This document shows, in pieces, positions 1 to 64,000 of a stretch of 64,000 bases of DNA. The stretch is from an uncultured Candidatus Cloacimonadota bacterium (lineage in GTDB: Bacteria > Cloacimonadota > Cloacimonadia > Cloacimonadales > JAJBBL01), in NCBI GenBank assembly GCA_964464175.1, contig CAYXFD010000013.1:8391-72390 (forward strand), written 5' to 3'. A model generated the notes under the pieces. That model saw only the letters and a list, made by a program, of their open reading frames with translations, was not told the DNA's origin and did not search any database. Within the stretch, counting starts at the first letter, position 1; every line of letters starts with the position of its first letter. The translations under genes were made by a program, and so were the position numbers.

Positions 1-156
1 AGCAAAGCAAATATCAATTTTGAGATTATCAGGCATCTGACTCGAATATGGAGCCAAAGGGGGTTTATAAGTATCCGCCAATACGAAGCTTTATCTAATC
101 AAATCAATCTGATCGGGGCTCAGATAGGGGGTTGGAAAAAAAAAGATGGAAAATAA
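1..156 (+). CDS. avd: Accessory variability determinant (Avd-like four-helix-bundle protein), C-terminal fragment; 5' end outside window
   Basis: The frame-1 translation has no stop from base 1: SKANINFEIIRHLTRIWSQRGFISIRQYEALSNQINLIGAQIGGWKKKDGK*. The stop is at 154-156. The helical heptad-like sequence ends in the basic IGxxxGGWxK tail typical of Avd / 23S-rRNA-IVS family proteins. It ends 2 nt before the RT start codon. Confidence 0.65.
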   Translation, partial: SKANINFEIIRHLTRIWSQRGFISIRQYEALSNQINLIGAQIGGWKKKDGK

Positions 157-158
157 CG

Positions 159-1238
159 ATGCCTAAGAGGATTGGCTATCTTTACGAAAAGATTTATGAT
201 TGGAGCAATCTCTTAAACGCTTATCATAAAGCCGGAAGGTCAAAAAAAGAGAGACCGGATGTATTAGGCTTTGAGTTTGATTTAGAGAACCAATTGGTTC
301 TGATCCAAAGAGATTTGAAGGCTCAGGCTTACAGATTCGAGGGGTATCACAAATTCAATATTTATGAACCGAAAGAGCGAACTATCCATTGTGCTCCCTT
401 TAGAGATAGAGTAGTACATCACGCCATTAGCAATATCCTTAATCCGATCCTCGATCGCAGTATGATTCCGGACACTTATGCCTGCAGAAACAATAAAGGA
501 CTCCATCGTGCCTTAAAAAGGGCATTCTACTTCTACAGAAACTCTCGCTACTGCTACAAATTTGACGTCAGGAAGTTTTTCTACACAATTGATCATGAAA
601 TCTTGATGAGGAAAGTTTCCGGAAAAATCAAAGATCCGAAATTGTTGAATCTGCTGAGAGAGCTCCTTAATACATACGATAGCGGTATCGACTACTATTT
701 TCGTTTTGAACAAGATGATCTGATTGATATGATGAGGAACAGGGGTCTTCCCATAGGTAATCTAACAAGCCAAATCTTCGGAAACTTTTTCCTTTCTGAT
801 TTAGATCACTTTATCAAAGAGGATTTGAGACAGAGGTCTTATATACGTTATATGGATGATGCTTTAGTTTTTGCAGAAAACCTGGAAGAGCTTAAAACTG
901 CTAAATCTAAGATCACAAACAAATTAGCTGAAGACCGTCTGTTCATTCATCCCGATAAAAACATAATTAGCAATGTAAAAAGGGGGATCAATTTCTTAGG
1001 GTTCAGATTTTTTCAAGATCAGATCAGACTTCAGAATAAGAATCTCGTTAGATTCAAGAAAAAGCTAAAAAAAAGAGCACAACTGAACCTCTCTTATGCT
1101 GAGCATTTACTTAGTTTAAACGGACATTTGGGGTTTATTTCTGCCGGTAACACATTTAGGATTACGGAGATAGTATTGTCGGAAGTTGAGTTTAACCACA
1201 ACCAAAAAAAATACAGTTTTACTTTACAAAGGGTATGA
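159..1238 (+). CDS. DGR-type reverse transcriptase
   Basis: RT motifs are present: RTIHCAPFRDRVVHHAI, YKFDVRKFFYTIDHEIL, LPIGNLTSQIFGNFFLSDLD and SYIRYMDDALVF (YMDD catalytic box). LPIGNLTSQ is the I/LGxxxSQ motif-4 signature of DGR RTs. The N-terminus MPKRIGYLYEKIYDW is typical, so ATG 159 is preferred over the TTG at 132 given in the ORF track. Confidence 0.9.
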   Translation: MPKRIGYLYEKIYDWSNLLNAYHKAGRSKKERPDVLGFEFDLENQLVLIQRDLKAQAYRFEGYHKFNIYEPKERTIHCAPFRDRVVHHAISNILNPILDRSMIPDTYACRNNKGLHRALKRAFYFYRNSRYCYKFDVRKFFYTIDHEILMRKVSGKIKDPKLLNLLRELLNTYDSGIDYYFRFEQDDLIDMMRNRGLPIGNLTSQIFGNFFLSDLDHFIKEDLRQRSYIRYMDDALVFAENLEELKTAKSKITNKLAEDRLFIHPDKNIISNVKRGINFLGFRFFQDQIRLQNKNLVRFKKKLKKRAQLNLSYAEHLLSLNGHLGFISAGNTFRITEIVLSEVEFNHNQKKYSFTLQRV

Positions 1239-1380
1239 TACGAACATTAGAGCCGTTTTGCGTGGCGGGTCGTGGAACAACAACGACAACAACTGTCGTG
1301 TTGCCAACCGCAATAGGAACAATCGGTCAAACACCAACAACAACAACGGGTTTCGTGTTGCCAAGACTGTTTTTTGCCGG
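1225..1380 (+). repeat. DGR template repeat (TR), approximate boundaries; non-coding RNA template
   Basis: It starts at the RT stop codon. Read in the 1186 frame it gives YDTNIRAVLRGGSWNNNDNNCRVANRNRNNRSNTNNNNGFRVAKT, the C-terminal loop of an FGE-sulfatase/C-type-lectin fold. There are 12 AAC and 2 AAT codons within the 24 codons at 1276-1347, the adenine-rich pattern used by DGR mutagenic retrohoming. Exact ends cannot be set without the VR. Confidence 0.75.
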
Positions 1381-1661
1381 AATCGCTGTTCTAATAAAAC
1401 AGGAGAGAGCAAGAGAAAAGAGTCCAGTATCTTATCCTGTGCCCACAGAGCCGAAGTATATGATGAAGGTTAGTAGCAGAGTCGAAAGCCGGAAATTTTA
1501 TGATGTATTCGATTTTTAAGAATGCAGGCAACTTAGCTTGTTTTTGGAGTTAATAGGTTAACCGGATAGGATTTGCTGAAATTCGGGTGTATTTAAATAA
1601 GGAATGAATTCTTTATTGACGTAAGACGATAGTTATTAGTTCGAGGAATCGGGAGTTATTT

Positions 1662-2603
1662 ATGAAACTGCTATGTGATAATTGTGGTAAAGAGATTTTT
1701 GGTTCGGTAAATTTTTGCCCTTTTTGCGGTGAAGAAGCTCCACGGAAGACTGTTGTTTTTGGTGATTCTGCGAAGAAGATCGAAAATCCCAAATACTGTC
1801 CCGATTGCCGCCAGGCTAATCTTAGAAATGCTATGTTTTGTTCTATTTGTGGAGAAATGATCTATAAGAAACCGGAAAAAGAAGTGATCTTCTGTGGAGA
1901 ATGCGGAGAGAAGAATAAAAGTAAAGCTGTGATCTGCTGCTCTTGCGGCATTTCTTTAGCCGATTGGTTTACAATGAAAGGAAAGGTGGCTGAGGAGTTA
2001 AGTTATAAGGGGAATCTGAAACTGACTGAGAAAATGAACGGTATTACTTACATTTTTCTCTCAAAACCACTCTTTACTATTGGCAGAAGAGAAGAGAATG
2101 ATCTGGTAATCAAATGCCGATGGGTTTCAGGTAAACACTGCTATTTCGACTTACAAAAACAATTATTTATAGATTCCAGCCGGAACGGTACTTTTATCAA
2201 CCGTAACCCTACTCATATCAAGAGTGAAAAGATGCCATTCATTTCAGAGTTTAATGTTGCAGGTTCATTTACCTTTTCTTTTCTAAAGAAAGATAATCTC
2301 TATTGTTTGCACCTGGGTGCCATTTTAGACGAGGAAGAGTGCCGAAGAAATGGTGATGGAGAGAGTTTCGACAGATTAAGAAAAAACTACTATCTGTTCA
2401 CCACGGGAGACTTCAAGGTTGATATCCAAAAGCTCGATGGGGCGATAACATCAAAGAAGAAAAGACCAGGTGTTTCTCTTTATACTATACATCAGGAGAA
2501 TGGTTACTACTACTATACTGACATAGACCGTGGTTTGGAACGAATACTGATCATGAAGGACAATAATATACTACCCGATCATTGGATTATTGACTTCGTA
2601 TGA
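1662..2603 (+). CDS. Triple zinc-ribbon / FHA domain protein
   Basis: Three CxxC...CxxC ribbons are present (CDNCGKEIFGSVNFCPFCG, CPDCRQANLRNAMFCSICG, CGECGEKNKSKAVICCSCG). They are followed by an FHA core, FTIGRREENDLVIKCRWVSGKHCYFDLQKQLFIDSSRNGTFINRNP. The ~110-aa C-terminal region is unassigned. Confidence 0.8.
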   Translation: MKLLCDNCGKEIFGSVNFCPFCGEEAPRKTVVFGDSAKKIENPKYCPDCRQANLRNAMFCSICGEMIYKKPEKEVIFCGECGEKNKSKAVICCSCGISLADWFTMKGKVAEELSYKGNLKLTEKMNGITYIFLSKPLFTIGRREENDLVIKCRWVSGKHCYFDLQKQLFIDSSRNGTFINRNPTHIKSEKMPFISEFNVAGSFTFSFLKKDNLYCLHLGAILDEEECRRNGDGESFDRLRKNYYLFTTGDFKVDIQKLDGAITSKKKRPGVSLYTIHQENGYYYYTDIDRGLERILIMKDNNILPDHWIIDFV

Positions 2604-2807
2604 TAGGGCTACATAAACCGGAAGATTGAGTTATGAGAAAGTATCAATAATTTCGATGGAAGATTAAGAATTCTAAAACTTGGGCACATATTAGGCACAC
2701 AATATTTTGTAATTTAGTCATTAGGTCGGACACAAATACTTGCTAACATATTGATAAAATTATATATAGGCATACATATATAGCAGTCCCCAAAGAGTTG
2801 CTTCTTG

Positions 2808-2856
2808 TGATTCGTAATCAGTAGGTCGGGGGTTCGAATCCCCCTTTTAGCTCCAG
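2808..2856 (+). pseudogene. tRNA-Thr(CGU)-like 3' fragment (anticodon loop to CCA) with no 5' half; putative att-site scar
   Basis: The sequence is tga-TTCGTAA-tca-gt-aggtc-GGGGG-TTCGAAT-CCCCC-ttttagc-t-cca. It has a 7-nt anticodon loop with U33 and A37 and anticodon CGT, an AGGTC variable loop, a perfect T-arm with a TTCGAAT loop, a 7-nt acceptor 3' strand, a discriminator and an encoded CCA. Pairing breaks down upstream of 2808, and no D-arm or 5' acceptor strand (gctaaaa) exists within 120 nt. Confidence 0.55.
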
Positions 2857-3609
2857 TTTTAAATCTCTTCTATTCAGTCACTTATATCACTTCTTAGTCT
2901 AATCATTGCAGTATTTAGGGAATCAATATACAACATGTCAGTAACTATTTCTGAAGATAAGGTACCAGATATCCTGTTTGAACTTGTTGGTCAAATATTC
3001 TGCGGATGCATTCTGGATTAGCTGACAGAATCAAGAATAGGGTAAAAAAACAAGCTTGTGAGGTCTTTTCTGTAGCTGATGCATAGATTGCAGCCTTAAT
3101 CAAGAAAGGTTGGATTTGTCCCGCCACAGGAGCCTATTCAATGCTTCGCTTGCCTATTCCTCTATCATACCTTCTTTAGTTTTTCTTCTTAGTATGGCTC
3201 AAAATATGCCGGGTAGTCTTCTCTCTGAGTGAGTGGATAGGATACCCTTATCGCATTTATCTGAGAGAAGACTCAGCAAAATGTCTGCGAGAAAATGAGT
3301 GTATTCAGTGCTGTAGCTGAACCCATGGAGAAAACAGATAGTATAAGATACGTGATGCCTTATCTAAAACGATAGAGAATCCGGACCAGCGCTCCCTATA
3401 CTCATTATCTATTACTGCATCACAGCTAATAACTGCAACATAGTCAGCCGTTGTTATCTCAATTTTTTCGCGGGGTTTGGGAAGAACATATTCTCCTGTT
3501 CACGTTAACTCTACCCTAAGTAATGGCTCGTTGACGAAGTCATTGATAATAATCTGGTTATCAATGATTTTTCCAATAGTCTGAAGAGTGAAGCGGAGGC
3601 AGATAATCA

Positions 3610-4380
3610 TTATCTCTTTGGGAACCAAGGGAAGAAAACGCTCGTATGTTTAGCATATTCCTGATATTCGGGATTATCGGCGTTCTTCTTCTCTAAAAGA
3701 GGTATCCCTGATACGAACAATAGCAGAGTAGTAATAATCAGAGGGCTGAAGATAGTCAACAGGCCATAGGGCACATTAAGCATTATCAGAAAGATACCCC
3801 ACCACATAGCTGCTTCACCAAAATAGTTAGGGTGGCGCGTGTACCGCCAAAGACCGGACTTCATGACTTTGCCCCTATTTTCATCTTTGCTCTTAAAACA
3901 GGTTTTTTGCAGATCTCCTATAGATTCGAAATAGAAGCCAATGAGCCATATAAACAAACCTAATAGATCGAGCAGAGAAAACGGTTTCCCTTTGTCATAA
4001 TGTAAAACAAAGACGGGATAGGCAATAGTGAGCATAAGAAAGCCTTGAAGCATAAAGACCTGCAGGTAACTACGGATAATCCAATTCTTACCCCAATCCT
4101 GTCGCCATTTAGCATAGCGAAAATCTTCTTTTTTGCCTTTATTTCTGCTATAGATGTAGTTAGCCAATCGTATTCCCCATATAAAAATCAGAGAAGTAAC
4201 TAAGGTTTGTCGAGGATTATAGTCAGAGAACAGCAGGTAGTTCGATAAGAAAATGAGAATAAACCCTAAACCCCAGCCAATATCTACAATTGAGTTATCC
4301 TTAATCAGCAAAGCGAGCACAAAAAGGATACTCATAAACATAAATACCTGCAATACCGTAAACAAAATAATATTCAGCAT
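3610..4380 (-). CDS. DUF1295 / steroid-5-alpha-reductase-like polytopic membrane protein
   Basis: It is multi-pass hydrophobic and carries the family motif [22 protein letters not shown] near the C-terminus. Confidence 0.8.
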
Positions 4381-4392
4381 CTTTCCCCTTTT

Positions 4393-6162
4393 TTATTTGA
4401 TCATTATTCCAATAGCAACGGCACCAATCCCGTTATGGACGCCCAAAACGGGTGATAAAGGCATTACAAAGGCAGGTTCTTTACCCAAAGCTGTGGTCAA
4501 CTTGTCCTGATAGATCAGTGCTCTGTCAAGTGCATCAGCATGAACAATGGCGTATTTCCAGATATCATTATCTTTAGCCATATCGGCGATAGCAGCAGTG
4601 ATTTTTTTCATATTATCTTTTCGGCTGAAAGACTTCCCATAAGCTTTAGCTTTACCCTGTTTATCTACCGAGAGAATCGGTTTTAGATTAAGTGCCTTGG
4701 CAATAATCCCTTTAAAAGGGCTGACCCGTCCACCCCGAACCAAATATTTCAGGGTATTAACATCAGTGAGGATATGGGCTTTATTTATCCAGGTATCTAA
4801 GTTTTCATCAACTTCAGCAGCGGACATGCCGGAACTGATGGCTTCTGCTATTCTTAGTACAATGAGTCCTTGACTAACAGATAGATGACGGGTGTTAACA
4901 GCTTTGATGTTAGTAAACTTAGTTGCATATTTTTGCGCTGTTTGATAGATACCCGTCAGCTCTTTCGAAATATGCACTGCATAGACTCTCTGATAATGGT
5001 TGGACATGAATTCCAGAAGATACTCTATATGTTTGGGACTCGGTTGGGAACTCACCGGATGAACTTTTTCCATTTTCAGCATGCTATAAAACTGCTCGGG
5101 TAGGATTGTTTTCTGATCTAAAAAGATGTTCTCACCAAAGTTTATTCCGAATGATAACCGCTGAATCTGATACTTTTCCAATAATTCTAAAGGTAAGTCA
5201 CAAGCCGAATCGGTGACAATACCCAGAGGAAACTTTCTTTGGTGGCTGATCAGATATTGCATAAGCATATCATCGACCTTGATATTAAGAATTAGTCCGT
5301 AATCTTTGACATCAAAGAAAAAACGAGCAGGGTCATCCGTATGAATATGCAGATGTATCTTTTCAGTAGTACCGGCGACGATAAATGATTGGCCGTATGA
5401 GCGAAACTTCTCTTTAAACTCAGCCAAGCTGAGAGAAGGTTTGCCGATAACTGCCTCAGTACAGTAACGGACACCGGTTGTGTGGTCTGTATGTGCATCT
5501 TTGAGCTCGTCTTCCGGCAGTTTGGTCAGCTTCATCTCCCGGAGCTGATAATTCCCTTTCTTCAGATATTCCAGAATACCTTCTAATAGATAAACAAAAG
5601 CTTTAGCACCGGCATCAACAACCTTCGCATCAGCCAATACCTTTAACTTGGCAGGAGTTTTCTCCAGGGAACTAAGTGCTTCCCGGTAAGCATCCTGCAA
5701 TAGCTCATAGACATCATTTGTCTTATTACTCTGCTTCAATAAAGCATCAGCCCAATCCTTTATGACTGTAAGCATCGTGCCTTCTACCGGTTCGACCAGC
5801 GAGTCATATACATGTTTGATTGCTTTAACAGCAGACTCAGAAAAACTTTGAGCTGTAACACGCAGACTGTCATCCAACTCTAAACTTATCCCTAAGAGAT
5901 ATTGAGTAAAGATAATCCCCGAGTTTCCCCGTGCGCCTGAAAGACCTGAATCGGCCATTGACTGTAAGGTTGATTTTAAAGAACGTGCGGGTTCAGTTCC
6001 TTCTATTATAGAGCTAAGGGTTGAAGCCATATTTGTTCCCGTGTCGGCATCTGCTACTGGGAAAACGTTTATTCTGTTGAGATACTCCCGATTTTTGATT
6101 AGGTTTTCGGCACCATAAATAAAAGCCAGAAAAAAGCCTTTACCATCTATATATTGGATCAT
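4393..6162 (-). CDS. DAK2 (DhaL-like) domain / DegV fatty-acid-binding domain fusion protein
   Basis: The N-terminal half has VFPVADADTGTNMAST and GARGNSGIIFTQ (DhaL/Dak2 nucleotide-binding motifs). The C-terminal half starts LGIVTDSACDLP (DegV). Confidence 0.85.
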   Translation of the reverse strand: MIQYIDGKGFFLAFIYGAENLIKNREYLNRINVFPVADADTGTNMASTLSSIIEGTEPARSLKSTLQSMADSGLSGARGNSGIIFTQYLLGISLELDDSLRVTAQSFSESAVKAIKHVYDSLVEPVEGTMLTVIKDWADALLKQSNKTNDVYELLQDAYREALSSLEKTPAKLKVLADAKVVDAGAKAFVYLLEGILEYLKKGNYQLREMKLTKLPEDELKDAHTDHTTGVRYCTEAVIGKPSLSLAEFKEKFRSYGQSFIVAGTTEKIHLHIHTDDPARFFFDVKDYGLILNIKVDDMLMQYLISHQRKFPLGIVTDSACDLPLELLEKYQIQRLSFGINFGENIFLDQKTILPEQFYSMLKMEKVHPVSSQPSPKHIEYLLEFMSNHYQRVYAVHISKELTGIYQTAQKYATKFTNIKAVNTRHLSVSQGLIVLRIAEAISSGMSAAEVDENLDTWINKAHILTDVNTLKYLVRGGRVSPFKGIIAKALNLKPILSVDKQGKAKAYGKSFSRKDNMKKITAAIADMAKDNDIWKYAIVHADALDRALIYQDKLTTALGKEPAFVMPLSPVLGVHNGIGAVAIGIMIK

Positions 6163-6176
6163 AAATAACGCCTCTG

Positions 6177-6629
6177 TTACTGAAACTGCGGCATAGCAAC
6201 AATCTTTTCCGTATCATACCCTATCTTTTTAAGTCTTGCTATAATCTCTTTATATGTGTTTTCTGCTATCTTTGGAGTCCTGTTCATTATCCAGACAAAT
6301 TTTCTGTTAGGGACGCCAATAACAGTATAACTGTAATCATCTGCCAGGTCAATAATCAGATAAGGAAACCTGATAGGGTAGAAAAATTGCACACGCCATT
6401 CGGCATTAGTCTCTTTATTATAGACCCAAGCTTTGGAGTGTATCACCTTAAGCTTCCCGTCCGGAGAATTTTTTCTAAACTGATACTCAATAGCTATAGA
6501 ACCGTCATCTTTAAGCGTATAAGTCTCTATACCATTGACTGCATTCTTTTCGATAAAATTTGGGATTATCCCCATTACATACCAACTTCCCATAAATCTT
6601 TTTAAATCGACATTTTCAACTGTTTCCAT
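6177..6629 (-). CDS. Lipocalin family protein (Blc-like)
   Basis: It has VDLKRFMGSWYVMGIIPN (lipocalin SCR1-like GxW motif) and is ~150 aa long. ATG 6629 is preceded by gtgagg; the ORF track uses an upstream GTG at 6641. Confidence 0.7.
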   Translation of the reverse strand: METVENVDLKRFMGSWYVMGIIPNFIEKNAVNGIETYTLKDDGSIAIEYQFRKNSPDGKLKVIHSKAWVYNKETNAEWRVQFFYPIRFPYLIIDLADDYSYTVIGVPNRKFVWIMNRTPKIAENTYKEIIARLKKIGYDTEKIVAMPQFQ

Positions 6630-6930
6630 AGATAGCCTCACTGATCAGGATAGGGCAATTAATAATAAAAAAACACAAGTATCAATCTCATCTTAACTTC
6701 CTTCGCTTCTTTCATTCAAGATAAACCAAATATAAATCCAGCAGAGCAACTTTTTTTTGCTTTCACTCCAAAATACCTTTTGCGATGTCTTCGCTCCGTT
6801 ATAGATACGTCTCTTTACGACGCAACTCGATACTTAGATTAGGAGCCTGACCGCTCTGTTTTTTTCTAACGATAACAAAGGCAGAGATGATTGTTATGAT
6901 GAGGATTTGATTTCTGAATTGCACTTCCAT

Positions 6931-8283
6931 TTATTTATCAACAACAGGGAGAACCAGATTTGTGATGATCGCTGTCAGGCCTCCGGTGGTGACAGGTGCA
7001 GAAAAAATATTCCTCAACGTCTCCGGCAGATTGTTCAGAGCTTGCGGTACAAGCTGTACCCCCAATCCCATACTAAACGAGATTGCGATGATCATCATTG
7101 CCCGCCGGTCGATCTTATGAGAGGCGATGATCTTGATACCTGCTGCTGCGACTGTTCCAAACATAATGATCGTAGCCCCGCCCAGTACCGGTTTTGGCAT
7201 CTGCTGAAACACCCCGCCGATCAGAGGGAACAGACCCAAAAGAACAAGAAGACCGGCAATATAGATCCCCACATATCGGCTGGCAACTCCGGTAAGCTGG
7301 ATAACCCCGTTATTCTGACTGAAGGTCGTATTGGGGAAAGTGTTGAATATTGCTGCCAGGGCGGAATTGAAACCGTCTCCTAATACACCCCCTTTGATTC
7401 TTTTGATATATAGATCACCCTGGATCGGTTCCCGGGATACCATTGAAGTTGCAGTCAGATCCCCGATAGACTCAATAGTGGTGATAAGATAAACAAGAGC
7501 AATCGGTACAAAGGCTTCCCAGCGAAACCCAAAACCATATTTAAAGGGGATGGGTATGCTGACAGCAGGCAGGTTACGCAAACTGCTCAGATCAACAATT
7601 CCCAGAAAAAGAGATACTGTATATCCCGCAACCAAGCCTATCACGATGGAACTCATCCGCAAAAACTGATTTCGGCTACGGTTGAAGATAACGATAATAA
7701 TGAGAACCAGAAAAGCCAAACCCAGATTTTCAAAGCTGCCGAACTCTTCCGGTCGGTTATCCAGCAGCCACTGACCTCCCGCCATATCGGTGAGACCAAC
7801 CTTGATCAAGCTCAATCCTATCAAGGAAACAACGATCCCCGTAACGGTGGGAGTGATGACTTTCTTGAGATGATGCAGGAATCTGCTCAAGATCATTTCG
7901 ATGAAAGCACCGAGAAAACACATCCCGAAAATGACTCCGAGTATCTCCTGCGAACTACCCCCTCTGCTTCTAACAAGCAATCCGGCACTCAGAATAGCTC
8001 CCAGAAAGGCAAAACTTGTACCCTGAATACTTAAAAGTCCGGAACCGATAGGTCCGAAACGCTTGATCTGAATAAAAGTAGCCATTCCGGAAACGATGAG
8101 TGACATACTGATAAGATAGGGAATTTCTGCTTCCAGACCCAGAATACCGCCGATCACCAGTGTCGGTGTTATGATACCGACAAAGATAGCCAGCAGATGT
8201 TGAAGGGCAGCAAAGATAGAATCACGAACCGGTGGTCTATCCGCCAGAGTGTAGATGAGATCAGTTTTATACTCTTCTTTCAT
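6931..8283 (-). CDS. NCS2 family nucleobase (xanthine/uracil-type) permease
   Basis: The protein is a ~450-aa polytopic membrane protein. It has IFAALQHLLAIFVGIITPTLVIG near the N-terminus and TTFSQNNGVIQLTGVASRYV later, both typical of uracil-xanthine permeases. Confidence 0.85.
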   Translation of the reverse strand: MKEEYKTDLIYTLADRPPVRDSIFAALQHLLAIFVGIITPTLVIGGILGLEAEIPYLISMSLIVSGMATFIQIKRFGPIGSGLLSIQGTSFAFLGAILSAGLLVRSRGGSSQEILGVIFGMCFLGAFIEMILSRFLHHLKKVITPTVTGIVVSLIGLSLIKVGLTDMAGGQWLLDNRPEEFGSFENLGLAFLVLIIIVIFNRSRNQFLRMSSIVIGLVAGYTVSLFLGIVDLSSLRNLPAVSIPIPFKYGFGFRWEAFVPIALVYLITTIESIGDLTATSMVSREPIQGDLYIKRIKGGVLGDGFNSALAAIFNTFPNTTFSQNNGVIQLTGVASRYVGIYIAGLLVLLGLFPLIGGVFQQMPKPVLGGATIIMFGTVAAAGIKIIASHKIDRRAMMIIAISFSMGLGVQLVPQALNNLPETLRNIFSAPVTTGGLTAIITNLVLPVVDK

Positions 8284-8484
8284 AATCTCTTTTCTCCTTT
8301 CGGCAACATATCTAATTTAGAGCTCAGTTGTCAAAATAAAAAAGGAAATTTCTCTTTATCAAGAACTGCTCCAAAGAAATATCTTGTTCAAATGTTCCTA
8401 TGAGTAGTTTTAGTACAAACAATACCCGTAACTAAACTATCTTTTCCCTGTTAGAGGGATAATTAGATCAGAGGAGAAAAGGAG

Positions 8485-9384
8485 ATGAGTATAACTTGCA
8501 GAAATTACCATAATGACAGAAGGTTTGGAACCGATTATCATAAAGTCTGTGATTTTCTTATCAGGATAAACGAAAGAGCTGTTATCAAACCAAATTTTCT
8601 CTGGGGAAGATGGGTCTGGATGATTAGCCGCCCTGTTGATAATGAGGAGCAGAGAAATCTGATAGGTATCTGGGAGAAGGAGGCGAAAATTGTAGCTCTG
8701 GCTACATTCGAACTGACTTTCGCAGAGATTCATATTTGTCTTGATCCTGATTACCGCTATCTGTTCCCTGAGATCATTGCCTATGCCGAAGAGCATCTTT
8801 CTGCTGAAGGTCTGCTGCATATTCTTCTCCCCGACAATGACCGGGAACTGCAGAAAATTGCTGCCCGGCAGGGATTTACTCCAACCGGGGAAAAGGAGCC
8901 GGTTTCGGTTCTGGATATACCTAAGTATTTGACAATCACTCTGCCGGAAGGATTCGGGATCGTCAGCATGGCAGATAACTGGGATTTTTATCAATACAAC
9001 CGGGTTATGTGGCGTGGTTTCGGTCATGAGGGTGAACCGGCGCAGGAAAAGGAAGATATCGAGTGGCGGGAGACGATGCTGAGCAGTCCTCATCTCCTTC
9101 CTGAACTCGTTCTTGCCGTAGTTTCTCCTCAGAATACTTATGCCTCTCATTGCGGATTGTGGTATATTCCGGGCAGCGATTATGCCTATTTGGAACCTTT
9201 GGTGACCGATCCGGCTTACCGGCAGCTGGGGTTAGGAAAAGCTGTCTTGCTGGAAGCAGCGAGAAGAGCAGCGGAATTAGGAGCAAAAGAGGTTTATGTC
9301 TGTTCCGAACAGCAATTTTACTATAATCTCGGTTTTTATCCCCTCCCCTCCGAAACCTGGTGGAAGAAAAGCAGTTCGGCATAA
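8485..9384 (+). CDS. GNAT family N-acetyltransferase
   Basis: The C-terminal acetyl-CoA binding motif YRQLGLGKAVLLEAARRAAELGAKEVYV is present. A strong RBS (aggagaaaaggag) lies upstream. Confidence 0.7.
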   Translation: MSITCRNYHNDRRFGTDYHKVCDFLIRINERAVIKPNFLWGRWVWMISRPVDNEEQRNLIGIWEKEAKIVALATFELTFAEIHICLDPDYRYLFPEIIAYAEEHLSAEGLLHILLPDNDRELQKIAARQGFTPTGEKEPVSVLDIPKYLTITLPEGFGIVSMADNWDFYQYNRVMWRGFGHEGEPAQEKEDIEWRETMLSSPHLLPELVLAVVSPQNTYASHCGLWYIPGSDYAYLEPLVTDPAYRQLGLGKAVLLEAARRAAELGAKEVYVCSEQQFYYNLGFYPLPSETWWKKSSSA

Positions 9385-10021
9385 AAGTAAAGATACTGAA
9401 GGGGAGTCTCAAAATCATAATCCATAAGACCAGAAAAGGGATCGAGATGATGCATCGTTCGAAGGGACTGGTAACTGTGTAGGAACAGAATGGTTTTGCG
9501 GAGAACATTTTACAGGCTATCACCCAAAGAAGCAATTACCTCAGTGACCAAACATTTTAAGACCCAAGAATAGTCTCCCAAAGTTTGTAAAGAAAAGTTA
9601 TACTGCCGGCATTTGACCCACTTTTTTCCCTGATGACCTGATCAGGGGCGTAATCATGAGAGGTAAATCTCAACAACTCGATGGCTATATTTCTGAGTTC
9701 AGAAGATTTAAATTGACAAAAAAACGTTATAGATATACTTGATATACAGAAGATTTCAAGCTGAGAAGGATATAGTGTAACAGCTTGTGTTAGAAATTTG
9801 TAATTGATTTTTGAGTTAGCAACTCGACTTAGTGCTATTACTGAGGAATTGAGGTGGCTATGAAAAGAGTTAACGTCGCAAATTGTCCAGTGTTAGCGGC
9901 AAATACTTCCTGGTGTATTGGAATGCATCTAATGCTTATTAGTACCCAACATCATAATTAGGCTTTTTTTTCTTCAGGATGTTTCAGAATTAATCTTAGT
10001 TTTTTCTTTTCGGAGGTAAAA

Positions 10022-12820
10022 ATGAAGCATGTTTTTTTATTATCGTTTATCTTATTATTGACAGTAGTCTTGTTTGCAGAATCGGTTGATCATGATACCG
10101 CTCTAACTGCAGCAAGTAACTGGTTGAATCATCAAAACAATTTAAGGGGCAATTACCCGGATCTTTCAGTTAAGGACTTTTACATCCATCGACTTGAAGG
10201 TCAAATAATCTTTTATGTCTTTGATTTCGAACCGCAAGGTTTCGTTATGGTAGCCGGAAGCGATGCCTCAAGTCCAATTCTCGGTTACAGTGTATCGGGT
10301 TCGAGTAGTTTAGGTGATTTCCCTCCTAACGCTGCCTCATTCTTCTCGATCTATGAGAGAGGCATGTTGGATATCAATAATAATGAATTATCAAATGAGT
10401 ATTCTATAGGTGACTGGGAAGCTATTTTGACCGGGAACATTCCTTCTCCCCATCGCTCACGGGCAGTATCACCGCTGTTGTCAACTCAGTGGAATCAGAA
10501 CTATTCATGGAATACATCATGTCCTGCTGATGTCAACGGTCCGGGTGGTTACGTTTATGCCGGATGTCCTGCAGTAGCAGCGGCACAGGTAATGAACTAC
10601 TGGGAGCATCCGGACCAGGGCACCGGTTCACACTCTTATACTCATACCCAATACGGTTTACTCTCGGCAAATTTCGGAACTACTACCTATGATTGGTCAA
10701 GCATGTCTGATACCACTCCCACGAATTCAATCAGACAGCTGCTATTTCATCTTGGTGTTGCAACTGAGATGGACTACGGTCCTTATGGTTCAGGAGCTTA
10801 CTCTTCTGATGCCCGGGATGCTCTGGTAGATTTTTTTGATTATGATGCTTCAGCTTCATTAGAGTGGAAGTATAATTATTCTCACAACGAGTGGATATCG
10901 CTTCTCAAAGAACAGTTAGATAACAGTTACCCTTTATTCTATCATGGTTATGACTCAACTCATAGTTCCGGACATGCCTTTAATTGTGACGGCTATGATG
11001 CCAGTGATAATTTCCATTTCAATTGGGGTTGGAGTGGCAGTTATGACGGATATTTCAACCTCAATAGTCTTAATCCGGGAAGTCATGATTTCAGTTATTT
11101 ACAGGCAGCGATTGTTGATGTATATCCAGCATCGCAGCTTCCCGCTCCCCAGAACTTAACCGGCTATGCAGGCGGGGCAAAGGTATTTCTTTCCTGGTCA
11201 GCTCCCGCTTCCCGTTCCCTCCAGGGATATAACGTTTACCGTTTTGGGACCAAGATCAACCAGAGCCTGATAAACGGGTTGGAATACGAAGATACAGATG
11301 TTATGAGTCCCGGTATTTATCAGTATTATGTAACAGCAGTTTATGATTCGGGAGAATCCGGAGCTTCGAATACTGTTACCATGGAAACCTATAATCCTTT
11401 ATCCCTACCATTTTCGGAGAACTTCGATACAGTTAGTGAAATCCCTGTTTATTGGCATTTAGATGATCACATTGGCAACGGTCAGGTGTGGCAGGTAGGA
11501 ATTGTTTTCGGAGGGTTAGTGACAAGCGGTAATTATGCTTTTCTAAACAGCCATAATTACGGGTCAGGTAATACTCAGAATTGTGACCTGATAACTCCCG
11601 TTTTAGATCTGACGAATTACCGTAATATTCAGCTCTCTTTCAGCCACTATTTCAAACAGAAAGCGCTCTCTTCCACAGCAACTCTGTCTTATAGTTTGGA
11701 TAATGGTGCTTCCTGGACAGCGATAGACTCCTGGACAGACGATACTGCTAATCCGGATTTCTTTAGTTCTTTTATTTCTGCTGTAGATAAGGAATCTGAA
11801 GTCAGATTCAAATGGAATTATACCGGTACATGGGGTAATTACTGGTGTATAGATAATATTGATATAGTCGGGGAGGAATTAGTCATTCCGCCTGAAGGAA
11901 CAATGGTTGAAGGCTTTTTCTTTTCACATGACAATCCAGAATCGATCTCTTACGATCCCGAACCCGCAGATCCGCCGGATCCTCCGGAAGATTACAATAA
12001 TCTACTGTTAATTGGAGTTTCCGGTTCAGGACTAGTTCAGTTCACGATATCGGCAGATCCGCAAACATCTGGGTTTTACTATGTATCAGGAGGATGGTCG
12101 GCACCACATGCCTGTATTGATAACGAGATTGTCTTTAATATCGATTTTGGAAGAGGCGACGCTTATATCTTTCTTGGTGATGAAGATGATCCTCCGCTTC
12201 CGGTAGAGCTTTCTTCCTTCACTGCTAATATTACTGCCGATATGTTTGTGAACCTCGAATGGCGGGCAGAGTCAGAAACTAATATGCTTGGCTATAACGT
12301 GTTTCGCGCTTCGGAAGACAGTGTTACAGAAGCTGCGAAAGTAAATCCGGTTACGATTGAAGCCCATAATGAAAGTGTAGCAACTGACTATTATTATGTT
12401 GATCAGAATGTCTTTAGTGGTCAAGAATACTACTATTGGCTGGAGTTGATCGATCTCGATCTGACAACTAATTTCCATGGTCCTGTTTATGTCTTTGTGA
12501 ACGAAGATGAGGAATCAGGAACAACGCCGGTTCTTCTTGAAACCAGACTGATCGGAGCTTATCCCAATCCTTTCAATCCTGAAACCGCTGTAAGGTTCTC
12601 TGTCGCAGAAACTACAAAGGTATCTATCACAGTTTACAATCTGCTCGGACAAAAGATGCAGTCTCTTTTGATTAACGAACTCTACGATAAAGGAAGACAT
12701 TCAGTTGTCTGGAATGGAAGGGATGCCGATAATCAACCTGCTGCTTCCGGGATTTATTTCTACAGAATGAAAACCGATGACGGTTTTGAGGATTTCAAAA
12801 AAATGCTCTTGCTGAAGTAG
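10022..12820 (+). CDS. Secreted C10-family (streptopain-like) cysteine peptidase with T9SS-type C-terminal sorting domain
   Basis: It has a signal peptide and an N-terminal inhibitor-like prodomain. The catalytic Cys context is YVYAGCPAVAAAQVMNYWEHP and the His context is SSGHAFNCDGYD. The C-terminus is IGAYPNPFNPETAVRFSV...GIYFYRMKTDDGFEDFKKMLLLK. Confidence 0.8.
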   Translation: MKHVFLLSFILLLTVVLFAESVDHDTALTAASNWLNHQNNLRGNYPDLSVKDFYIHRLEGQIIFYVFDFEPQGFVMVAGSDASSPILGYSVSGSSSLGDFPPNAASFFSIYERGMLDINNNELSNEYSIGDWEAILTGNIPSPHRSRAVSPLLSTQWNQNYSWNTSCPADVNGPGGYVYAGCPAVAAAQVMNYWEHPDQGTGSHSYTHTQYGLLSANFGTTTYDWSSMSDTTPTNSIRQLLFHLGVATEMDYGPYGSGAYSSDARDALVDFFDYDASASLEWKYNYSHNEWISLLKEQLDNSYPLFYHGYDSTHSSGHAFNCDGYDASDNFHFNWGWSGSYDGYFNLNSLNPGSHDFSYLQAAIVDVYPASQLPAPQNLTGYAGGAKVFLSWSAPASRSLQGYNVYRFGTKINQSLINGLEYEDTDVMSPGIYQYYVTAVYDSGESGASNTVTMETYNPLSLPFSENFDTVSEIPVYWHLDDHIGNGQVWQVGIVFGGLVTSGNYAFLNSHNYGSGNTQNCDLITPVLDLTNYRNIQLSFSHYFKQKALSSTATLSYSLDNGASWTAIDSWTDDTANPDFFSSFISAVDKESEVRFKWNYTGTWGNYWCIDNIDIVGEELVIPPEGTMVEGFFFSHDNPESISYDPEPADPPDPPEDYNNLLLIGVSGSGLVQFTISADPQTSGFYYVSGGWSAPHACIDNEIVFNIDFGRGDAYIFLGDEDDPPLPVELSSFTANITADMFVNLEWRAESETNMLGYNVFRASEDSVTEAAKVNPVTIEAHNESVATDYYYVDQNVFSGQEYYYWLELIDLDLTTNFHGPVYVFVNEDEESGTTPVLLETRLIGAYPNPFNPETAVRFSVAETTKVSITVYNLLGQKMQSLLINELYDKGRHSVVWNGRDADNQPAASGIYFYRMKTDDGFEDFKKMLLLK

Positions 12821-12849
12821 GATATCTAACTAATTATAATCAGAAACAG

Positions 12850-12880
12850 AGCCCGGATATCATTTTATCCGGGCTTTTTT
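12850..12880 (+). terminator. Rho-independent terminator of the C10 peptidase gene
   Basis: A perfect 10-bp stem pairs agcccggata (12850-12859) with tatccgggct (12866-12875) around a 6-nt loop, followed by a T6 run to 12880. Confidence 0.85.
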
Positions 12881-13059
12881 CGTCCTTTGCTCCCGAAGAG
12901 GGGAGACCTGACTCTTCATCATCTGCTGTCAGACGACCGTTAATGATCTGTACGGCAACTCCATCCTTTTCGTATCTGCTCTTAGTTGTCCATACCTGTC
13001 GTCTTTGGAATGAAGGTTTTGAGAAAATTTGACAGGGAAGAGGGCTTAGCAGCCTGGGA

Positions 13060-13509
13060 TTACCAGTTGTGAGTCAGGTTTGAAGTATCCTCTGCCGGCG
13101 GGAGAAAACCTTGTTCGATAATAGATGCTACATTGGTTGGAATACCGGCAGCCTCCAGTTCTTCTTTCGTTGTTAGTGACAGCTCTATTTCCGGATTATC
13201 CTTCCTGAACCGGTAGATAAACCTGATAAAGTGGGCGAAATTAGTGGAAGCGGGAATTTCCCTGCCGGAATAGAACTTTTTCCGTTGTCCGGCATAGCTT
13301 TTCAGATCATTTTTAAAACCGGTGGAACAGAGTTTCCAGGTATTCACCAGGTTCTTCAGGGAAGAACCGAAGTTATGATGATTCTGTTTTAATTCCGGTC
13401 TGACATATCTTCTGATTACGGCTCTGTTTCCCTCTTTCCATTTGAGATGGACATAGCCGCCGATTTTACCGCTGATCGTTCTTATAGCCATGGTATAGAT
13501 CGCTTTCAT
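13060..13509 (-). CDS. Hypothetical protein (149 aa), no recognisable motif
   Basis: This is an intact ORF with a canonical RBS (aaggagga) upstream of the ATG. It is co-oriented with, and 70 nt downstream of, the 222-aa ORF. Confidence 0.6.
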   Translation of the reverse strand: MKAIYTMAIRTISGKIGGYVHLKWKEGNRAVIRRYVRPELKQNHHNFGSSLKNLVNTWKLCSTGFKNDLKSYAGQRKKFYSGREIPASTNFAHFIRFIYRFRKDNPEIELSLTTKEELEAAGIPTNVASIIEQGFLPPAEDTSNLTHNW

Positions 13510-13579
13510 CTTTGTTTTCCTCCTTGGTTATCCTTTTCTCCCTTATCACATTCTTCATTTAGCAAACGCATAACAAGCT

Positions 13580-14248
13580 TCAGCCGGGGAGTTGCTGAAG
13601 CTCATCACTCCACAGGAAACGGAGTGTATTGGACAGCTCTTTATTGCGGGTGTTTACCGCATAAAAGCACTGTTCATCTTTACCTTCATATTCGAACTTA
13701 ATACTCTTTTTCGGACAATATACTGCTGTCGTTATGAGCAGATCAGAAGCCGGATCAGGTTGATTTCCCACCGTTGTTTCATAGATGTCGAGAGGATCAT
13801 CTCCCCTTACCTTTCTTTCGAACCGGAAATTGAGCAATCTCAGATTGACCGGTTGACTCTTTAAGAGATAATAGGGGTAGGTTGAGTGCAATACTCGTAA
13901 TCTTTCGCTGATACCGGAGCCAGGAGTTTGATGGGCAAGGTGCATGATCATCCTTGTCCTTATTCGCAGTGGTGTGTTGATATGATTCTTGTATTTTTCC
14001 GGTTCATAGAGCTTTATCTGCTGCGAACCATGCGACATCTGGAAGACATATTTATCGGTCTTCCCCCTTAAAGAGATAGTCATTCTCGTTAATCTCTGAT
14101 GCTCAAAGTCCGATTCAAAATAATTCTTCAGCGAGTTTCGTAACTGTTTCCGTAAACTTCTCGGGATCACAGGATTATCCGGAAGAGCTAATCTCTGTTT
14201 TAGCCTTTGTATTTCATATAAGACTAACTTATCTTTTCTTGCTTTCAT
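13580..14248 (-). CDS. Hypothetical protein (222 aa), no recognisable motif
   Basis: This is an intact ORF with a perfect RBS (taaggaggtaagcaATG). A small 5'-UTR hairpin lies at 14271-14289. Confidence 0.65.
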   Translation of the reverse strand: MKARKDKLVLYEIQRLKQRLALPDNPVIPRSLRKQLRNSLKNYFESDFEHQRLTRMTISLRGKTDKYVFQMSHGSQQIKLYEPEKYKNHINTPLRIRTRMIMHLAHQTPGSGISERLRVLHSTYPYYLLKSQPVNLRLLNFRFERKVRGDDPLDIYETTVGNQPDPASDLLITTAVYCPKKSIKFEYEGKDEQCFYAVNTRNKELSNTLRFLWSDELQQLPG

Positions 14249-15004
14249 TGCTTACCTCCTTAAATTGATCGTTCTTCCCAAAAAAGAACCCTCTATATAT
14301 AAAAGGATAACAAATTGACCGGAGAGGAAATCTACATGCTGCTTTTTCCGACTGTGGAATACCTCTCTGGTTTCCCTCATAAGGATCAATAATATCCGAT
14401 ACTTCTATTCCCAGAATTATGCTGTAATGCAGGGGAGAGGGGGGAGACAGACATGTAGGAGTCCTGTCTTGATGAGCTTTGAAAGAAGTTGTATGATTAG
14501 GTAATCAGAATAATGAAGGATTTCTTGTTGGTTCTGAGGTAGGTGTTTTAGTATTGTAAAAGCCACCATTTTTAGCTTCTTTTCTCAATCTCGAGGTAGT
14601 TGATTCGATTTCGGAAAAGCAAGGAGAAAGCTGGTTCATTGGCTCTCTTCAACCAAAATTGATGTATGGGGGGGGAGAATATCAGTTACGAACAGGTAAT
14701 ATCGATTGAATCTGCAATACAAACTATTTCAAGATGAAAAGATGTATGTTTCGAATATCGAAGCATAGAATCTCATTAATGAATTTTTGAACATTACTGA
14801 ATATTATTGAAAAATGGAGCACCAGAATGTAGTCTTTGTTCATCGTCTTTTCGCTGATAAAAAAACTTGACGGTTTATTAAGCTCAACGACTATGACTAT
14901 ATAGTTGATGTTTGTATATTTTTCTATATTTTAACCGATTTCATGAGTTTTCTGCTAATGGCAAACATCATTGCTAAGAACAAATTATTTTGGAGGATTA
15001 GGTA

Positions 15005-15736
15005 ATGAAATGGTTTGTATTTCTTTCAATGCTTTTTTTCTTGACCGGGTCGCTGGCTGCCCTTACAGGTTTTGGAGATTCAACAATAAATGTTGAGTTG
15101 GATGAAACAATACCGGATGATCCTTTACCGGTTGAACTATCGTCATTCACAGCAGCTCTTACTTCTACACGGTTTATTGAGTTACGTTGGGTCTCAGAGG
15201 CTGAGTATAGTATGTTGGGCTATAATGTCTATCGTGGTATAAATGGGGATTTATCGGAAGCACTGAAGATTTCATTAGAGATTATTCCGGCATATAACTA
15301 CTCTTTTTCTACTAACTACAGCTTTGTTGATGAAGACGTAGTTGCGGGGAATGTCTTTTTTTACTGGCTGCAAGCTGTTAATCTCGATTTGACGAACAAG
15401 TATTTCGGTCCTTTATCTGTAATCATTGATGATCAGGAAGAAGATACTCCTTTGATCTTTATCACCTCATTAGGAAAAAACTATCCGAACCCTTTCAATC
15501 CCAACACAATTATTGAATACAGTATTAGAGAAGAGACCGAAGCAGTTTTGAGAATCTATAATGTACGGGGTCAGATTGTAAAGACACTTTTCTCAGGGGT
15601 AAGAGAAGCGGGAAATTACCGGGAAAAATGGAACAGTATTGACAGTCAGGGTAGAGAGGTTGCATCCGGAGTTTATTTATATCGGCTTACGACCGATCAC
15701 TATGACAGAATCAATAAGATGCTACTTGTCAAGTGA
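15005..15736 (+). CDS. Small secreted protein: LPVELSSFT module plus T9SS-type C-terminal sorting domain
   Basis: It has a signal peptide and the module DDPLPVELSSFTAALTSTRFIELRW...GYNVYR...FFYWLQAVNLDLT. The C-terminus is NYPNPFNPNTIIEYSI...GVYLYRLTTDHYDRINKMLLVK. An RBS (ggagga) is present. Confidence 0.75.
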   Translation: MKWFVFLSMLFFLTGSLAALTGFGDSTINVELDETIPDDPLPVELSSFTAALTSTRFIELRWVSEAEYSMLGYNVYRGINGDLSEALKISLEIIPAYNYSFSTNYSFVDEDVVAGNVFFYWLQAVNLDLTNKYFGPLSVIIDDQEEDTPLIFITSLGKNYPNPFNPNTIIEYSIREETEAVLRIYNVRGQIVKTLFSGVREAGNYREKWNSIDSQGREVASGVYLYRLTTDHYDRINKMLLVK

Positions 15737-15754
15737 TTCAAAGGAGGGGTACCA

Positions 15755-18700
15755 ATGAAGCAGTTTCTAATATCGATCTTAGTCGTATTGTATATACCGA
15801 TTCTATTTGCTCAGACAATAGGGGATCCCCCTGTAGTTTCGAACGTAGTCATGTGGCAGAACCAGAACAACGGGTTGATTTATGTTACATATGATTTAAG
15901 TATTCAAGCGAACCCAGTTCCTTGTCATGTGACCCTGGTCATCTCAGGAGATGAAGGAGTGAGTTTCAAAATTCATCCCTTGCCTGAATTTATAGAAGGC
16001 GATTTCGGAGATTATGTAACAGTAGGAACAGGCAAACAGATAATCTGGGACATCTACCGGCAGTCTCAAGCATTAGGTTCTCAGGGTGTATTCGGTAATA
16101 CTTACCGTGCCCGGGTTATAGCCCGCCGCAATGATTTTAATCCCGTTAATCCAGCACCGGCAGGGTTTGTTTCTATCGAGGGTGGTACGTTTCACAATGG
16201 CACGTCCAATATAACGATCAGCAGTTTTTACATTGACCGTTATGAGGTTACCCAAGTCGAATATGAAGCAGTTATGGGTACGAATCCTTCGGATTTCAGC
16301 GGAAGCAGTAATCTCCAGCGTCCGGTGGAGCAGGTATCCTGGTTCAATGCTATCGAATACTGCAACCGAAGAAGTATGCAGGAAGGACTAATACCTTGCT
16401 ATAGTTACAGTACTTTTGGCACTAACCCTGATAACTGGCCAGTAGGATGGGATTTTTTGCCAAACCACACCAATGTAACCTGTAATTGGAACGTTAATGG
16501 GTACCGTTTGCCTACAGAAATGGAATGGATGTTTGTTGCTAAGGGAGGTAATCAGAGCCAGAACTACACCTACAGTGGCAGTAACACAATTGATTTAGTT
16601 GCGTGGTATTATGGTAACTCAGATATCGGTGATGGGCAAGGAAGGCGCTCTCACGAGATAGGCACCAAAACCCCAAACGAATTGGGTATCTATGACATGA
16701 GTGGAAATGTTTGGGAGTGGGTGTGGGATATGTTCAGTTATGATTATCCCAGTAACGATCAGACAAATCCGACGGGTCCAAGTGTTGAAGGAACACGTGT
16801 TGTGCGTGGTGGTTGTTGGAATCAAACAGACAATAATTGTACCAATTCAACTCGAGGTAATAGCAGCGCAACAATTGATTTCAACACTCACGGCTTTCGT
16901 ATTGTCAGAAGGTTTTCTATGGAAACGGTAGCGACCCCTGTATTTTTTCCTTCTCCTGGAACCTATGCCAGTTCTCAGATGGTCAGTATCAGTTGTTCCA
17001 CACCGGGAGCTACGATCTACTACACGACCAATGGTAGCGAGCCAAACACTAATTCCACTATCTATACTGGTGCGATAACGGTGAATTCGAATACCACTGT
17101 CAAAGCCAAAGCTTACAAAGCGTCATTTATTCCTTCGGATGTTGTCGAAGGTATCTACATCATCAATACTGCCCCTGCGAACATGATATTGATATCAGGC
17201 GGAACTTTTACCATGGGCAGAACTACCGGTACAGGAGGCGGCAATGAACTTCCGACGCACAGCATAACTCTGAACTCGTTTTACCTGGGAAAATATGAGA
17301 TTACTCAAGGAGAGTATGAAGCAATCTTGGGCTCTAATCCAGCCTCCGGTGCTGGTGAAGGAGAGGACTTTCCCGTTTATGAGGTGAGTTGGTATTCTGC
17401 TATCAAGTATTGCAATCTTCGCAGTATGGCTGAAGGTCTTGTTCCGGCATATACCATAGATGGCTCTACAGATCCTGGAGATTGGGGAGCAGTTCCTGAG
17501 ACCGGTAATGCCACCTGGGATGCAGTAACTTGTAACTGGAATGCCAATGGTTATCGCTTACCTACAGAAGCGGAATGGGAATATGCCGCCCGGGGAGCAG
17601 TCAACAATCCTGACTATCTCTACAGCGGATCGGATGACATTGACGATGTGGCATGGTTTGAAGGAAACAACAATCCGTGGGGAACAAAACAAATCGGTCT
17701 CAAAGATCCTAATGTATTAGGATTGCATGATCTGAGCGGAAACGTGATTGAATGGTGCTGGGATTGGTATTCCTACTCTTATTATAGTGAAAGCTCAGCA
17801 AATAATCCTACCGGACCTTCCACAGGCACTTACAGGATTGCCAGAGGTGGCGATTGGTCTCTGCCTGAAAACAGCAGCCGTGTTTCAGCTCGAGGTTTTG
17901 CCAATCCTGAGCATAGAAGTCTAAATTTTGGTTTCCGGGTTTGCTTTAATGCGCCAACAGTTGCCACACCTACTATCTTTCCAGTCGGTGGTACTTACTA
18001 CACCAGCCAAAGTGTAACCATCGACTGTTCCACAAATGGTGCTGCTATCTACTATTCCATCAACGGCAGCGATCCCGATGAAAACTCCACCCTTTATAAC
18101 GGGCCAATTTCTCTAAGTTCAGATACAATGCTTAAAGCGAAGGCCTATATGACAAACTGGGAACCGAGTGGCATAGCCAGTGCAGAATATACATTTGATA
18201 CCATACAGGATAGTCTCATATTAGTTCAAGGAGGCACTTTCCACAATGGAGTTTCCAATGTTACTCTCTCATCTTTTTTCATTGATAAATATGAAGTTAC
18301 TCAGTCAGAGTATTTGGCTGTGATGGGAACAAATCCCGGCAGCAATAACTCAGAGCATGGCGATCCGCTTAATCATCCGATCAACAATGTCACTTGGTTC
18401 AATGCTATCGAGTACTGTAACCGCCTGAGTATAATAGAAGGGTTGACTCCGGCATACAGCTACAGTAATTACGGTACTAATCCTGATGATTGGCCTTCCG
18501 GTTGGAATACAAGTAGTGGCAATCATACGAACGTATCCTGTGACTGGTCAGCGGATGGTTATTGTTTACCTACTGAGATGCAGTGGGAGTATGCTGCCCG
18601 TGGTGGGATACCTGCCCAGAATGCAGGGACATTTAACGATACTTATGCCGGAACTGATGTTCAGGGTACTGGAACGGGGCAGTTAGGGGATTATGCCTGG

Positions 18701-19027
18701 TATATAGCTAATGCAGGATTAGATTTACCTGGTGGTAGTACAGCTCCTGATTATGGTACTCATCCAGTTGGGACTAAATTACCTAATGAGTTAGGAATTT
18801 ATGATATGAGCGGCAATGTATGGAACTGGGTATGGGATATTCATGGTTCCTATCCCAGTGGTTCATATACAAATCCGACGGGTTCTGTAAGCGGTGCAGA
18901 GCGTGTGTGTCGCGGCGGCGGCAGTGACGCTCAAGCCGTTAACTGCACTGTTTCGAATCGTGGCGACTACTACGCTACGGGCTACAGTGTCAGCATTGGT
19001 TTCCGGATCAGCAGAAAAGTTCCTTAA
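15755..19027 (+). CDS. Triple FGE-sulfatase (SUMF1) / C-type-lectin-fold domain protein with two chitobiase/FN3-associated-type linkers
   Basis: Three copies of the FGE-domain motif set occur: Y.VTQ.EY, W(F/Y)(N/S)AI(E/K)YCN, NGYRLPTE.EWE, GNVWEW and GFR. The linkers are ATIYYTTNGSEPNTNSTIY...VKAKAY and AAIYYSINGSDPDENSTLY...LKAKAY. It has a signal peptide and a strong RBS (aaaggagg). It lies 19 nt after the preceding gene. Confidence 0.85.
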   Translation: MKQFLISILVVLYIPILFAQTIGDPPVVSNVVMWQNQNNGLIYVTYDLSIQANPVPCHVTLVISGDEGVSFKIHPLPEFIEGDFGDYVTVGTGKQIIWDIYRQSQALGSQGVFGNTYRARVIARRNDFNPVNPAPAGFVSIEGGTFHNGTSNITISSFYIDRYEVTQVEYEAVMGTNPSDFSGSSNLQRPVEQVSWFNAIEYCNRRSMQEGLIPCYSYSTFGTNPDNWPVGWDFLPNHTNVTCNWNVNGYRLPTEMEWMFVAKGGNQSQNYTYSGSNTIDLVAWYYGNSDIGDGQGRRSHEIGTKTPNELGIYDMSGNVWEWVWDMFSYDYPSNDQTNPTGPSVEGTRVVRGGCWNQTDNNCTNSTRGNSSATIDFNTHGFRIVRRFSMETVATPVFFPSPGTYASSQMVSISCSTPGATIYYTTNGSEPNTNSTIYTGAITVNSNTTVKAKAYKASFIPSDVVEGIYIINTAPANMILISGGTFTMGRTTGTGGGNELPTHSITLNSFYLGKYEITQGEYEAILGSNPASGAGEGEDFPVYEVSWYSAIKYCNLRSMAEGLVPAYTIDGSTDPGDWGAVPETGNATWDAVTCNWNANGYRLPTEAEWEYAARGAVNNPDYLYSGSDDIDDVAWFEGNNNPWGTKQIGLKDPNVLGLHDLSGNVIEWCWDWYSYSYYSESSANNPTGPSTGTYRIARGGDWSLPENSSRVSARGFANPEHRSLNFGFRVCFNAPTVATPTIFPVGGTYYTSQSVTIDCSTNGAAIYYSINGSDPDENSTLYNGPISLSSDTMLKAKAYMTNWEPSGIASAEYTFDTIQDSLILVQGGTFHNGVSNVTLSSFFIDKYEVTQSEYLAVMGTNPGSNNSEHGDPLNHPINNVTWFNAIEYCNRLSIIEGLTPAYSYSNYGTNPDDWPSGWNTSSGNHTNVSCDWSADGYCLPTEMQWEYAARGGIPAQNAGTFNDTYAGTDVQGTGTGQLGDYAWYIANAGLDLPGGSTAPDYGTHPVGTKLPNELGIYDMSGNVWNWVWDIHGSYPSGSYTNPTGSVSGAERVCRGGGSDAQAVNCTVSNRGDYYATGYSVSIGFRISRKVP

Positions 19028-19305
19028 CAGTCTAGGAGCTATTCGGATAATTGGCTGCTATTTCCGGGTGAGTATGTGCTAACCTTTTTCAGACAGTTCT
19101 TTTTTCCAAAGTGATTTGATTGACCTTTTCGTTTTCTGCAGAAGTCTAACGGAGTAAAAGAGCAGGTGGTTTTCTATAGACGAAGCATAAATGGTTTGAA
19201 AGGAAAAAAGGGAATACTTCATCACTTCAAGAATTTTTTAGTGGTTTAGAGATTCTGTTTTCGAAATTAGTTTAATCCTGTTTGCCTGAGTAATCTGTTA
19301 GCTTT

Positions 19306-20352
19306 TTACTTCAGCAGCAGCATTTTCCGGGTTTTCTTGGCACCAGAGGAGGATTCCAGAGCATAAATGTAAATACCTGAAGAGAAGCGGGCAGCATTCC
19401 AATGATAGGAATGAGAGCCTTCCCCGAATTGTTTTTGCAGTAATTTCTCTCCTTTCGGATTATAGATAGTGAGTACCCCGGTTTCTCCCCAATTTATCGA
19501 AAAAGCGATTGTTGTTGACGGGTTGAAAGGGTTCGGAGAGTTCTGTAATAATTGAGTTTCGGGAAAATCGATTGAGCTGTCGTCATCACTGCTGTTGGGA
19601 AACCAGATCAGTCCGGCAAATTCCGGGTAATCGATAAAGGGATTTCTGTTTTGCTGATATTGATAATAGATGACATCATTACGGTATAGTTCCCTGTCAT
19701 CAACCGGATCTTCTGTATGCCATTGATAGAGAGTTGACAATACTCCATGGTAAGGCTCATTATTGGGGGATGAGGGGGCATAATCAACAAGTTCCAGGTC
19801 AGGTTCGCCAAAGCCTCCTTCATATCTGACTGCCATGTAGAACATCATTCGGGCAACATCACCCTTGTCTTCAGGGCGCGGTTCCCAGGTATAGGTTGTG
19901 GTATAGCATCCTGTCGGACCGTCAGGATCTATGTATTCAATTCCGCCGTTATCGAAATCCTTGTTACCGCGAGCCGAATTGACCGAAATATCGGAAGCCC
20001 GGACATGATGCACATCTGTTCCGGCTCCCATAGAAGTTCCGAAATCACCGTGGGAAACAGCCCAGACATGTTCCCGGTTCCAACCGTTTCCGTTATTGTA
20101 TTCCTGCGCGGCATCCACCGACCAGCCTGTATAGATGAGAATAACGTTAGCGGGATTATCAGGGTCTCTGTCGGTAACCTTAAGGATATCCCATGTTTGT
20201 GAGTAGGAGAATTGAATATGATCTTTGATGATATGGTGAAGAGCTGATTTCAGTTCACCGCCGGTTAAGTTCTCTGTTCCGTTGTAATAACCTTCCGGGA
20301 TCTGAGCCTGCAACAGTGAACCGAGAAACAACAAAACAACAATATATTTCAC
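19306..20352 (-). CDS. Endonuclease I family extracellular nuclease with T9SS-type C-terminal sorting domain
   Basis: It has NREHVWAVSHGDFG and DVHHVRASDISVNSARGNKDF (Endonuclease I / extracellular RNase active-site motifs). The C-terminus is NSPNPFNPSTTIAFSI...GIYIYALESSSGAKKTRKMLLLK. It uses a GTG start with a gggagg RBS. Confidence 0.8.
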   Translation of the reverse strand: MKYIVVLLFLGSLLQAQIPEGYYNGTENLTGGELKSALHHIIKDHIQFSYSQTWDILKVTDRDPDNPANVILIYTGWSVDAAQEYNNGNGWNREHVWAVSHGDFGTSMGAGTDVHHVRASDISVNSARGNKDFDNGGIEYIDPDGPTGCYTTTYTWEPRPEDKGDVARMMFYMAVRYEGGFGEPDLELVDYAPSSPNNEPYHGVLSTLYQWHTEDPVDDRELYRNDVIYYQYQQNRNPFIDYPEFAGLIWFPNSSDDDSSIDFPETQLLQNSPNPFNPSTTIAFSINWGETGVLTIYNPKGEKLLQKQFGEGSHSYHWNAARFSSGIYIYALESSSGAKKTRKMLLLK

Positions 20353-20673
20353 AAAACCTCCCTTTCGTTGAGGCAGAAAAAAAACATGAGGTTATATTCT
20401 GTCCATAAAAATCTTAAAGGGTCTTTTTTGTTTAATGAGTTGTGAAACCGGTTATGATCTTATTAGATATGCACTTATATGAGTATGTGGCAGGCATAGC
20501 AGGCAAGTCTGTAATGCCTGAACAGTTGGCGGAGAGATAAAGCTGCTGAGATATCTGAAAAATAGAAGAAAAGCAAAAAAAAACTTGACCGATTACTCTC
20601 TATCTTACCAATGAACGGCAAATTGCTGATGGCTTTATTTTTTTATGAATGGAAAAAAGGAAATGATCTAATT

Positions 20674-23600
20674 ATGGGGAGCTGTACGGACAAGGTTATT
20701 CTACTAATTGATAGTGATGATAGAGCTGCGAATGACCTGAGAAGGGTCATCGAGAAGTATGGCTACAGCGTTATAATTGCTGATAGCGGCAAAAAAGCTC
20801 ATGAGGTTATCGACTCCGATACTAATATTGACCTTGTAATGCTTGATGCTTCCCTTGATAAGGGAACAGATGTTATAGCTACGGCACAATCTATACTTGA
20901 TAAAAGAGATTTACCCTTGATTTTTCTGACTACCGAAGGTTCGGAACACGAGATAAGAAAGAGTGAAAATATTGTTACCTACGGGTTTATAGATAAGGGT
21001 TCGAAAGCATATCTTGTTATAGCCACTATAAAGACTGCATTAAGAATATATGAAATACAGCGAAAACTATGGACACATGTCAATCGTAACGCGGCACTCA
21101 TCCGGGTAATCCCCGACCTGCTTTTTGTCATTGACCGGAATGGGTTTTACCGTGAGATTTATGCCTCTGACGATGACTTGCTTGCTCTACCACCGGAAGA
21201 GCTCATCGGGAAGTCACTCTCCGCTGTTTTTTCCCAGGATGCTGTTAATAGTTTTCTGGAATCATTCCGGGTATGCCTGGAGACAGGAAAACTTCAGGCC
21301 TTAGAATACGAGTTAACTGTCAATAAGGAGCGCAGGTTCTTCAGGGCGAGAATAACAAGATTCAATGAGGATAGTGTTTTATCTGTTGTTCAGGATATAA
21401 CAGAGAGCAAAAAGGCAAAGAATAAGATCGAAAGTTTGAACTCGCTGCTTCTGTCCATTCGTAATGTTAATCAGCTAATTGTTCAGGAAGATGATCTTTT
21501 GGCTGTAATGAGAGGAGCGAGTGAGATTCTCGTTGAGACCTGGCAATATCTGAATATCGAGATCTCGCTCATTGATGAGAGGACAGGAAAGATATCTCCG
21601 GTAACCAGTGCCGGAAAGTTAGGACACGGAGACTGGTTTGTTATTCCTGAAGTAGATGGAAATGCTCCCACGTGTATTAACGATGCCGTAAAAGAAAGAA
21701 GGACAATAGAATTAGAAGATTATCAAACATACTGTAAGGACTGTCCCTATTTTAGCATAGCTTTTCCGCATAAAAAAATAGTCATCCCTATGCTTGAAAA
21801 TGATCAACTAATAGGCCTAATGTGTGTCTCCACCACACCCGAACAAGTCTTCTTTGCCGAAGAGATAGAACTGCTGGAAGAGGTTGCAGCCGATCTGGTA
21901 TATGCCGGAAAGAAGCTGAAAGCCGAACAGAAGATCAAAGAGAAGAATCGTCTGTTAACGATCCTGAATGATTATTCAATGGAATTATCCTCCGTTACCG
22001 TATCAAATAATATTTATTCTCTGATTTCGCATAAGCTAAAAGAGATAACTAATGCAAAGTTTGTTTCGATATCGATCTATGAGGAAAAGACTTCGAGTTT
22101 GATTGTAAAGTTTACCACGATATCTGAAGAGAGTAATAAGAAATTGTCCGGAATAATTGGCAGAAAACTGGAAGAACTTCGTATGAAAGTAACACCAGAG
22201 ATGTACCGCCGGATAACTCAGGAAGTTGTTGGTGACGCAGGCTCTCTTGAGGAGACGACTTTTGGGTCTATCCCAAAAGTAGTTAGCAATATGATTCAAA
22301 AGGTTTTCGGTGTCGAGTGGTTTACCGGAATTGCGCTCATGCATAAAGAGAGTCTGGTGGGCACAGTAGTCATCATTGGAGATAAAGAAACAAAAAGACC
22401 GGACAACGAAGATCTAAAGGCTTTTGCCGGAGTTACAGCAAATGCTCTGCAGAGATGGAAAGCCGAAAAATCTCTTCTGGAGAGTCACAGTAAATGGCAA
22501 TTTGCCCTGGAAGGGACTGGTGATGGTATCTGGGACTGGGACATCGAGAATGGAAAGGTTAACTATTCCGCTAATTTGAAGAAAATGCTCGGATATGAAG
22601 ACAATGATCTGGAGAGTACAATGCAGCAAAAGGAAAAACTCATCCACTCCGAGGATCTGTCTCACTACCGGAAGAAACTTCAGAGTCATCTGAAAGATAA
22701 AACAGCATTTTTTTCCGACGAATGCCGGATGCTATGCCGGGACGGCAGCTACAAATGGGTTTTAGACCGGGGAAAAGTAATCAGGAGATCAGCAGGGAAA
22801 AGCCCCTTGAGAATGATCGGAGTTCAGACCGATCTCTCTTATCTAAAGGAGACTGAGCAGGAACTGCGGGAGAGTGAATACCGTTATACTACGATCGTAA
22901 ATAATGCTTATGACGGGATAATTCTGCAGAATGCCCAGGGGGAGATATTAACCTGGAATAAAGCAGCTGCCAGAATACTCGGTATTTCGGAAAAAAGAGT
23001 AGTCGGGCATACTTCACTCAACCGGGAATGGGATACTATCAGAGAAGATGGTTCTGCTTATCCCAAAGAAGAGCATCCCTCCATGATAACCCTCAAAACC
23101 GGCAAGCCGTGCAGGAATGTCATAATGGGATTCAAGAAAAGATCGGGCAAGGTTACCTGGATCAATATCAATACCAGTCCTTTATTCAAAAGCGAGGATC
23201 CCCAACCTTATGCAGTAATTATCTCTCTCTCAGACATTACGGAAATAAAAAAGGCAGATAAATCTTTGAAGGAGAGTGAGTTAAGATACCGCTTGATCTT
23301 TGAAAATTCTAAAGATGCCATGATGACTCTGGAACCACCCACCTGGAGATTTACCTCCGGAAATTCAGCGATCTTCGACATGTTCAAGGCAAAGGATTTA
23401 GCTGAGTTTACAGCCTGTGAACCATGGAAACTCTCTCCTGAAAAACAACCTGACGGAACGTTATCAGAAGAAAAAGCAAAGAGAATGATCGAGATAGCAA
23501 TGCGAAAAGGTTCCAGCTTTTTCGAGTGGACTCATAGAAGACTGACCGGAGAAGAGTTCTCTGCTACTGTCTTGCTGACCAGAATTGAAATGAGCGGGTC

Positions 23601-26600
23601 GAGATTTCTTCATGCAACTGTCCGTGATATCTCCGAACGGAAAAGAGATGAAACGATAAGAATTATCCAGGCTAATATTGCCCATGCTGTTTCTGTTGCT
23701 GAATCACTTTACGAGTTGTATGAGATAGTCCGGGAGGAATTGAGTACTTTACTTGATACCAGGAACTGTTTTATTGCTTTCTACGATGAAACAACCGGTA
23801 TGTTTTCCACTCCTTTCGAGAAAGACGTTAAAGACTCAATAAAATCCTGGGCTGCCGACGGTTCTTTAACAGGATATGTGCTCAAAAGGAAGAGAGCTAT
23901 CCTGCTTAGCAAAGAAAGGATCGAGAAAATGGCAGAAGCCGGCAGGGTCAGGAAGATTGGAACAACGGCAGAAAGCTGGTTAGGGGTACCAATCAAGATC
24001 GACGGTAAATATAAGGCTGTTTTCGTTGTGCAAAATTATAAGAACAAGAATGCTTACGACAAAAACAGTGTAGAGTTGTTAAGACTTATTGCCGAGCAGT
24101 TGAGTATCTATATTGACCATAAGAAGGCAGAAGACAAGCTGGCAGAAGAGAGAAAACAGCTGCTGTCGATATTTGACAGTATCGATGAAGCGATCTATAT
24201 TTCTGATCCTGAGACCTATGAGATATTGTTTGTTAATAAGACCCTAAAATCGGTTTTCGGAAAGGACCTGATCGGTGGGATTTGCTACCGGGAACTACAA
24301 AACCGCGAAACTCCCTGTGAATTTTGCACGAATGACAAAATACTGAAAAATAAGGGTTCATCCTATAATTGGGAACACAATAATCTCCATCTGCAAAGAG
24401 ATTTTCTGATAACCGACAAGATTATCAAATGGACTGACGGGCGTGATGTCCGTTTTGAGATAGCCAGAGATTTTACAGAATCCAAAAAAGCTCAGGAAAG
24501 AGTTAAGGATTTAAACTCATTACTAATGGCAATCCGGAATGTCAATCAGTTGATAGTTCAGGAAGATGATCTGTTCAAGGTGATGCAGAATTCCTGTGAA
24601 ATATTGCTGGAGACCAGACAGTATCTGAATATCGAGATCTCCTTATTAGATGAGAGTGAGGAGTTTATCAGACCTTATGCCACTTCCGGTGAACATGAAA
24701 AATCTGACTGGCAGATTTCTCTCACCGGAGAAGGTTCTGTGCTAAAGTGTATCAAAGAAACGGTATTGACAGGAAAATCAGTTGTTGTCTCTGATCCGGA
24801 TAACTATTGCCGGACATGTCCCGAGATAAATGATGATTCTCTGCATGAAACAGTAGTAATTCCGATAAGCCAGAATGAACGGCCTGTCGGGCTAATGCGC
24901 ACCTGTATGATACAGGGACATAAGATCACTCAGGATGAGATCGATCTGCTGGAGGAAGTAGCCGGTGATCTGGGTTTTGCCCGGGCAAAGATTTTAGCCG
25001 AGAAGAGTCTGCAAAGCAGTGAGGAACTATTCCGGAATCTCTATGAAAACGCTACTATCGGGATTTACCGGACAACCCCTGAGGGGGAGATCCTTTTAGC
25101 CAATCAGTCTTTGATCACGATGCTCGGTTTTGAGTCGTTCGAAGAGCTGAAGAATCGTAATCTGGAAAAAGATTATTTCGAAGCGAGGTACAGCAGAAAG
25201 AGTTTCAGAGAACGGCTTGACCGCGAAGGTTTTGTCAAAGGGTTGGAAACATCCTGGAGACTGATGAACGGCAAGATTATCACAGTCCTGGAAAGTGCCA
25301 GAGTTATCCGTGATAACTCAGGAAATCCTCTTTATTATGAGGGTACTGTGGAAGATATTACTGATAACAAACGGGATGCTGTCATCAAAGAAGTTCAGTA
25401 TAATATAGCCCATGCCGTTGCTTCAGCGAAAGATATCAGTGAACTGTATGAGATAGTAAGAGACGAACTCGCCAAATTGATCGATACTACCAATTTTTAT
25501 ATAGCCCAGTATAATGTAGCTGCCGATGAGTTTTCTTCCCCATACTTCATCGATGAAAGAGATAATATTGCAGTCTGGGATGCGAAGAAATCTTTAACCG
25601 GCTATGTTTTGAAGCAGAAGAAAGCTGTTTTAGTGAATAAAGAAGAACTATTGAAGCTTTATGAAATGAGAGAGGTAGATCTAATCGGGGAAGTGGCTGC
25701 AAACTGGTTAGGTGTACCTGTCAGGATTACCGGAAATGTCTGGGGTGTTATTGTAGTTCAGAGCTATGAAGAAAAGGATATCTATGATGACCACAGCATC
25801 AGAATCCTGGAACTGATAGCCAATCAGTTGAGTATTTATATAGAGCGGAAGCTTGGAGAAGAGAGCCTTCAGGAAAGTGAACGGAAGCAGGCTGCACTTT
25901 TGGCTAATTTACCCGGTATGTCCTATCGTTGTAAGAACGACAGAGATTGGACAATGGAATTTGTTAGTGATGGTTGTCTGGATCTGACGGGTTATAGACA
26001 GGAGGAACTGCTGCTTAATGAGAAATTGTCCTTCAATGAGTTGATTTTTCCCGAGTATAGGGAAATGCTTTGGGAGAAATGGCAGGAAATTTTAGCTCGA
26101 AAGGAAGATTTTGCCGGCGAGTACAAAATCCTAACCAAAGATGGTCAGGAGAAGTGGGTATGGGAACAAGGAAGCGGCGTCTATACGGAAGAGGGTGAAG
26201 TGATAGCTTTGGAGGGGTTTATTACCGATATTACAGAGCGAAAACAAGCAGAAGAGGATAGAGAGGTATTAGAGGCTAAGCTCATTCAGGCTCAGAAGAT
26301 GGATGCAATAGGCAGACTTGCCGGTGGCGTTGCTCACGATTATAATAACATGCTCGGTGTTATTCTTGGTCACACGGAAATGATCCTGGCGGATATGGAT
26401 CCCCATGATCCCAATTATCCTAATCTGAAAGAGATAAAAAAGGCGACGGAGAGATCAGCTGATCTGACTAAACAGCTTCTGGCTTTTGCCCGTAAACAGA
26501 CAATATTCCCTAAAAAACTTAATCTGAACAGCAGTATTGATGATATGCTCAGAATGTTGCAGAGACTGATAGGGGAGAACATAGAGTTATCCTGGAAACC

Positions 26601-27420
26601 GGCAGCAGACCTCTGGTCGATAAAGATCGATCCTACGCAGCTGAACCAGATATTGACCAATCTCTGTATAAATTCCAGAGACGCTATTGAAGGGATTGGA
26701 AAGATAACGATCTTTACTGAGAATGTCACCTTTGATCAAGAATTCTGTGCTGATCATCCCGGTTATAAATGCGGTGAGTTTGTTTTGCTCTCCGTGCAGG
26801 ATAATGGTCACGGGATGGATCAGGAAACTCTTAAGAACATCTTCGAACCCTTCTACACAACCAAGAAAGTCGGTGAAGGATCGGGGCTCGGGCTCTCCAC
26901 GATTTACGGTATCGTTCAGCAGAACGAAGGTTTTGTTAATGTATATAGTGAACTTAATGAAGGGACTATTTTCAAGATCTATCTTCCCCGTGTCGTGAGT
27001 GATGTTACAACTGTTCAAGCGGAGGTAATTCCGGAGAAAGCAGTCCGCTGTGGAAACGAAACAATTCTGTTAGTAGAAGACGAAATGTCTATCTTATCGA
27101 TGCTCAAATCGATGCTTGAAAATTCCGGCTACACTGTCCTGGCGGCAAATTCACCTGAAGAAGCTTTCGGATTGGCAGGTGAGAACAAAGATAAGATCAA
27201 TATGCTGATAACAGATATGATCATGCCCCAAATGAACGGTTATGATCTGGCTCTGAAATTAAAAACCGAGATTTCCGGTTTAAAAGTTCTCTTTATGTCC
27301 GGATACATCGATTATGTTCTTAAAAACGAAAACTCCCTTGATTTCAAGGTTAATTATATTCAAAAGCCATTTTCGTTCAAAGAATTTCTTGCTATGGTTA
27401 GAAATCTTCTGGACAGTTAA
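20674..27420 (+). CDS. Giant hybrid sensor histidine kinase: REC - multiple PAS/GAF modules - HisKA - HATPase - REC
   Basis: The N-terminal receiver is KVILLIDSDD...DLVMLDASL. Repeated PAS and GAF blocks follow. HisKA is AGGVAHDYNNMLGVILGHTEM and the HATPase is GSGLGLSTIYGIVQQNEGF. The C-terminal receiver is ILLVEDEMSILSML...LITDMIMPQMNG. The start at 20674 (MGSCTDKVILL, aaggaa upstream) is preferred; the ORF track start at 20611 is possible. Confidence 0.9.
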   Translation: MGSCTDKVILLIDSDDRAANDLRRVIEKYGYSVIIADSGKKAHEVIDSDTNIDLVMLDASLDKGTDVIATAQSILDKRDLPLIFLTTEGSEHEIRKSENIVTYGFIDKGSKAYLVIATIKTALRIYEIQRKLWTHVNRNAALIRVIPDLLFVIDRNGFYREIYASDDDLLALPPEELIGKSLSAVFSQDAVNSFLESFRVCLETGKLQALEYELTVNKERRFFRARITRFNEDSVLSVVQDITESKKAKNKIESLNSLLLSIRNVNQLIVQEDDLLAVMRGASEILVETWQYLNIEISLIDERTGKISPVTSAGKLGHGDWFVIPEVDGNAPTCINDAVKERRTIELEDYQTYCKDCPYFSIAFPHKKIVIPMLENDQLIGLMCVSTTPEQVFFAEEIELLEEVAADLVYAGKKLKAEQKIKEKNRLLTILNDYSMELSSVTVSNNIYSLISHKLKEITNAKFVSISIYEEKTSSLIVKFTTISEESNKKLSGIIGRKLEELRMKVTPEMYRRITQEVVGDAGSLEETTFGSIPKVVSNMIQKVFGVEWFTGIALMHKESLVGTVVIIGDKETKRPDNEDLKAFAGVTANALQRWKAEKSLLESHSKWQFALEGTGDGIWDWDIENGKVNYSANLKKMLGYEDNDLESTMQQKEKLIHSEDLSHYRKKLQSHLKDKTAFFSDECRMLCRDGSYKWVLDRGKVIRRSAGKSPLRMIGVQTDLSYLKETEQELRESEYRYTTIVNNAYDGIILQNAQGEILTWNKAAARILGISEKRVVGHTSLNREWDTIREDGSAYPKEEHPSMITLKTGKPCRNVIMGFKKRSGKVTWININTSPLFKSEDPQPYAVIISLSDITEIKKADKSLKESELRYRLIFENSKDAMMTLEPPTWRFTSGNSAIFDMFKAKDLAEFTACEPWKLSPEKQPDGTLSEEKAKRMIEIAMRKGSSFFEWTHRRLTGEEFSATVLLTRIEMSGSRFLHATVRDISERKRDETIRIIQANIAHAVSVAESLYELYEIVREELSTLLDTRNCFIAFYDETTGMFSTPFEKDVKDSIKSWAADGSLTGYVLKRKRAILLSKERIEKMAEAGRVRKIGTTAESWLGVPIKIDGKYKAVFVVQNYKNKNAYDKNSVELLRLIAEQLSIYIDHKKAEDKLAEERKQLLSIFDSIDEAIYISDPETYEILFVNKTLKSVFGKDLIGGICYRELQNRETPCEFCTNDKILKNKGSSYNWEHNNLHLQRDFLITDKIIKWTDGRDVRFEIARDFTESKKAQERVKDLNSLLMAIRNVNQLIVQEDDLFKVMQNSCEILLETRQYLNIEISLLDESEEFIRPYATSGEHEKSDWQISLTGEGSVLKCIKETVLTGKSVVVSDPDNYCRTCPEINDDSLHETVVIPISQNERPVGLMRTCMIQGHKITQDEIDLLEEVAGDLGFARAKILAEKSLQSSEELFRNLYENATIGIYRTTPEGEILLANQSLITMLGFESFEELKNRNLEKDYFEARYSRKSFRERLDREGFVKGLETSWRLMNGKIITVLESARVIRDNSGNPLYYEGTVEDITDNKRDAVIKEVQYNIAHAVASAKDISELYEIVRDELAKLIDTTNFYIAQYNVAADEFSSPYFIDERDNIAVWDAKKSLTGYVLKQKKAVLVNKEELLKLYEMREVDLIGEVAANWLGVPVRITGNVWGVIVVQSYEEKDIYDDHSIRILELIANQLSIYIERKLGEESLQESERKQAALLANLPGMSYRCKNDRDWTMEFVSDGCLDLTGYRQEELLLNEKLSFNELIFPEYREMLWEKWQEILARKEDFAGEYKILTKDGQEKWVWEQGSGVYTEEGEVIALEGFITDITERKQAEEDREVLEAKLIQAQKMDAIGRLAGGVAHDYNNMLGVILGHTEMILADMDPHDPNYPNLKEIKKATERSADLTKQLLAFARKQTIFPKKLNLNSSIDDMLRMLQRLIGENIELSWKPAADLWSIKIDPTQLNQILTNLCINSRDAIEGIGKITIFTENVTFDQEFCADHPGYKCGEFVLLSVQDNGHGMDQETLKNIFEPFYTTKKVGEGSGLGLSTIYGIVQQNEGFVNVYSELNEGTIFKIYLPRVVSDVTTVQAEVIPEKAVRCGNETILLVEDEMSILSMLKSMLENSGYTVLAANSPEEAFGLAGENKDKINMLITDMIMPQMNGYDLALKLKTEISGLKVLFMSGYIDYVLKNENSLDFKVNYIQKPFSFKEFLAMVRNLLDS

Positions 27421-27556
27421 AAGACTAGCCCTCCTGCAACTTTACCTGTGATGGGAATTAGATGAAAATAGTTGCTTTCTGGCAACCAATAAGGGGCAAT
27501 TATCATTTCGTCATTCGGTATCCAATAAAGACCTAATAAGTGAGAAAAAAAAGCAA

Positions 27557-28552
27557 ATGCATAGTAACAATAGAGTGTTAGCTCTCTTTTCCGGCGGGCT
27601 TGACAGTGTGTTGAGCATTTTGTGGATGAAAAAGCTCGGTTACGAAGTTTTACCGGTCTTTTTTGAGAGCTTTTTTTTTGGTGCGGAGAACGCTGAAGAA
27701 GCAGCTAAAGCTGCCGGTTTGGAGCTAAAGGTTATCGATATCGGAGAAGAATTACTGGAAGTTCTAAAAAAACCGCGTTACGGCTTCGGAAAGAATATGA
27801 ATCCCTGTATTGACTGTCACTCTCTGATGTTTAAAACCGCGGGGGAACTTCTGGAGAGTGAGGGGAGAGATTTCCTGATTTCGGGGGAGGTCTTAGGACA
27901 ACGTCCGATGTCACAGAGACTTGATGCTATGAATGCCGTAGCGAAAATGAGCGGATTTCGCGATCTTATTGTCAGACCCCTGTCACAGAGATTACTCGCT
28001 GATACATTGCCCATAAAAAAGGGTTGGGTAAAAAAAGAAGAGATGCTCGATATTCAGGGGAGAAGCCGGCAGAGGCAAATAGAACTGGCAAAGGATTTTG
28101 GACTGAAGGAGTATAGCACACCTGGCGGAGGTTGTCTGCTAACGGATAAGGGGTATTCCGAGCGGCTAAAAGATCTTTTCTCATATAACATGCTGGAAGG
28201 GAGATTTATCAAATTTCTCCGCTACGGCAGGCATTTTCGGCTGAGTCCGGAAGTCAAATTGATAATCGGTAGAAATGAGCAGGAACTGGAAAAAATATTC
28301 CGTCTTGTTGAGGATGAGACGGTTATAAAGGCAGCAGACTGTTTGGGACCGGTAGGTGTTATTAACAAAAGCAGAGAGATGAATCCCGGCGAGTTGCATA
28401 GGGCTGCTGAATTGGTTTTAAGTTACACTAATAAAGCTAAGGAAGAGGATACCATTGCTTACGGCTTGAACAACGACCTTCAGGGTAAGGTCAAGGTTCA
28501 TAAACTATCACGTAGCAAGATCGATGACCTGCTGATAAAATCTAATACTTAA
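27557..28552 (+). CDS. PP-loop ATP pyrophosphatase family protein (ThiI/MnmA-like, probable tRNA thiolation enzyme)
   Basis: It has the PP-loop VLALFSGGLDSVLSI, plus NPCIDCHSLMF and GEVLGQRPMSQ, which resemble ThiI-type sulfurtransferase motifs. The exact subfamily is not resolved. Confidence 0.6.
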   Translation: MHSNNRVLALFSGGLDSVLSILWMKKLGYEVLPVFFESFFFGAENAEEAAKAAGLELKVIDIGEELLEVLKKPRYGFGKNMNPCIDCHSLMFKTAGELLESEGRDFLISGEVLGQRPMSQRLDAMNAVAKMSGFRDLIVRPLSQRLLADTLPIKKGWVKKEEMLDIQGRSRQRQIELAKDFGLKEYSTPGGGCLLTDKGYSERLKDLFSYNMLEGRFIKFLRYGRHFRLSPEVKLIIGRNEQELEKIFRLVEDETVIKAADCLGPVGVINKSREMNPGELHRAAELVLSYTNKAKEEDTIAYGLNNDLQGKVKVHKLSRSKIDDLLIKSNT

Positions 28553-28569
28553 AAAGAGTGAGGTAGATA

Positions 28570-29202
28570 ATGAAATTTGAACAATTTGTCCTGCTCAAAG
28601 ATTTCGAAACAAATACCTATCTGTTATGGGATGAAAAGAGCCTCGAAGCCATGCTGTTAGATCCGGGAGCTCCGGGAGAGCAAGTAGTGAAGTCCATAAC
28701 CGATAAGAAATTGACTTTGAAGTATATTGTCAATACTCATGGACATGGTGATCATATCGGAGGAAACCGCTATTTCAAAGGGAAATATCCTGAAGCAAAA
28801 TTATGTATTCATCAAGATGATGAACCGATGCTTTACAAAGCAGATCTGAATCTGAGCCTGTATTATGAGAAAACTACAGTATCTCCTCCGGCTGAGGTTA
28901 TACTGGAAGATGGGATGTCACTTTTTCTGGGGAAAGAGGAGGTGAAGGTCATTCATACTCCTGGGCATACAAAAGGAGGAGTCTGCCTGTTGACGGGTAC
29001 TTTGCTCTTCAGTGGAGATACCCTCTTTGCCGAAAACGTAGGGAGAACTGATCTGCCGGGAGGCAGTTTCTCTGATCTGGCAGCTTCGATAAAGAATAAG
29101 CTTTTCAGCTTAGAGGGGATGGTTCTGGTGCTTCCGGGTCATGGTGAGCAAACTACGATCGGAGAAGAAAAGGAATATAACCCTTATGTGGGTGAAGCCT
29201 AA
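28570..29202 (+). CDS. MBL-fold metallo-hydrolase (glyoxalase II-like)
   Basis: It has the HxHxDH motif VNTHGHGDHIGGN, later HTPGHTKG, and is ~210 aa. Confidence 0.85.
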   Translation: MKFEQFVLLKDFETNTYLLWDEKSLEAMLLDPGAPGEQVVKSITDKKLTLKYIVNTHGHGDHIGGNRYFKGKYPEAKLCIHQDDEPMLYKADLNLSLYYEKTTVSPPAEVILEDGMSLFLGKEEVKVIHTPGHTKGGVCLLTGTLLFSGDTLFAENVGRTDLPGGSFSDLAASIKNKLFSLEGMVLVLPGHGEQTTIGEEKEYNPYVGEA

Positions 29203-29235
29203 AGAGTTTGAAGCTTTAATTACGCAGCAATAATA

Positions 29236-29279
29236 GAAAAAGAGCGGTTACGGAGGGTGGTAACCGCTCTTGTATTTTG
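29236..29279. terminator. Bidirectional rho-independent terminator between convergent genes
   Basis: An 11-bp perfect stem pairs agagcggttac (29241-29251) with gtaaccgctct (29260-29270) around an 8-nt loop. It is flanked by an A-run on the left and tgtattttgt on the right. Confidence 0.8.
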
Positions 29280-29296
29280 TGGGGATCAGTTCGTTT

Positions 29297-31561
29297 TTAC
29301 TTCAACAGCAGTATCTTATGATTAACCTTCAGGTTTTCAGCTGTGAAACGAATAAAATATACTCCGGAAGGAACGTTTCCGGAATTATCATCTACTCCGT
29401 CCCAGACAAATTCTGAGTTTGCAGAGGGAGAACTCTCGATAAGCGTTCTGACTAACTGCCCTTTGGTATTGTAAATCTTCAGGCTGATGGGACTGTTTGG
29501 CGAGTAGTTGATTTTATCCAATGAGATAGTTATGCTGGGATTAAAGGGATTGGGATAAGCTGTTATTCTATCGGAGCGAGAGGGTACCGGTATCAGTATA
29601 TCCTGATCAGTACTTACCCAATACCCGGAACCGGAACCGCCATAAGCTCCCATATCATTTCTTACCGTTCCTTTGGCGGGAAAGAGAGCATATCCGGGAT
29701 TATCCGGATCTTCCGGATCATTATAGGCAACTCCCGGATTACCTGTATCCACAGAGGGTGAACTATCCTCTAAGTACCAGATTGCCGACAAACCGTCAAA
29801 GTTAACACCCGACCCGTCAGAAGGCTGAATGAATAAAGGATCTTCATCAATATTATCTGTTCCTGAAGATCCGCCGCTGATATTGCTGTATTCAATTAGA
29901 GTAACGGAATTGGGGAAACTGGAAAGAGCAGGTTCTGCTCCTCTGATGATGGAGTTACGTATCTGTAAGAAGGAGTTATGGTTGAAGATGTGGAAAGCGT
30001 TAGTTCCCAGGTTTACATTATGGGTAATGGTATTGTTGATAAAATTAACAGCAGCACCTGATTTTACGCCAAAAGCCGAGGAAAATTGCCCGGAGTTGTT
30101 GACGAAGAGATTGTTCTTAACATCAAAGCTTGAAGCATTGATCTCCAGAGCTGCAATTCCGTTTGTGCTCTGATTGTTGGCAAAGATGTTGTTTTGGAGA
30201 GTAATATTATCGGTAGTGCTTATCTTCAAAGCTCCGGGATCATTGCCCCCGGAATTTTGGTAGAAGGTGTTTCCTATTATATTGACCCGGGAACCTGTTA
30301 CGATTAGAGCAGCTTGATTTGCTTTAGAGATATGGCAATTCTTCAGCGTGTTCTCAATCTGGCTGTCTATTATTCTCATCCCCAGCCACCAGGTATCTGA
30401 AGTAAAGACAATCGGTTCCTGCTCTTCAGCGTTAGCATAAAGATACCCTTCAATCGTAATAGAACTCTGACTGGTACGAATTTCAACCCCCGGTTCGATG
30501 ATCAGGAAAGAGTCTTCGGGAACGATAACGTCACCGGAGATAAGATAGGGACTATGAGCTGAATGCCAAGTACCGCCTATGTTTCCGGAGATGCCTTCCG
30601 GGGCTGTCACAACTATGTAGTTTTCCGAAACCAACTCTTCCGTATCAGTTCCGTCAGAGACACGGAGAGTAATGTCATAAGTTCCGGGTTCAGTATAGGT
30701 AAAAGCCGGATTTTGCTCCGTACTGTCGATATTTCCGTCTCCGTTAAGATCCCATTCCCAGGAAACAATATTCTGAGAGGGCATGGAATGGTCATAAAAC
30801 TGAACAGACAGACTGGGTGGTCCCTGATGGACATTGCTCGAAAACATAGGCATAAGCCCGGCAAATGAGGCTTTGGCAGCCTGATGGATAGGGGCATTAC
30901 CGGTCACGAGACTCTGGACAATAACCACTGCGGAAACATTGTATATATCCCAGGAAGTATCAAGATTGAATGTATGCGAGAAGGTTTCGGATTGTCCGGT
31001 TGAGGTCAGATTGAAATTCTGCTGGCTATACGCCTTGACAGAGGCAAAATAGTCAGGATCCATTACTCCGGTCAGGTCGTAAGTCAGAATGAATAATATC
31101 CGGTTGTTGGTTGTCGAAATATTGCCGGTCATAATAGTCTCAGCATTGACGAGTAACTGATTCTGGTCATTAATGGTAAGGTCGAGATTTATCTCGAGGG
31201 GGCTGTTCAGTCCCACTAATTGATTGTAGGCATTCACGTAGTTATTATAGGCATTGGTAGCACCTATAATAGTATTCGTTCCTCCCCATTGAGCATGAGG
31301 CACATATTGTCCGTTATAAAGTCCGAATCTTGTCGAGAAACTGGGGCTGGTGTGAGCACCGTTAGCTTGCCAAATAAGGGGAATGAAATAGGGGAAGTTA
31401 TCAGGGTCATTAAAAAGTTGAGCCAACGCAGACCGCGCTGGGGGGCAACTCGGGCACGTAGTTGACGTGAACATTTCTCCCACGACAAACATCTGTGTGC
31501 CCAGCAACAGAGGTGTCAGCAGGAGAAGAAAGCTTAGAAAAAAGAGAAGCTTCTTCATCAT
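29297..31561 (-). CDS. Secreted protein: N-terminal thioredoxin-like CPxCP module - PKD domain - right-handed beta-helix repeats - T9SS-type sorting domain
   Basis: The N-terminus is VVGEMFTSTTCPSCPPARSALAQL and the PKD domain is WEWDLNGDGNIDSTEQNPAFTYTEPGTYDITLRVSDG. Repeated N-rich beta-helix turns follow (NNIFANN, NNLFVNN, INNTITHN). The C-terminus is AYPNPFNPSITISL...GVYFIRFTAENLKVNHKILLLK. Confidence 0.75.
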   Translation of the reverse strand: MMKKLLFFLSFLLLLTPLLLGTQMFVVGEMFTSTTCPSCPPARSALAQLFNDPDNFPYFIPLIWQANGAHTSPSFSTRFGLYNGQYVPHAQWGGTNTIIGATNAYNNYVNAYNQLVGLNSPLEINLDLTINDQNQLLVNAETIMTGNISTTNNRILFILTYDLTGVMDPDYFASVKAYSQQNFNLTSTGQSETFSHTFNLDTSWDIYNVSAVVIVQSLVTGNAPIHQAAKASFAGLMPMFSSNVHQGPPSLSVQFYDHSMPSQNIVSWEWDLNGDGNIDSTEQNPAFTYTEPGTYDITLRVSDGTDTEELVSENYIVVTAPEGISGNIGGTWHSAHSPYLISGDVIVPEDSFLIIEPGVEIRTSQSSITIEGYLYANAEEQEPIVFTSDTWWLGMRIIDSQIENTLKNCHISKANQAALIVTGSRVNIIGNTFYQNSGGNDPGALKISTTDNITLQNNIFANNQSTNGIAALEINASSFDVKNNLFVNNSGQFSSAFGVKSGAAVNFINNTITHNVNLGTNAFHIFNHNSFLQIRNSIIRGAEPALSSFPNSVTLIEYSNISGGSSGTDNIDEDPLFIQPSDGSGVNFDGLSAIWYLEDSSPSVDTGNPGVAYNDPEDPDNPGYALFPAKGTVRNDMGAYGGSGSGYWVSTDQDILIPVPSRSDRITAYPNPFNPSITISLDKINYSPNSPISLKIYNTKGQLVRTLIESSPSANSEFVWDGVDDNSGNVPSGVYFIRFTAENLKVNHKILLLK

Positions 31562-31574
31562 TACTCCTTTTGAT

Positions 31575-33632
31575 TTAATTAACGATTAACATCTTTCTTA
31601 TTACCGTTTGCTTAGTATTGGTTAGTTTGTAAAAATATACGCCGCTGACAACTTTTCTATTTCTTTCATTTTTCCCATCCCATATAACCTTACCTATATT
31701 ATCGGCTGAAAGCTCCAAACCTGTCAAGGTTTTAATCAACTGTCCTTTGACATTGTGAATAGTAATGACAGCATCGTTAGCGAGTTGACCGTCTGGTACA
31801 GAGAAGGGGATAACGACATAATTACCTGTTGTCCGGTCGGTTCCTGTCTTATTGAGGAAAAAGGGATTGGGATAACTCGGAAGGAGTTTTAGGGAAGTAT
31901 CAGTTAGCGGGAGTGTGTCGTCATCAGTGTTTGTAGTAGAAAACCAGGCTATAGAATTCAAAAGCATATCGGAACGGTCATTGTAGTTGTCAATTGCTTC
32001 GAAACCGAAAGCTAAATAGATAATCTTGGCATTTCTGCCGTAGTGTAGAGAACGAATACCGGCAACTGAGTCGTCTCCGTTATGATAGTGAAGAATGGGA
32101 AAGGAACTATCTCTGAGAGGGGCGATGACTTCCGGTGAATATTGATTATCAGCACCGTCACCCTCGGCGATCGCAAAGTTCAAGCCATCTGTGATTAGAT
32201 CATCTTCCACTCCACTGACAGACCGGCTGTCAGTATCTGCGGTAATTAAGTCGGACTGGAGGTAGTCATGATAAAAAGAGGGATCAGAATAGAGTGGATT
32301 AGAAATCAGGTCTTTTCCGATATTCTGTCCGGAGAGGAATAGGTTGTATCCGTTATCGAGAAACGAACGTAAGAATGATGTTTCTGTGAGGGTCAGGGCA
32401 GGTTCCCGTTCTCCTGTAATCCAGATCAGGGTATCGAAATAAGGGGTTATTGAATCCGAAATATCAGCATAGACCGTGTTCCAAACCCCGTAGGAATATT
32501 GGCTCTCTTCTAATACAGCAGTGGAATAGTCTTCGTAATTCGACCACCCGTCACTGTCAATAATGAGCAGGTCAACATCATTTGTTAGATAGCGGAAGGG
32601 GATGTTATAATCATCAGGGAAAAGAGAGGATTGAACTGTAAAATGATAGTCCATCATTCCGGCTTCGTCGGGGATGACATTAGCATGAAAACTTCTGACT
32701 TCACCTGATTCAAGGGGGAAATCATAAGGTCCAATATAACACAGACCATCTTCGTCACAAAAAGAGGTAAGCCAGCCAGCGGGAGCATTATCGATCATAA
32801 TATTGATTGTCAGATCAATAGAGTCTCCAGGATTGAATAAAGAAAAGTACTCAACTTCAAATAATCCCGTTGCAGGTCCGATATCCATTCTCTTGTTCGG
32901 TACGACTGCTCTCAGGTTATATGCAGGAGAGGGGTAAGTCGAAGCAGCCTGAACAATATCTCCCTCTGAATCAACGACATAGACTAAGGCAGAGAGATTG
33001 TTTTCATCCCAGGAAGGTTCAGTAGAAAAGGAGGTATTCAGGGTAATGGTATTATTCTGACCGGAGAGCGAAAAAATCTCTTGTTCTATCGTCCTTGCTA
33101 AATTTGTCAGTTCATTTGAGACGTTATCTTCTATCAGAATAAAGCGGGTAGTGGCATTTTGAAACTCTTCTGTGTCCGATAACATAGTGATCATGATCTC
33201 AATGTTTCCTGAGGCAGTGTCAAAATTCAAAATCTCTATCTGCAAGGGCGAAGGTGAATAATAATCCTTCTCCACGAGTGCCTGGTAGGGGAGACCATTG
33301 CTGAGCGGAAAATTTACCCCGGTTATTCTTGCCTTGCCGTTAACTATAAAGGAAGGGAATTCGCTGACCGAATATTCCTGGACAAGATTTTCGATTTCCG
33401 GTGCTGAGTACTGACCACTGTTCTGAGAGGTATAATAACGAACAGGAATAACATCTCCGGAGGAATACCTGTTCTGTAATTCATCAATACCGCTATAGGC
33501 TTCGGCAGCATCAGGGCTCCAACTGGCAGTAATCAATTCTGCTACAATCAGTCTCGGCTGGTAAGGGAGTTCCCCAAAGAGAAGGGTGAGTGATATACTA
33601 AAAAGCAGGATGATCAATAAGAAAACTTTCAT
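31575..33632 (-). CDS. Secreted protein with a degenerate (Cys-less) thioredoxin-like N-terminal module and T9SS-type sorting domain
   Basis: The N-terminus LIVAELITASWSPDAAEAYSGIDEL aligns with the CPxCP module of the two neighbouring paralogs but reads WSPD. The C-terminus is SYPNPFFLNK...GVYFYKLTNTKQTVIRKMLIVN. The middle region is unassigned. Confidence 0.65.
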   Translation of the reverse strand: MKVFLLIILLFSISLTLLFGELPYQPRLIVAELITASWSPDAAEAYSGIDELQNRYSSGDVIPVRYYTSQNSGQYSAPEIENLVQEYSVSEFPSFIVNGKARITGVNFPLSNGLPYQALVEKDYYSPSPLQIEILNFDTASGNIEIMITMLSDTEEFQNATTRFILIEDNVSNELTNLARTIEQEIFSLSGQNNTITLNTSFSTEPSWDENNLSALVYVVDSEGDIVQAASTYPSPAYNLRAVVPNKRMDIGPATGLFEVEYFSLFNPGDSIDLTINIMIDNAPAGWLTSFCDEDGLCYIGPYDFPLESGEVRSFHANVIPDEAGMMDYHFTVQSSLFPDDYNIPFRYLTNDVDLLIIDSDGWSNYEDYSTAVLEESQYSYGVWNTVYADISDSITPYFDTLIWITGEREPALTLTETSFLRSFLDNGYNLFLSGQNIGKDLISNPLYSDPSFYHDYLQSDLITADTDSRSVSGVEDDLITDGLNFAIAEGDGADNQYSPEVIAPLRDSSFPILHYHNGDDSVAGIRSLHYGRNAKIIYLAFGFEAIDNYNDRSDMLLNSIAWFSTTNTDDDTLPLTDTSLKLLPSYPNPFFLNKTGTDRTTGNYVVIPFSVPDGQLANDAVITIHNVKGQLIKTLTGLELSADNIGKVIWDGKNERNRKVVSGVYFYKLTNTKQTVIRKMLIVN

Positions 33633-33764
33633 TCCAACCTCCTTCGGTTTTGTTCTCTAAAAAATTATAGCGCTATGGCTTGCAGCCATTTTCTTTCACT
33701 AAGATCGCTGAACTGTGGCATTTGTTCCTTCGGCAGCTTTGTCAGTAAATACCGTTTCCAGTGA

Positions 33765-35207
33765 TCAGAATCTCGTTATCAGGTCTAACCGTAATCCTTG
33801 AAACGGGGTAGTATAATAGCATACTCCGCTTCGGCAAACTTTGCCTCCTCTCTCTTCTCCGACAAATAACTTCAGTTCGGTATGTGAAAAAAGGTCTGCT
33901 GTCGCTTCCAGTCCAAACCAGTTTCGGTTGTCTGCCGGGTTACTTAGTTCATTGAATTCCAACTCTGATATCAAAGAGAGTGACAAGTTCCTGAAAAAGA
34001 TATCGAATTGCAGGAGCGGCTTGTAAATTTCCCTCTCTGAATCCTGCCTGGTCTCTTCCCGATATCCGAATTCAGTGCGAAGATGTACCGGTAAAGTGAA
34101 AAGAGCAAAATCGAAAAGCAGTGCCGGAGTAATCTCCTTGTACCAGAGTTCCCAATCTTTGTCTATTGTCTCGAACTGAGCATATTCCAAACCTAAGATG
34201 AAACTATCAAAATCTTTTCTCCCTTCGATAAAGAGATCACTCTGCCTGATAGAAAAACTGCTGTTCCAGGCTTCGGAATAGATAACTGAAATCTCGGTAG
34301 TGAAGTCGGGAATATATCTGAGTTGCCCGAGTAATCCTTCTTCATCGGCTCCAGGCTGAATCCTCTCGGAGAGAGGTTCTTCACTGGCATTCAGAGTGGG
34401 GAGGTCATTCATTCGATCATCGAAACGGTCATATCTCTTATAACCCGAAGAGATGGTGAAATTTCCAAGATAAGTGTTTGCCATACCGTAAAGAGCTTGT
34501 CCCCGGAATTCGCCGGCTATATTCCTGTAGGTCTTTGTCTCGGCATATTCAGCATAAAAATCGTAGAGATCGGTAAGCAGCTCGATCCTGCTTCCGGCGG
34601 TAATTCTGGTGCTGTACTTACTATCGATTCGTTGAACCTCTTGCCTGGTGAAACTGAAACCTAACTGGTTAAACCAGAGAAAGGGGAGTGAATAATCCAA
34701 CCCCCCGATGATATCCTTGCGGTTAACATTATTCTCACTGGGAAGAGTGGCATATAGTGCCTTTAAATTATGATCTCCTGAACTTAAGCGTAAGTTCAGG
34801 CCGGTTAAGCGGGTATCGTGATCATAAGCCTTATCTCTGAAAGCTCTCATTATAATACCGTTACCGAAGAATTCGGAAAAAGAGCCGGCACGTACTCTGG
34901 AAGCAGGTAAACTGATTTGGATATATCTTTCATCCCAGCGGTAATCAAGGTCACTATGATGTAATACTTCGATAGCCTGAAACTGATCATATTTCGGTAA
35001 TTCGGCGATAAATGACATACCGGCTTCGATATTTTTATAGTTCAATCTTAGGGTAGTTTCGTTGTAGAAGTAATTGGAAAGGGAATCTTCTGCTGCTTTA
35101 TAAATGAACTGAGCTTCATTGATCCCCGACAGGCTGAAGTCTCCGTAACAGAGGCTGAGAGAGAAGAATACCAGTAAGAAGAATGATAAGAATACACTTT
35201 TATTCAT
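33765..35207 (-). CDS. Putative outer-membrane beta-barrel protein (hypothetical)
   Basis: It has a signal peptide and alternating amphipathic, aromatic-rich strands throughout. The C-terminus GLRLDLITRF ends in Phe, the OMP signature. Its start overlaps the TlpA-like gene stop by 4 nt. Confidence 0.55.
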   Translation of the reverse strand: MNKSVFLSFFLLVFFSLSLCYGDFSLSGINEAQFIYKAAEDSLSNYFYNETTLRLNYKNIEAGMSFIAELPKYDQFQAIEVLHHSDLDYRWDERYIQISLPASRVRAGSFSEFFGNGIIMRAFRDKAYDHDTRLTGLNLRLSSGDHNLKALYATLPSENNVNRKDIIGGLDYSLPFLWFNQLGFSFTRQEVQRIDSKYSTRITAGSRIELLTDLYDFYAEYAETKTYRNIAGEFRGQALYGMANTYLGNFTISSGYKRYDRFDDRMNDLPTLNASEEPLSERIQPGADEEGLLGQLRYIPDFTTEISVIYSEAWNSSFSIRQSDLFIEGRKDFDSFILGLEYAQFETIDKDWELWYKEITPALLFDFALFTLPVHLRTEFGYREETRQDSEREIYKPLLQFDIFFRNLSLSLISELEFNELSNPADNRNWFGLEATADLFSHTELKLFVGEERGGKVCRSGVCYYTTPFQGLRLDLITRF

Positions 35208-35761
35208 CTTTCTTTGTTTAACTCCTCTTGCTCTTGGTGAGGTATAGATTCCTGTTGTTCAGACAGGATAGACAATTGCCTGGTGATTTCAGCTTTGAGT
35301 TTTTCTTCGTCTCCGCGGGTGTAACCTGTATGTTCGTACAATATTTCCCCGGAGGGGCTGATAAGAAAAGTATGGGGAACGGTTGTAACCTGAAACTGCT
35401 TCATGATCTCCTGGTTGGTATCAAAGAGAGTGACAAAAGTATATCTTTGTGAACGGATAAGGCTTTTGGCTCTGTTGACGGAACGGGGATTATCTATACT
35501 GATCGCTAAAAGAGTTACTTCATCATTCTCGGAATGAATCTTCTCCAGTTCCGGTAAAAGTCTCAGGCAGGGAGCACACCAGCTTGCCCAGAAATCAATG
35601 ATGATCAGATCAGAACCGAGATAATCGGTAACATTGATCTCCTGATTATTGATATCAGGCAGGGTAAAACTCTGAATAGCCTCCCCCTGAAGCAGAGTTA
35701 TGCTTAGCAAAAGACTGATTGTAAGCAAGATTAAATGACGCATTATTAACCTCCTGTTCAA
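35204..35761 (-). CDS. TlpA-like periplasmic thiol:disulfide oxidoreductase (thioredoxin fold)
   Basis: It has a signal/anchor sequence and the active site IIDFWASWCAPCLRLLPELEK (WCxxC). It is ~185 aa. Confidence 0.85.
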   Translation of the reverse strand: MNRRLIMRHLILLTISLLLSITLLQGEAIQSFTLPDINNQEINVTDYLGSDLIIIDFWASWCAPCLRLLPELEKIHSENDEVTLLAISIDNPRSVNRAKSLIRSQRYTFVTLFDTNQEIMKQFQVTTVPHTFLISPSGEILYEHTGYTRGDEEKLKAEITRQLSILSEQQESIPHQEQEELNKER

Positions 35762-35775
35762 TGCAGGTCAAAATA

Positions 35776-36912
35776 TTAGTGCCGGCTACCCGGTATCTCT
35801 ATTTCATATTCATATACATTATGAACGAAACAGGTATCCTCATCATAGTTATCCTCAACCGTCTGGATCCAGACGACCAGACGAGAATCATTAAAACTGA
35901 AGTCCGGAATCGATAACTCTGCGTTAAGGATACTGTTTAGATCATCGGCAGAGAGTGAAACACTACCTTTGGCTATAACTACATTTCGGCAAGGTTCTCC
36001 AGCTGCATTATTGACGTCTGTCTCCTTATCAATCAAGGCATAACGCAACTGCAGATCCGGCTGGTCTGTGATCATCGTTTCAGCGGTCAGAGCAAAAGAA
36101 AGGACTTCTTGGTTTATGGTGTAATCAAATCCCGTTAGGAGATAATCTGCCTCCAGAGCAAAATACTGAGAGATAGCAAAATTGTAAGCAGGATAACTTT
36201 CTGTGGGATGACCGCCCGAGATCTTAAGCTGTCCCTGAACGATTCCTATTGGTAAGGAAAGAGGCAGTTCATAGTATTCGAGAATGTCGTTGTGACCAAA
36301 AGCAAGCTGGTCGGAAATATGATATTCAATATAATAGAAAGCCTCTCCATAGAGTTGTTTCAAATCATTAAGAGCAGCTTCAACATAAGGACAATTAGGA
36401 CACCAGGTTGCAGTAAACAGTTCTACTAAAACTTTTCTATCAAAGGTTTCAGTCCCATTTTGCCGGTTACCTATGAAAAGAAAGTTATGCTCTTCATCAA
36501 GGCAATATTCAGTGAAAGTTGTATCTATTCCGGCAGTAGTATCCCGGATGATCAGACTGAAGGTGAGTGAAATGCCCCCGCTGTCGGGGAGAACATGGAA
36601 AATCTGGAGCTCTTCCGTTACAAGCTCTGTTAAACCGTGGTAATAGTTTTCAACATCACTTTTTAAGCTCCCGTCATTGAGATAATCATCACTGTAATAA
36701 ACCATTACCGGGGTCAGATCATTCCCGAGAAGAGCAGTCCGCAAGATTTCGGTAAATCCTTCCAGATGTTCGTCAAAAGCCTGAGATATGTCATTTCCGT
36801 TTGGATCAGCGGGCTGGAAAGAATTATCGAATCTGTTGCAGGAAAAAAGCAGCAATGCTATGAGAAATAGGCATAACTTAAAAATATTATTGCTAAACAT
36901 CGATTTATTCAT
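35776..36912 (-). CDS. Lipoprotein with thioredoxin-like CPxCP module (Omp28-related-like)
   Basis: It has the lipobox LIALLLFSC and the module VLVELFTATWCPNCPYVEAALNDLKQLYG, which is paralogous to the N-termini of the 754-aa and 685-aa proteins. Its start overlaps the DsbD 3' end by 8 nt. Confidence 0.65.
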   Translation of the reverse strand: MNKSMFSNNIFKLCLFLIALLLFSCNRFDNSFQPADPNGNDISQAFDEHLEGFTEILRTALLGNDLTPVMVYYSDDYLNDGSLKSDVENYYHGLTELVTEELQIFHVLPDSGGISLTFSLIIRDTTAGIDTTFTEYCLDEEHNFLFIGNRQNGTETFDRKVLVELFTATWCPNCPYVEAALNDLKQLYGEAFYYIEYHISDQLAFGHNDILEYYELPLSLPIGIVQGQLKISGGHPTESYPAYNFAISQYFALEADYLLTGFDYTINQEVLSFALTAETMITDQPDLQLRYALIDKETDVNNAAGEPCRNVVIAKGSVSLSADDLNSILNAELSIPDFSFNDSRLVVWIQTVEDNYDEDTCFVHNVYEYEIEIPGSRH

Positions 36913-38621
36913 CTATTCGCTCCAATACATCAAAGACCATTCTTTTGGTTATTATTTCCGGCAGTAACACCGGCTCTTCAATGCCGGGCAGATAAAAGAC
37001 ATAGACTGGGACACCGACTCTGCCATAACTCTGTATCCAGGAGAATATGGTTTCATCATAACTGGTAAAATCTGCGATAAAGAGCTCTACTCCCTTTCTT
37101 TCAAACGCTGCCTGAACGTCATCAGCATAAAGCACTGTAATCTCATTCGTATAGCAGGTAGTACACCATTTCGCAGTAAAATCTATAAAGACGGGAATTC
37201 CTGCTTCCTGAAGTTCGTGAATTCTTTCGGGTGAAAAAGTCTGCCATCTTCCCTTGACCATACCAGATTCTGATTCCTGTTCGAAAGTCTGTTCCTGAAA
37301 ACGGAGAGTGTTATTGCCTACCATAACGACCAGAAGAATGGCAATCAGCAGGGCGAGAATCTTTTTAAAGGTTGAAAACTCAGGTCGGAAATATCTTCCG
37401 ATTATCCTGAAGGCTACCGCAAGAGAGAGGAGAAAGAAAACTACTGAGAATAATCCGCTTCCGCCCAATTGATAATAGAGAACCTGCAGCATTTTGATAG
37501 CCCAGAAGAGGAGTAAAAATCCCATAAGCTCTTTCAGGACATTCATCCACTCTCCCGGTTTGGGCAGTTTACTAACAAATCTCGGTTTAAAGGCAATGAG
37601 GATAAAGGGCAGAGCCATACCCAAGCCTATAAGCAGGAACATAGCGAGAATTATCACTGGTCTTTGAGCAAAGGCAAAAGCTAAGGCAGCACCAAGGATC
37701 GGGGCAGTACAGGGAGTACCGAGAAGAACAGCAAAAACTCCCATTAAAGAACGAGCCGGCCAATCCTCTTTTACTGGTCATTTTGGCAGTAACTTTAGCA
37801 TCGGGAAGGGAAATGACGAAAACATCGAAGAGCGAAAGCGAGAAGACAAAGATGACAGAGGTAAGAACAAGAACAAAGATCGGGTTCTGGAACTGAAATC
37901 CCCAGCCGACATATTCTCCCGACGCTTTCAGAATGATAACAATTATGGCTAAAGAGAGAAAAGAAAAGAGAATCCCTAAGGAATAGGTGAGAGAATTGAG
38001 GGTAATCTTCTTTTTATCCGCTTGACTGTCCTTGATCAGAGTAAAGGCACGAAGAGAGAGGACAGGAAGGACACAAGGAGTAAGATTGAGTATTATTCCC
38101 CCTAACAAGGCAAAAAGAAGATAGAGCAGGATCGGTTCCTGAGTTGGAGAGGTTGAGGATGGCAGAACTTCCAGGGTCGTCTTCAATTCTTCCTCTTCCG
38201 GCATTATACAGGTGCCTGTGTTATCATAACAGAGCTGGTACCCTGCCGTTATAGCTAACTCGTAACTGCCGGGTTCGGCATCATGAGTGATGTTAAGCTC
38301 CCGGGTTAACACAACTTCTCCATAGAGATGAATGAAACCGTCAGCTTCTATCTTTCCCGTGGGATAGACTATCTCTTCGAGAGTAATTCCCGGTATTTCA
38401 GCAACCTCGAAGAAAAAATAGTCTTCCTGCAGGATCTGGTGCAAACCTTCCGGAAAGACATAGGTTACCTGGATTTTTCCTCTGCTGCCGGTCTCGATTA
38501 CTTCCGGCTCTAATCTTACCGATACTTCAGCTTGTTGTGAAAAAAGAAAGCTGCAGGCGAATAAAAACACTATAATTATGCTGACTCTGTAGCGCAAACT
38601 CTTCATATTACTTAACTCCAT
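36905..38621 (-). pseudogene. dsbD: Thiol:disulfide interchange protein DsbD (alpha-beta-gamma), split by a 1-nt frameshift
   Basis: The upstream ORF (37587-38621) carries the alpha-domain GYQLCYDNTGTCIMPEE and the first TM Cys LNLTPCVLPVLSLR. The downstream ORF (36905-37744) carries the second TM Cys LLGTPCTAPILGAALAF and the gamma thioredoxin VFIDFTAKWCTTCYTNE. The frames join at ...GLAGSFFNG|VFAVLLGTPC if one G is removed from the GGG at 37740-37742 (coding strand). Confidence 0.8.
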
Positions 38622-38643
38622 CTAAAAAATTGTGTCTAAATAT

Positions 38644-40374
38644 TTATTCAGTTTTTTGGTCAGCTTTAAAGAATTCTCCCGCATTCTTTTGCCAACTTAG
38701 TTTGTGAGCGTACTCTCTTGCCTGCTCGTATAGCTGCTTTCTCATTTGTTCATCCTTGGGGAGAAGATCGAAAATATCTCTACCCTGCTTTCTGAACAGC
38801 TTGTTTTCCAAATCTGTTCTTTCCTGGGCAGAGATATTGAGGAGAATCTGGTCGTCAGTGAGGTCAACTTCGGAAAAATCGATCCAATGATAAGGTTTTA
38901 GTGATGTTTCTCTGAAACAGGAATCAAGTAAAAAAGAACATCCGCATTGTCTGCTAAGAATAGCGGTACCTCCAAAGGGAACTGTTTCGATTTGAGCTAT
39001 GCCGAAAGGTTCATAAATAGAAAAGCCAAGTTCGGCATCAGAGCCGTAACGTAAATCGGAAAATGTTGTTCCTTCCGGTATCCTCTTTCCGGTTACTTCC
39101 TGTGAAAAACCGTATTGATTGATGAAAACCCCTTTAATGGATATTGATTTAGCATTGAATAGTTTCAGGGAATTATAAACATCCCTTTCATAATCTATCA
39201 GATCGGGATAACCCTCAGTATGAAGGAGCGGCCAGCCGTATTCTTTCTCCATTCTCATAATATCATTCGGGTCTCTGCCACTGCTGATCAAACTCGATAA
39301 AAGAATATAGAACCCTTTCAAATTATGCTCTGAAAAGTAGTTATCCATCTCTTCCAAAAAACGGATATCCCGCCATAACCCTTTACTGATTACTAATCTT
39401 GTAACATGAGTAAAGATAACTTCCGGAGTGAAATTGAAGAGAGTTTCACAATAATCTGCTAATCTCTGACGCGATACAGTCTTCTTTTCGTAGTCCATAC
39501 TGTTCGTAGGGACGCCGTTATAGACGACATGGATCCTTTCCGCTTTCACTTCAGGCTGTAAATATCTGTATTCTTGCTTTATCCAGTCCCCGACAGCAAT
39601 AATATCATCGAAGTGGATGGCCAGTTTAATTAATTCATTACGGTAATTGTTTTTCTGAGAACCGAATCTCTCTTCCAGAGGAATTTGTCTTTCACTATCC
39701 CTGAGCATTAAGTTGTAAAAAGTGATGTCATGACCCGGAATTCTCTCTACCAAAGCACGAGCAGTGGAAACCTCATGAGCATAGAAATACGTCCGACAGC
39801 TCTTCTTTTCTGTTAACAACAGCTTCAAACAGCTTGGGACCCCCATATATTCATGAGAAAAAGCTGTGATAACGTCTTCAGAACCGGTCAAAGACTGCAT
39901 AATATCAACGAACGGTACTGCCAGCCGCACGTATTGCTCACAATCCCAATCATTATAGGTGTCCGACTGAAACCGGAATTTCTCCCACAGCTGATACTTA
40001 AAAGTGTTAAGAGGCTCAATTCTTAGCCTCTTAATCCCAACTATGAGTAACTCAACTTCCGTACTTTGATCGGGATGGATCTCATCATAGATATCCTTTT
40101 TGCCGTAAACTATATCAATATGATATTGCTGGCACAAATCCCGTAAGTGCGGAAAATCTTCTTCGATACCGTCTAATGAAGAGAACAGGACTCGAGAGTC
40201 TTTGCCTAATCTTTCCGGATGTAAAGAACTCTGATCATCGAAAAGAGGTCCGTAAAAGATCGTTCGGGAGAAATTCTGCTGATAAGCTTCAGTGTTACAT
40301 AAACCGCTCAGAACTGAACCGATACCCCCGATTTTTTTGGCAGCCTCATGACTGATATGTATTCCGATATTCAT
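38644..40374 (-). CDS. Glycosyltransferase, glycogen-synthase-like (GT-B fold)
   Basis: The N-terminus MNIGIHISHEAAKKIGGIGSVLSGL resembles the E-x-A-x-K-(V/I)-GG-(I/L) start of GT3-type glycogen synthases. It is 576 aa. The family assignment is tentative. Confidence 0.45.
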   Translation of the reverse strand: MNIGIHISHEAAKKIGGIGSVLSGLCNTEAYQQNFSRTIFYGPLFDDQSSLHPERLGKDSRVLFSSLDGIEEDFPHLRDLCQQYHIDIVYGKKDIYDEIHPDQSTEVELLIVGIKRLRIEPLNTFKYQLWEKFRFQSDTYNDWDCEQYVRLAVPFVDIMQSLTGSEDVITAFSHEYMGVPSCLKLLLTEKKSCRTYFYAHEVSTARALVERIPGHDITFYNLMLRDSERQIPLEERFGSQKNNYRNELIKLAIHFDDIIAVGDWIKQEYRYLQPEVKAERIHVVYNGVPTNSMDYEKKTVSRQRLADYCETLFNFTPEVIFTHVTRLVISKGLWRDIRFLEEMDNYFSEHNLKGFYILLSSLISSGRDPNDIMRMEKEYGWPLLHTEGYPDLIDYERDVYNSLKLFNAKSISIKGVFINQYGFSQEVTGKRIPEGTTFSDLRYGSDAELGFSIYEPFGIAQIETVPFGGTAILSRQCGCSFLLDSCFRETSLKPYHWIDFSEVDLTDDQILLNISAQERTDLENKLFRKQGRDIFDLLPKDEQMRKQLYEQAREYAHKLSWQKNAGEFFKADQKTE

Positions 40375-40651
40375 CTATTACAACCATGCTTTTTTTTAAT
40401 GGATATTCTGTTGTCACTTAATATCCGGTCAAGAAAAATTATCGGGAGAAGATTTGCCGGGAATAAGCAAATTCATTAAAAGACTCTAAAGATCCGCAGA
40501 TAGCCGAGAGAATAGTGTCTCATAATCATTATACCTGAACAGGACAACCGGAGAAAATTTTTCATTGACAATTATTGTATTATTTTGAGACAGTATATGA
40601 TGATGAGTTGTAAGTTAGAAGACTCATGAGAAACAGATTTACGGGGGAGTT

Positions 40652-42412
40652 ATGAAAATTAGTACAAGATTTTCTTTCTTTATTTTACTCTTGGTTTTAT
40701 TGCTTGGAAGTTCTACTTTTTTATGGTCTCAATCACTTACTTTTGATATTACCGATCTTCAGGGAGTGCACCGTTGGGCTCCGATAAAAGGACCTCATAT
40801 CTTTACTGTCTATACCCCGGCTCCCGTGATGGTTTTTGCCTGGTCAGGTTTTGACTGGTTAGATGGGGTTACAGAGTCGGTGTTTATCGAATCAGAAGGG
40901 GTTGATGATCTATTGGGAGTTGATCCGGTAGTTGAAATGTATGTTAGCGGCTTTGATCTGCACTCTCTGGAATTCGTCAATGTCGTAAATTTTGGGGGTG
41001 ATCCCTTTACCCCGGGCGAGAGAGGGGATTTCCGTATTTATACAGGCGGCACAGCAACTATGCATTTGAACGGGGTCAAGATCGCCGAAGCTTCTAATTT
41101 TCAGGTAGATATCCTGGTCTCATATCCTGTTATCGGCGGAGGTCCCGGACAGCTTGCTCAAGCAGTCGGGGTAGCAGATATAAACATGGCAGAGACAGAT
41201 CCTGATTGGGTAGTGAGATTTGATAACGGAAGCGGACAGTTTGAATTCGAATTTGAAAACTTTACTGCCGGGATCGGTCCTAATCACGATACAACCGTAA
41301 CAATTTTAAGCAGGGATGTTCACACAACAGTTGATGATGCTATTTTAGTTGCCGACGATACGGTTGATTTTGATGCCTCAATAGGCGTAGTAGTAGATTT
41401 TGAATTCACTGATCCGATGGTCTATGATGAAGGGGCTGGTGAGGTAGAAGTTGTTAAAACGCTAACGGTAAATAAAATATATGGAGATGCAGGTGGAGTA
41501 CTTCCTGCAGAAGTACTTTCCTTCAATAGCCAATTTTATTACCGTTTCGGAGCTGTTTTAGATGGTTTTCAATGTGATATTACTTTTGATCTTTCTGAAG
41601 TTCCTAATCTTCCCACTGATCTGGAAGATGTTGTGTTTATGAGAAGACCGAAACGAGCACCTCAGGATTATGTTTGGGAAGTTATACCTAATGAGATAGA
41701 AATTCTCTCAGTCACACCACCAAGACTGTTAGTAAAGGATGTTACCGGTTTTAGCGAGTGGGGAATCGGCTTCTTAACAGACGATTCATTACCGGTAGAA
41801 TTGAGTTCTTTTACCAGCAGTGTTACGGCTAACGGTTTTGTAGAGCTGACCTGGATAACAGAAAGTGAAAGCAATATGCTCGGTTATCATATTCATCGGG
41901 CTGAAGATAACAATGTAGCCTTGGCAGAAAAGATTACCGGCGAGGTAATTAATGCCGAAAATTCATCGACCACGGTTTATTACAACTATACCGACAAAAA
42001 TTTACCTACAGCCGGTACTTACTACTATTGGTTAGAGTTTGTGGAGTTAGACCTGACTTCCGGTTTCCACGGACCAATCTCTGCAGTAGTATCTTTTGAT
42101 AATGATGATGATACTCCGGGAATAGTATATAGAACAGAGTTGATCGGTGCTTTCCCTAATCCTTTCAATCCTGAAACTTCGATCGAGTTCACTTTAGCTG
42201 ATCCTTCCCATGTTACTTTGAGAATCTTTAACAGCAGGGGACAATTGGTTAAGGAGTTACTTGCCAATGATCAATTAGCTGCAGGTTTTTACTCGGAAGT
42301 TTGGGATGGAAGGGATAACTCAGGGGCTTCAGTAGGCTCAGGAGTATATTTCTACCGGATGAAGGTTGATAATAGTTACGATATGATTAAGAAGATGGTG
42401 CTTGTTAAGTAA
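40652..42412 (+). CDS. Secreted hypothetical protein: LPVELSSFT module plus T9SS-type sorting domain
   Basis: It has a signal peptide and SLPVELSSFTSSVTANGFVELTW...GYHIHR...YYYWLEFVELDLT. The C-terminus is IGAFPNPFNPETSIEFTL...GVYFYRMKVDNSYDMIKKMVLVK. Confidence 0.75.
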   Translation: MKISTRFSFFILLLVLLLGSSTFLWSQSLTFDITDLQGVHRWAPIKGPHIFTVYTPAPVMVFAWSGFDWLDGVTESVFIESEGVDDLLGVDPVVEMYVSGFDLHSLEFVNVVNFGGDPFTPGERGDFRIYTGGTATMHLNGVKIAEASNFQVDILVSYPVIGGGPGQLAQAVGVADINMAETDPDWVVRFDNGSGQFEFEFENFTAGIGPNHDTTVTILSRDVHTTVDDAILVADDTVDFDASIGVVVDFEFTDPMVYDEGAGEVEVVKTLTVNKIYGDAGGVLPAEVLSFNSQFYYRFGAVLDGFQCDITFDLSEVPNLPTDLEDVVFMRRPKRAPQDYVWEVIPNEIEILSVTPPRLLVKDVTGFSEWGIGFLTDDSLPVELSSFTSSVTANGFVELTWITESESNMLGYHIHRAEDNNVALAEKITGEVINAENSSTTVYYNYTDKNLPTAGTYYYWLEFVELDLTSGFHGPISAVVSFDNDDDTPGIVYRTELIGAFPNPFNPETSIEFTLADPSHVTLRIFNSRGQLVKELLANDQLAAGFYSEVWDGRDNSGASVGSGVYFYRMKVDNSYDMIKKMVLVK

Positions 42413-42443
42413 GCATAGCTTTTATAGTTAACAAACAAGATTA

Positions 42444-42488
42444 AAACTAACCACCCCAGATAACCTCTGGAGTGGTTAGTTTCTTTTT
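42444..42488. terminator. Rho-independent terminator between convergent genes
   Basis: A stem of about 15 bp with one mismatch pairs 42444-42459 with 42467-42482 around the loop ataacct, followed by ttctttttgg. Confidence 0.75.
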
Positions 42489-42512
42489 GGCTACCAGGTG
42501 TCTGTCTCATTC

Positions 42513-43139
42513 TCAAAAAGAGTATTCTATCCCGAGATTTGCTCCCATACCGCTGACATTCTGTTTGTTTTCGATATGTCCGAAGGTCTTCAGAGCAATC
42601 GTACTTTTTAACTCATTGTGGCGATAGAATACTTTACTCAGAAAGTTGAGCTTAGGGCTAAGATCATATTTAAAACCAGTCCAAATCAGAGCATTCAAAC
42701 CACTGTAATCTTCAAAGCTTTCAAATTCATCTTCTAATTCTATATTTAACGGGGTGACTTCTTCTCTTAGGAAGCTCATTCCTAACCCGGCTCCAATTAT
42801 TGGAATAATTCTTGGTGTAAGAGAGAAGTTATGCTGCACATTAAAGGATATCGGAATGATATTCAGTTTCACATCGCTCAGTTCATTACTTGATTCGTAT
42901 GGAGTTGCAGTCTGGATGAGTTTTCTGGTAAGAAGAGAGTTTTGCTGATGATAATCTATGCTTAGCTGTGCTTCTATTGCCGGAAAAATTTCATATCCCA
43001 GGGTTAATCCGGTTATCAGTCCGTTATCAAGGCCATCATCGGGGAGAATCATTCCTGTTCTCAGAGAAAGATTCACCGGGTTTGCTGACAAAGCTGTTAT
43101 CAATGAGATCAAAACGAGCAAGATGAAGCATTTAGACAT
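42513..43139 (-). CDS. Small outer-membrane beta-barrel protein (OmpW/porin-family-like)
   Basis: It has a signal peptide, is ~190 aa when mature with alternating strands, and ends GANLGIEYSF (terminal Phe). Confidence 0.6.
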   Translation of the reverse strand: MSKCFILLVLISLITALSANPVNLSLRTGMILPDDGLDNGLITGLTLGYEIFPAIEAQLSIDYHQQNSLLTRKLIQTATPYESSNELSDVKLNIIPISFNVQHNFSLTPRIIPIIGAGLGMSFLREEVTPLNIELEDEFESFEDYSGLNALIWTGFKYDLSPKLNFLSKVFYRHNELKSTIALKTFGHIENKQNVSGMGANLGIEYSF

Positions 43140-43290
43140 ATTTACCTCCCGAAAATCTATTTCGGTATATATAACTGAAAACCAGGCATAATATTACATT
43201 CTAAATGTTGTTTTGTTTTTAAAATATATTGGCATGGAAGTTGCTTCATAACTGACAATGAAGCCTATATTATATACTACAGGAGAGAAA

Positions 43291-44625
43291 ATGGGAAATA
43301 GTTTCATTAAACTGCTTGAGGATATCTGTAAGGAGAATACAGAAGTTAAATTCGATTTTCATTATGAAGAATGGGAGACAGATTTTCTTCGTTTTTTTCG
43401 AAGCGAGATTAACTACAATATCTCAAAAAAACTGATCACTCTTGATGCTTCTCTTTACAAAGGGAAGAAGCAATATGCATTTCAAATCGCCAATCCGACA
43501 GAAGAACAACTCCGGATAAATATTGAACAGGCACTTTCGGTTATAGACAGACTACCGGAAGACCCTGATTTCGTTGACCTGGAGGATAACAAAGAAGCAG
43601 CAGCGGAGATGGTTAAAGAGAATAATATTCTGAAAGTACCTTTAGAGAAAAAAATTGAGATATTGAGCAGGATCTCAGAAACGGTAGAACCTTATGGTTT
43701 TAAAATATTCGGAACGTTCATCTGTAATTATCAGATTGACTATATTGTTAACAGTAATGGTGTTAACAAGCGGATGACAAATTCTCCGATAATGCTGGAA
43801 TTGAAGGCAATGTCCGATAAGAATGAAGTCACAGTGATTGAATCATTTGGAAGTGAGGATATTTCTGCTTTTAATCTTGCTGCCTTTATTGAGCAATTGG
43901 AAAAGAAGGTACAGATCGCGACTAAGGATGTTGTAGATGTTGAACCTGACAGCTACGAAGTTATTCTTGCTCCGAGATGCCTTGCTGAATTCTATGGTTA
44001 TCTTGTCTGGGGTGGTTTGACTGCTTCAGTTTATGACCGGAAGAACAGTTATTTTGAAGATAAACTTGATAAGCAGGTGTTTCCGGAGATCATCAATCTG
44101 GCAGATGACCCCAATTACCCGGGAATAATAAACTTTGCCTATAATTCTGACGGACATATTTACCGGTGCTTGGAACTGATCAAGAATGGAGTTTTCAAAA
44201 ATTTCCTCGTAGATAATTATTACAGCCACAAAACCGGTATGAAGAAGAACGGTGCTGAAGCCGAATGTCTTGTTATGCAACCCGGGGAGAGCAGCTTAGA
44301 AGAGATGATAAAGGGTGTAAGAAAAGGGCTTTATATCTCAAGCCTGCATTATATGAATTTTATAAACATGAAAGAGACCTCAGTGACCGGTTTGACCAGG
44401 GACGGAACTTTTCTGATTGAGAATGGAGAGTTTAAGAAAGTTGTGAATAATCTGAGATATACGGTCAGAATAGTCGATGTCATAAAGAGTATAACCGAGA
44501 TAGAGAATAGAACATCCCTTGTTCCCATGTCAGATAATTACGGAGCCTTTGGGATCAACAGCTATGCGATGCCCCATGTCAAGGTATCGGCATTTAAGAT
44601 AAGCTCATCAACAAAAACAATATAG
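43291..44625 (+). CDS. pmbA: PmbA/TldE-family metalloprotease subunit (TldD/PmbA superfamily)
   Basis: It is ~445 aa, lies directly upstream (10-nt gap) of a TldD homolog and lacks the HExxxH motif, as PmbA does. ATG 43291 has an aggaga RBS; the ORF track start at 43258 is possible. Confidence 0.65.
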   Translation: MGNSFIKLLEDICKENTEVKFDFHYEEWETDFLRFFRSEINYNISKKLITLDASLYKGKKQYAFQIANPTEEQLRINIEQALSVIDRLPEDPDFVDLEDNKEAAAEMVKENNILKVPLEKKIEILSRISETVEPYGFKIFGTFICNYQIDYIVNSNGVNKRMTNSPIMLELKAMSDKNEVTVIESFGSEDISAFNLAAFIEQLEKKVQIATKDVVDVEPDSYEVILAPRCLAEFYGYLVWGGLTASVYDRKNSYFEDKLDKQVFPEIINLADDPNYPGIINFAYNSDGHIYRCLELIKNGVFKNFLVDNYYSHKTGMKKNGAEAECLVMQPGESSLEEMIKGVRKGLYISSLHYMNFINMKETSVTGLTRDGTFLIENGEFKKVVNNLRYTVRIVDVIKSITEIENRTSLVPMSDNYGAFGINSYAMPHVKVSAFKISSSTKTI

Positions 44626-44635
44626 GAAAAAGAGA

Positions 44636-46075
44636 ATGAAGATATTAGTAAACGACATAATTAAGAAAATGGACATCCCTGATGTACAGTTTGCCGATGT
44701 ACGGGTTACTTCTACAGATAGTCAGGCTATTGCCTTTGAAAAGGGTGTTTTAAAGCGAATAAGTTCCACGAAAGATTCTCTGGCCATTGGGATAAGAGTT
44801 CTTGTGGATGGCTGCTGGGGATTTGCCGGTACGAATGATCTCGATCCCTTAAATATTGAAAGAATGATAAAACGGGCAATGAAGAATGCCCGGGCAGGAA
44901 AGAGTTTCAAAAATGATAAGGTAGTTTTTCCTGCAGTGAAACCGACAGTAGCAAGTTATGTTTATCAACCTGTTGAGGATCCTTTCTTAATGAGCGATGA
45001 GGAGAAACTGGAATATTTGGGAAAGATCGCCGGGAAGCTTACCGGTAATGATAAAATAGTATATTCTTTTCTCTATTGCGTTTTTTACCGGCAGCATAAG
45101 ATATACGCTAATACAGAGGGGACACTGACCGATATGACCGTATATGATACAATGCCTATGATGGAAGTCGTTTCTTCTGATGGAACACAGGTAATGAGCC
45201 GTAACTATCCCGGACACATGTCAGCCCAGAGAGGTGGTTTTGAAGTTATCCGTGAGTATGATTTTAATCATAACACGGATGTTATTATCAAGGAAGCAAT
45301 TGATCTTTTGACTGCCCCGGAGATTAGTGAAGAGAGAGCAGATTTGATAATAGGAGGCGGACATCTTGCCTTACAGCTGCACGAGTCTGTTGGTCATGCC
45401 ACAGAGGCAGACCGGATATTCGGGATGGAGGTTTCTTACGCAGGTAAAACCTTCATCAAACCTGAAATGCTCGGCTCTTTTCGTTACGGTTCGGAGATAG
45501 TAAATATCTACAGTGATAGTACCGATCCCAAGGGTATTGGCTTCCATCCCGTAGATGATGAAGGCATTCCCGGCAGAAGAGTAGATATCATCAAAGATGG
45601 AATCTTAGTTAATCAGCAGACTTCCCGGGAAGTTGCCCATCGGCTTGGTTTAGAACCGAGTTCGAACATGAAGGCCTCATTTGCCGAAGACTATCCTTTG
45701 GTCAGAATGACCAACTTCTGTTTAGCACCTGGGAAGGGGTCTTTAGAAGACCTGATCAAAGAGACCGAAAACGGTTATCTGGTTGATTTTACTAAAACCT
45801 GGTCAATCGATGACAATCGTAACAATTTTCAGTTTACTACTGAGATCGGCTGGAAGATAAAGAATGGCCGGATAACCGGGATTGTAAAAGAACCTACATA
45901 TTACGGGATTACTCCCGAGTTCTGGAATTCTTGTGACCGGATCTGCGGACAGGAAGAATGGAGATATTTCGGAACATATCATTGTGGCAAGGGAGAACCG
46001 GGACAATCAATGCATCTTTCTCATGGAATAGCTCCAGCCCGTTTCAAGAACGTTGTGGTTAATGTTAAAGCATAG
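44636..46075 (+). CDS. tldD: TldD-family zinc metalloprotease
   Basis: It has the metal-binding motif LALQLHESVGHATEADR (HExxGH), a glycine-rich C-terminal half, and is 479 aa. Confidence 0.8.
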   Translation: MKILVNDIIKKMDIPDVQFADVRVTSTDSQAIAFEKGVLKRISSTKDSLAIGIRVLVDGCWGFAGTNDLDPLNIERMIKRAMKNARAGKSFKNDKVVFPAVKPTVASYVYQPVEDPFLMSDEEKLEYLGKIAGKLTGNDKIVYSFLYCVFYRQHKIYANTEGTLTDMTVYDTMPMMEVVSSDGTQVMSRNYPGHMSAQRGGFEVIREYDFNHNTDVIIKEAIDLLTAPEISEERADLIIGGGHLALQLHESVGHATEADRIFGMEVSYAGKTFIKPEMLGSFRYGSEIVNIYSDSTDPKGIGFHPVDDEGIPGRRVDIIKDGILVNQQTSREVAHRLGLEPSSNMKASFAEDYPLVRMTNFCLAPGKGSLEDLIKETENGYLVDFTKTWSIDDNRNNFQFTTEIGWKIKNGRITGIVKEPTYYGITPEFWNSCDRICGQEEWRYFGTYHCGKGEPGQSMHLSHGIAPARFKNVVVNVKA

Positions 46076-46115
46076 CAGAATGAAAGGGATTTCAATGCCG
46101 GCACTTATTTTTTGT

Positions 46116-46153
46116 TTGACAATTCGAGAATGAGTTATATATTATTCTCGAAT
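46116..46153 (+). promoter_or_regulatory. Sigma70-like promoter overlapped by a perfect 10-bp inverted repeat (candidate operator)
   Basis: TTGACA (46116-46121) is followed by 16 nt and then TATATT (46138-46143). The repeat attcgagaat (46122-46131) and attctcgaat (46144-46153) brackets the -10 element. It lies 170 nt upstream of the REC-PP2C gene. Confidence 0.5.
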
Positions 46154-46323
46154 ACGCAGGGCAGGTAGATAGGGATGACCGATGTTATTTAGTCTTGATT
46201 CTCTGATATTATTGCCAGATAGAGAAATTATATGGTGTTTTTATCTTTTGCTGTGTTATTTTTTAGATAGTTTTGGGCTTTAGGAAGGGACTATCTCATT
46301 TTTTACTATAGTGGAGTATCCTG

Positions 46324-47484
46324 ATGGATTATAGTGTTGGCAGTTGTAAAGTACTTATTATCGAAGATGGTAGGTTGTTTGCCGATTTTCTGAAGATGTT
46401 TTTGAAAAAAAAGGGTTATCAATCTCTAACTGCTGAGACTGGCAGAGAAGGGTTAAAAGAGTTTGACCGCTCTAATCCAGATTTAGTTCTTGTGGACATA
46501 TCCCTTCCTGATATCAATGGTCTGGAAGTTATAAAGAGAATCAGGAAGAAAGCCGAGTTCATTCCAATTATAGTTGTCACCGGAACCTCAGACATCAATA
46601 TAGCTATCGAAGCAGTCAGGTCAGGTGCCTGGGACTATATTTTAAAACCGGTAGATGATCTCAAGAAATTTGATAAGATAATTCAGAAAGCCCTTGATAA
46701 ATCCTATTATCAGAAAAAGGAGCAATATTACCGGGAGAGGTTAAAGCGGCATTCATTGGCGGCGAAAGAGATGCAGGAGAGTTTGTTTCCGCAGGAGAGG
46801 GAAGAGTGGAATGGCTATGTTTTAGGAAGGCATATCATCCCTTCCATCGATACAAGTGGTGATTTTATCGATTATTTCCTGATAGATTCAGAACATTTCG
46901 GCTTTTATATCGCTGATGTTGCAGGGCATGGAGTAGCTGCTGCTTTTTTAACGATCATCCTCAAGGGATTCTTTAATCTGTACCGGGAAAAATATAATCA
47001 GATGCAGGATAATACGGTTCTCAACCCTTCCAAAATATTAGAGTTGCTAAATAAAGAGCTATTACAGGAAAACTACCGCAGGCATATTACCCTGTTTTAT
47101 GGGGTGATCAATATGACAGAAAACCGGATTACTTTTTCCAATGCCGGGCTTTATCCTCTACCGATTATTTTCGATGGCGAGAAGAGTTGTTTTATTGAAC
47201 AAAAGGGCTTACCACTTGGTTTTGTTCAGCAAACAGATTATGAATCGGTAACCCAGGAGCTTCCTTCGGTTTTTTCACTGCTCTTTTTCTCCGATGGGGT
47301 TCTTGAGATTTATCAGACCGAAGACCCTGAAGAGCAGAAATCACAACTATTGAGTTATATCGATAGTTTGCGGGATGATGAAAAAGCCATTCTCGATAAA
47401 ATAAACCGCATCATAGTAAAGCATTACAGCAGAGAGATTCCCGATGATATTTCCTTCCTGCTGATAAGAAAACCGGAAGCCTAA
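46324..47484 (+). CDS. Response regulator receiver fused to PP2C/SpoIIE-type phosphatase (RsbU-like)
   Basis: The REC domain has VLIIEDGRLFADFL and DLVLVDISLPDINGLEV. The PP2C domain has SGDFIDYF...FYIADVAGHGVAAAFLT and FFSDGVLE. Confidence 0.85.
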   Translation: MDYSVGSCKVLIIEDGRLFADFLKMFLKKKGYQSLTAETGREGLKEFDRSNPDLVLVDISLPDINGLEVIKRIRKKAEFIPIIVVTGTSDINIAIEAVRSGAWDYILKPVDDLKKFDKIIQKALDKSYYQKKEQYYRERLKRHSLAAKEMQESLFPQEREEWNGYVLGRHIIPSIDTSGDFIDYFLIDSEHFGFYIADVAGHGVAAAFLTIILKGFFNLYREKYNQMQDNTVLNPSKILELLNKELLQENYRRHITLFYGVINMTENRITFSNAGLYPLPIIFDGEKSCFIEQKGLPLGFVQQTDYESVTQELPSVFSLLFFSDGVLEIYQTEDPEEQKSQLLSYIDSLRDDEKAILDKINRIIVKHYSREIPDDISFLLIRKPEA

Positions 47485-47601
47485 AGTCACAGATGAGCTG
47501 AGACTTATGTCTGGACTAACAGTTTAGATTTAACTAATTTGAGCTTTGTTTACAGATAGATATAATATCAAGATTGAAGTAGTAATGAGCTCAGAAATGA
47601 T

Positions 47602-47630
47602 TTGACAATAAAGGACTTCATACCTATAAA
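47602..47630 (+). promoter_or_regulatory. Sigma70-like promoter of the SNF2 helicase gene
   Basis: TTGACA (47602-47607) is followed by 17 nt and then TATAAA (47625-47630). It ends 31 nt upstream of ATG 47661. Confidence 0.6.
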
Positions 47631-47660
47631 TTTTCAATCAACCTTTCAAAGGTAGTATCT

Positions 47661-50600
47661 ATGGCGAGATTGTTCAGCAAAGAGTATCATGAATTATCCA
47701 ATACCTGGTATTTCAAGACCAAAATTTTTCCCTTCGAGAAAGGAGAACTAAGGTATCAGGCTGTGGAGGATGAAGAAGGAAATCTTTTAATCCGGTTTTT
47801 TGCTGCTGCTGAAAAGAAAAAATATCTGCCGGAAGACCTCATTATAGTTTATGATCCCAGGGAATTGAAGATTCTTGATCATAGCTGTTTGAATTGTTCA
47901 AAGGAAATTGGTTGTAATCATTACTTAACTGTGATTGACTATGCTTATAACTATATCTCAACTGAAATCCAAAAGGTTGAGGATACTGAGCCAATAATTG
48001 ACTCTGCCCTGAAGGTGGACAGTTCTCTTTCAGTTTTTAGTAAAAAGCTACTGGAATATTCTGCCTACTGGCAATTGCTGATAATCAATGGTAAGATTCA
48101 CATTGAAGGTATCTATAACAGGGATAATGACAAGATCCGGTTTTATTTTTCAGGTTATAAAGACATTGACCTGCGGTTAATTGCTATCAATAATCTTAAC
48201 AGAAGTTTTCCGGTGAGAACCATGGAATTGGGCAAACGGAATCAGATTAAATCAGGACAATCCGAGTCAGGGGAGATCAGTCTGATCCCTGAGCAAACAG
48301 CAGCTTTTAAAGATAGCGAGCTGGGCCTGTTATCTCTATTACAGAAAATTAAGTGCTCATACAGTAAAAAGCATAAGTACTATACGATCTACAAGAAGGA
48401 TTTTGTCAGTACTTTTCCGTACTTACAGGACTTGTCCTCAAAAGTGCTGATAAAAGAAACGGGGGAGAGGCTGATCTTCTCCGAAGATGATTATTCATTA
48501 TCGCTTCAGGTTCAAAGAGAGAACGAAGAAAATTATAGGATAAAGGCAGCCTCAGGTAGTTTTATTTCAGCCTTTTATTCAGGGAATGAGAGTTTCATCT
48601 TTATCGAAAATGTAGTCAACAGATTGCAGTTACCATTTTCTGATCGAATTCTTAAGCAAATATTAGAAGAGGGCTATCTGTTTCCTGAGGAAGATTTGAT
48701 TTTCTTTGCTTCCATAGCGGCAAAGCAGGCTGGAATGAGTAAATGCTATATCGACTTTGCTTCCGACATTGATCTTCCACCCCATTATACCTCTTCTCCC
48801 ACCGTTATTCTCAAGGTAGCTAAAGGTCATAATAAAGAAGAACAAGGAATGATTAGGCTTTACGGTGGTCTGATCTATCAAAGTGATACGATTTCACCTC
48901 AGGTTTTGTCTGAAGCAGGCAGTGAAACAGATGTACCGACCAGGGGTAAGGAGATCCCTTTAAGTTCAATCTTTTTTTCGACAGAATTGGTTTGCTTTAA
49001 GAGTGCCGCAAAAGTGAAAGAATGGTTCTACATACCCTATGATAAGAGGGTAGAGGTGCTGAATTTCCTCAATATTCTCCCCTATCCGGATGAAGATCTG
49101 ATGGCCGGTAAATCGGAGTATCTCTATAGTTCTGAAGAGAAAAAAGAGAGACTGAAAAAAGTCCTCTATGAGAATATCCCCGACGACTGGATATTGGAAC
49201 TGGATGATTCCCTAAAAAAGGAATTCGTGTATCGTATTGAATTGAAACCGGAAGTAACTATTAAGCCTACCGATAAGATAGACTGGTTTGAATATGAGGT
49301 TATATATAAGTATCAGGATTTGACTTTTAGCCATGAAGAGCTCCGGAAGTTTTTTGCTGCTAAGGAGAAATATCTTAAATTAGAGGATAACAGACTGGTC
49401 TATTTTACCGGAAAGAATAAGTTTTCTCAATTGGATAAATACTTATCTCATACCAGAAAGCAGTTAAAGAACAGAGATCTTATCTCCAATTATAATCTTT
49501 CTTATCTTTATATACTCTCAGAGCTGAACGAAGATATGAAGATCAGGGGTGATACTTATCTGAGTAAGATGTACAAGGAGTTATTGCGAAGGCATCCTGA
49601 GGACACCACTCCAATACCGAGAGCATTAGTCAATATCATGAGGAGTTATCAGAAGGCAGGGTTCTATTGGTTAAAGATGTTACAAAAGTATAAACTGGGT
49701 GGATTACTGGCTGATGATATGGGATTAGGAAAAACCCTCCAGTCTCTGGCAATTCTCTCTGACTATTATGAAAACTCTCATCCTGTAAGGAAGATATCCT
49801 TAGTCATTTGCCCCAAGACGCTTCTTTATAACTGGTCTATGGAGATCGAGAAGTTTCATCCGAATCTGACCTATACTATATATGAGGGGAATCCTAAAGA
49901 ACGCCTACCTCTGCTGGAAAACACTGAAAGTGATGTCATCATTGTTTCTTATTCGCTGATTCAAATGGATATAAATCATTTCATGCAGAGGAGTTATGCT
50001 TATGTCATTCTCGACGAGGCTCAACACATCAAAAATCCACTTACTCTTCGGAGTAAGGGTGTGAAAAAGCTTCAGGTTGACCACCGTCTTGCTTTGACCG
50101 GAACACCTATTGAAAATAGCCTGATTGATATCTGGTCGATATTTGATTTTCTTATGCCCGGGTATTTACTCTCTTTACGCTCTTTCCGCAAAGAATATAC
50201 AGAAGATGAAGAGACAGCTGAGAAGAAAAAAAAACGTCTTTCCGGAATTATCTCACCTTTTATCTTGAGGAGAAGGAAGAGTGAAGTGCTACTTGAACTC
50301 CCTGATAAGCAGGAACAGTATGTTTATAATAAAATGACCCCCTTACAGGAAAAGACCTATATAAAGATCCTGGCACTGGCAAAGGAGAGATTATTCTCAG
50401 AAAAAGAAGAGGAGATCAAATCCGATTATATAAACATCTTAACTGCTCTGATCAGACTAAGACAGACTTGTAACCATCCGGGATTAGTTGATAAAGAACT
50501 GGTAGCAAAAGAGAATATATCCGGAAAGATGGAGCTATTACGGGAACTGGTCCAGGATGCGGTAGAGAACGGCAGGAAGATACTTGTATTCAGTCAATTC

Positions 50601-51032
50601 GCGATGATGTTAAAACTTATAGCCGGAGAGTTGGATAAAATAGGTTTACTATATGAGTATATGGATGGAAAGACCAGCCACCGTCAGCAAAGGATAGAGC
50701 ACTTTACCAAGAATGAAAAGATCAGGGTTTTTCTTCTGACTTTAAAAGTAGGGGGGCTCGGTTTAAATCTGACAGCTGCCGACACGGTAATTATAGTTGA
50801 CCCTTGGTGGAATCCTATGAGTGAGAATCAATCGATTGACCGGGTTTACCGGATAGGACAGACAAAAAAAGTGCTTGTTTACAAAATCATTACTAAAGGA
50901 ACGGTCGAAGAAAAGATTCTCAAACTCCAGGAACAAAAGAGGCATGTTTTCAAGTCTGTCGTGGAGGGGAGTCAATCTCTGATCAAGAAAATGTCGATAG
51001 AGGATATTCGCAATCTCTTCGAATATGTTTGA
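47661..51032 (+). CDS. SNF2-family helicase/ATPase with long N-terminal region containing a SWIM-like zinc finger
   Basis: Helicase motifs are present: LADDMGLGKTLQSLA (I), VILDEAQHIKNP (II), LALTGTPIENSL (III) and DPWWNPMSENQSIDRVYRIGQTK (VI). The N-terminal HSCLNCSKEIGCNHYLTV is SWIM-like (C..C...CxH). Confidence 0.85.
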   Translation: MARLFSKEYHELSNTWYFKTKIFPFEKGELRYQAVEDEEGNLLIRFFAAAEKKKYLPEDLIIVYDPRELKILDHSCLNCSKEIGCNHYLTVIDYAYNYISTEIQKVEDTEPIIDSALKVDSSLSVFSKKLLEYSAYWQLLIINGKIHIEGIYNRDNDKIRFYFSGYKDIDLRLIAINNLNRSFPVRTMELGKRNQIKSGQSESGEISLIPEQTAAFKDSELGLLSLLQKIKCSYSKKHKYYTIYKKDFVSTFPYLQDLSSKVLIKETGERLIFSEDDYSLSLQVQRENEENYRIKAASGSFISAFYSGNESFIFIENVVNRLQLPFSDRILKQILEEGYLFPEEDLIFFASIAAKQAGMSKCYIDFASDIDLPPHYTSSPTVILKVAKGHNKEEQGMIRLYGGLIYQSDTISPQVLSEAGSETDVPTRGKEIPLSSIFFSTELVCFKSAAKVKEWFYIPYDKRVEVLNFLNILPYPDEDLMAGKSEYLYSSEEKKERLKKVLYENIPDDWILELDDSLKKEFVYRIELKPEVTIKPTDKIDWFEYEVIYKYQDLTFSHEELRKFFAAKEKYLKLEDNRLVYFTGKNKFSQLDKYLSHTRKQLKNRDLISNYNLSYLYILSELNEDMKIRGDTYLSKMYKELLRRHPEDTTPIPRALVNIMRSYQKAGFYWLKMLQKYKLGGLLADDMGLGKTLQSLAILSDYYENSHPVRKISLVICPKTLLYNWSMEIEKFHPNLTYTIYEGNPKERLPLLENTESDVIIVSYSLIQMDINHFMQRSYAYVILDEAQHIKNPLTLRSKGVKKLQVDHRLALTGTPIENSLIDIWSIFDFLMPGYLLSLRSFRKEYTEDEETAEKKKKRLSGIISPFILRRRKSEVLLELPDKQEQYVYNKMTPLQEKTYIKILALAKERLFSEKEEEIKSDYINILTALIRLRQTCNHPGLVDKELVAKENISGKMELLRELVQDAVENGRKILVFSQFAMMLKLIAGELDKIGLLYEYMDGKTSHRQQRIEHFTKNEKIRVFLLTLKVGGLGLNLTAADTVIIVDPWWNPMSENQSIDRVYRIGQTKKVLVYKIITKGTVEEKILKLQEQKRHVFKSVVEGSQSLIKKMSIEDIRNLFEYV

Positions 51033-51198
51033 TAATTTCTACCAAGAGGAAGTTTCTGCTGCAATTATTGTTACAGCTTATTCTTTGAATACCGGGCAAA
51101 TCATCCCGCTTAACAGAAGCTTACGAAGAAGGGAACTTTAATGACAATCCGAGGGCAGCTCCGAGTTTAGTATCAAACGGTTAAGCAGATAATGCTTG

Positions 51199-52890
51199 TC
51201 AAAATCTCCAAATAAGACCGGCACGGAACTGCAGAGGTTCTTCGGGTATCTGATTACATATAGTGTCCGGATTGACGATCAACGGTTCTGATAGTTCAAA
51301 CTTGCGATAAGGTTCTTGCAGAATGTTCTGGACACTAAGCTCTGCAGATAGGCTTTTTAGTATTCTTTTCCGCCCTGAAAATGAAAGAAGAGCGACATCA
51401 GGCATATCGTTACCGGTTAAGTTCTTTCTGCCAAAGATGTATTTCAGATCAGTGCGGAGAGTCAGCGAATCGGCAAACCAACCGAGGGTTGTTATGTTAT
51501 TCCATTCCGGGAGGAAGGGGATCTCATCACGTTTAGCAGTCAAGTTTCCGGATGATCCGGTAGTTTCCTTATAGAGATAATAATCAAAGTTATTACGGAA
51601 CTGCAAATGGTGATAAGAATAGCTAAAGGAGAAGGAAATCTGCTGCTCCAAAAGATCTATCATGTTCTGGGTGAAGAAGTATTGTGTATTTGAGTCATTA
51701 TAGAAGAGATAATCTTTATGCCATCTGATGTTATAGGAGAGAGATAAGGGAATAAAGCGGTCGTTTTCGAAAACAACAGAACCATTCAGGGGTGTTTTAA
51801 CAAGCCGTTTATTCACAGCAAGAAACTGATCGGGGTTTTCTGTTAAGAGGTTAAAGCGTGTTCTGGTATCAATTTGGGGATCGTTACTGATAATAAAGCG
51901 AATGAATCGGGACATTTCGAGTTTGCTGTGAAAACCAAGAGCTGGAAGAGCATAATAGCTGTCGGCGACAACATGAAGAGCCAGGTGATCAAGAAAAGAG
52001 AGATTATCTTTCCTTATAGCGGCGTTGAAGCCGAGAGTATTATTCTTTAGCAGCACGAATTCCAGGGGGAATGCAACTTCAAAATCATCGATAGGGAGAG
52101 TAATCCGGGTCTGAAGATCAACATCATCTGCCTTCTCTTTAACATTGGAGAGAGGTAAACTACTTTGCTCATAAGTAGTATATGCTGCTTTAAGAAAGAA
52201 ATCTCTGTAGGGGAGAAACAGGCGGGCAGAATCTTTTTGGGTCAGCGAAAAAGACAAACCTGTAATCTCAAGGTCGTATAGTTCTGAGGGGTCACCGATA
52301 AGCATGCCATGCTCTTTCTCGGTTTCAGTATAATTAGAATAGAAGAATTCTAAGGCCAGGAAGCTTCTCTGATACTCCGGAACCCAACAAATCCGGAAAG
52401 ACCGGGATAAGCGGTCTTCAATGATCTCATCGTATTTTAATTCTGTGAAGAATGCTAACCATTTATTCCGGAGAGAATGAAGACGGCCACGAAGATTAAG
52501 AAAGAGTTCGTTACCTCCGTGGAGTGATAGATAGCCGTTATCATCTTTGCTGCTTTTATGATGAACCTTTACCTGTTCAGGCGTCAGAAAGGGTTTATAC
52601 CGGAACGCCTCGAGTGTTGATAGATTCCAATAAGGCCGCAGTCTCTCTTCTAAGGAGATTGTGTCAATGAGCTTGTCTGTTTCACCAAAGATAATAACAT
52701 CAGGAAGTTCGATCTGCTCTTCGACAGTTTGTGCTCTTAAACAGGGGTTTATCAATACTGACAGGATGATCAGGAAGATATAGATTAATGAAATCCTGGC
52801 AATTGAATTGTTTGGAAACAAACCGATATCATAAGCTGTAACTACTGCTGAAGTTAGGGAGCTCGAGGAATTAGCGTTGTAGTTTCTCAT
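51199..52890 (-). CDS. Putative outer-membrane beta-barrel protein (hypothetical)
   Basis: It is rich in aromatic, alternating strands and ends LQFRAGLIWRF (terminal Phe). Its ATG lies 4 nt after the stop of the TPR gene, implying coupled translation. Confidence 0.5.
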   Translation of the reverse strand: MRNYNANSSSSLTSAVVTAYDIGLFPNNSIARISLIYIFLIILSVLINPCLRAQTVEEQIELPDVIIFGETDKLIDTISLEERLRPYWNLSTLEAFRYKPFLTPEQVKVHHKSSKDDNGYLSLHGGNELFLNLRGRLHSLRNKWLAFFTELKYDEIIEDRLSRSFRICWVPEYQRSFLALEFFYSNYTETEKEHGMLIGDPSELYDLEITGLSFSLTQKDSARLFLPYRDFFLKAAYTTYEQSSLPLSNVKEKADDVDLQTRITLPIDDFEVAFPLEFVLLKNNTLGFNAAIRKDNLSFLDHLALHVVADSYYALPALGFHSKLEMSRFIRFIISNDPQIDTRTRFNLLTENPDQFLAVNKRLVKTPLNGSVVFENDRFIPLSLSYNIRWHKDYLFYNDSNTQYFFTQNMIDLLEQQISFSFSYSYHHLQFRNNFDYYLYKETTGSSGNLTAKRDEIPFLPEWNNITTLGWFADSLTLRTDLKYIFGRKNLTGNDMPDVALLSFSGRKRILKSLSAELSVQNILQEPYRKFELSEPLIVNPDTICNQIPEEPLQFRAGLIWRF

Positions 52891-52893
52891 CTT

Positions 52894-55764
52894 CTAACCC
52901 TCCAGCAGAGCATTGATTTCTTCTCGTTGAGCAGGTGAAAGACTGTTCCTGATAGCATCATACAGCTTTCGGGCATTTTCTTTATCGTTTGTTTCGATAT
53001 AAGCCTGAATAGCAAGTAGCTCGGCCTCGAGCCTGACATCTTCTATCCTGGGATAGAGATATCTGACTCTTAACAGCTCCGGAATGGCAGCAGAGGGATT
53101 TCCGGTTTGGTAGAGATGAACACCTTTGTAGTATTGAGCTTTTGCTTTGATCGGTTCATAACTGCTTTGTAACAGAGTTTCTATAGTTCTCAGAGCACTG
53201 TCGTAATTTTCTTTCCGTAGATTCCATCTCACCAGTAACAACATTGCCTGTTCTTTTTCGACATTGCGGGCAAACTGAAGATATCTCTCATAGTTTCTGA
53301 GAAAGTTCTGATCATTAAGGGTAACTGAGAGAGTAAGAAACTCAAGCCAGATCTGGCTGTCATTTGTCAGTTGAACAGCCTGCTGCATCTTAGCCAGAGC
53401 TGCTGCTCTGTCCTCCCTGGCCAGTTCGAGTTTTGCCCAGGCGTAGAGTACTGCCGGATCAGATTTTTCGCTGTGCAAACTACTGAAGATCCTTTCTGCA
53501 TCATAGTATTGATTGAGCCGGGTATGAGAGATAGCCATCATTCTCCTGTATTCGAAGAGCTGAGGCTCGGAAGGGCTTAATTGCTGAATAAAACGAACGT
53601 TATTGATAACCTCGTTCCACTCTTCCTGAGAATAGTAATAACTTATCTTTCTGCCATAAAGCATAACAAGAAAATCATTCGGGCTTTCCGGAGTTATCGA
53701 TTCATTCAGGAGCTGGATAAAATCAACATCATCGCTTTGCAATGCTGACCATTCCAATCCGTTAAGACTGTTGACCAGGATCGAATGAGTCATATCAGGT
53801 ATAATCAATTCCCGGTACTTGAGAGCAGCCATCACATAATCTTTCAGATTATAATAGGAATCAGCAATATGCAGTCTGATCTGGTTTAGATTTCTCTCTT
53901 CGGGATAGTCTTCCACATATCGTTCATAAAAACTGATAGCTGTGCGATAATCCTCATTAGTGAAAGCTGCTGTTGCAGCCATAAGAAGATACTGCTTGTC
54001 CGGAGTTCTTTCATAGAGACTGTTGTAGAGTTTAGTTGCCTCCCGGTACTCTTTTAACTGATATAGGGTTCTTGCCTGCCGTAGAATGGAGTCTTCCCAT
54101 TGGCGGTCGTTAGTACTTCTTTTCGCTGCTTCGTCAAAATTCCTCAGAGCCTGGAGATAACTACGCTTAGCGAAATGAACATTCCCAGTAATGATGTGTT
54201 TCTCAAACAGAAATTCCGGTGTGTCCGGAACATTGCTCAGTTCGAGCAAAGCCTGGTCATAATCTCCCTGCAGGAAATTAATCTGGGCTAATCTCATCCT
54301 CAACAAGCCCTGATCTTCGAAAGCCGGAAGGGCAGCCTGATACTTACTAATTGCAATGTCATATTGCTGATTCTCTGTGAAGATCTCACCCTGATAGAAA
54401 TAAGCCATACTCAATCTGGAGGAACCAGGAAATTCGGTTATCAGCCGTTCAAACTGCACAAGAGCATTGGGATAATCAGCTCTTTCATAATGATAAAGAC
54501 CGGTTTTGAAGAGAGCTTCGTCAATGAAACTTCCCTGAGGATAGTCTGTAAGATACTCTTTGTACCATTTCATTGCTTCTTGCCGTTGCTGTAGTTGAAA
54601 ATATGATTCTGCAGTCAGAAAGCGGGCTTTTTCAGTAAACTCATTTGATATCCCTTTATTCAAAGCATTGGCAAAACCGGCAAGAGCATCAGAGAATCTA
54701 TCGGTGAGGAAATGATTCAAAGCCAATTGATAAAAAGCAGCTCCGGTAAAAGAGTGTTCGGGGTTTTCCCGGATAAACTGTTCGAGCATCTTATTGGCAG
54801 CATCTATATCGTTTCTTCCCTTCAATCCGGCAAGATAAAAATAGCTGTTTGATTTGATCTCGATATTAAGAGCATCCTTGCTCAACTTGGAAAAAAGAGG
54901 TTCAGCCCTGTCAAGATGACCGAGTTCCAGATAGCAGAGAGCTTTCAGATATTCGGCTCGTTCACGCTCATTTTCAATCAGTTGCAGAGTAGATAGAGCC
55001 TTTTCATAGTTGCCTGTTTCGTATTTAGCTTCACTGAGAATGAGTAGGTAGTCATCGTAGTATTGAGAAGAACTGGGGATGTAGTGATAAGCATAGCTGA
55101 GGATGGGTTGGAAATTATGTGACTTGAGAAGATAATTTAGATAAAGAACGATCATTCTGTAAAGGTTTTCCTCTTTTGTCTCCGCAGCGATGTAGTTATC
55201 AATAATCAGTTTAACTTCTTCAGCTCTTTCCAAAGCGAGCAGGGTCTCTGTTTTAGCAACCCGGATCAACCAATCCGCAGATAGCCGTTCGGCATTGTTC
55301 AAGTTATTGAGTGAAACGGGAAAGTTACCTCTTTGGAATTCGATCCGACCCAGAAAGTAGAAAGCTTTCCAGGCATTCTTATGCTGTTTGAATTCTCTCA
55401 GATAACGGGTGAAGATTTCGTAAGCCCTATCCGGCCGGTTAGTAAAGAAGTAGCATTGAGCCAGGCCTAGATAGACTTCAGGTCTTATTACCGGATCAGT
55501 TTCCGAATTGAATAGTTGTTCAAAAAGAGGTAATGATTCTGAGTAGTTTTTCTCATTCAGATTGATATTGGCTAACAGGAATCTTACATTGTCCAGCATC
55601 TCGCTGTCCGGATATTGTTTGATAAAGCTTCTGAGTTCGGTTTTGGCTAAAGAATAGTTTTGATCAGAATATAATCCCAAAGCAAAGCGAAAATCATCAA
55701 TCTCTCCCGAATAGATTAAGGTTGCTGCTAAAAGCAGGAAGATGAAAGGTAGTTTTTTCTTCAT
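52894..55764 (-). CDS. Large tetratricopeptide-repeat (TPR) protein, secreted/periplasmic
   Basis: It has a signal peptide (MKKKLPFIFLLLAATLIYS). Dozens of 34-residue A/Y/L-patterned repeats occur, for example YSLAKTELRSFIKQYPDS, YEKALSTLQLI and YDQALLELSNV. Confidence 0.8.
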   Translation of the reverse strand: MKKKLPFIFLLLAATLIYSGEIDDFRFALGLYSDQNYSLAKTELRSFIKQYPDSEMLDNVRFLLANINLNEKNYSESLPLFEQLFNSETDPVIRPEVYLGLAQCYFFTNRPDRAYEIFTRYLREFKQHKNAWKAFYFLGRIEFQRGNFPVSLNNLNNAERLSADWLIRVAKTETLLALERAEEVKLIIDNYIAAETKEENLYRMIVLYLNYLLKSHNFQPILSYAYHYIPSSSQYYDDYLLILSEAKYETGNYEKALSTLQLIENERERAEYLKALCYLELGHLDRAEPLFSKLSKDALNIEIKSNSYFYLAGLKGRNDIDAANKMLEQFIRENPEHSFTGAAFYQLALNHFLTDRFSDALAGFANALNKGISNEFTEKARFLTAESYFQLQQRQEAMKWYKEYLTDYPQGSFIDEALFKTGLYHYERADYPNALVQFERLITEFPGSSRLSMAYFYQGEIFTENQQYDIAISKYQAALPAFEDQGLLRMRLAQINFLQGDYDQALLELSNVPDTPEFLFEKHIITGNVHFAKRSYLQALRNFDEAAKRSTNDRQWEDSILRQARTLYQLKEYREATKLYNSLYERTPDKQYLLMAATAAFTNEDYRTAISFYERYVEDYPEERNLNQIRLHIADSYYNLKDYVMAALKYRELIIPDMTHSILVNSLNGLEWSALQSDDVDFIQLLNESITPESPNDFLVMLYGRKISYYYSQEEWNEVINNVRFIQQLSPSEPQLFEYRRMMAISHTRLNQYYDAERIFSSLHSEKSDPAVLYAWAKLELAREDRAAALAKMQQAVQLTNDSQIWLEFLTLSVTLNDQNFLRNYERYLQFARNVEKEQAMLLLVRWNLRKENYDSALRTIETLLQSSYEPIKAKAQYYKGVHLYQTGNPSAAIPELLRVRYLYPRIEDVRLEAELLAIQAYIETNDKENARKLYDAIRNSLSPAQREEINALLEG

Positions 55765-55893
55765 TAAATCCTCTTATCTTGTTTCCTAAAAAAAATTACT
55801 CGAAATTCTGACAGATCATTGCTGTTTTCGATATCAGACAATCAGTCCCGTCTGGTAGAGATAACCCTATAACTATTAGGTTTGTTACTCTTT

Positions 55894-56838
55894 TCATCCC
55901 GATATTTTTACTAATCCTCTTCGATTTATAAACCTGGTAACTTCTTCCTTCGTGATAGATTTATCGTAAAGTAAAACTTTTTCCCTTAACCGGAAATCCA
56001 GAAGCAGCTCATAAAATGGTCGATAATCAGTAATGATACCGTTTGCTTTAAGTGAATACTGCAAAATTTCCAGCAGGTCTAATCTCGAAACACTATTGCT
56101 TTTCTCAACTGCAGGCTGCCTCTGTGCTGAGTTCTTATCGGTTATTGGTGGTAAACTCTCCCGGGGAGAGTCATTATCTGCTGCAGCAGAACGAATTACC
56201 GTTAGGCAGCTTTTTTTGGAGAAATTAGTCGTTCTGATAGTCAGGTAACTGCAAGGAGGATTAAGTTTTTTTACTATGGAAGATATCCTGAATCGACTCA
56301 GTACGGTATTAAAATCGAAGATAAACCTTAGTTCCAATTCAATATCATTTTTTATTCTGGAAGGATGAGCAGTGAGCGATGAAATATCGATATTTTCTTG
56401 CTTCCCCGTATGAGGCAGCTTCAATAAAGCAGCTATCTGTTGGCATAACTCCAAAGGAGAACTCGGAAAGGGAAGCAAACGGACGTTTACTCTCTTGCCG
56501 TATCCGGCCACGGCATCCGCTCCTTTCATTAATGCCATTTTTTGAGCTTTTTTGTCTTCGGACAACAAAAGCAAAAGATCAGTCTGTTTGTCAGCAGACA
56601 TCTTATCAAAAGCTGAAACTCTTATCTTTGGTTCTGTAACGATTTCCTTAAAAAGCCTGTACTGGAAATCAGGATAATAGAAACAGAGTGCTTGAAAGTC
56701 AGCTGACCAGGCATTGAGAAACTCGGTCAAACGGAAACTTTGATGGAAATCAGAAGGAAATACAACAGCAATATCTCTCTTATCCGTAAAGATTTTGGAA
56801 AAGGATATACTTCCGGTTCGTTGTGCTAAAAGGTTCAT
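55894..56838 (-). CDS. Hypothetical protein (314 aa)
   Basis: This is an intact ORF, co-oriented between the kinase fusion and the TPR gene. No recognisable motif. Confidence 0.5.
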   Translation of the reverse strand: MNLLAQRTGSISFSKIFTDKRDIAVVFPSDFHQSFRLTEFLNAWSADFQALCFYYPDFQYRLFKEIVTEPKIRVSAFDKMSADKQTDLLLLLSEDKKAQKMALMKGADAVAGYGKRVNVRLLPFPSSPLELCQQIAALLKLPHTGKQENIDISSLTAHPSRIKNDIELELRFIFDFNTVLSRFRISSIVKKLNPPCSYLTIRTTNFSKKSCLTVIRSAAADNDSPRESLPPITDKNSAQRQPAVEKSNSVSRLDLLEILQYSLKANGIITDYRPFYELLLDFRLREKVLLYDKSITKEEVTRFINRRGLVKISG

Positions 56839-57106
56839 ATCTATTCGAATCTCTCTTGGTTAGTTATGTTTTGCTTTCTTGTTTTCTTATTAGTTGAAAG
56901 CTTCATAGTTATGTATCAAGGGCAAGAATACTATTTGCAAGACAAACCTGGCTGAAATGAGGAATGAAATTGCCGGTATGATAACAGCCGAAGCTGTTGG
57001 TTATTGACAGCCTGATTTTTGCCAAAAAGACTATCATTTGTTCTAATCCGGTTTTAGTCATATAGTACTTAAGCCCCAAGTTAAGGGTCTCATAATCCTT
57101 TTTTTC

Positions 57107-60100
57107 TTACTCCTTACCAGAGGCATCTATACTCCCATTCAGAGTCGAAAAGGGGATCATGATAAATACCGTTGTTCCTTCACCTTCAATACTCTTAATG
57201 CTTATTGCACCTGAATGCAGCTCAGCAATCTTTTTTGCTGTTGCCAGACCCAGACCTAACCCCCCTGACTTAAACTCGACGGTACCGGAGTGATGAGCCA
57301 GAAGGTCACCGATCTCATGGAAGGGAATAAAGATATTCTCCAGTTCCTTTTCAGGAATACCAATCCCGTAATCCTGAACATAGATAACCACAGTCTCTTT
57401 ATTATCAATCTCTTCATTCTGGAAGGAAGATTTGCGAGCTCCTACTTTGATGGTGCCGAAGTCTTTGGAATAGCGAATAGCATTGAGGATGATCTGATAT
57501 ATCATCAAATAGAAAGCTTCCCAGTTCCCTTCAATAAGCGGAAGATCATCCTTAACTTCCAGGGAGAAGATCATGTTTCTCTCTTTGGCCAGAATCTCTG
57601 CCTCTTTGACCATGATCTGCAGCAGGTCTTTGACGTTCATCTTATTTTTATTAATAGTAGAGGGGAGACTGTATTTGGTGAAATTGAAGATATCATTGAT
57701 CTTATCAGTTATCCTCTTCAAAAAATTATCAGCTTTAATAGTGATACTCTCTTTTTCTTCCCGGCTGGGGAAGTCATTGTGCCGGAGCTGAGTAACATAT
57801 TTTTGGAGAACCATGAGAGGAGTACTAAGTTCATGGGAGATTAATCCCATGAACTCTGTTTTAGCCAGATCAAGAGACTGGAGCTCCAGATTCTTTTTCA
57901 TCAGATTTTTGTATTGACGGGCATTTTTTAAGGCAATCGAAAACTGCAGAAGCATGATACCGATTAAATCATTGTTGACAATCAATTCCCTTGGGGTTTC
58001 TCCAAAATTATCGATGTATAAAAGACTATGAACTTCATCATTAATAATCAGGGGAGCACAGAAGATGGAATGAAGCTGATAGTCCTGAACACTGATCGAA
58101 TTTTTAAAAGTATTATCTTCCATGGCATTCATCGTATAGACATAGCGGCGGGTATTATAGACTTCGCTCAGTACGGTCTTACTGATATAGGCATGATCCT
58201 GAATAAGATTTTGACTGCTATCCATGGCTATCTGATAAATGAAATTTCCATATAAGTCTTTCTTTATCATAAAAGCCCTGTTTCCTTTCACGAAATCGAT
58301 GCTGAAAGAGATAATTTCCTGTTCGATCTTTTCGATCTCTTTCAAAGAATATATCTCATTAGAAGCAATCATTAACTGCTTCATCTGACTGATATCCTTG
58401 CTTATAGCAGATATGTCCCTGATCCTGATTAGTAATGAGGTCAAATGCAGGCGAAGTTCTCGGGCTGCTTTCAGTTCTGTTCTGGTAAATGCCAATTCCC
58501 CCTGATCTCCTATAACCAGACATCCGACAATGATGCTTTTAAATCTGAGAGGGATATAAAGAAGGTGTTTTCCCAGTTGTTCTTGTTGAATAATTACGTT
58601 TGCCCGGATGCTCTCTTTCATCAATTTCTCATTCTCTGTCGAGTATACATCTTTTTCTTTGAAGTTATGAAGAAAAAAGGGTCTTTGCCCTTTATTGTAA
58701 TCGTCTATCAGAACGAGTAAATAGCTATGAGGTGCAAATAATTTGTTAAGCATTCTGCCGATGAAAAACTTGAAACGTTCCACATCATCAAGTTTCAGCA
58801 ACTCATACAATTGTTCCTGCCAGGGAAGAAAGGAGTAGAGATTTCTGCCGGCTATCGGAATCTGAGGCAGAGAGCCCGGACTCTCTTCTTCAATTCCGGT
58901 AATATCTTTATAGTGTCTCTGATACTTTTTGGGCAGTCCTTCAATGGCAGATATAGCGGTCTGACGGTATAATTTCAAGTATTTTTTGGCCTGCCTTTTG
59001 ATATTCAGTTCCCAGTAGATAAGTGTCAATAATTTGGTTACTCTCAGTTCCAAATGATAAAGCCTGTTCTCCCTGATCTCCTCGAGAATTCCAAAAAGTG
59101 AACGGAGAACGATTCTGAGATTAATATTCTCATCCTGTAAATCGATCTGAGCGTTCAAAATTTGTAGAACGAGCTTCCAATATGAATAGTTGTAGGTTTT
59201 GGTTAGTTTCAGTGCTTTATCAAAGAGTTCCCTTGCCTTAGTAATATTTTTCAAAGCCAGATAACACTCTATCATCTTGGTATATAATATACTTTGGGCG
59301 TAGTAACTGCGATTTCTTTGGGCAAACTCCAGGGAATTAGCAAAGTGTTCCAGGGCGGCATTGTAGTCTTCGTTATGAAGGCAGAGTAAGCCTAAAGAGT
59401 GAAAATAGAATTCCTCTTCCTGACTGCTTAAATAATCGAGTTTAGTATTTTTTATCAGGATCTCGGAGACCAGATCAAAAAGACCGAGGTCTATGAGAAA
59501 ATGGACGTAAGTCTTGATCAGTGGGTTAATCTCGGTAATGTCGTTTTTAAGCAGTTCAGGTTTGTTCTCTTTAATGAATTGATAGTAGTTGTTAAAACCC
59601 TCCACCTTGCTCTTAACAATTGCCAGGTTGTGAATAATCGCCCCTTTGAATGATTTGTCACGACAATCAGCAAGTAATAGCTTAGCTTTTAGAAGATATC
59701 GCTCTGCAGTTTGATAATTGCCGAGTTTAATATAGGCCTCCCCAAAGTTGAGATTTGTTAAGAGCTCGCATCTGGTATGCTCGATAGAACGGCATAATTT
59801 CAAAGCTTTCTCAAAGTTTTTTAACGCTTCATTGGTATTCCCCTGGCGGAGGGCAAGGTCCCCGATATTGTTGTAGATCATGCCAAGATAACGGACATAA
59901 TTTATTCTTTCCCACATTTTTTTTGCTATGATGAAGTACTGCAATGCTTCGTCATAAGCCTTCTCATTACTATAATAAAAGGCGAGATTATTATAAAAAC
60001 TGCCAAGTTTAGCATAGTAAGCGGCGGATTCCATCGGTTGGATATTTTTCTTGAAATCTTCCAACAGCTGTATCGCCTCCTTTCTCTTTCCGATTTTGTT

Positions 60101-62593
60101 AAAAAACAAAGCTTTGCGATCCATGAAGGCAACCCTGAGATCGTGAGCCATATTCAGAGGTTCGAGTCTCTCTAAATACTCACCGGCTTTGTCGATTTCC
60201 TTGAGCATCAGATGTGTCCATGCCAGGTTGATCATGACGCTGATCTGCTGCCTTCCGGTAATGGCTATCTTTAGAGCCTGTTCCAGATCTTTGAGGCTTT
60301 CGGTGTATTTCTCACAACCGTTTTTTAAAATGCCTCTAATGTAATATTTTTCAAAGATATCAGGAACGTTCTTTATTGAGTTAAAGAGCTGAAGAGCTGT
60401 TTTTACTCTTCCGGTCAGTTCCGAAATCTCCTGAAAGAGCATCAGGTCAGCAAGTACATCTTTTCTCAGAATATTCAGTTTTCCGGAAAAATCTAGAGAG
60501 ATAATTCCGGAGATTAGCTCGAAAGACTTTTCATGATTCCCTGTATTAGAGTAGAGATTGACTAAAAGAAGAGAGTAATTGTGGATTTTTTCATAATCAC
60601 CGGCTAATTTAGCATTGTCAATTATCCCTTCACAGATATGGATATCACTGATTGTTTCCTTCTTAAAATAATCGAGAGTCTGGCAAGCTATTTCTTTACG
60701 GGTTTTGCTGTGCGTTTCTGAATACAGCCTGTCTCTTGCTTCTTCAAATGCAAAATAGTAATAATCACCTTTCTTGATCAGGATATGATTGTTGATACAT
60801 TCCTTCAATAAAAAGAACAACTCTTTGTTCTTAATTTCGAGCAGAAATTTTATCAGATTGTTTGATAAAGGTGTATGGGTTACAGAAAGAATTTGCAGCC
60901 GCTCATAATTCTTAGCAGAGATATGACTTAATTTTGCATATATCTGATGTACGATCCTCTCGGGGAGGAAGTAATTATTCCAGTTGATCTTAAAATAAAA
61001 GCCATTCTTCTTCCAAAGTAGTTTGTTATTGATCAAATCTATTAATACTTCCCTGATATAACTCGGATTGCCATTAGTTTTCTCCTGGAGCTCTTGCGAA
61101 AAAGAATCAGGAACATTCGTGTTGAGCAGTGTTTCGACATAAGCTTTTGTCTGTTGGAAGTCAAAAGGAGCAACTTCAATATGAATCGGATGAATTAGTC
61201 CGCTGACACTGCCCGGATTGTCAACACTGAGGATGATCATTATCCGGCTGAGTCTGACAGTTTTCGAAACGGAGTTGATAAAATCAATTGTTTCCTGGGT
61301 TAGATAGTGTCCTGCCCTGATTATGAAGATCAGAGGTTTTTCTTCGGACAAGCTCTCCATAAAATTCTTAGCAAAAGAAAAATCCTTTGCCAGATCCTTG
61401 CTGTTTTCAGTTAGTCTGGCTGCAACTTCTTCCGATTCATAAAGGAATTTATTCAGTTTGTCAGAGATGTTAACCAGATTTTTAGATATCTTGCTGTTAT
61501 TGTCCAGGGAGGAAAGATACTCTTTTATCAGGGCAAAGAAAGGGTCTTTAAGCTGCGGGGAACAAGTATAGTCAAAAACATGATACTCATTAGTTAATAG
61601 GTGATAACTAAAAAGAGTCAGAATATCTGCCTTTCCTATTCCCTCTTCTCCGGAGAGAACAATAACCTTACCATTTTTTGCTTTTACCAGAGGGAGATAA
61701 TCAAGCAGGTCATGCGTATTCTCTTCCCGGATTAAATAACTGCTGTTGCGTATCGAGTTTACCAGAGAGTACTTCAGAGAATAAGGGTATTGTTTTGTCT
61801 GAATTCTGTTAATATAGGAGATTATACTGGCGGAATCGGGGAAACGGTCTTCGACATTTTTTTCCATCAGTTTCAGGATCAACTTCTCCAGCTTGGGTGG
61901 GACCGAGGGGTTGATCTCACTCGGGAATTTCGGGAAAAGACTCCCTTTGCTTCCGGTAATCATATCCGACAACTGCTCTAAAGAATAAGGTAAAGTGCCT
62001 GTTGTTACTTTATATAATGTTACCCCCAAAGCATAGAAGTCACTCGCCGGAACTCCCTTTTTACCCCGGTAGATCTCGGGTGCGATATAGGGTAAAGTTC
62101 CTGATACATGCTGCTGGTTTTTATGAACATCAACTTTGGTGAAACCGTAATCAAGGATCTTTACCATTGTACCGCCCTCTTCCAGGCTGTACATGATATT
62201 ATCGGGTTTAATATCCTTATGAATAATATTCAACCGGTGTAATTCATCTAACCCGTAACAGGTTTGCATAATGATTTGATACAAAGTATTCAGGGATGCG
62301 GTTGAGAAACTAAACTGGGAAAGGGTTTTACCTTCGTAAAACTCGCTCAGATAGTAGATGTGCCGATCACTGTGACCGAATTTTTTCACCTTTATCAGAT
62401 TAGGATGCTCAATCTGAGTTATCAGAAACATATCTTCTGCTGAAAATTTTTCGTAAAGACTCTCAGAATCAAGTCTCTGAAAGACTTTCAGGGCGAATAT
62501 CTTATCTGTTCGCAGGTCTTTAACTTTATATACTATTGCCCAAGCACCCATGCCAAGGCGTTCTATCACCTGATAGCGACTATCAATGATCAT
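57107..62593 (-). CDS. Ser/Thr protein kinase - P-loop NTPase (STAND-like) - TPR - GAF - histidine kinase fusion protein
   Basis: The Hanks kinase has LGMGAWAIVYKVKD, FALKVF, IIHKDIKPDNIMY, ILDYGFTK and GTLPYIAPEIY. The P-loop is VIVLSGEEGIGKADILT, followed by long TPR-like arrays. The C-terminus has HisKA FMGLISHELSTPLMVL and HATPase GGLGLGLATAKKIAELHSGAISIKS. Confidence 0.85.
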   Translation of the reverse strand: MIIDSRYQVIERLGMGAWAIVYKVKDLRTDKIFALKVFQRLDSESLYEKFSAEDMFLITQIEHPNLIKVKKFGHSDRHIYYLSEFYEGKTLSQFSFSTASLNTLYQIIMQTCYGLDELHRLNIIHKDIKPDNIMYSLEEGGTMVKILDYGFTKVDVHKNQQHVSGTLPYIAPEIYRGKKGVPASDFYALGVTLYKVTTGTLPYSLEQLSDMITGSKGSLFPKFPSEINPSVPPKLEKLILKLMEKNVEDRFPDSASIISYINRIQTKQYPYSLKYSLVNSIRNSSYLIREENTHDLLDYLPLVKAKNGKVIVLSGEEGIGKADILTLFSYHLLTNEYHVFDYTCSPQLKDPFFALIKEYLSSLDNNSKISKNLVNISDKLNKFLYESEEVAARLTENSKDLAKDFSFAKNFMESLSEEKPLIFIIRAGHYLTQETIDFINSVSKTVRLSRIMIILSVDNPGSVSGLIHPIHIEVAPFDFQQTKAYVETLLNTNVPDSFSQELQEKTNGNPSYIREVLIDLINNKLLWKKNGFYFKINWNNYFLPERIVHQIYAKLSHISAKNYERLQILSVTHTPLSNNLIKFLLEIKNKELFFLLKECINNHILIKKGDYYYFAFEEARDRLYSETHSKTRKEIACQTLDYFKKETISDIHICEGIIDNAKLAGDYEKIHNYSLLLVNLYSNTGNHEKSFELISGIISLDFSGKLNILRKDVLADLMLFQEISELTGRVKTALQLFNSIKNVPDIFEKYYIRGILKNGCEKYTESLKDLEQALKIAITGRQQISVMINLAWTHLMLKEIDKAGEYLERLEPLNMAHDLRVAFMDRKALFFNKIGKRKEAIQLLEDFKKNIQPMESAAYYAKLGSFYNNLAFYYSNEKAYDEALQYFIIAKKMWERINYVRYLGMIYNNIGDLALRQGNTNEALKNFEKALKLCRSIEHTRCELLTNLNFGEAYIKLGNYQTAERYLLKAKLLLADCRDKSFKGAIIHNLAIVKSKVEGFNNYYQFIKENKPELLKNDITEINPLIKTYVHFLIDLGLFDLVSEILIKNTKLDYLSSQEEEFYFHSLGLLCLHNEDYNAALEHFANSLEFAQRNRSYYAQSILYTKMIECYLALKNITKARELFDKALKLTKTYNYSYWKLVLQILNAQIDLQDENINLRIVLRSLFGILEEIRENRLYHLELRVTKLLTLIYWELNIKRQAKKYLKLYRQTAISAIEGLPKKYQRHYKDITGIEEESPGSLPQIPIAGRNLYSFLPWQEQLYELLKLDDVERFKFFIGRMLNKLFAPHSYLLVLIDDYNKGQRPFFLHNFKEKDVYSTENEKLMKESIRANVIIQQEQLGKHLLYIPLRFKSIIVGCLVIGDQGELAFTRTELKAARELRLHLTSLLIRIRDISAISKDISQMKQLMIASNEIYSLKEIEKIEQEIISFSIDFVKGNRAFMIKKDLYGNFIYQIAMDSSQNLIQDHAYISKTVLSEVYNTRRYVYTMNAMEDNTFKNSISVQDYQLHSIFCAPLIINDEVHSLLYIDNFGETPRELIVNNDLIGIMLLQFSIALKNARQYKNLMKKNLELQSLDLAKTEFMGLISHELSTPLMVLQKYVTQLRHNDFPSREEKESITIKADNFLKRITDKINDIFNFTKYSLPSTINKNKMNVKDLLQIMVKEAEILAKERNMIFSLEVKDDLPLIEGNWEAFYLMIYQIILNAIRYSKDFGTIKVGARKSSFQNEEIDNKETVVIYVQDYGIGIPEKELENIFIPFHEIGDLLAHHSGTVEFKSGGLGLGLATAKKIAELHSGAISIKSIEGEGTTVFIMIPFSTLNGSIDASGKE

Positions 62594-62927
62594 TCCTCAG
62601 TCATCCTCCGTTGAAATCTTACCTAATAATCTTCTTTGCCTTTGTTTGTCAAGATTTCATCTGTTTTGGAGCCAGAGAGTGATAAACGACCCAAAAGCTG
62701 ATGATTCATGGGAGGAGAAAAGGGTTGCAATGCCCGGCAGTTTGGTCAGTTCATTCCCAGCAGAAAAATCGCTCCTATCTCACGGTTGGAGATAAAATGG
62801 ACACCTGAGCTCGATTTTCTCTCTGCTAACAAACATAGAGTCCAACTGCTACTCAGGATTAAGATAACTGAGTAGAATAGTCCCGGTAAAAATGTATCAC
62901 TGTTTGTTCGGTAAAACCTACCTCCGT

Positions 62928-64000
62928 TTATTTGATCAAAAGCATCTTTCGTGTTTCAGTCTGTTTATCCGTGCTCAATCTGTAGAGATAGATACCACTC
63001 GCTACCGGTTTATTGTTACTGTCTTTACCGTTCCAGACGGAATAATGTTCTCCTGAAACAAGATAATCGTCAATAAGAGTAGTGATAAGCTGCCCTTTCA
63101 GGTTATATATCTGAAGCGAAACCTGCATCTCATCAGGAAGAAGAAATCTGATAGTCGTGTCCGGATTAAAGGGATTAGGGAAGTTTTGATCCAGCATTCC
63201 GGAAGGTATAGTGACAATTTCTTCGGCATAGGGAGGAGGAGACCAGGTAAAATCGAGATCCAGAGAGGTGTACATAATAGTACCCCCTGTTGCAGGTCCA
63301 TTACCGAGAATAGAGGAACCGAAATCGTTATCATCAAAGAACATCAAATGTATTCTGTGCCAGTCATCATAAAGGTGTTCCACACTATCGGCAAGATACC
63401 AGTAAACAGGTAGCATGCCCGATAATTCGGGAGTTTCCGAAGAGTTGAGATTAATCGCTTCGCTCCAGCTCTCACCATAATCAGCGGAGAGAAAAATCAG
63501 GGTGTTGACAGCTGACCGGCTCCCTCCGGAATCAGCGGAGCTGCTATTATCGGAACTGGTTATCGCATATGTCTGGAACAGTGCTATCAGTTTGTTGTCT
63601 CTTTGAACGATACGGAAGTAGTTTTCGTGATAGGCATCTTCCGGATCGGGCCAATATACTGGCCAGCTCGGATTGATGATCAGACTACCATTATTATCAA
63701 ACTCCGGGGGTATGCTCCAGGGCAGATATAATGATTCTCCGTCTTCGTGCCGGGGAAAGATATCCTTAAGGTAAAATGTTTCGGTGTTACGCTCAAATTT
63801 AACATGTTTTGTTGTCGTCATGCTGGGAAACCAACTGTTATCTTCAGCAAACAAGGCAAACATACCCTGGAAATGATAATTTCCCTGATCATCAATGATC
63901 GCGTTATGCCTATTCATATATATTGTATAACGCATATCCTGATAGGGTTGATTACTATCATCCAGGAAATAGTTATCCGGATTCGCGACAGGAATAGTCG
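62928..64000 (-). CDS. Secreted protein with T9SS-type sorting domain; 5' end outside window
   Basis: The reading frame stays open upstream of the ORF-track Met (63935) to the window edge (...TIPVANPDNYFLDDSNQPYQDMRYT...). The C-terminus is NFPNPFNPDTTIRFLL...GIYLYRLSTDKQTETRKMLLIK. Confidence 0.7.
   Translation of the reverse strand, partial: TIPVANPDNYFLDDSNQPYQDMRYTIYMNRHNAIIDDQGNYHFQGMFALFAEDNSWFPSMTTTKHVKFERNTETFYLKDIFPRHEDGESLYLPWSIPPEFDNNGSLIINPSWPVYWPDPEDAYHENYFRIVQRDNKLIALFQTYAITSSDNSSSADSGGSRSAVNTLIFLSADYGESWSEAINLNSSETPELSGMLPVYWYLADSVEHLYDDWHRIHLMFFDDNDFGSSILGNGPATGGTIMYTSLDLDFTWSPPPYAEEIVTIPSGMLDQNFPNPFNPDTTIRFLLPDEMQVSLQIYNLKGQLITTLIDDYLVSGEHYSVWNGKDSNNKPVASGIYLYRLSTDKQTETRKMLLIK

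Follow-up and report, generated by a model that had tools for sequence, protein, structure and literature searches.

A conserved gene cluster of Cloacimonadota suggests a reducing pathway for Omp28/HBP35-type proteins of the outer membrane or cell surface

The window, i.e., the whole stretch of 64,000 nucleotides from a Candidatus Cloacimonadota bacterium analyzed here, carries a compact gene cluster on its minus strand. Six genes had been counted in an earlier note; strand and spacing agree with the ORF listing, while the number rises to seven as DsbD is represented by two ORFs, at 37587–38621 and 36905–37744. These are followed by genes for a 378-aa lipoprotein (35776–36912, overlapping DsbD by 8 nt), a TlpA-like protein (35204–35761, after a gap of 14 nt), a 480-aa barrel protein (33765–35207, 4-nt overlap with the TlpA-like gene), a 685-aa protein (31575–33632, after a gap of 132 nt) and a 754-aa protein (29297–31561, after a gap of 13 nt). 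All motifs quoted earlier, including the terminal Phe on the barrel, were recovered in the translations. A GC-rich inverted repeat of 12 bp, flanked by T-runs at either end (29240–29271), sits between the 754-aa gene and a convergent gene for a metallo-beta-lactamase-fold protein and is probably the terminator of the cluster; a terminator scan inside the cluster revealed no site of comparable strength between its genes. At the other end, 22 nt upstream of DsbD, lies a co-directional gene for a 576-aa glycosyltransferase-like protein (38644–40374, minus strand; weak Glyco_transf_4 and GlgA-like matches in Pfam and NCBIfam) that may be co-transcribed with the cluster. It is outside the conserved cluster, because a glycosyltransferase gene occurs upstream only in the closest relative, L002.

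The first DsbD ORF encodes a signal peptide, the Ig-like alpha domain with the motif LCYDNTGTC (38208–38234) and the first half of the membrane domain with LTPCVLP (38064–38084); it matches Pfam DsbD_TM and, weakly, DsbD_N. The second supplies the other half of the membrane domain with GTPCTAP (37700–37720) and the thioredoxin-like gamma domain with KWCTTC (37154–37171), and is recognized by Pfam DsbD_TM and Thioredoxin_7 as well as by NCBIfam DsbD PRK00293 (E 1.4e-26). A profile of Cloacimonadota DsbD proteins matches the solved nDsbD structures 3pfu and 1jpe (E about 4e-4 to 6e-4) and solved cDsbD structures (E 8e-12). The alpha-beta-gamma architecture proposed earlier is thus present with its three parts and all six expected cysteines, though not as a single gene. 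The two ORFs overlap in different frames because of one extra A at 37744–37745: the window reads TTC TTT A ATG GGA where the close relatives L002–L005 have a single A ahead of a conserved Met codon and read TT(C/T) ATG GG(A/T), encoding FFMG, so that the frame of the N-terminal fragment is lost after 37745 and ends at a stop at 37587. The region is identical across independent assemblies and the truncated 339-aa product was found on 23 contigs, while 56 of 57 relatives possess a single full-length DsbD ORF.

The adjacent 378-aa protein carries the lipobox LLFSC (36838–36852). Besides a conserved tether (C-x-R-F-x-x-x-F) it comprises an alpha/beta N-domain and, as its third part, a thioredoxin domain of the Omp28/HBP35 kind joined to a beta-sandwich; the active-site motif ELFTATWCPNCP occupies residues 164–175 (36388–36423). 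Its AlphaFold model (pLDDT 89.7) retrieves HBP35 (5y1a, E 3.8e-10, 258 aligned columns) and the DUF1223 protein 2axo (E 1.5e-9) as top Foldseek matches, and at the sequence level the family profile matches thioredoxin 1fo5 (E 1.5e-5) and, marginally, HBP35 (E 0.075). Predicted structure and sequence profile thus bear out the thioredoxin fold proposed for the CPxC modules. Within the family C171 and C174 are invariant, C25, R27, F28 and F32 are nearly so, and none of the homologues that can be aligned (68 of 70 ORFs) lacks the CxxC.

The TlpA-like product has a signal peptide and is a periplasmic thiol-disulfide oxidoreductase resembling TlpA/ResA; its motif WASWCAPC lies at residues 58–65 (35567–35590). 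Its ORF opens with TTG; public gene calls use the ATG at 35743, which is the probable start. Pfam assigns AhpC-TSA, Redoxin and Thioredoxin_8, and the NCBIfam models ResA, StoA and TlpA each match below their own cut-offs. The WCxPC motif is invariant across 82 homologues.

The 480-aa protein, for which a family assignment had been called for, belongs to DUF6029 (PF19494; 61 bits vs. a cut-off of 27), and the outer membrane beta-barrel predicted earlier is indeed modeled as such: the AlphaFold model (pLDDT 88.8, pTM 0.79) has about 24 strands, ends in the terminal Phe and lacks a plug domain in its own chain. Foldseek places the FimD/PapC usher pore at the top (TM about 0.55) and MtrB at rank 19. 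A cysteine pair, C458/C463, in the motif GGKVCRSGVC (CX4C; 33819–33848) lies in a small hairpin within the last of the long loops and is invariant across the DUF6029 family down to about 20% identity. Judged from the alternation of long loops with turns of two to three residues in the DSSP string of the model, this loop is predicted to be extracellular.

The last two genes encode large proteins with C-terminal domains typical of type IX secretion (T9SS). In the 754-aa protein an Omp28/HBP35-like thioredoxin module with EMFTSTTCPSCP at residues 29–40 (31442–31477) is followed by a PKD domain (PKD_4, 42 bits), a beta-helix-like region and a type A sorting domain (TIGR04183, 36 bits vs. a cut-off of 23); residues 25–231 match NCBIfam Omp28_seleno (E 1.4e-17, below cut-off) and there is a weak PDB match to DUF1223 2axo. 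The 685-aa protein begins with a degenerate Omp28-like module in which ELITASWSPDAA (residues 32–43; 33504–33539) contains no cysteine, and continues with a middle domain, a further, unassigned domain some 260 aa long and, at the C-terminus, a domain of the T9SS type. Its Omp28, FlgD_ig and Por_Secre_tail matches are weak and all below cut-offs, so T9SS export as claimed earlier is backed by the family model for the 754-aa protein only. The middle region has no match in Pfam or PDB and contains an invariant CX5C (FCDEDGLCY, 32736–32762), which also occurs in all of the shorter orthologues of about 445 aa, together with TIGR04183.

The paralogy postulated for the three modules outside TlpA is upheld, if by weak pairwise similarity: the C-terminal domains of the 685- and 754-aa proteins share 32% identity (E 3e-9) and their N-termini 25% (E 2e-4), while the lipoprotein aligns with the 754-aa protein only around the motif (E 2e-5). 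A CxxC is present in just two of these modules; the 685-aa protein, counted earlier among the surface proteins with CPxCP heads, has lost it. In all nine loci whose long 685-like protein is Cys-less, a 754-like paralogue with CxxC persists, and the window shows this retention of an active module as well. The modules of the 378-, 685- and 754-aa proteins, which had been put forward for profile searches, do touch Omp28-type models; because none reaches the cut-off of any curated Omp28 model in Pfam or NCBIfam, we regard them, on these sequence scores, as relatives rather than members of the family. Orthologues of the 754-aa protein contain CxxC or, in six loci, UxxC. In about 30 neighboring Omp28 modules an in-frame TGA falls exactly at the position of the first Cys, with the frame open on both sides; these follow the pattern E-x-F-T-x-x-x-U-x-x-C-P and match the NCBIfam model "Omp28-related selenoprotein". 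Interchange of Cys and Sec is a mark of redox-catalytic residues.

Conservation of the gene order in relatives holds across the phylum: the succession DsbD, Omp28-family lipoprotein, TlpA-like protein and DUF6029 barrel recurs in 80 Cloacimonadota species loci, with TlpA in 76/76, the lipoprotein in 67/69 and DsbD in 57/58 loci, and the cassette is intact in Candidatus Syntrophosphaera thermopropionivorans W5. TlpA is located immediately upstream of the barrel in all 76 cases. A T9SS-tailed Omp28/HBP35-like protein adjoins downstream in 47 of 66 loci; the 754-aa gene proved not to be a core member, a similar gene being present in only 11 of 44. We further considered 73 non-redundant distant DUF6029 loci with 25–33% identity to the query barrel, through which the core extends beyond Cloacimonadota. 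There, TlpA is adjacent or fused in 53/53, which brings the association of TlpA with DUF6029 to 129/129 assessable loci in both sets, and Omp28-family genes occur in 24 of 37. Neighbors in the distant loci pass the Pfam Omp28 cut-off, and their Omp28 modules often show the in-frame TGA at the first Cys of CxxC. TlpA::DUF6029 fusions, labeled "CcmG/DsbE" in public annotation, form three separate clusters at 50% identity and appear in eight further metagenome loci. Adjacent DsbD is found in none of the 25 distant loci assessed for it, and 14 distant loci have a NapH/YccM-like membrane Fe-S protein (Fer4_5) at the head of the cluster instead. In the two Cloacimonadota fusion loci such a NapH-like protein adjoins a stand-alone DsbD-alpha-like ORF.

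We lean, with somewhat more confidence than doubt, toward a dedicated envelope thiol (in relatives: selenol) reducing pathway that serves Omp28/HBP35-type proteins at the outer membrane or surface and, with the same slight preference, place at its core the TlpA-like periplasmic reductase obligately paired with the DUF6029 barrel of about 24 strands. DsbD would take electrons from cytoplasmic thioredoxin to TlpA and/or the CPNC site of the lipoprotein in the periplasm, a direction of flow that we infer from family precedent. TlpA could act where the barrel opens to the periplasm or within the barrel lumen, and electrons might hypothetically cross the outer membrane through the barrel. The final clients would be CxxC (or UxxC) proteins of the Omp28/HBP35 type, either lipid-anchored or T9SS-exported and surface-attached, whose task may be to reduce external substrates of the disulfide type or, as in HBP35, to handle haem or another ligand. 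The idea of a reducing pathway reaching the outer membrane or surface, already voiced in the earlier note, is thereby supported in part, i.e., by the adjacency and fusion of TlpA and DUF6029, the cysteine pair of the barrel, the Sec variants of Omp28 and the fact that either DsbD or a NapH-like Fe-S protein heads otherwise similar clusters. Against it count the frameshift in this strain, the absence of DsbD from the distant loci and the T9SS-domain scores of the 685-aa protein, which stay under the family cut-offs. As DsbD is split by a fixed 1-nt insertion, the input step in this strain might be run by two half-proteins, be supplied by another donor or be lost, and the pathway as drawn may not be running in this very organism. 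Moreover, these organisms inhabit anoxic settings, and why a surface reductase would be needed there is not evident.

The same genes could also serve a purely periplasmic process, in which the barrel forms a channel that admits an oxidized small substrate (cystine or other disulfides, polysulfide, selenium species or peroxide) for reduction on the periplasmic side by TlpA and the Omp28-type proteins, and the barrel cysteines are merely structural. A large 24-strand barrel with no plug in the same chain and selenoprotein variants suited to small-molecule redox chemistry agree with this picture, as does the TlpA fusion, whose TlpA domain, attached to the barrel at its periplasmic N-terminus, would be placed at the entrance of the channel. 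We nevertheless consider it unlikely: the T9SS sorting domains of Omp28-type partners indicate a surface destination, an open pore of 24 strands would leak heavily, and it is not evident why a purely structural disulfide should stay invariant down to 20% identity or require a reductase as its obligate neighbor.

Improbable, too, in our view is that DUF6029 acts as an export adaptor or outer membrane anchor for the Omp28-type lipoprotein and T9SS cargo, by analogy with the PorP/SprF-type barrels of T9SS cargo and the Slam barrels of surface lipoproteins, with TlpA and DsbD keeping client cysteines reduced until export and no continuing electron flow at the surface. Barrel and cargo genes are adjacent, the usher-like pore of 24 strands is wide enough for folded domains, and the conserved linear tether motif that follows the lipidated Cys of the lipoprotein would fit a docking peptide. 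This leaves unexplained, however, both the invariant Cys pair in the barrel loop and the dedicated inner-membrane redox protein (DsbD or NapH-like Fe-S protein) of so many clusters; besides, according to the T9SS literature (e.g., PMC5445135), type A sorting domains generally do without a barrel of their own.

We give very little credence to a housekeeping use of DsbD and TlpA in cytochrome c maturation, methionine-sulfoxide repair or Scs-type copper tolerance, with the outer membrane and surface genes as incidental neighbors. Homology of TlpA to ResA and CcmG, the name "CcmG/DsbE" on the fusion proteins and known DsbD/ScsB-to-TlpA pathways (PMC3322552) would fit, but domain searches across the ORFs of the cluster detected neither ResB/CcsA nor Ccm, Msr or Sco/Cox domains, and the conserved partners are the barrel and Omp28 modules. 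Least credible is a Wzi-like porin for polysaccharide export with unrelated redox genes beside it, a possibility raised for DUF6029 by Saidi et al. (2022) on the basis of HHpred similarity (PMC9603273) and seemingly in line with the glycosyltransferase-like gene next to DsbD. This reading is already disfavored by the restriction of that gene to the closest relative together with the invariable TlpA linkage, by the absence of Wzi from the 50 best Foldseek matches and by a model of about 24 strands vs. the grouping of Wzi with 18-stranded porins (PMC9603273).

A literature search yielded no published description of this gene arrangement. The preferred reading, a reducing pathway toward the surface, has to be set against systems that resemble it in part. 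That no characterized system matches, as stated before, applies to the arrangement and not to its parts, which include HBP35/Omp28 relatives and the DsbD-to-TlpA electron flow of textbooks. The resemblance to the MtrAB electron conduit, LptDE and the FimD/PapC usher is one of fold only, in that the barrel is large (about 24 strands) and contains no plug of its own chain; sequence homology, haems and usher domains are absent here. By analogy, a partner protein, TlpA or the lipoprotein, could hypothetically occupy the barrel lumen. Etrx1 and Etrx2, which are fed by CcdA membrane electron transporters, provide a precedent for a reducing pathway with its end point beyond the cytoplasmic membrane. 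These surface-exposed thioredoxin-family lipoproteins of Streptococcus pneumoniae have the methionine sulfoxide reductase MsrAB2 as redox partner (PMC3914529); their host is a monoderm with no outer membrane to cross, and their clients differ from those of the present cluster.

All three window modules touch the Omp28 family (PF11551; NF033782, lipoprotein; NF045500, "Omp28-related selenoprotein", a name that implies U at the first Cys as seen in cluster relatives) and DUF1223 (2AXO), an accepted thioredoxin-fold family (PMC3091736); neither family has an assigned pathway. HBP35 of Porphyromonas gingivalis is a surface T9SS cargo whose in vitro thioredoxin activity depends on its two cysteines (PMC2907840). 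With a CxxC-containing thioredoxin-like domain preceding a beta-sandwich, it matches the lipoprotein model better than any other structure (PDB 5Y1A; PMC2907840, PMC3120885), and the 754-aa and roughly 445-aa proteins share its layout of thioredoxin module plus sorting domain. On the other hand, sequence similarity is marginal, PKD, beta-helix and unassigned domains come on top in the proteins of the window, one of the paralogues is a lipoprotein instead of T9SS cargo, and a link to haem is drawn here by analogy only. The two HBP35 papers cited (PMC2907840, PMC3120885) give no electron source and describe no linkage to DsbD, TlpA or DUF6029. Similar in their redox components are the established routes from DsbD to DsbC, CcmG and DsbG in Escherichia coli and from ScsB to TlpA and peroxiredoxin in Caulobacter (PMC3322552), which resemble the cluster in a six-Cys alpha-beta-gamma DsbD beside a WCxPC protein, further thioredoxin-fold clients and a presumed disulfide cascade from cytoplasmic thioredoxin. 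While these routes end in the periplasm, the partners here are an outer membrane barrel with its own Cys pair, sometimes fused to TlpA, and T9SS-exported proteins, and the conserved cluster suggests a previously undescribed route of reducing power to the cell surface.

The minus-strand cluster at 29297-38621 genetically joins envelope reductants and predicted surface proteins of the HBP35 type via an uncharacterised barrel family, DUF6029 (PF19494). It begins with dsbD, present as two overlapping open reading frames (ORFs) in different frames (37587-38621 and 36905-37744), and continues with the genes for a 378-aa lipoprotein (35776-36912, overlapping dsbD by 8 nt), a TlpA-like protein (35204-35761, after a 14-nt gap), a 480-aa barrel (33765-35207, overlapping the TlpA-like gene by 4 nt), a 685-aa protein (31575-33632, after a 132-nt gap) and a 754-aa protein (29297-31561, after a 13-nt gap). 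The gene list, strand and spacing claimed in the earlier note are borne out by these ORFs, and every motif quoted there was found in the window sequences. A strong, bidirectional terminator-like hairpin (29240-29271) lies at the end of the cluster, and a terminator scan between the cluster genes found no site of comparable strength. The cluster is flanked by a glycosyltransferase-like gene upstream and by metallo-beta-lactamase-fold and ThiI-like genes downstream on the opposite strand. Elsewhere in the window, an ORF with a reverse-transcriptase domain (RVT_1, E 2.4e-24) lies at the left edge (132-1238, plus strand), and a 1090-aa protein with FGE-sulfatase domains is encoded at 15755-19027. 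Two very large signalling proteins are encoded as well: a hybrid histidine kinase of 2269 aa (20611-27420, plus strand), with numerous PAS and GAF domains plus two receivers, and a protein of 1828 aa (57107-62593, minus strand) that unites a Ser/Thr kinase, TPR repeats and the ATPase domain of a histidine kinase. Neither Rfam nor tRNA scans gave a hit in the window.

The window comes from a member of Candidatus Cloacimonadota. A scan of one genome per species yielded 80 loci, nearly all labelled Cloacimonadota; these were searched with the window proteins, and the counts given here take in only loci long enough to judge. Conservation of gene order among relatives, suggested as a check when the cluster was first described, was confirmed: TlpA is encoded immediately upstream of the barrel at 76 of 76 loci, the lipoprotein is present at 67 of 69 and DsbD at 57 of 58, in 56 of these 57 genes as a single full-length ORF. 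An Omp28-type protein follows the barrel directly at 47 of 66 loci, a short sorting-domain protein stands in its place at 8 further loci, and a 754-like protein occurs at 11 of 44. Ca. Syntrophosphaera thermopropionivorans W5 carries an intact copy of the five-gene cassette. One Cloacimonadota subgroup (L008-L014) has a post-barrel gene of about 243 codons (e.g., L013:11444-12175) that encodes a type IX secretion (T9SS) sorting domain only, without a thioredoxin module, and carries a selenocysteine-containing 754-like gene about 5 kb further downstream.

DsbD had been read as one alpha-beta-gamma protein. All three parts and all six expected Cys are present, but they are not encoded by a single gene, the split being caused by one extra A (AA vs. 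a single A) at 37744-37745 on the minus strand, before a conserved Met codon. The alpha domain bears the Cys pair LCYDNTGTC (residues 130-138); the Cloacimonadota DsbD profile matches solved nDsbD structures (3pfu, 1jpe, 5nhi, 1l6p; E 4e-4 to 1e-3), and the match to Pfam DsbD_N is weak (19 bits, cut-off 25). In the membrane domain both Cys motifs, LTPCVLP and GTPCTAP, are present and Pfam DsbD_TM matches both ORFs; the beta domain is not continuous in the window, as the insertion falls between the two motifs. The gamma domain contains KWCTTC and matches Thioredoxin_7 (E 1.8e-14), and the same profile matches solved cDsbD structures (E 8e-12). The window reads TTC TTT A ATG GGA where close relatives (loci L002-L005) encode FFMG, and the downstream half begins at the ancestral internal ATG. 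Over 3.2-9.1 kb, contigs of other assemblies (one ENA and three JGI samples) match the window at 100% identity; the two of them that extend into the DsbD region (ENA ERZ27252294 and JGI 3300034686) share the frameshift, and precisely this truncated product of 339 aa is found on 23 contigs from several assemblies. Because of this recurrence on independent contigs, we regard the frameshift as a real allele of this population and not as a one-off assembly error. Restoration of the frame by a +1 ribosomal slip on GGG-A was considered and dropped, the relatives showing the ancestral FFMG with the extra A before the Met codon.

The lipoprotein has the lipobox LLFSC, followed by a conserved tether motif. 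At residues 25-32 (36760-36840) a near-invariant C-x-R-F-x-x-x-F follows the lipid-modified Cys (CNRFDNSF in the window) and may be a docking or sorting signal; low model confidence in the tether is consistent with flexibility. The structural model (34-sequence alignment, pLDDT 89.7) comprises an alpha/beta N-domain (residues 42-148), which matched nothing in Pfam and PDB sequence searches, a thioredoxin-like domain (161-248) and a beta-sandwich (258-370). Its best Foldseek match among solved structures is Porphyromonas gingivalis HBP35 (5Y1A; E 3.8e-10, 258 aligned columns), followed by the DUF1223 protein 2AXO (E 1.5e-9) from an accepted thioredoxin-fold family (PMC3091736), and the family profile matches the genuine thioredoxin 1fo5 by sequence (E 1.5e-5). 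The thioredoxin fold predicted earlier for the CPNC module therefore stands. The region of this motif matches Omp28-type models weakly, and all homologues that could be aligned (68 of 70 ORFs) have CxxC.

The TlpA-like protein (185 aa) is of the TlpA/ResA type, with a hydrophobic N-terminus in its sequence and a WCAPC motif; WCxPC is invariant in 82 of 82 homologues. Its Pfam matches, of the AhpC-TSA/Redoxin type, lie well above the cut-offs; as it stays under the NCBIfam equivalog thresholds for ResA, StoA and TlpA, it is classed as a family member and not as a named orthologue. Gene adjacency marks it as a putative reductant recycled by DsbD or CcdA.

Of the assignments to Omp28-related and DUF families suggested in the earlier note, that of the 480-aa protein to DUF6029 is secure (61.4 bits, gathering threshold 27), whereas Omp28-type models are reached by the window modules only below their curated cut-offs (PF11551, 22.2 vs. 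34.9 bits; NF033782, 27.7 vs. 150; NF045500, 64.1 vs. 200), so that we treat the window proteins as relatives of these families and not as members. Residues 25-231 of the 754-aa protein match the NCBIfam model 'Omp28-related selenoprotein' (E 1.4e-17, below the cut-off), and this module, truncated and used as query, matched 7 proteins. The protein also carries a PKD domain and a T9SS type A sorting domain that exceeds both thresholds (TIGR04183, 36.1 bits, cut-off 23; PF18962, 32.6 bits, cut-off 27). The N-terminal module of the 685-aa protein is paralogous to it (25% identity, E 2e-4) and lacks Cys; by sequence similarity, a thioredoxin-like module is predicted in both proteins. The sorting domain of the 685-aa protein scores 20.3 bits, below the cut-off of 23, its C-terminal domain is 32% identical to the 754-aa tail (E 3e-9), and 24 of 24 shorter orthologues pass the cut-off. 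These belong to a common downstream protein of about 445 aa in which a thioredoxin module is followed by a middle domain bearing an invariant CX5C and then by a type A sorting domain. The 685-aa protein is a longer derivative of it that has lost CxxC and kept CX5C (FCDEDGLCY, residues 291-299, window 32736-32762), and at 9 of 9 loci with such a long, Cys-less form, as in the window, a CxxC-bearing 754-like paralogue is retained. In Omp28-type proteins with a C-terminal sorting domain this second invariant Cys pair reads NYCDExGNCYPG (alignment columns around C284/C290). It resembles the DsbD-alpha active site YQxCxDxGxCxPP, with an hhalign match confined to 13 columns around the Cys pair at a probability of 6%; the middle region of the 685-aa protein had no match in Pfam and PDB sequence searches.

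Models of T9SS sorting domains are matched by at least seven further ORFs of the window, two of which score slightly under the cut-off; these ORFs include 10022-12820, 15005-15736 and 40652-42412 on the plus strand and 19306-20352 and 62928-63935 on the minus strand. Among these proteins are an endonuclease I and a cysteine peptidase of the C10 (streptopain-like) type that bears an inhibitor pro-domain and whose sorting-domain score lies just below the cut-off. A cysteine peptidase at the cell surface could conceivably be among the clients of a surface reductase.

Selenocysteine variants provide the strongest indirect evidence that Omp28-type modules are active oxidoreductases, because interchange of Cys and selenocysteine is a mark of catalytic redox residues. 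In about 30 Omp28-type genes near TlpA-DUF6029 pairs, an in-frame TGA falls exactly at the first Cys (UxxC; e.g., EVFTSTSUGYCP), with the reading frame open on both sides. Six are Cloacimonadota 754-like genes (L013:16998, L014:15889, L022:12353, L031:5516, L037:12343 and L078:1996), and further cases lie at loci L088, L093, L097, L098, L104, L108, L112, L113, L121, L125, L134, L137 and L152. The UxxC genes probably encode selenoproteins, in agreement with the NCBIfam name 'Omp28-related selenoprotein'. In most of 24 genes, single-sequence folds made to look for a SECIS element show a GC-rich hairpin that starts about 15-19 nt downstream of the UGA; RNAalifold gave no consensus for this region, which is a run of GCN codons and in which a register slid by 3 pairs scored even better in pair counts.

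A profile search of 1.84 billion representative proteins (50%-identity library, E up to 0.001) returned 1347 DUF6029 relatives, with TlpA::DUF6029 fusions in three separate 50%-identity clusters (proteins P0096, P0101 and P0111) in which an AhpC-TSA/Redoxin domain at about residues 22-146 precedes the barrel. A metagenome scan with distant members (10-sequence alignment) gave 80 loci, 73 of them non-redundant, and here TlpA is adjacent or fused in 53 of 53 assessable cases; eight are fusions (L130, L132, L136, L141, L146, L147, L149 and L150). Together with two Cloacimonadota fusion loci (L025:9473-11404 and L019:3793-5718), they indicate that TlpA-barrel fusions arose in several lineages. Every assessable DUF6029 member examined is thus paired or fused with a TlpA-like reductase. 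Omp28-family genes occur at 24 of 37 distant loci, some with T9SS tails, PEGA domains or dockerins, and neighbours there pass PF11551 with 39 and 47 bits. DsbD is adjacent in 0 of 25 assessable distant loci; at 14 of the distant loci, the Omp28-TlpA-DUF6029 cluster is headed by a NapH/YccM-like membrane Fe-S protein (Fer4_5, repeated CxxxCP; examples of this protein are L104:74-991, L093:1083-1985, L119:3588-4400 and L025:12892-13755). At L019 and L025 it stands beside a stand-alone DsbD-alpha-like ORF (152 aa in L025) and a second TlpA. The inner-membrane redox protein therefore varies with lineage while the periplasmic and outer-membrane part is kept, and we infer that electrons are supplied either by DsbD or by the NapH-like protein.

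A mechanistic reading can start from what is shown: the identity of the parts, the fusions, the obligate linkage of the genes, and active sites that are conserved or substituted by selenocysteine. We lean, with little more than even confidence, towards a dedicated envelope reducing pathway serving Omp28/HBP35-type proteins at the outer membrane or surface. DsbD (split in this strain), or an Fe-S protein in other lineages, would supply electrons to TlpA and/or the lipoprotein; TlpA would act at or in the barrel, and the clients would be the Omp28/HBP35-type proteins at the outer membrane or surface.

PF19494 is present in all 43 barrel homologues found. The barrel model (pLDDT 88.8, pTM 0.79) has about 24 long strands according to DSSP, with long loops alternating with turns of 2-3 residues. 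In Foldseek it comes closest to the usher pores FimD/PapC, which have 24 strands (TM about 0.55), and then to other large barrels including MtrB and TonB-dependent receptors. C458 and C463 (GGKVCRSGVC) lie in a small hairpin of the last long loop; both are kept without exception in 23 Cloacimonadota sequences and in family members with only about 20% identity. In outer-membrane barrels, termini and short turns are periplasmic and long loops lie outside; applying this rule to the model, we infer that the Cys-pair loop would be extracellular or folded into the lumen. A more specific, and in our judgement unlikely, version of the preferred pathway makes the TlpA-DUF6029 pair the outer-membrane counterpart of DsbD, i.e., a thiol-disulfide relay crossing the outer membrane. 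TlpA or the thioredoxin domain of the lipoprotein would dock in the lumen of the 24-strand barrel and exchange with the invariant CX4C hairpin near the outer face, which would recycle CxxC or UxxC of surface-displayed Omp28/HBP35-type proteins, the electrons coming from DsbD or, in other lineages, possibly from the NapH-like Fe-S membrane protein. Less probable than this relay is an arrangement acting in the periplasm only, a channel plus its reductase; for it speak the large barrel without a plug domain in its own chain and the fusion of TlpA to the barrel's N-terminus, against it the T9SS sorting domains of the Omp28-type partners and the invariance of the barrel Cys pair. Behind it ranks a barrel that serves the export or anchoring of cargo, with clients needing a reduced state; for it speak the usher-like pore and the adjacency of barrel and cargo genes, against it the invariant CX4C pair and the dedicated inner-membrane redox protein of many clusters. 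Housekeeping uses of TlpA are very improbable in view of its pairing with DUF6029, and ResB/CcsA-type haem-handling domains were found in none of the cluster ORFs or flanks. Least credible of all is the reading of DUF6029 as a Wzi-like polysaccharide porin, proposed in a different context from ours (PMC9603273) and disfavoured by the neighbourhood and the strand count: the barrel has about 24 strands and not 18, its neighbours are TlpA and Omp28 genes and not OPX, and the top 50 Foldseek matches do not include Wzi.

To our knowledge, envelope reducing pathways in which DsbD, ScsB or CcdA feed TlpA-type proteins end in the periplasm. What appears to be new here is that such a pathway would be extended, through an outer-membrane barrel, to (seleno)proteins of thioredoxin fold at the surface. 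Our literature searches found no paper on the cluster arrangement, nothing relevant on Omp28 in connection with selenoproteins, TlpA or T9SS, and nothing on Cloacimonetes and type IX secretion. The cluster places the DUF6029, Omp28 and 'Omp28-related selenoprotein' families in a concrete context that can be tested, and points to a way in which FCB-group anaerobes could perform extracellular thiol/selenol chemistry on protein disulfides, sulfur or selenium compounds, or haem. The natural TlpA::barrel fusions are ready targets for structure determination.

Among characterised systems, DsbD/ScsB-to-TlpA pathways are already established (PMC3322552), and surface thioredoxin lipoproteins exist in pneumococcus (PMC3914529). 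HBP35 is a T9SS cargo on the cell surface that binds haemin and whose in-vitro thioredoxin activity is lost on mutating its two Cys (PMC2907840); thioredoxin activity and haem binding are known properties of HBP35 only, not of the window proteins. No electron source for surface thioredoxins of this type is given in PMC2907840 or PMC3120885, and the relay, if true, would identify their missing reductant and would be the first known disulfide cascade to connect the cytoplasm of a diderm bacterium with its surface and deliver reducing power there. Purely by analogy, such a relay would resemble the membrane domain of DsbD combined with the barrel-sheathed MtrAB conduit.
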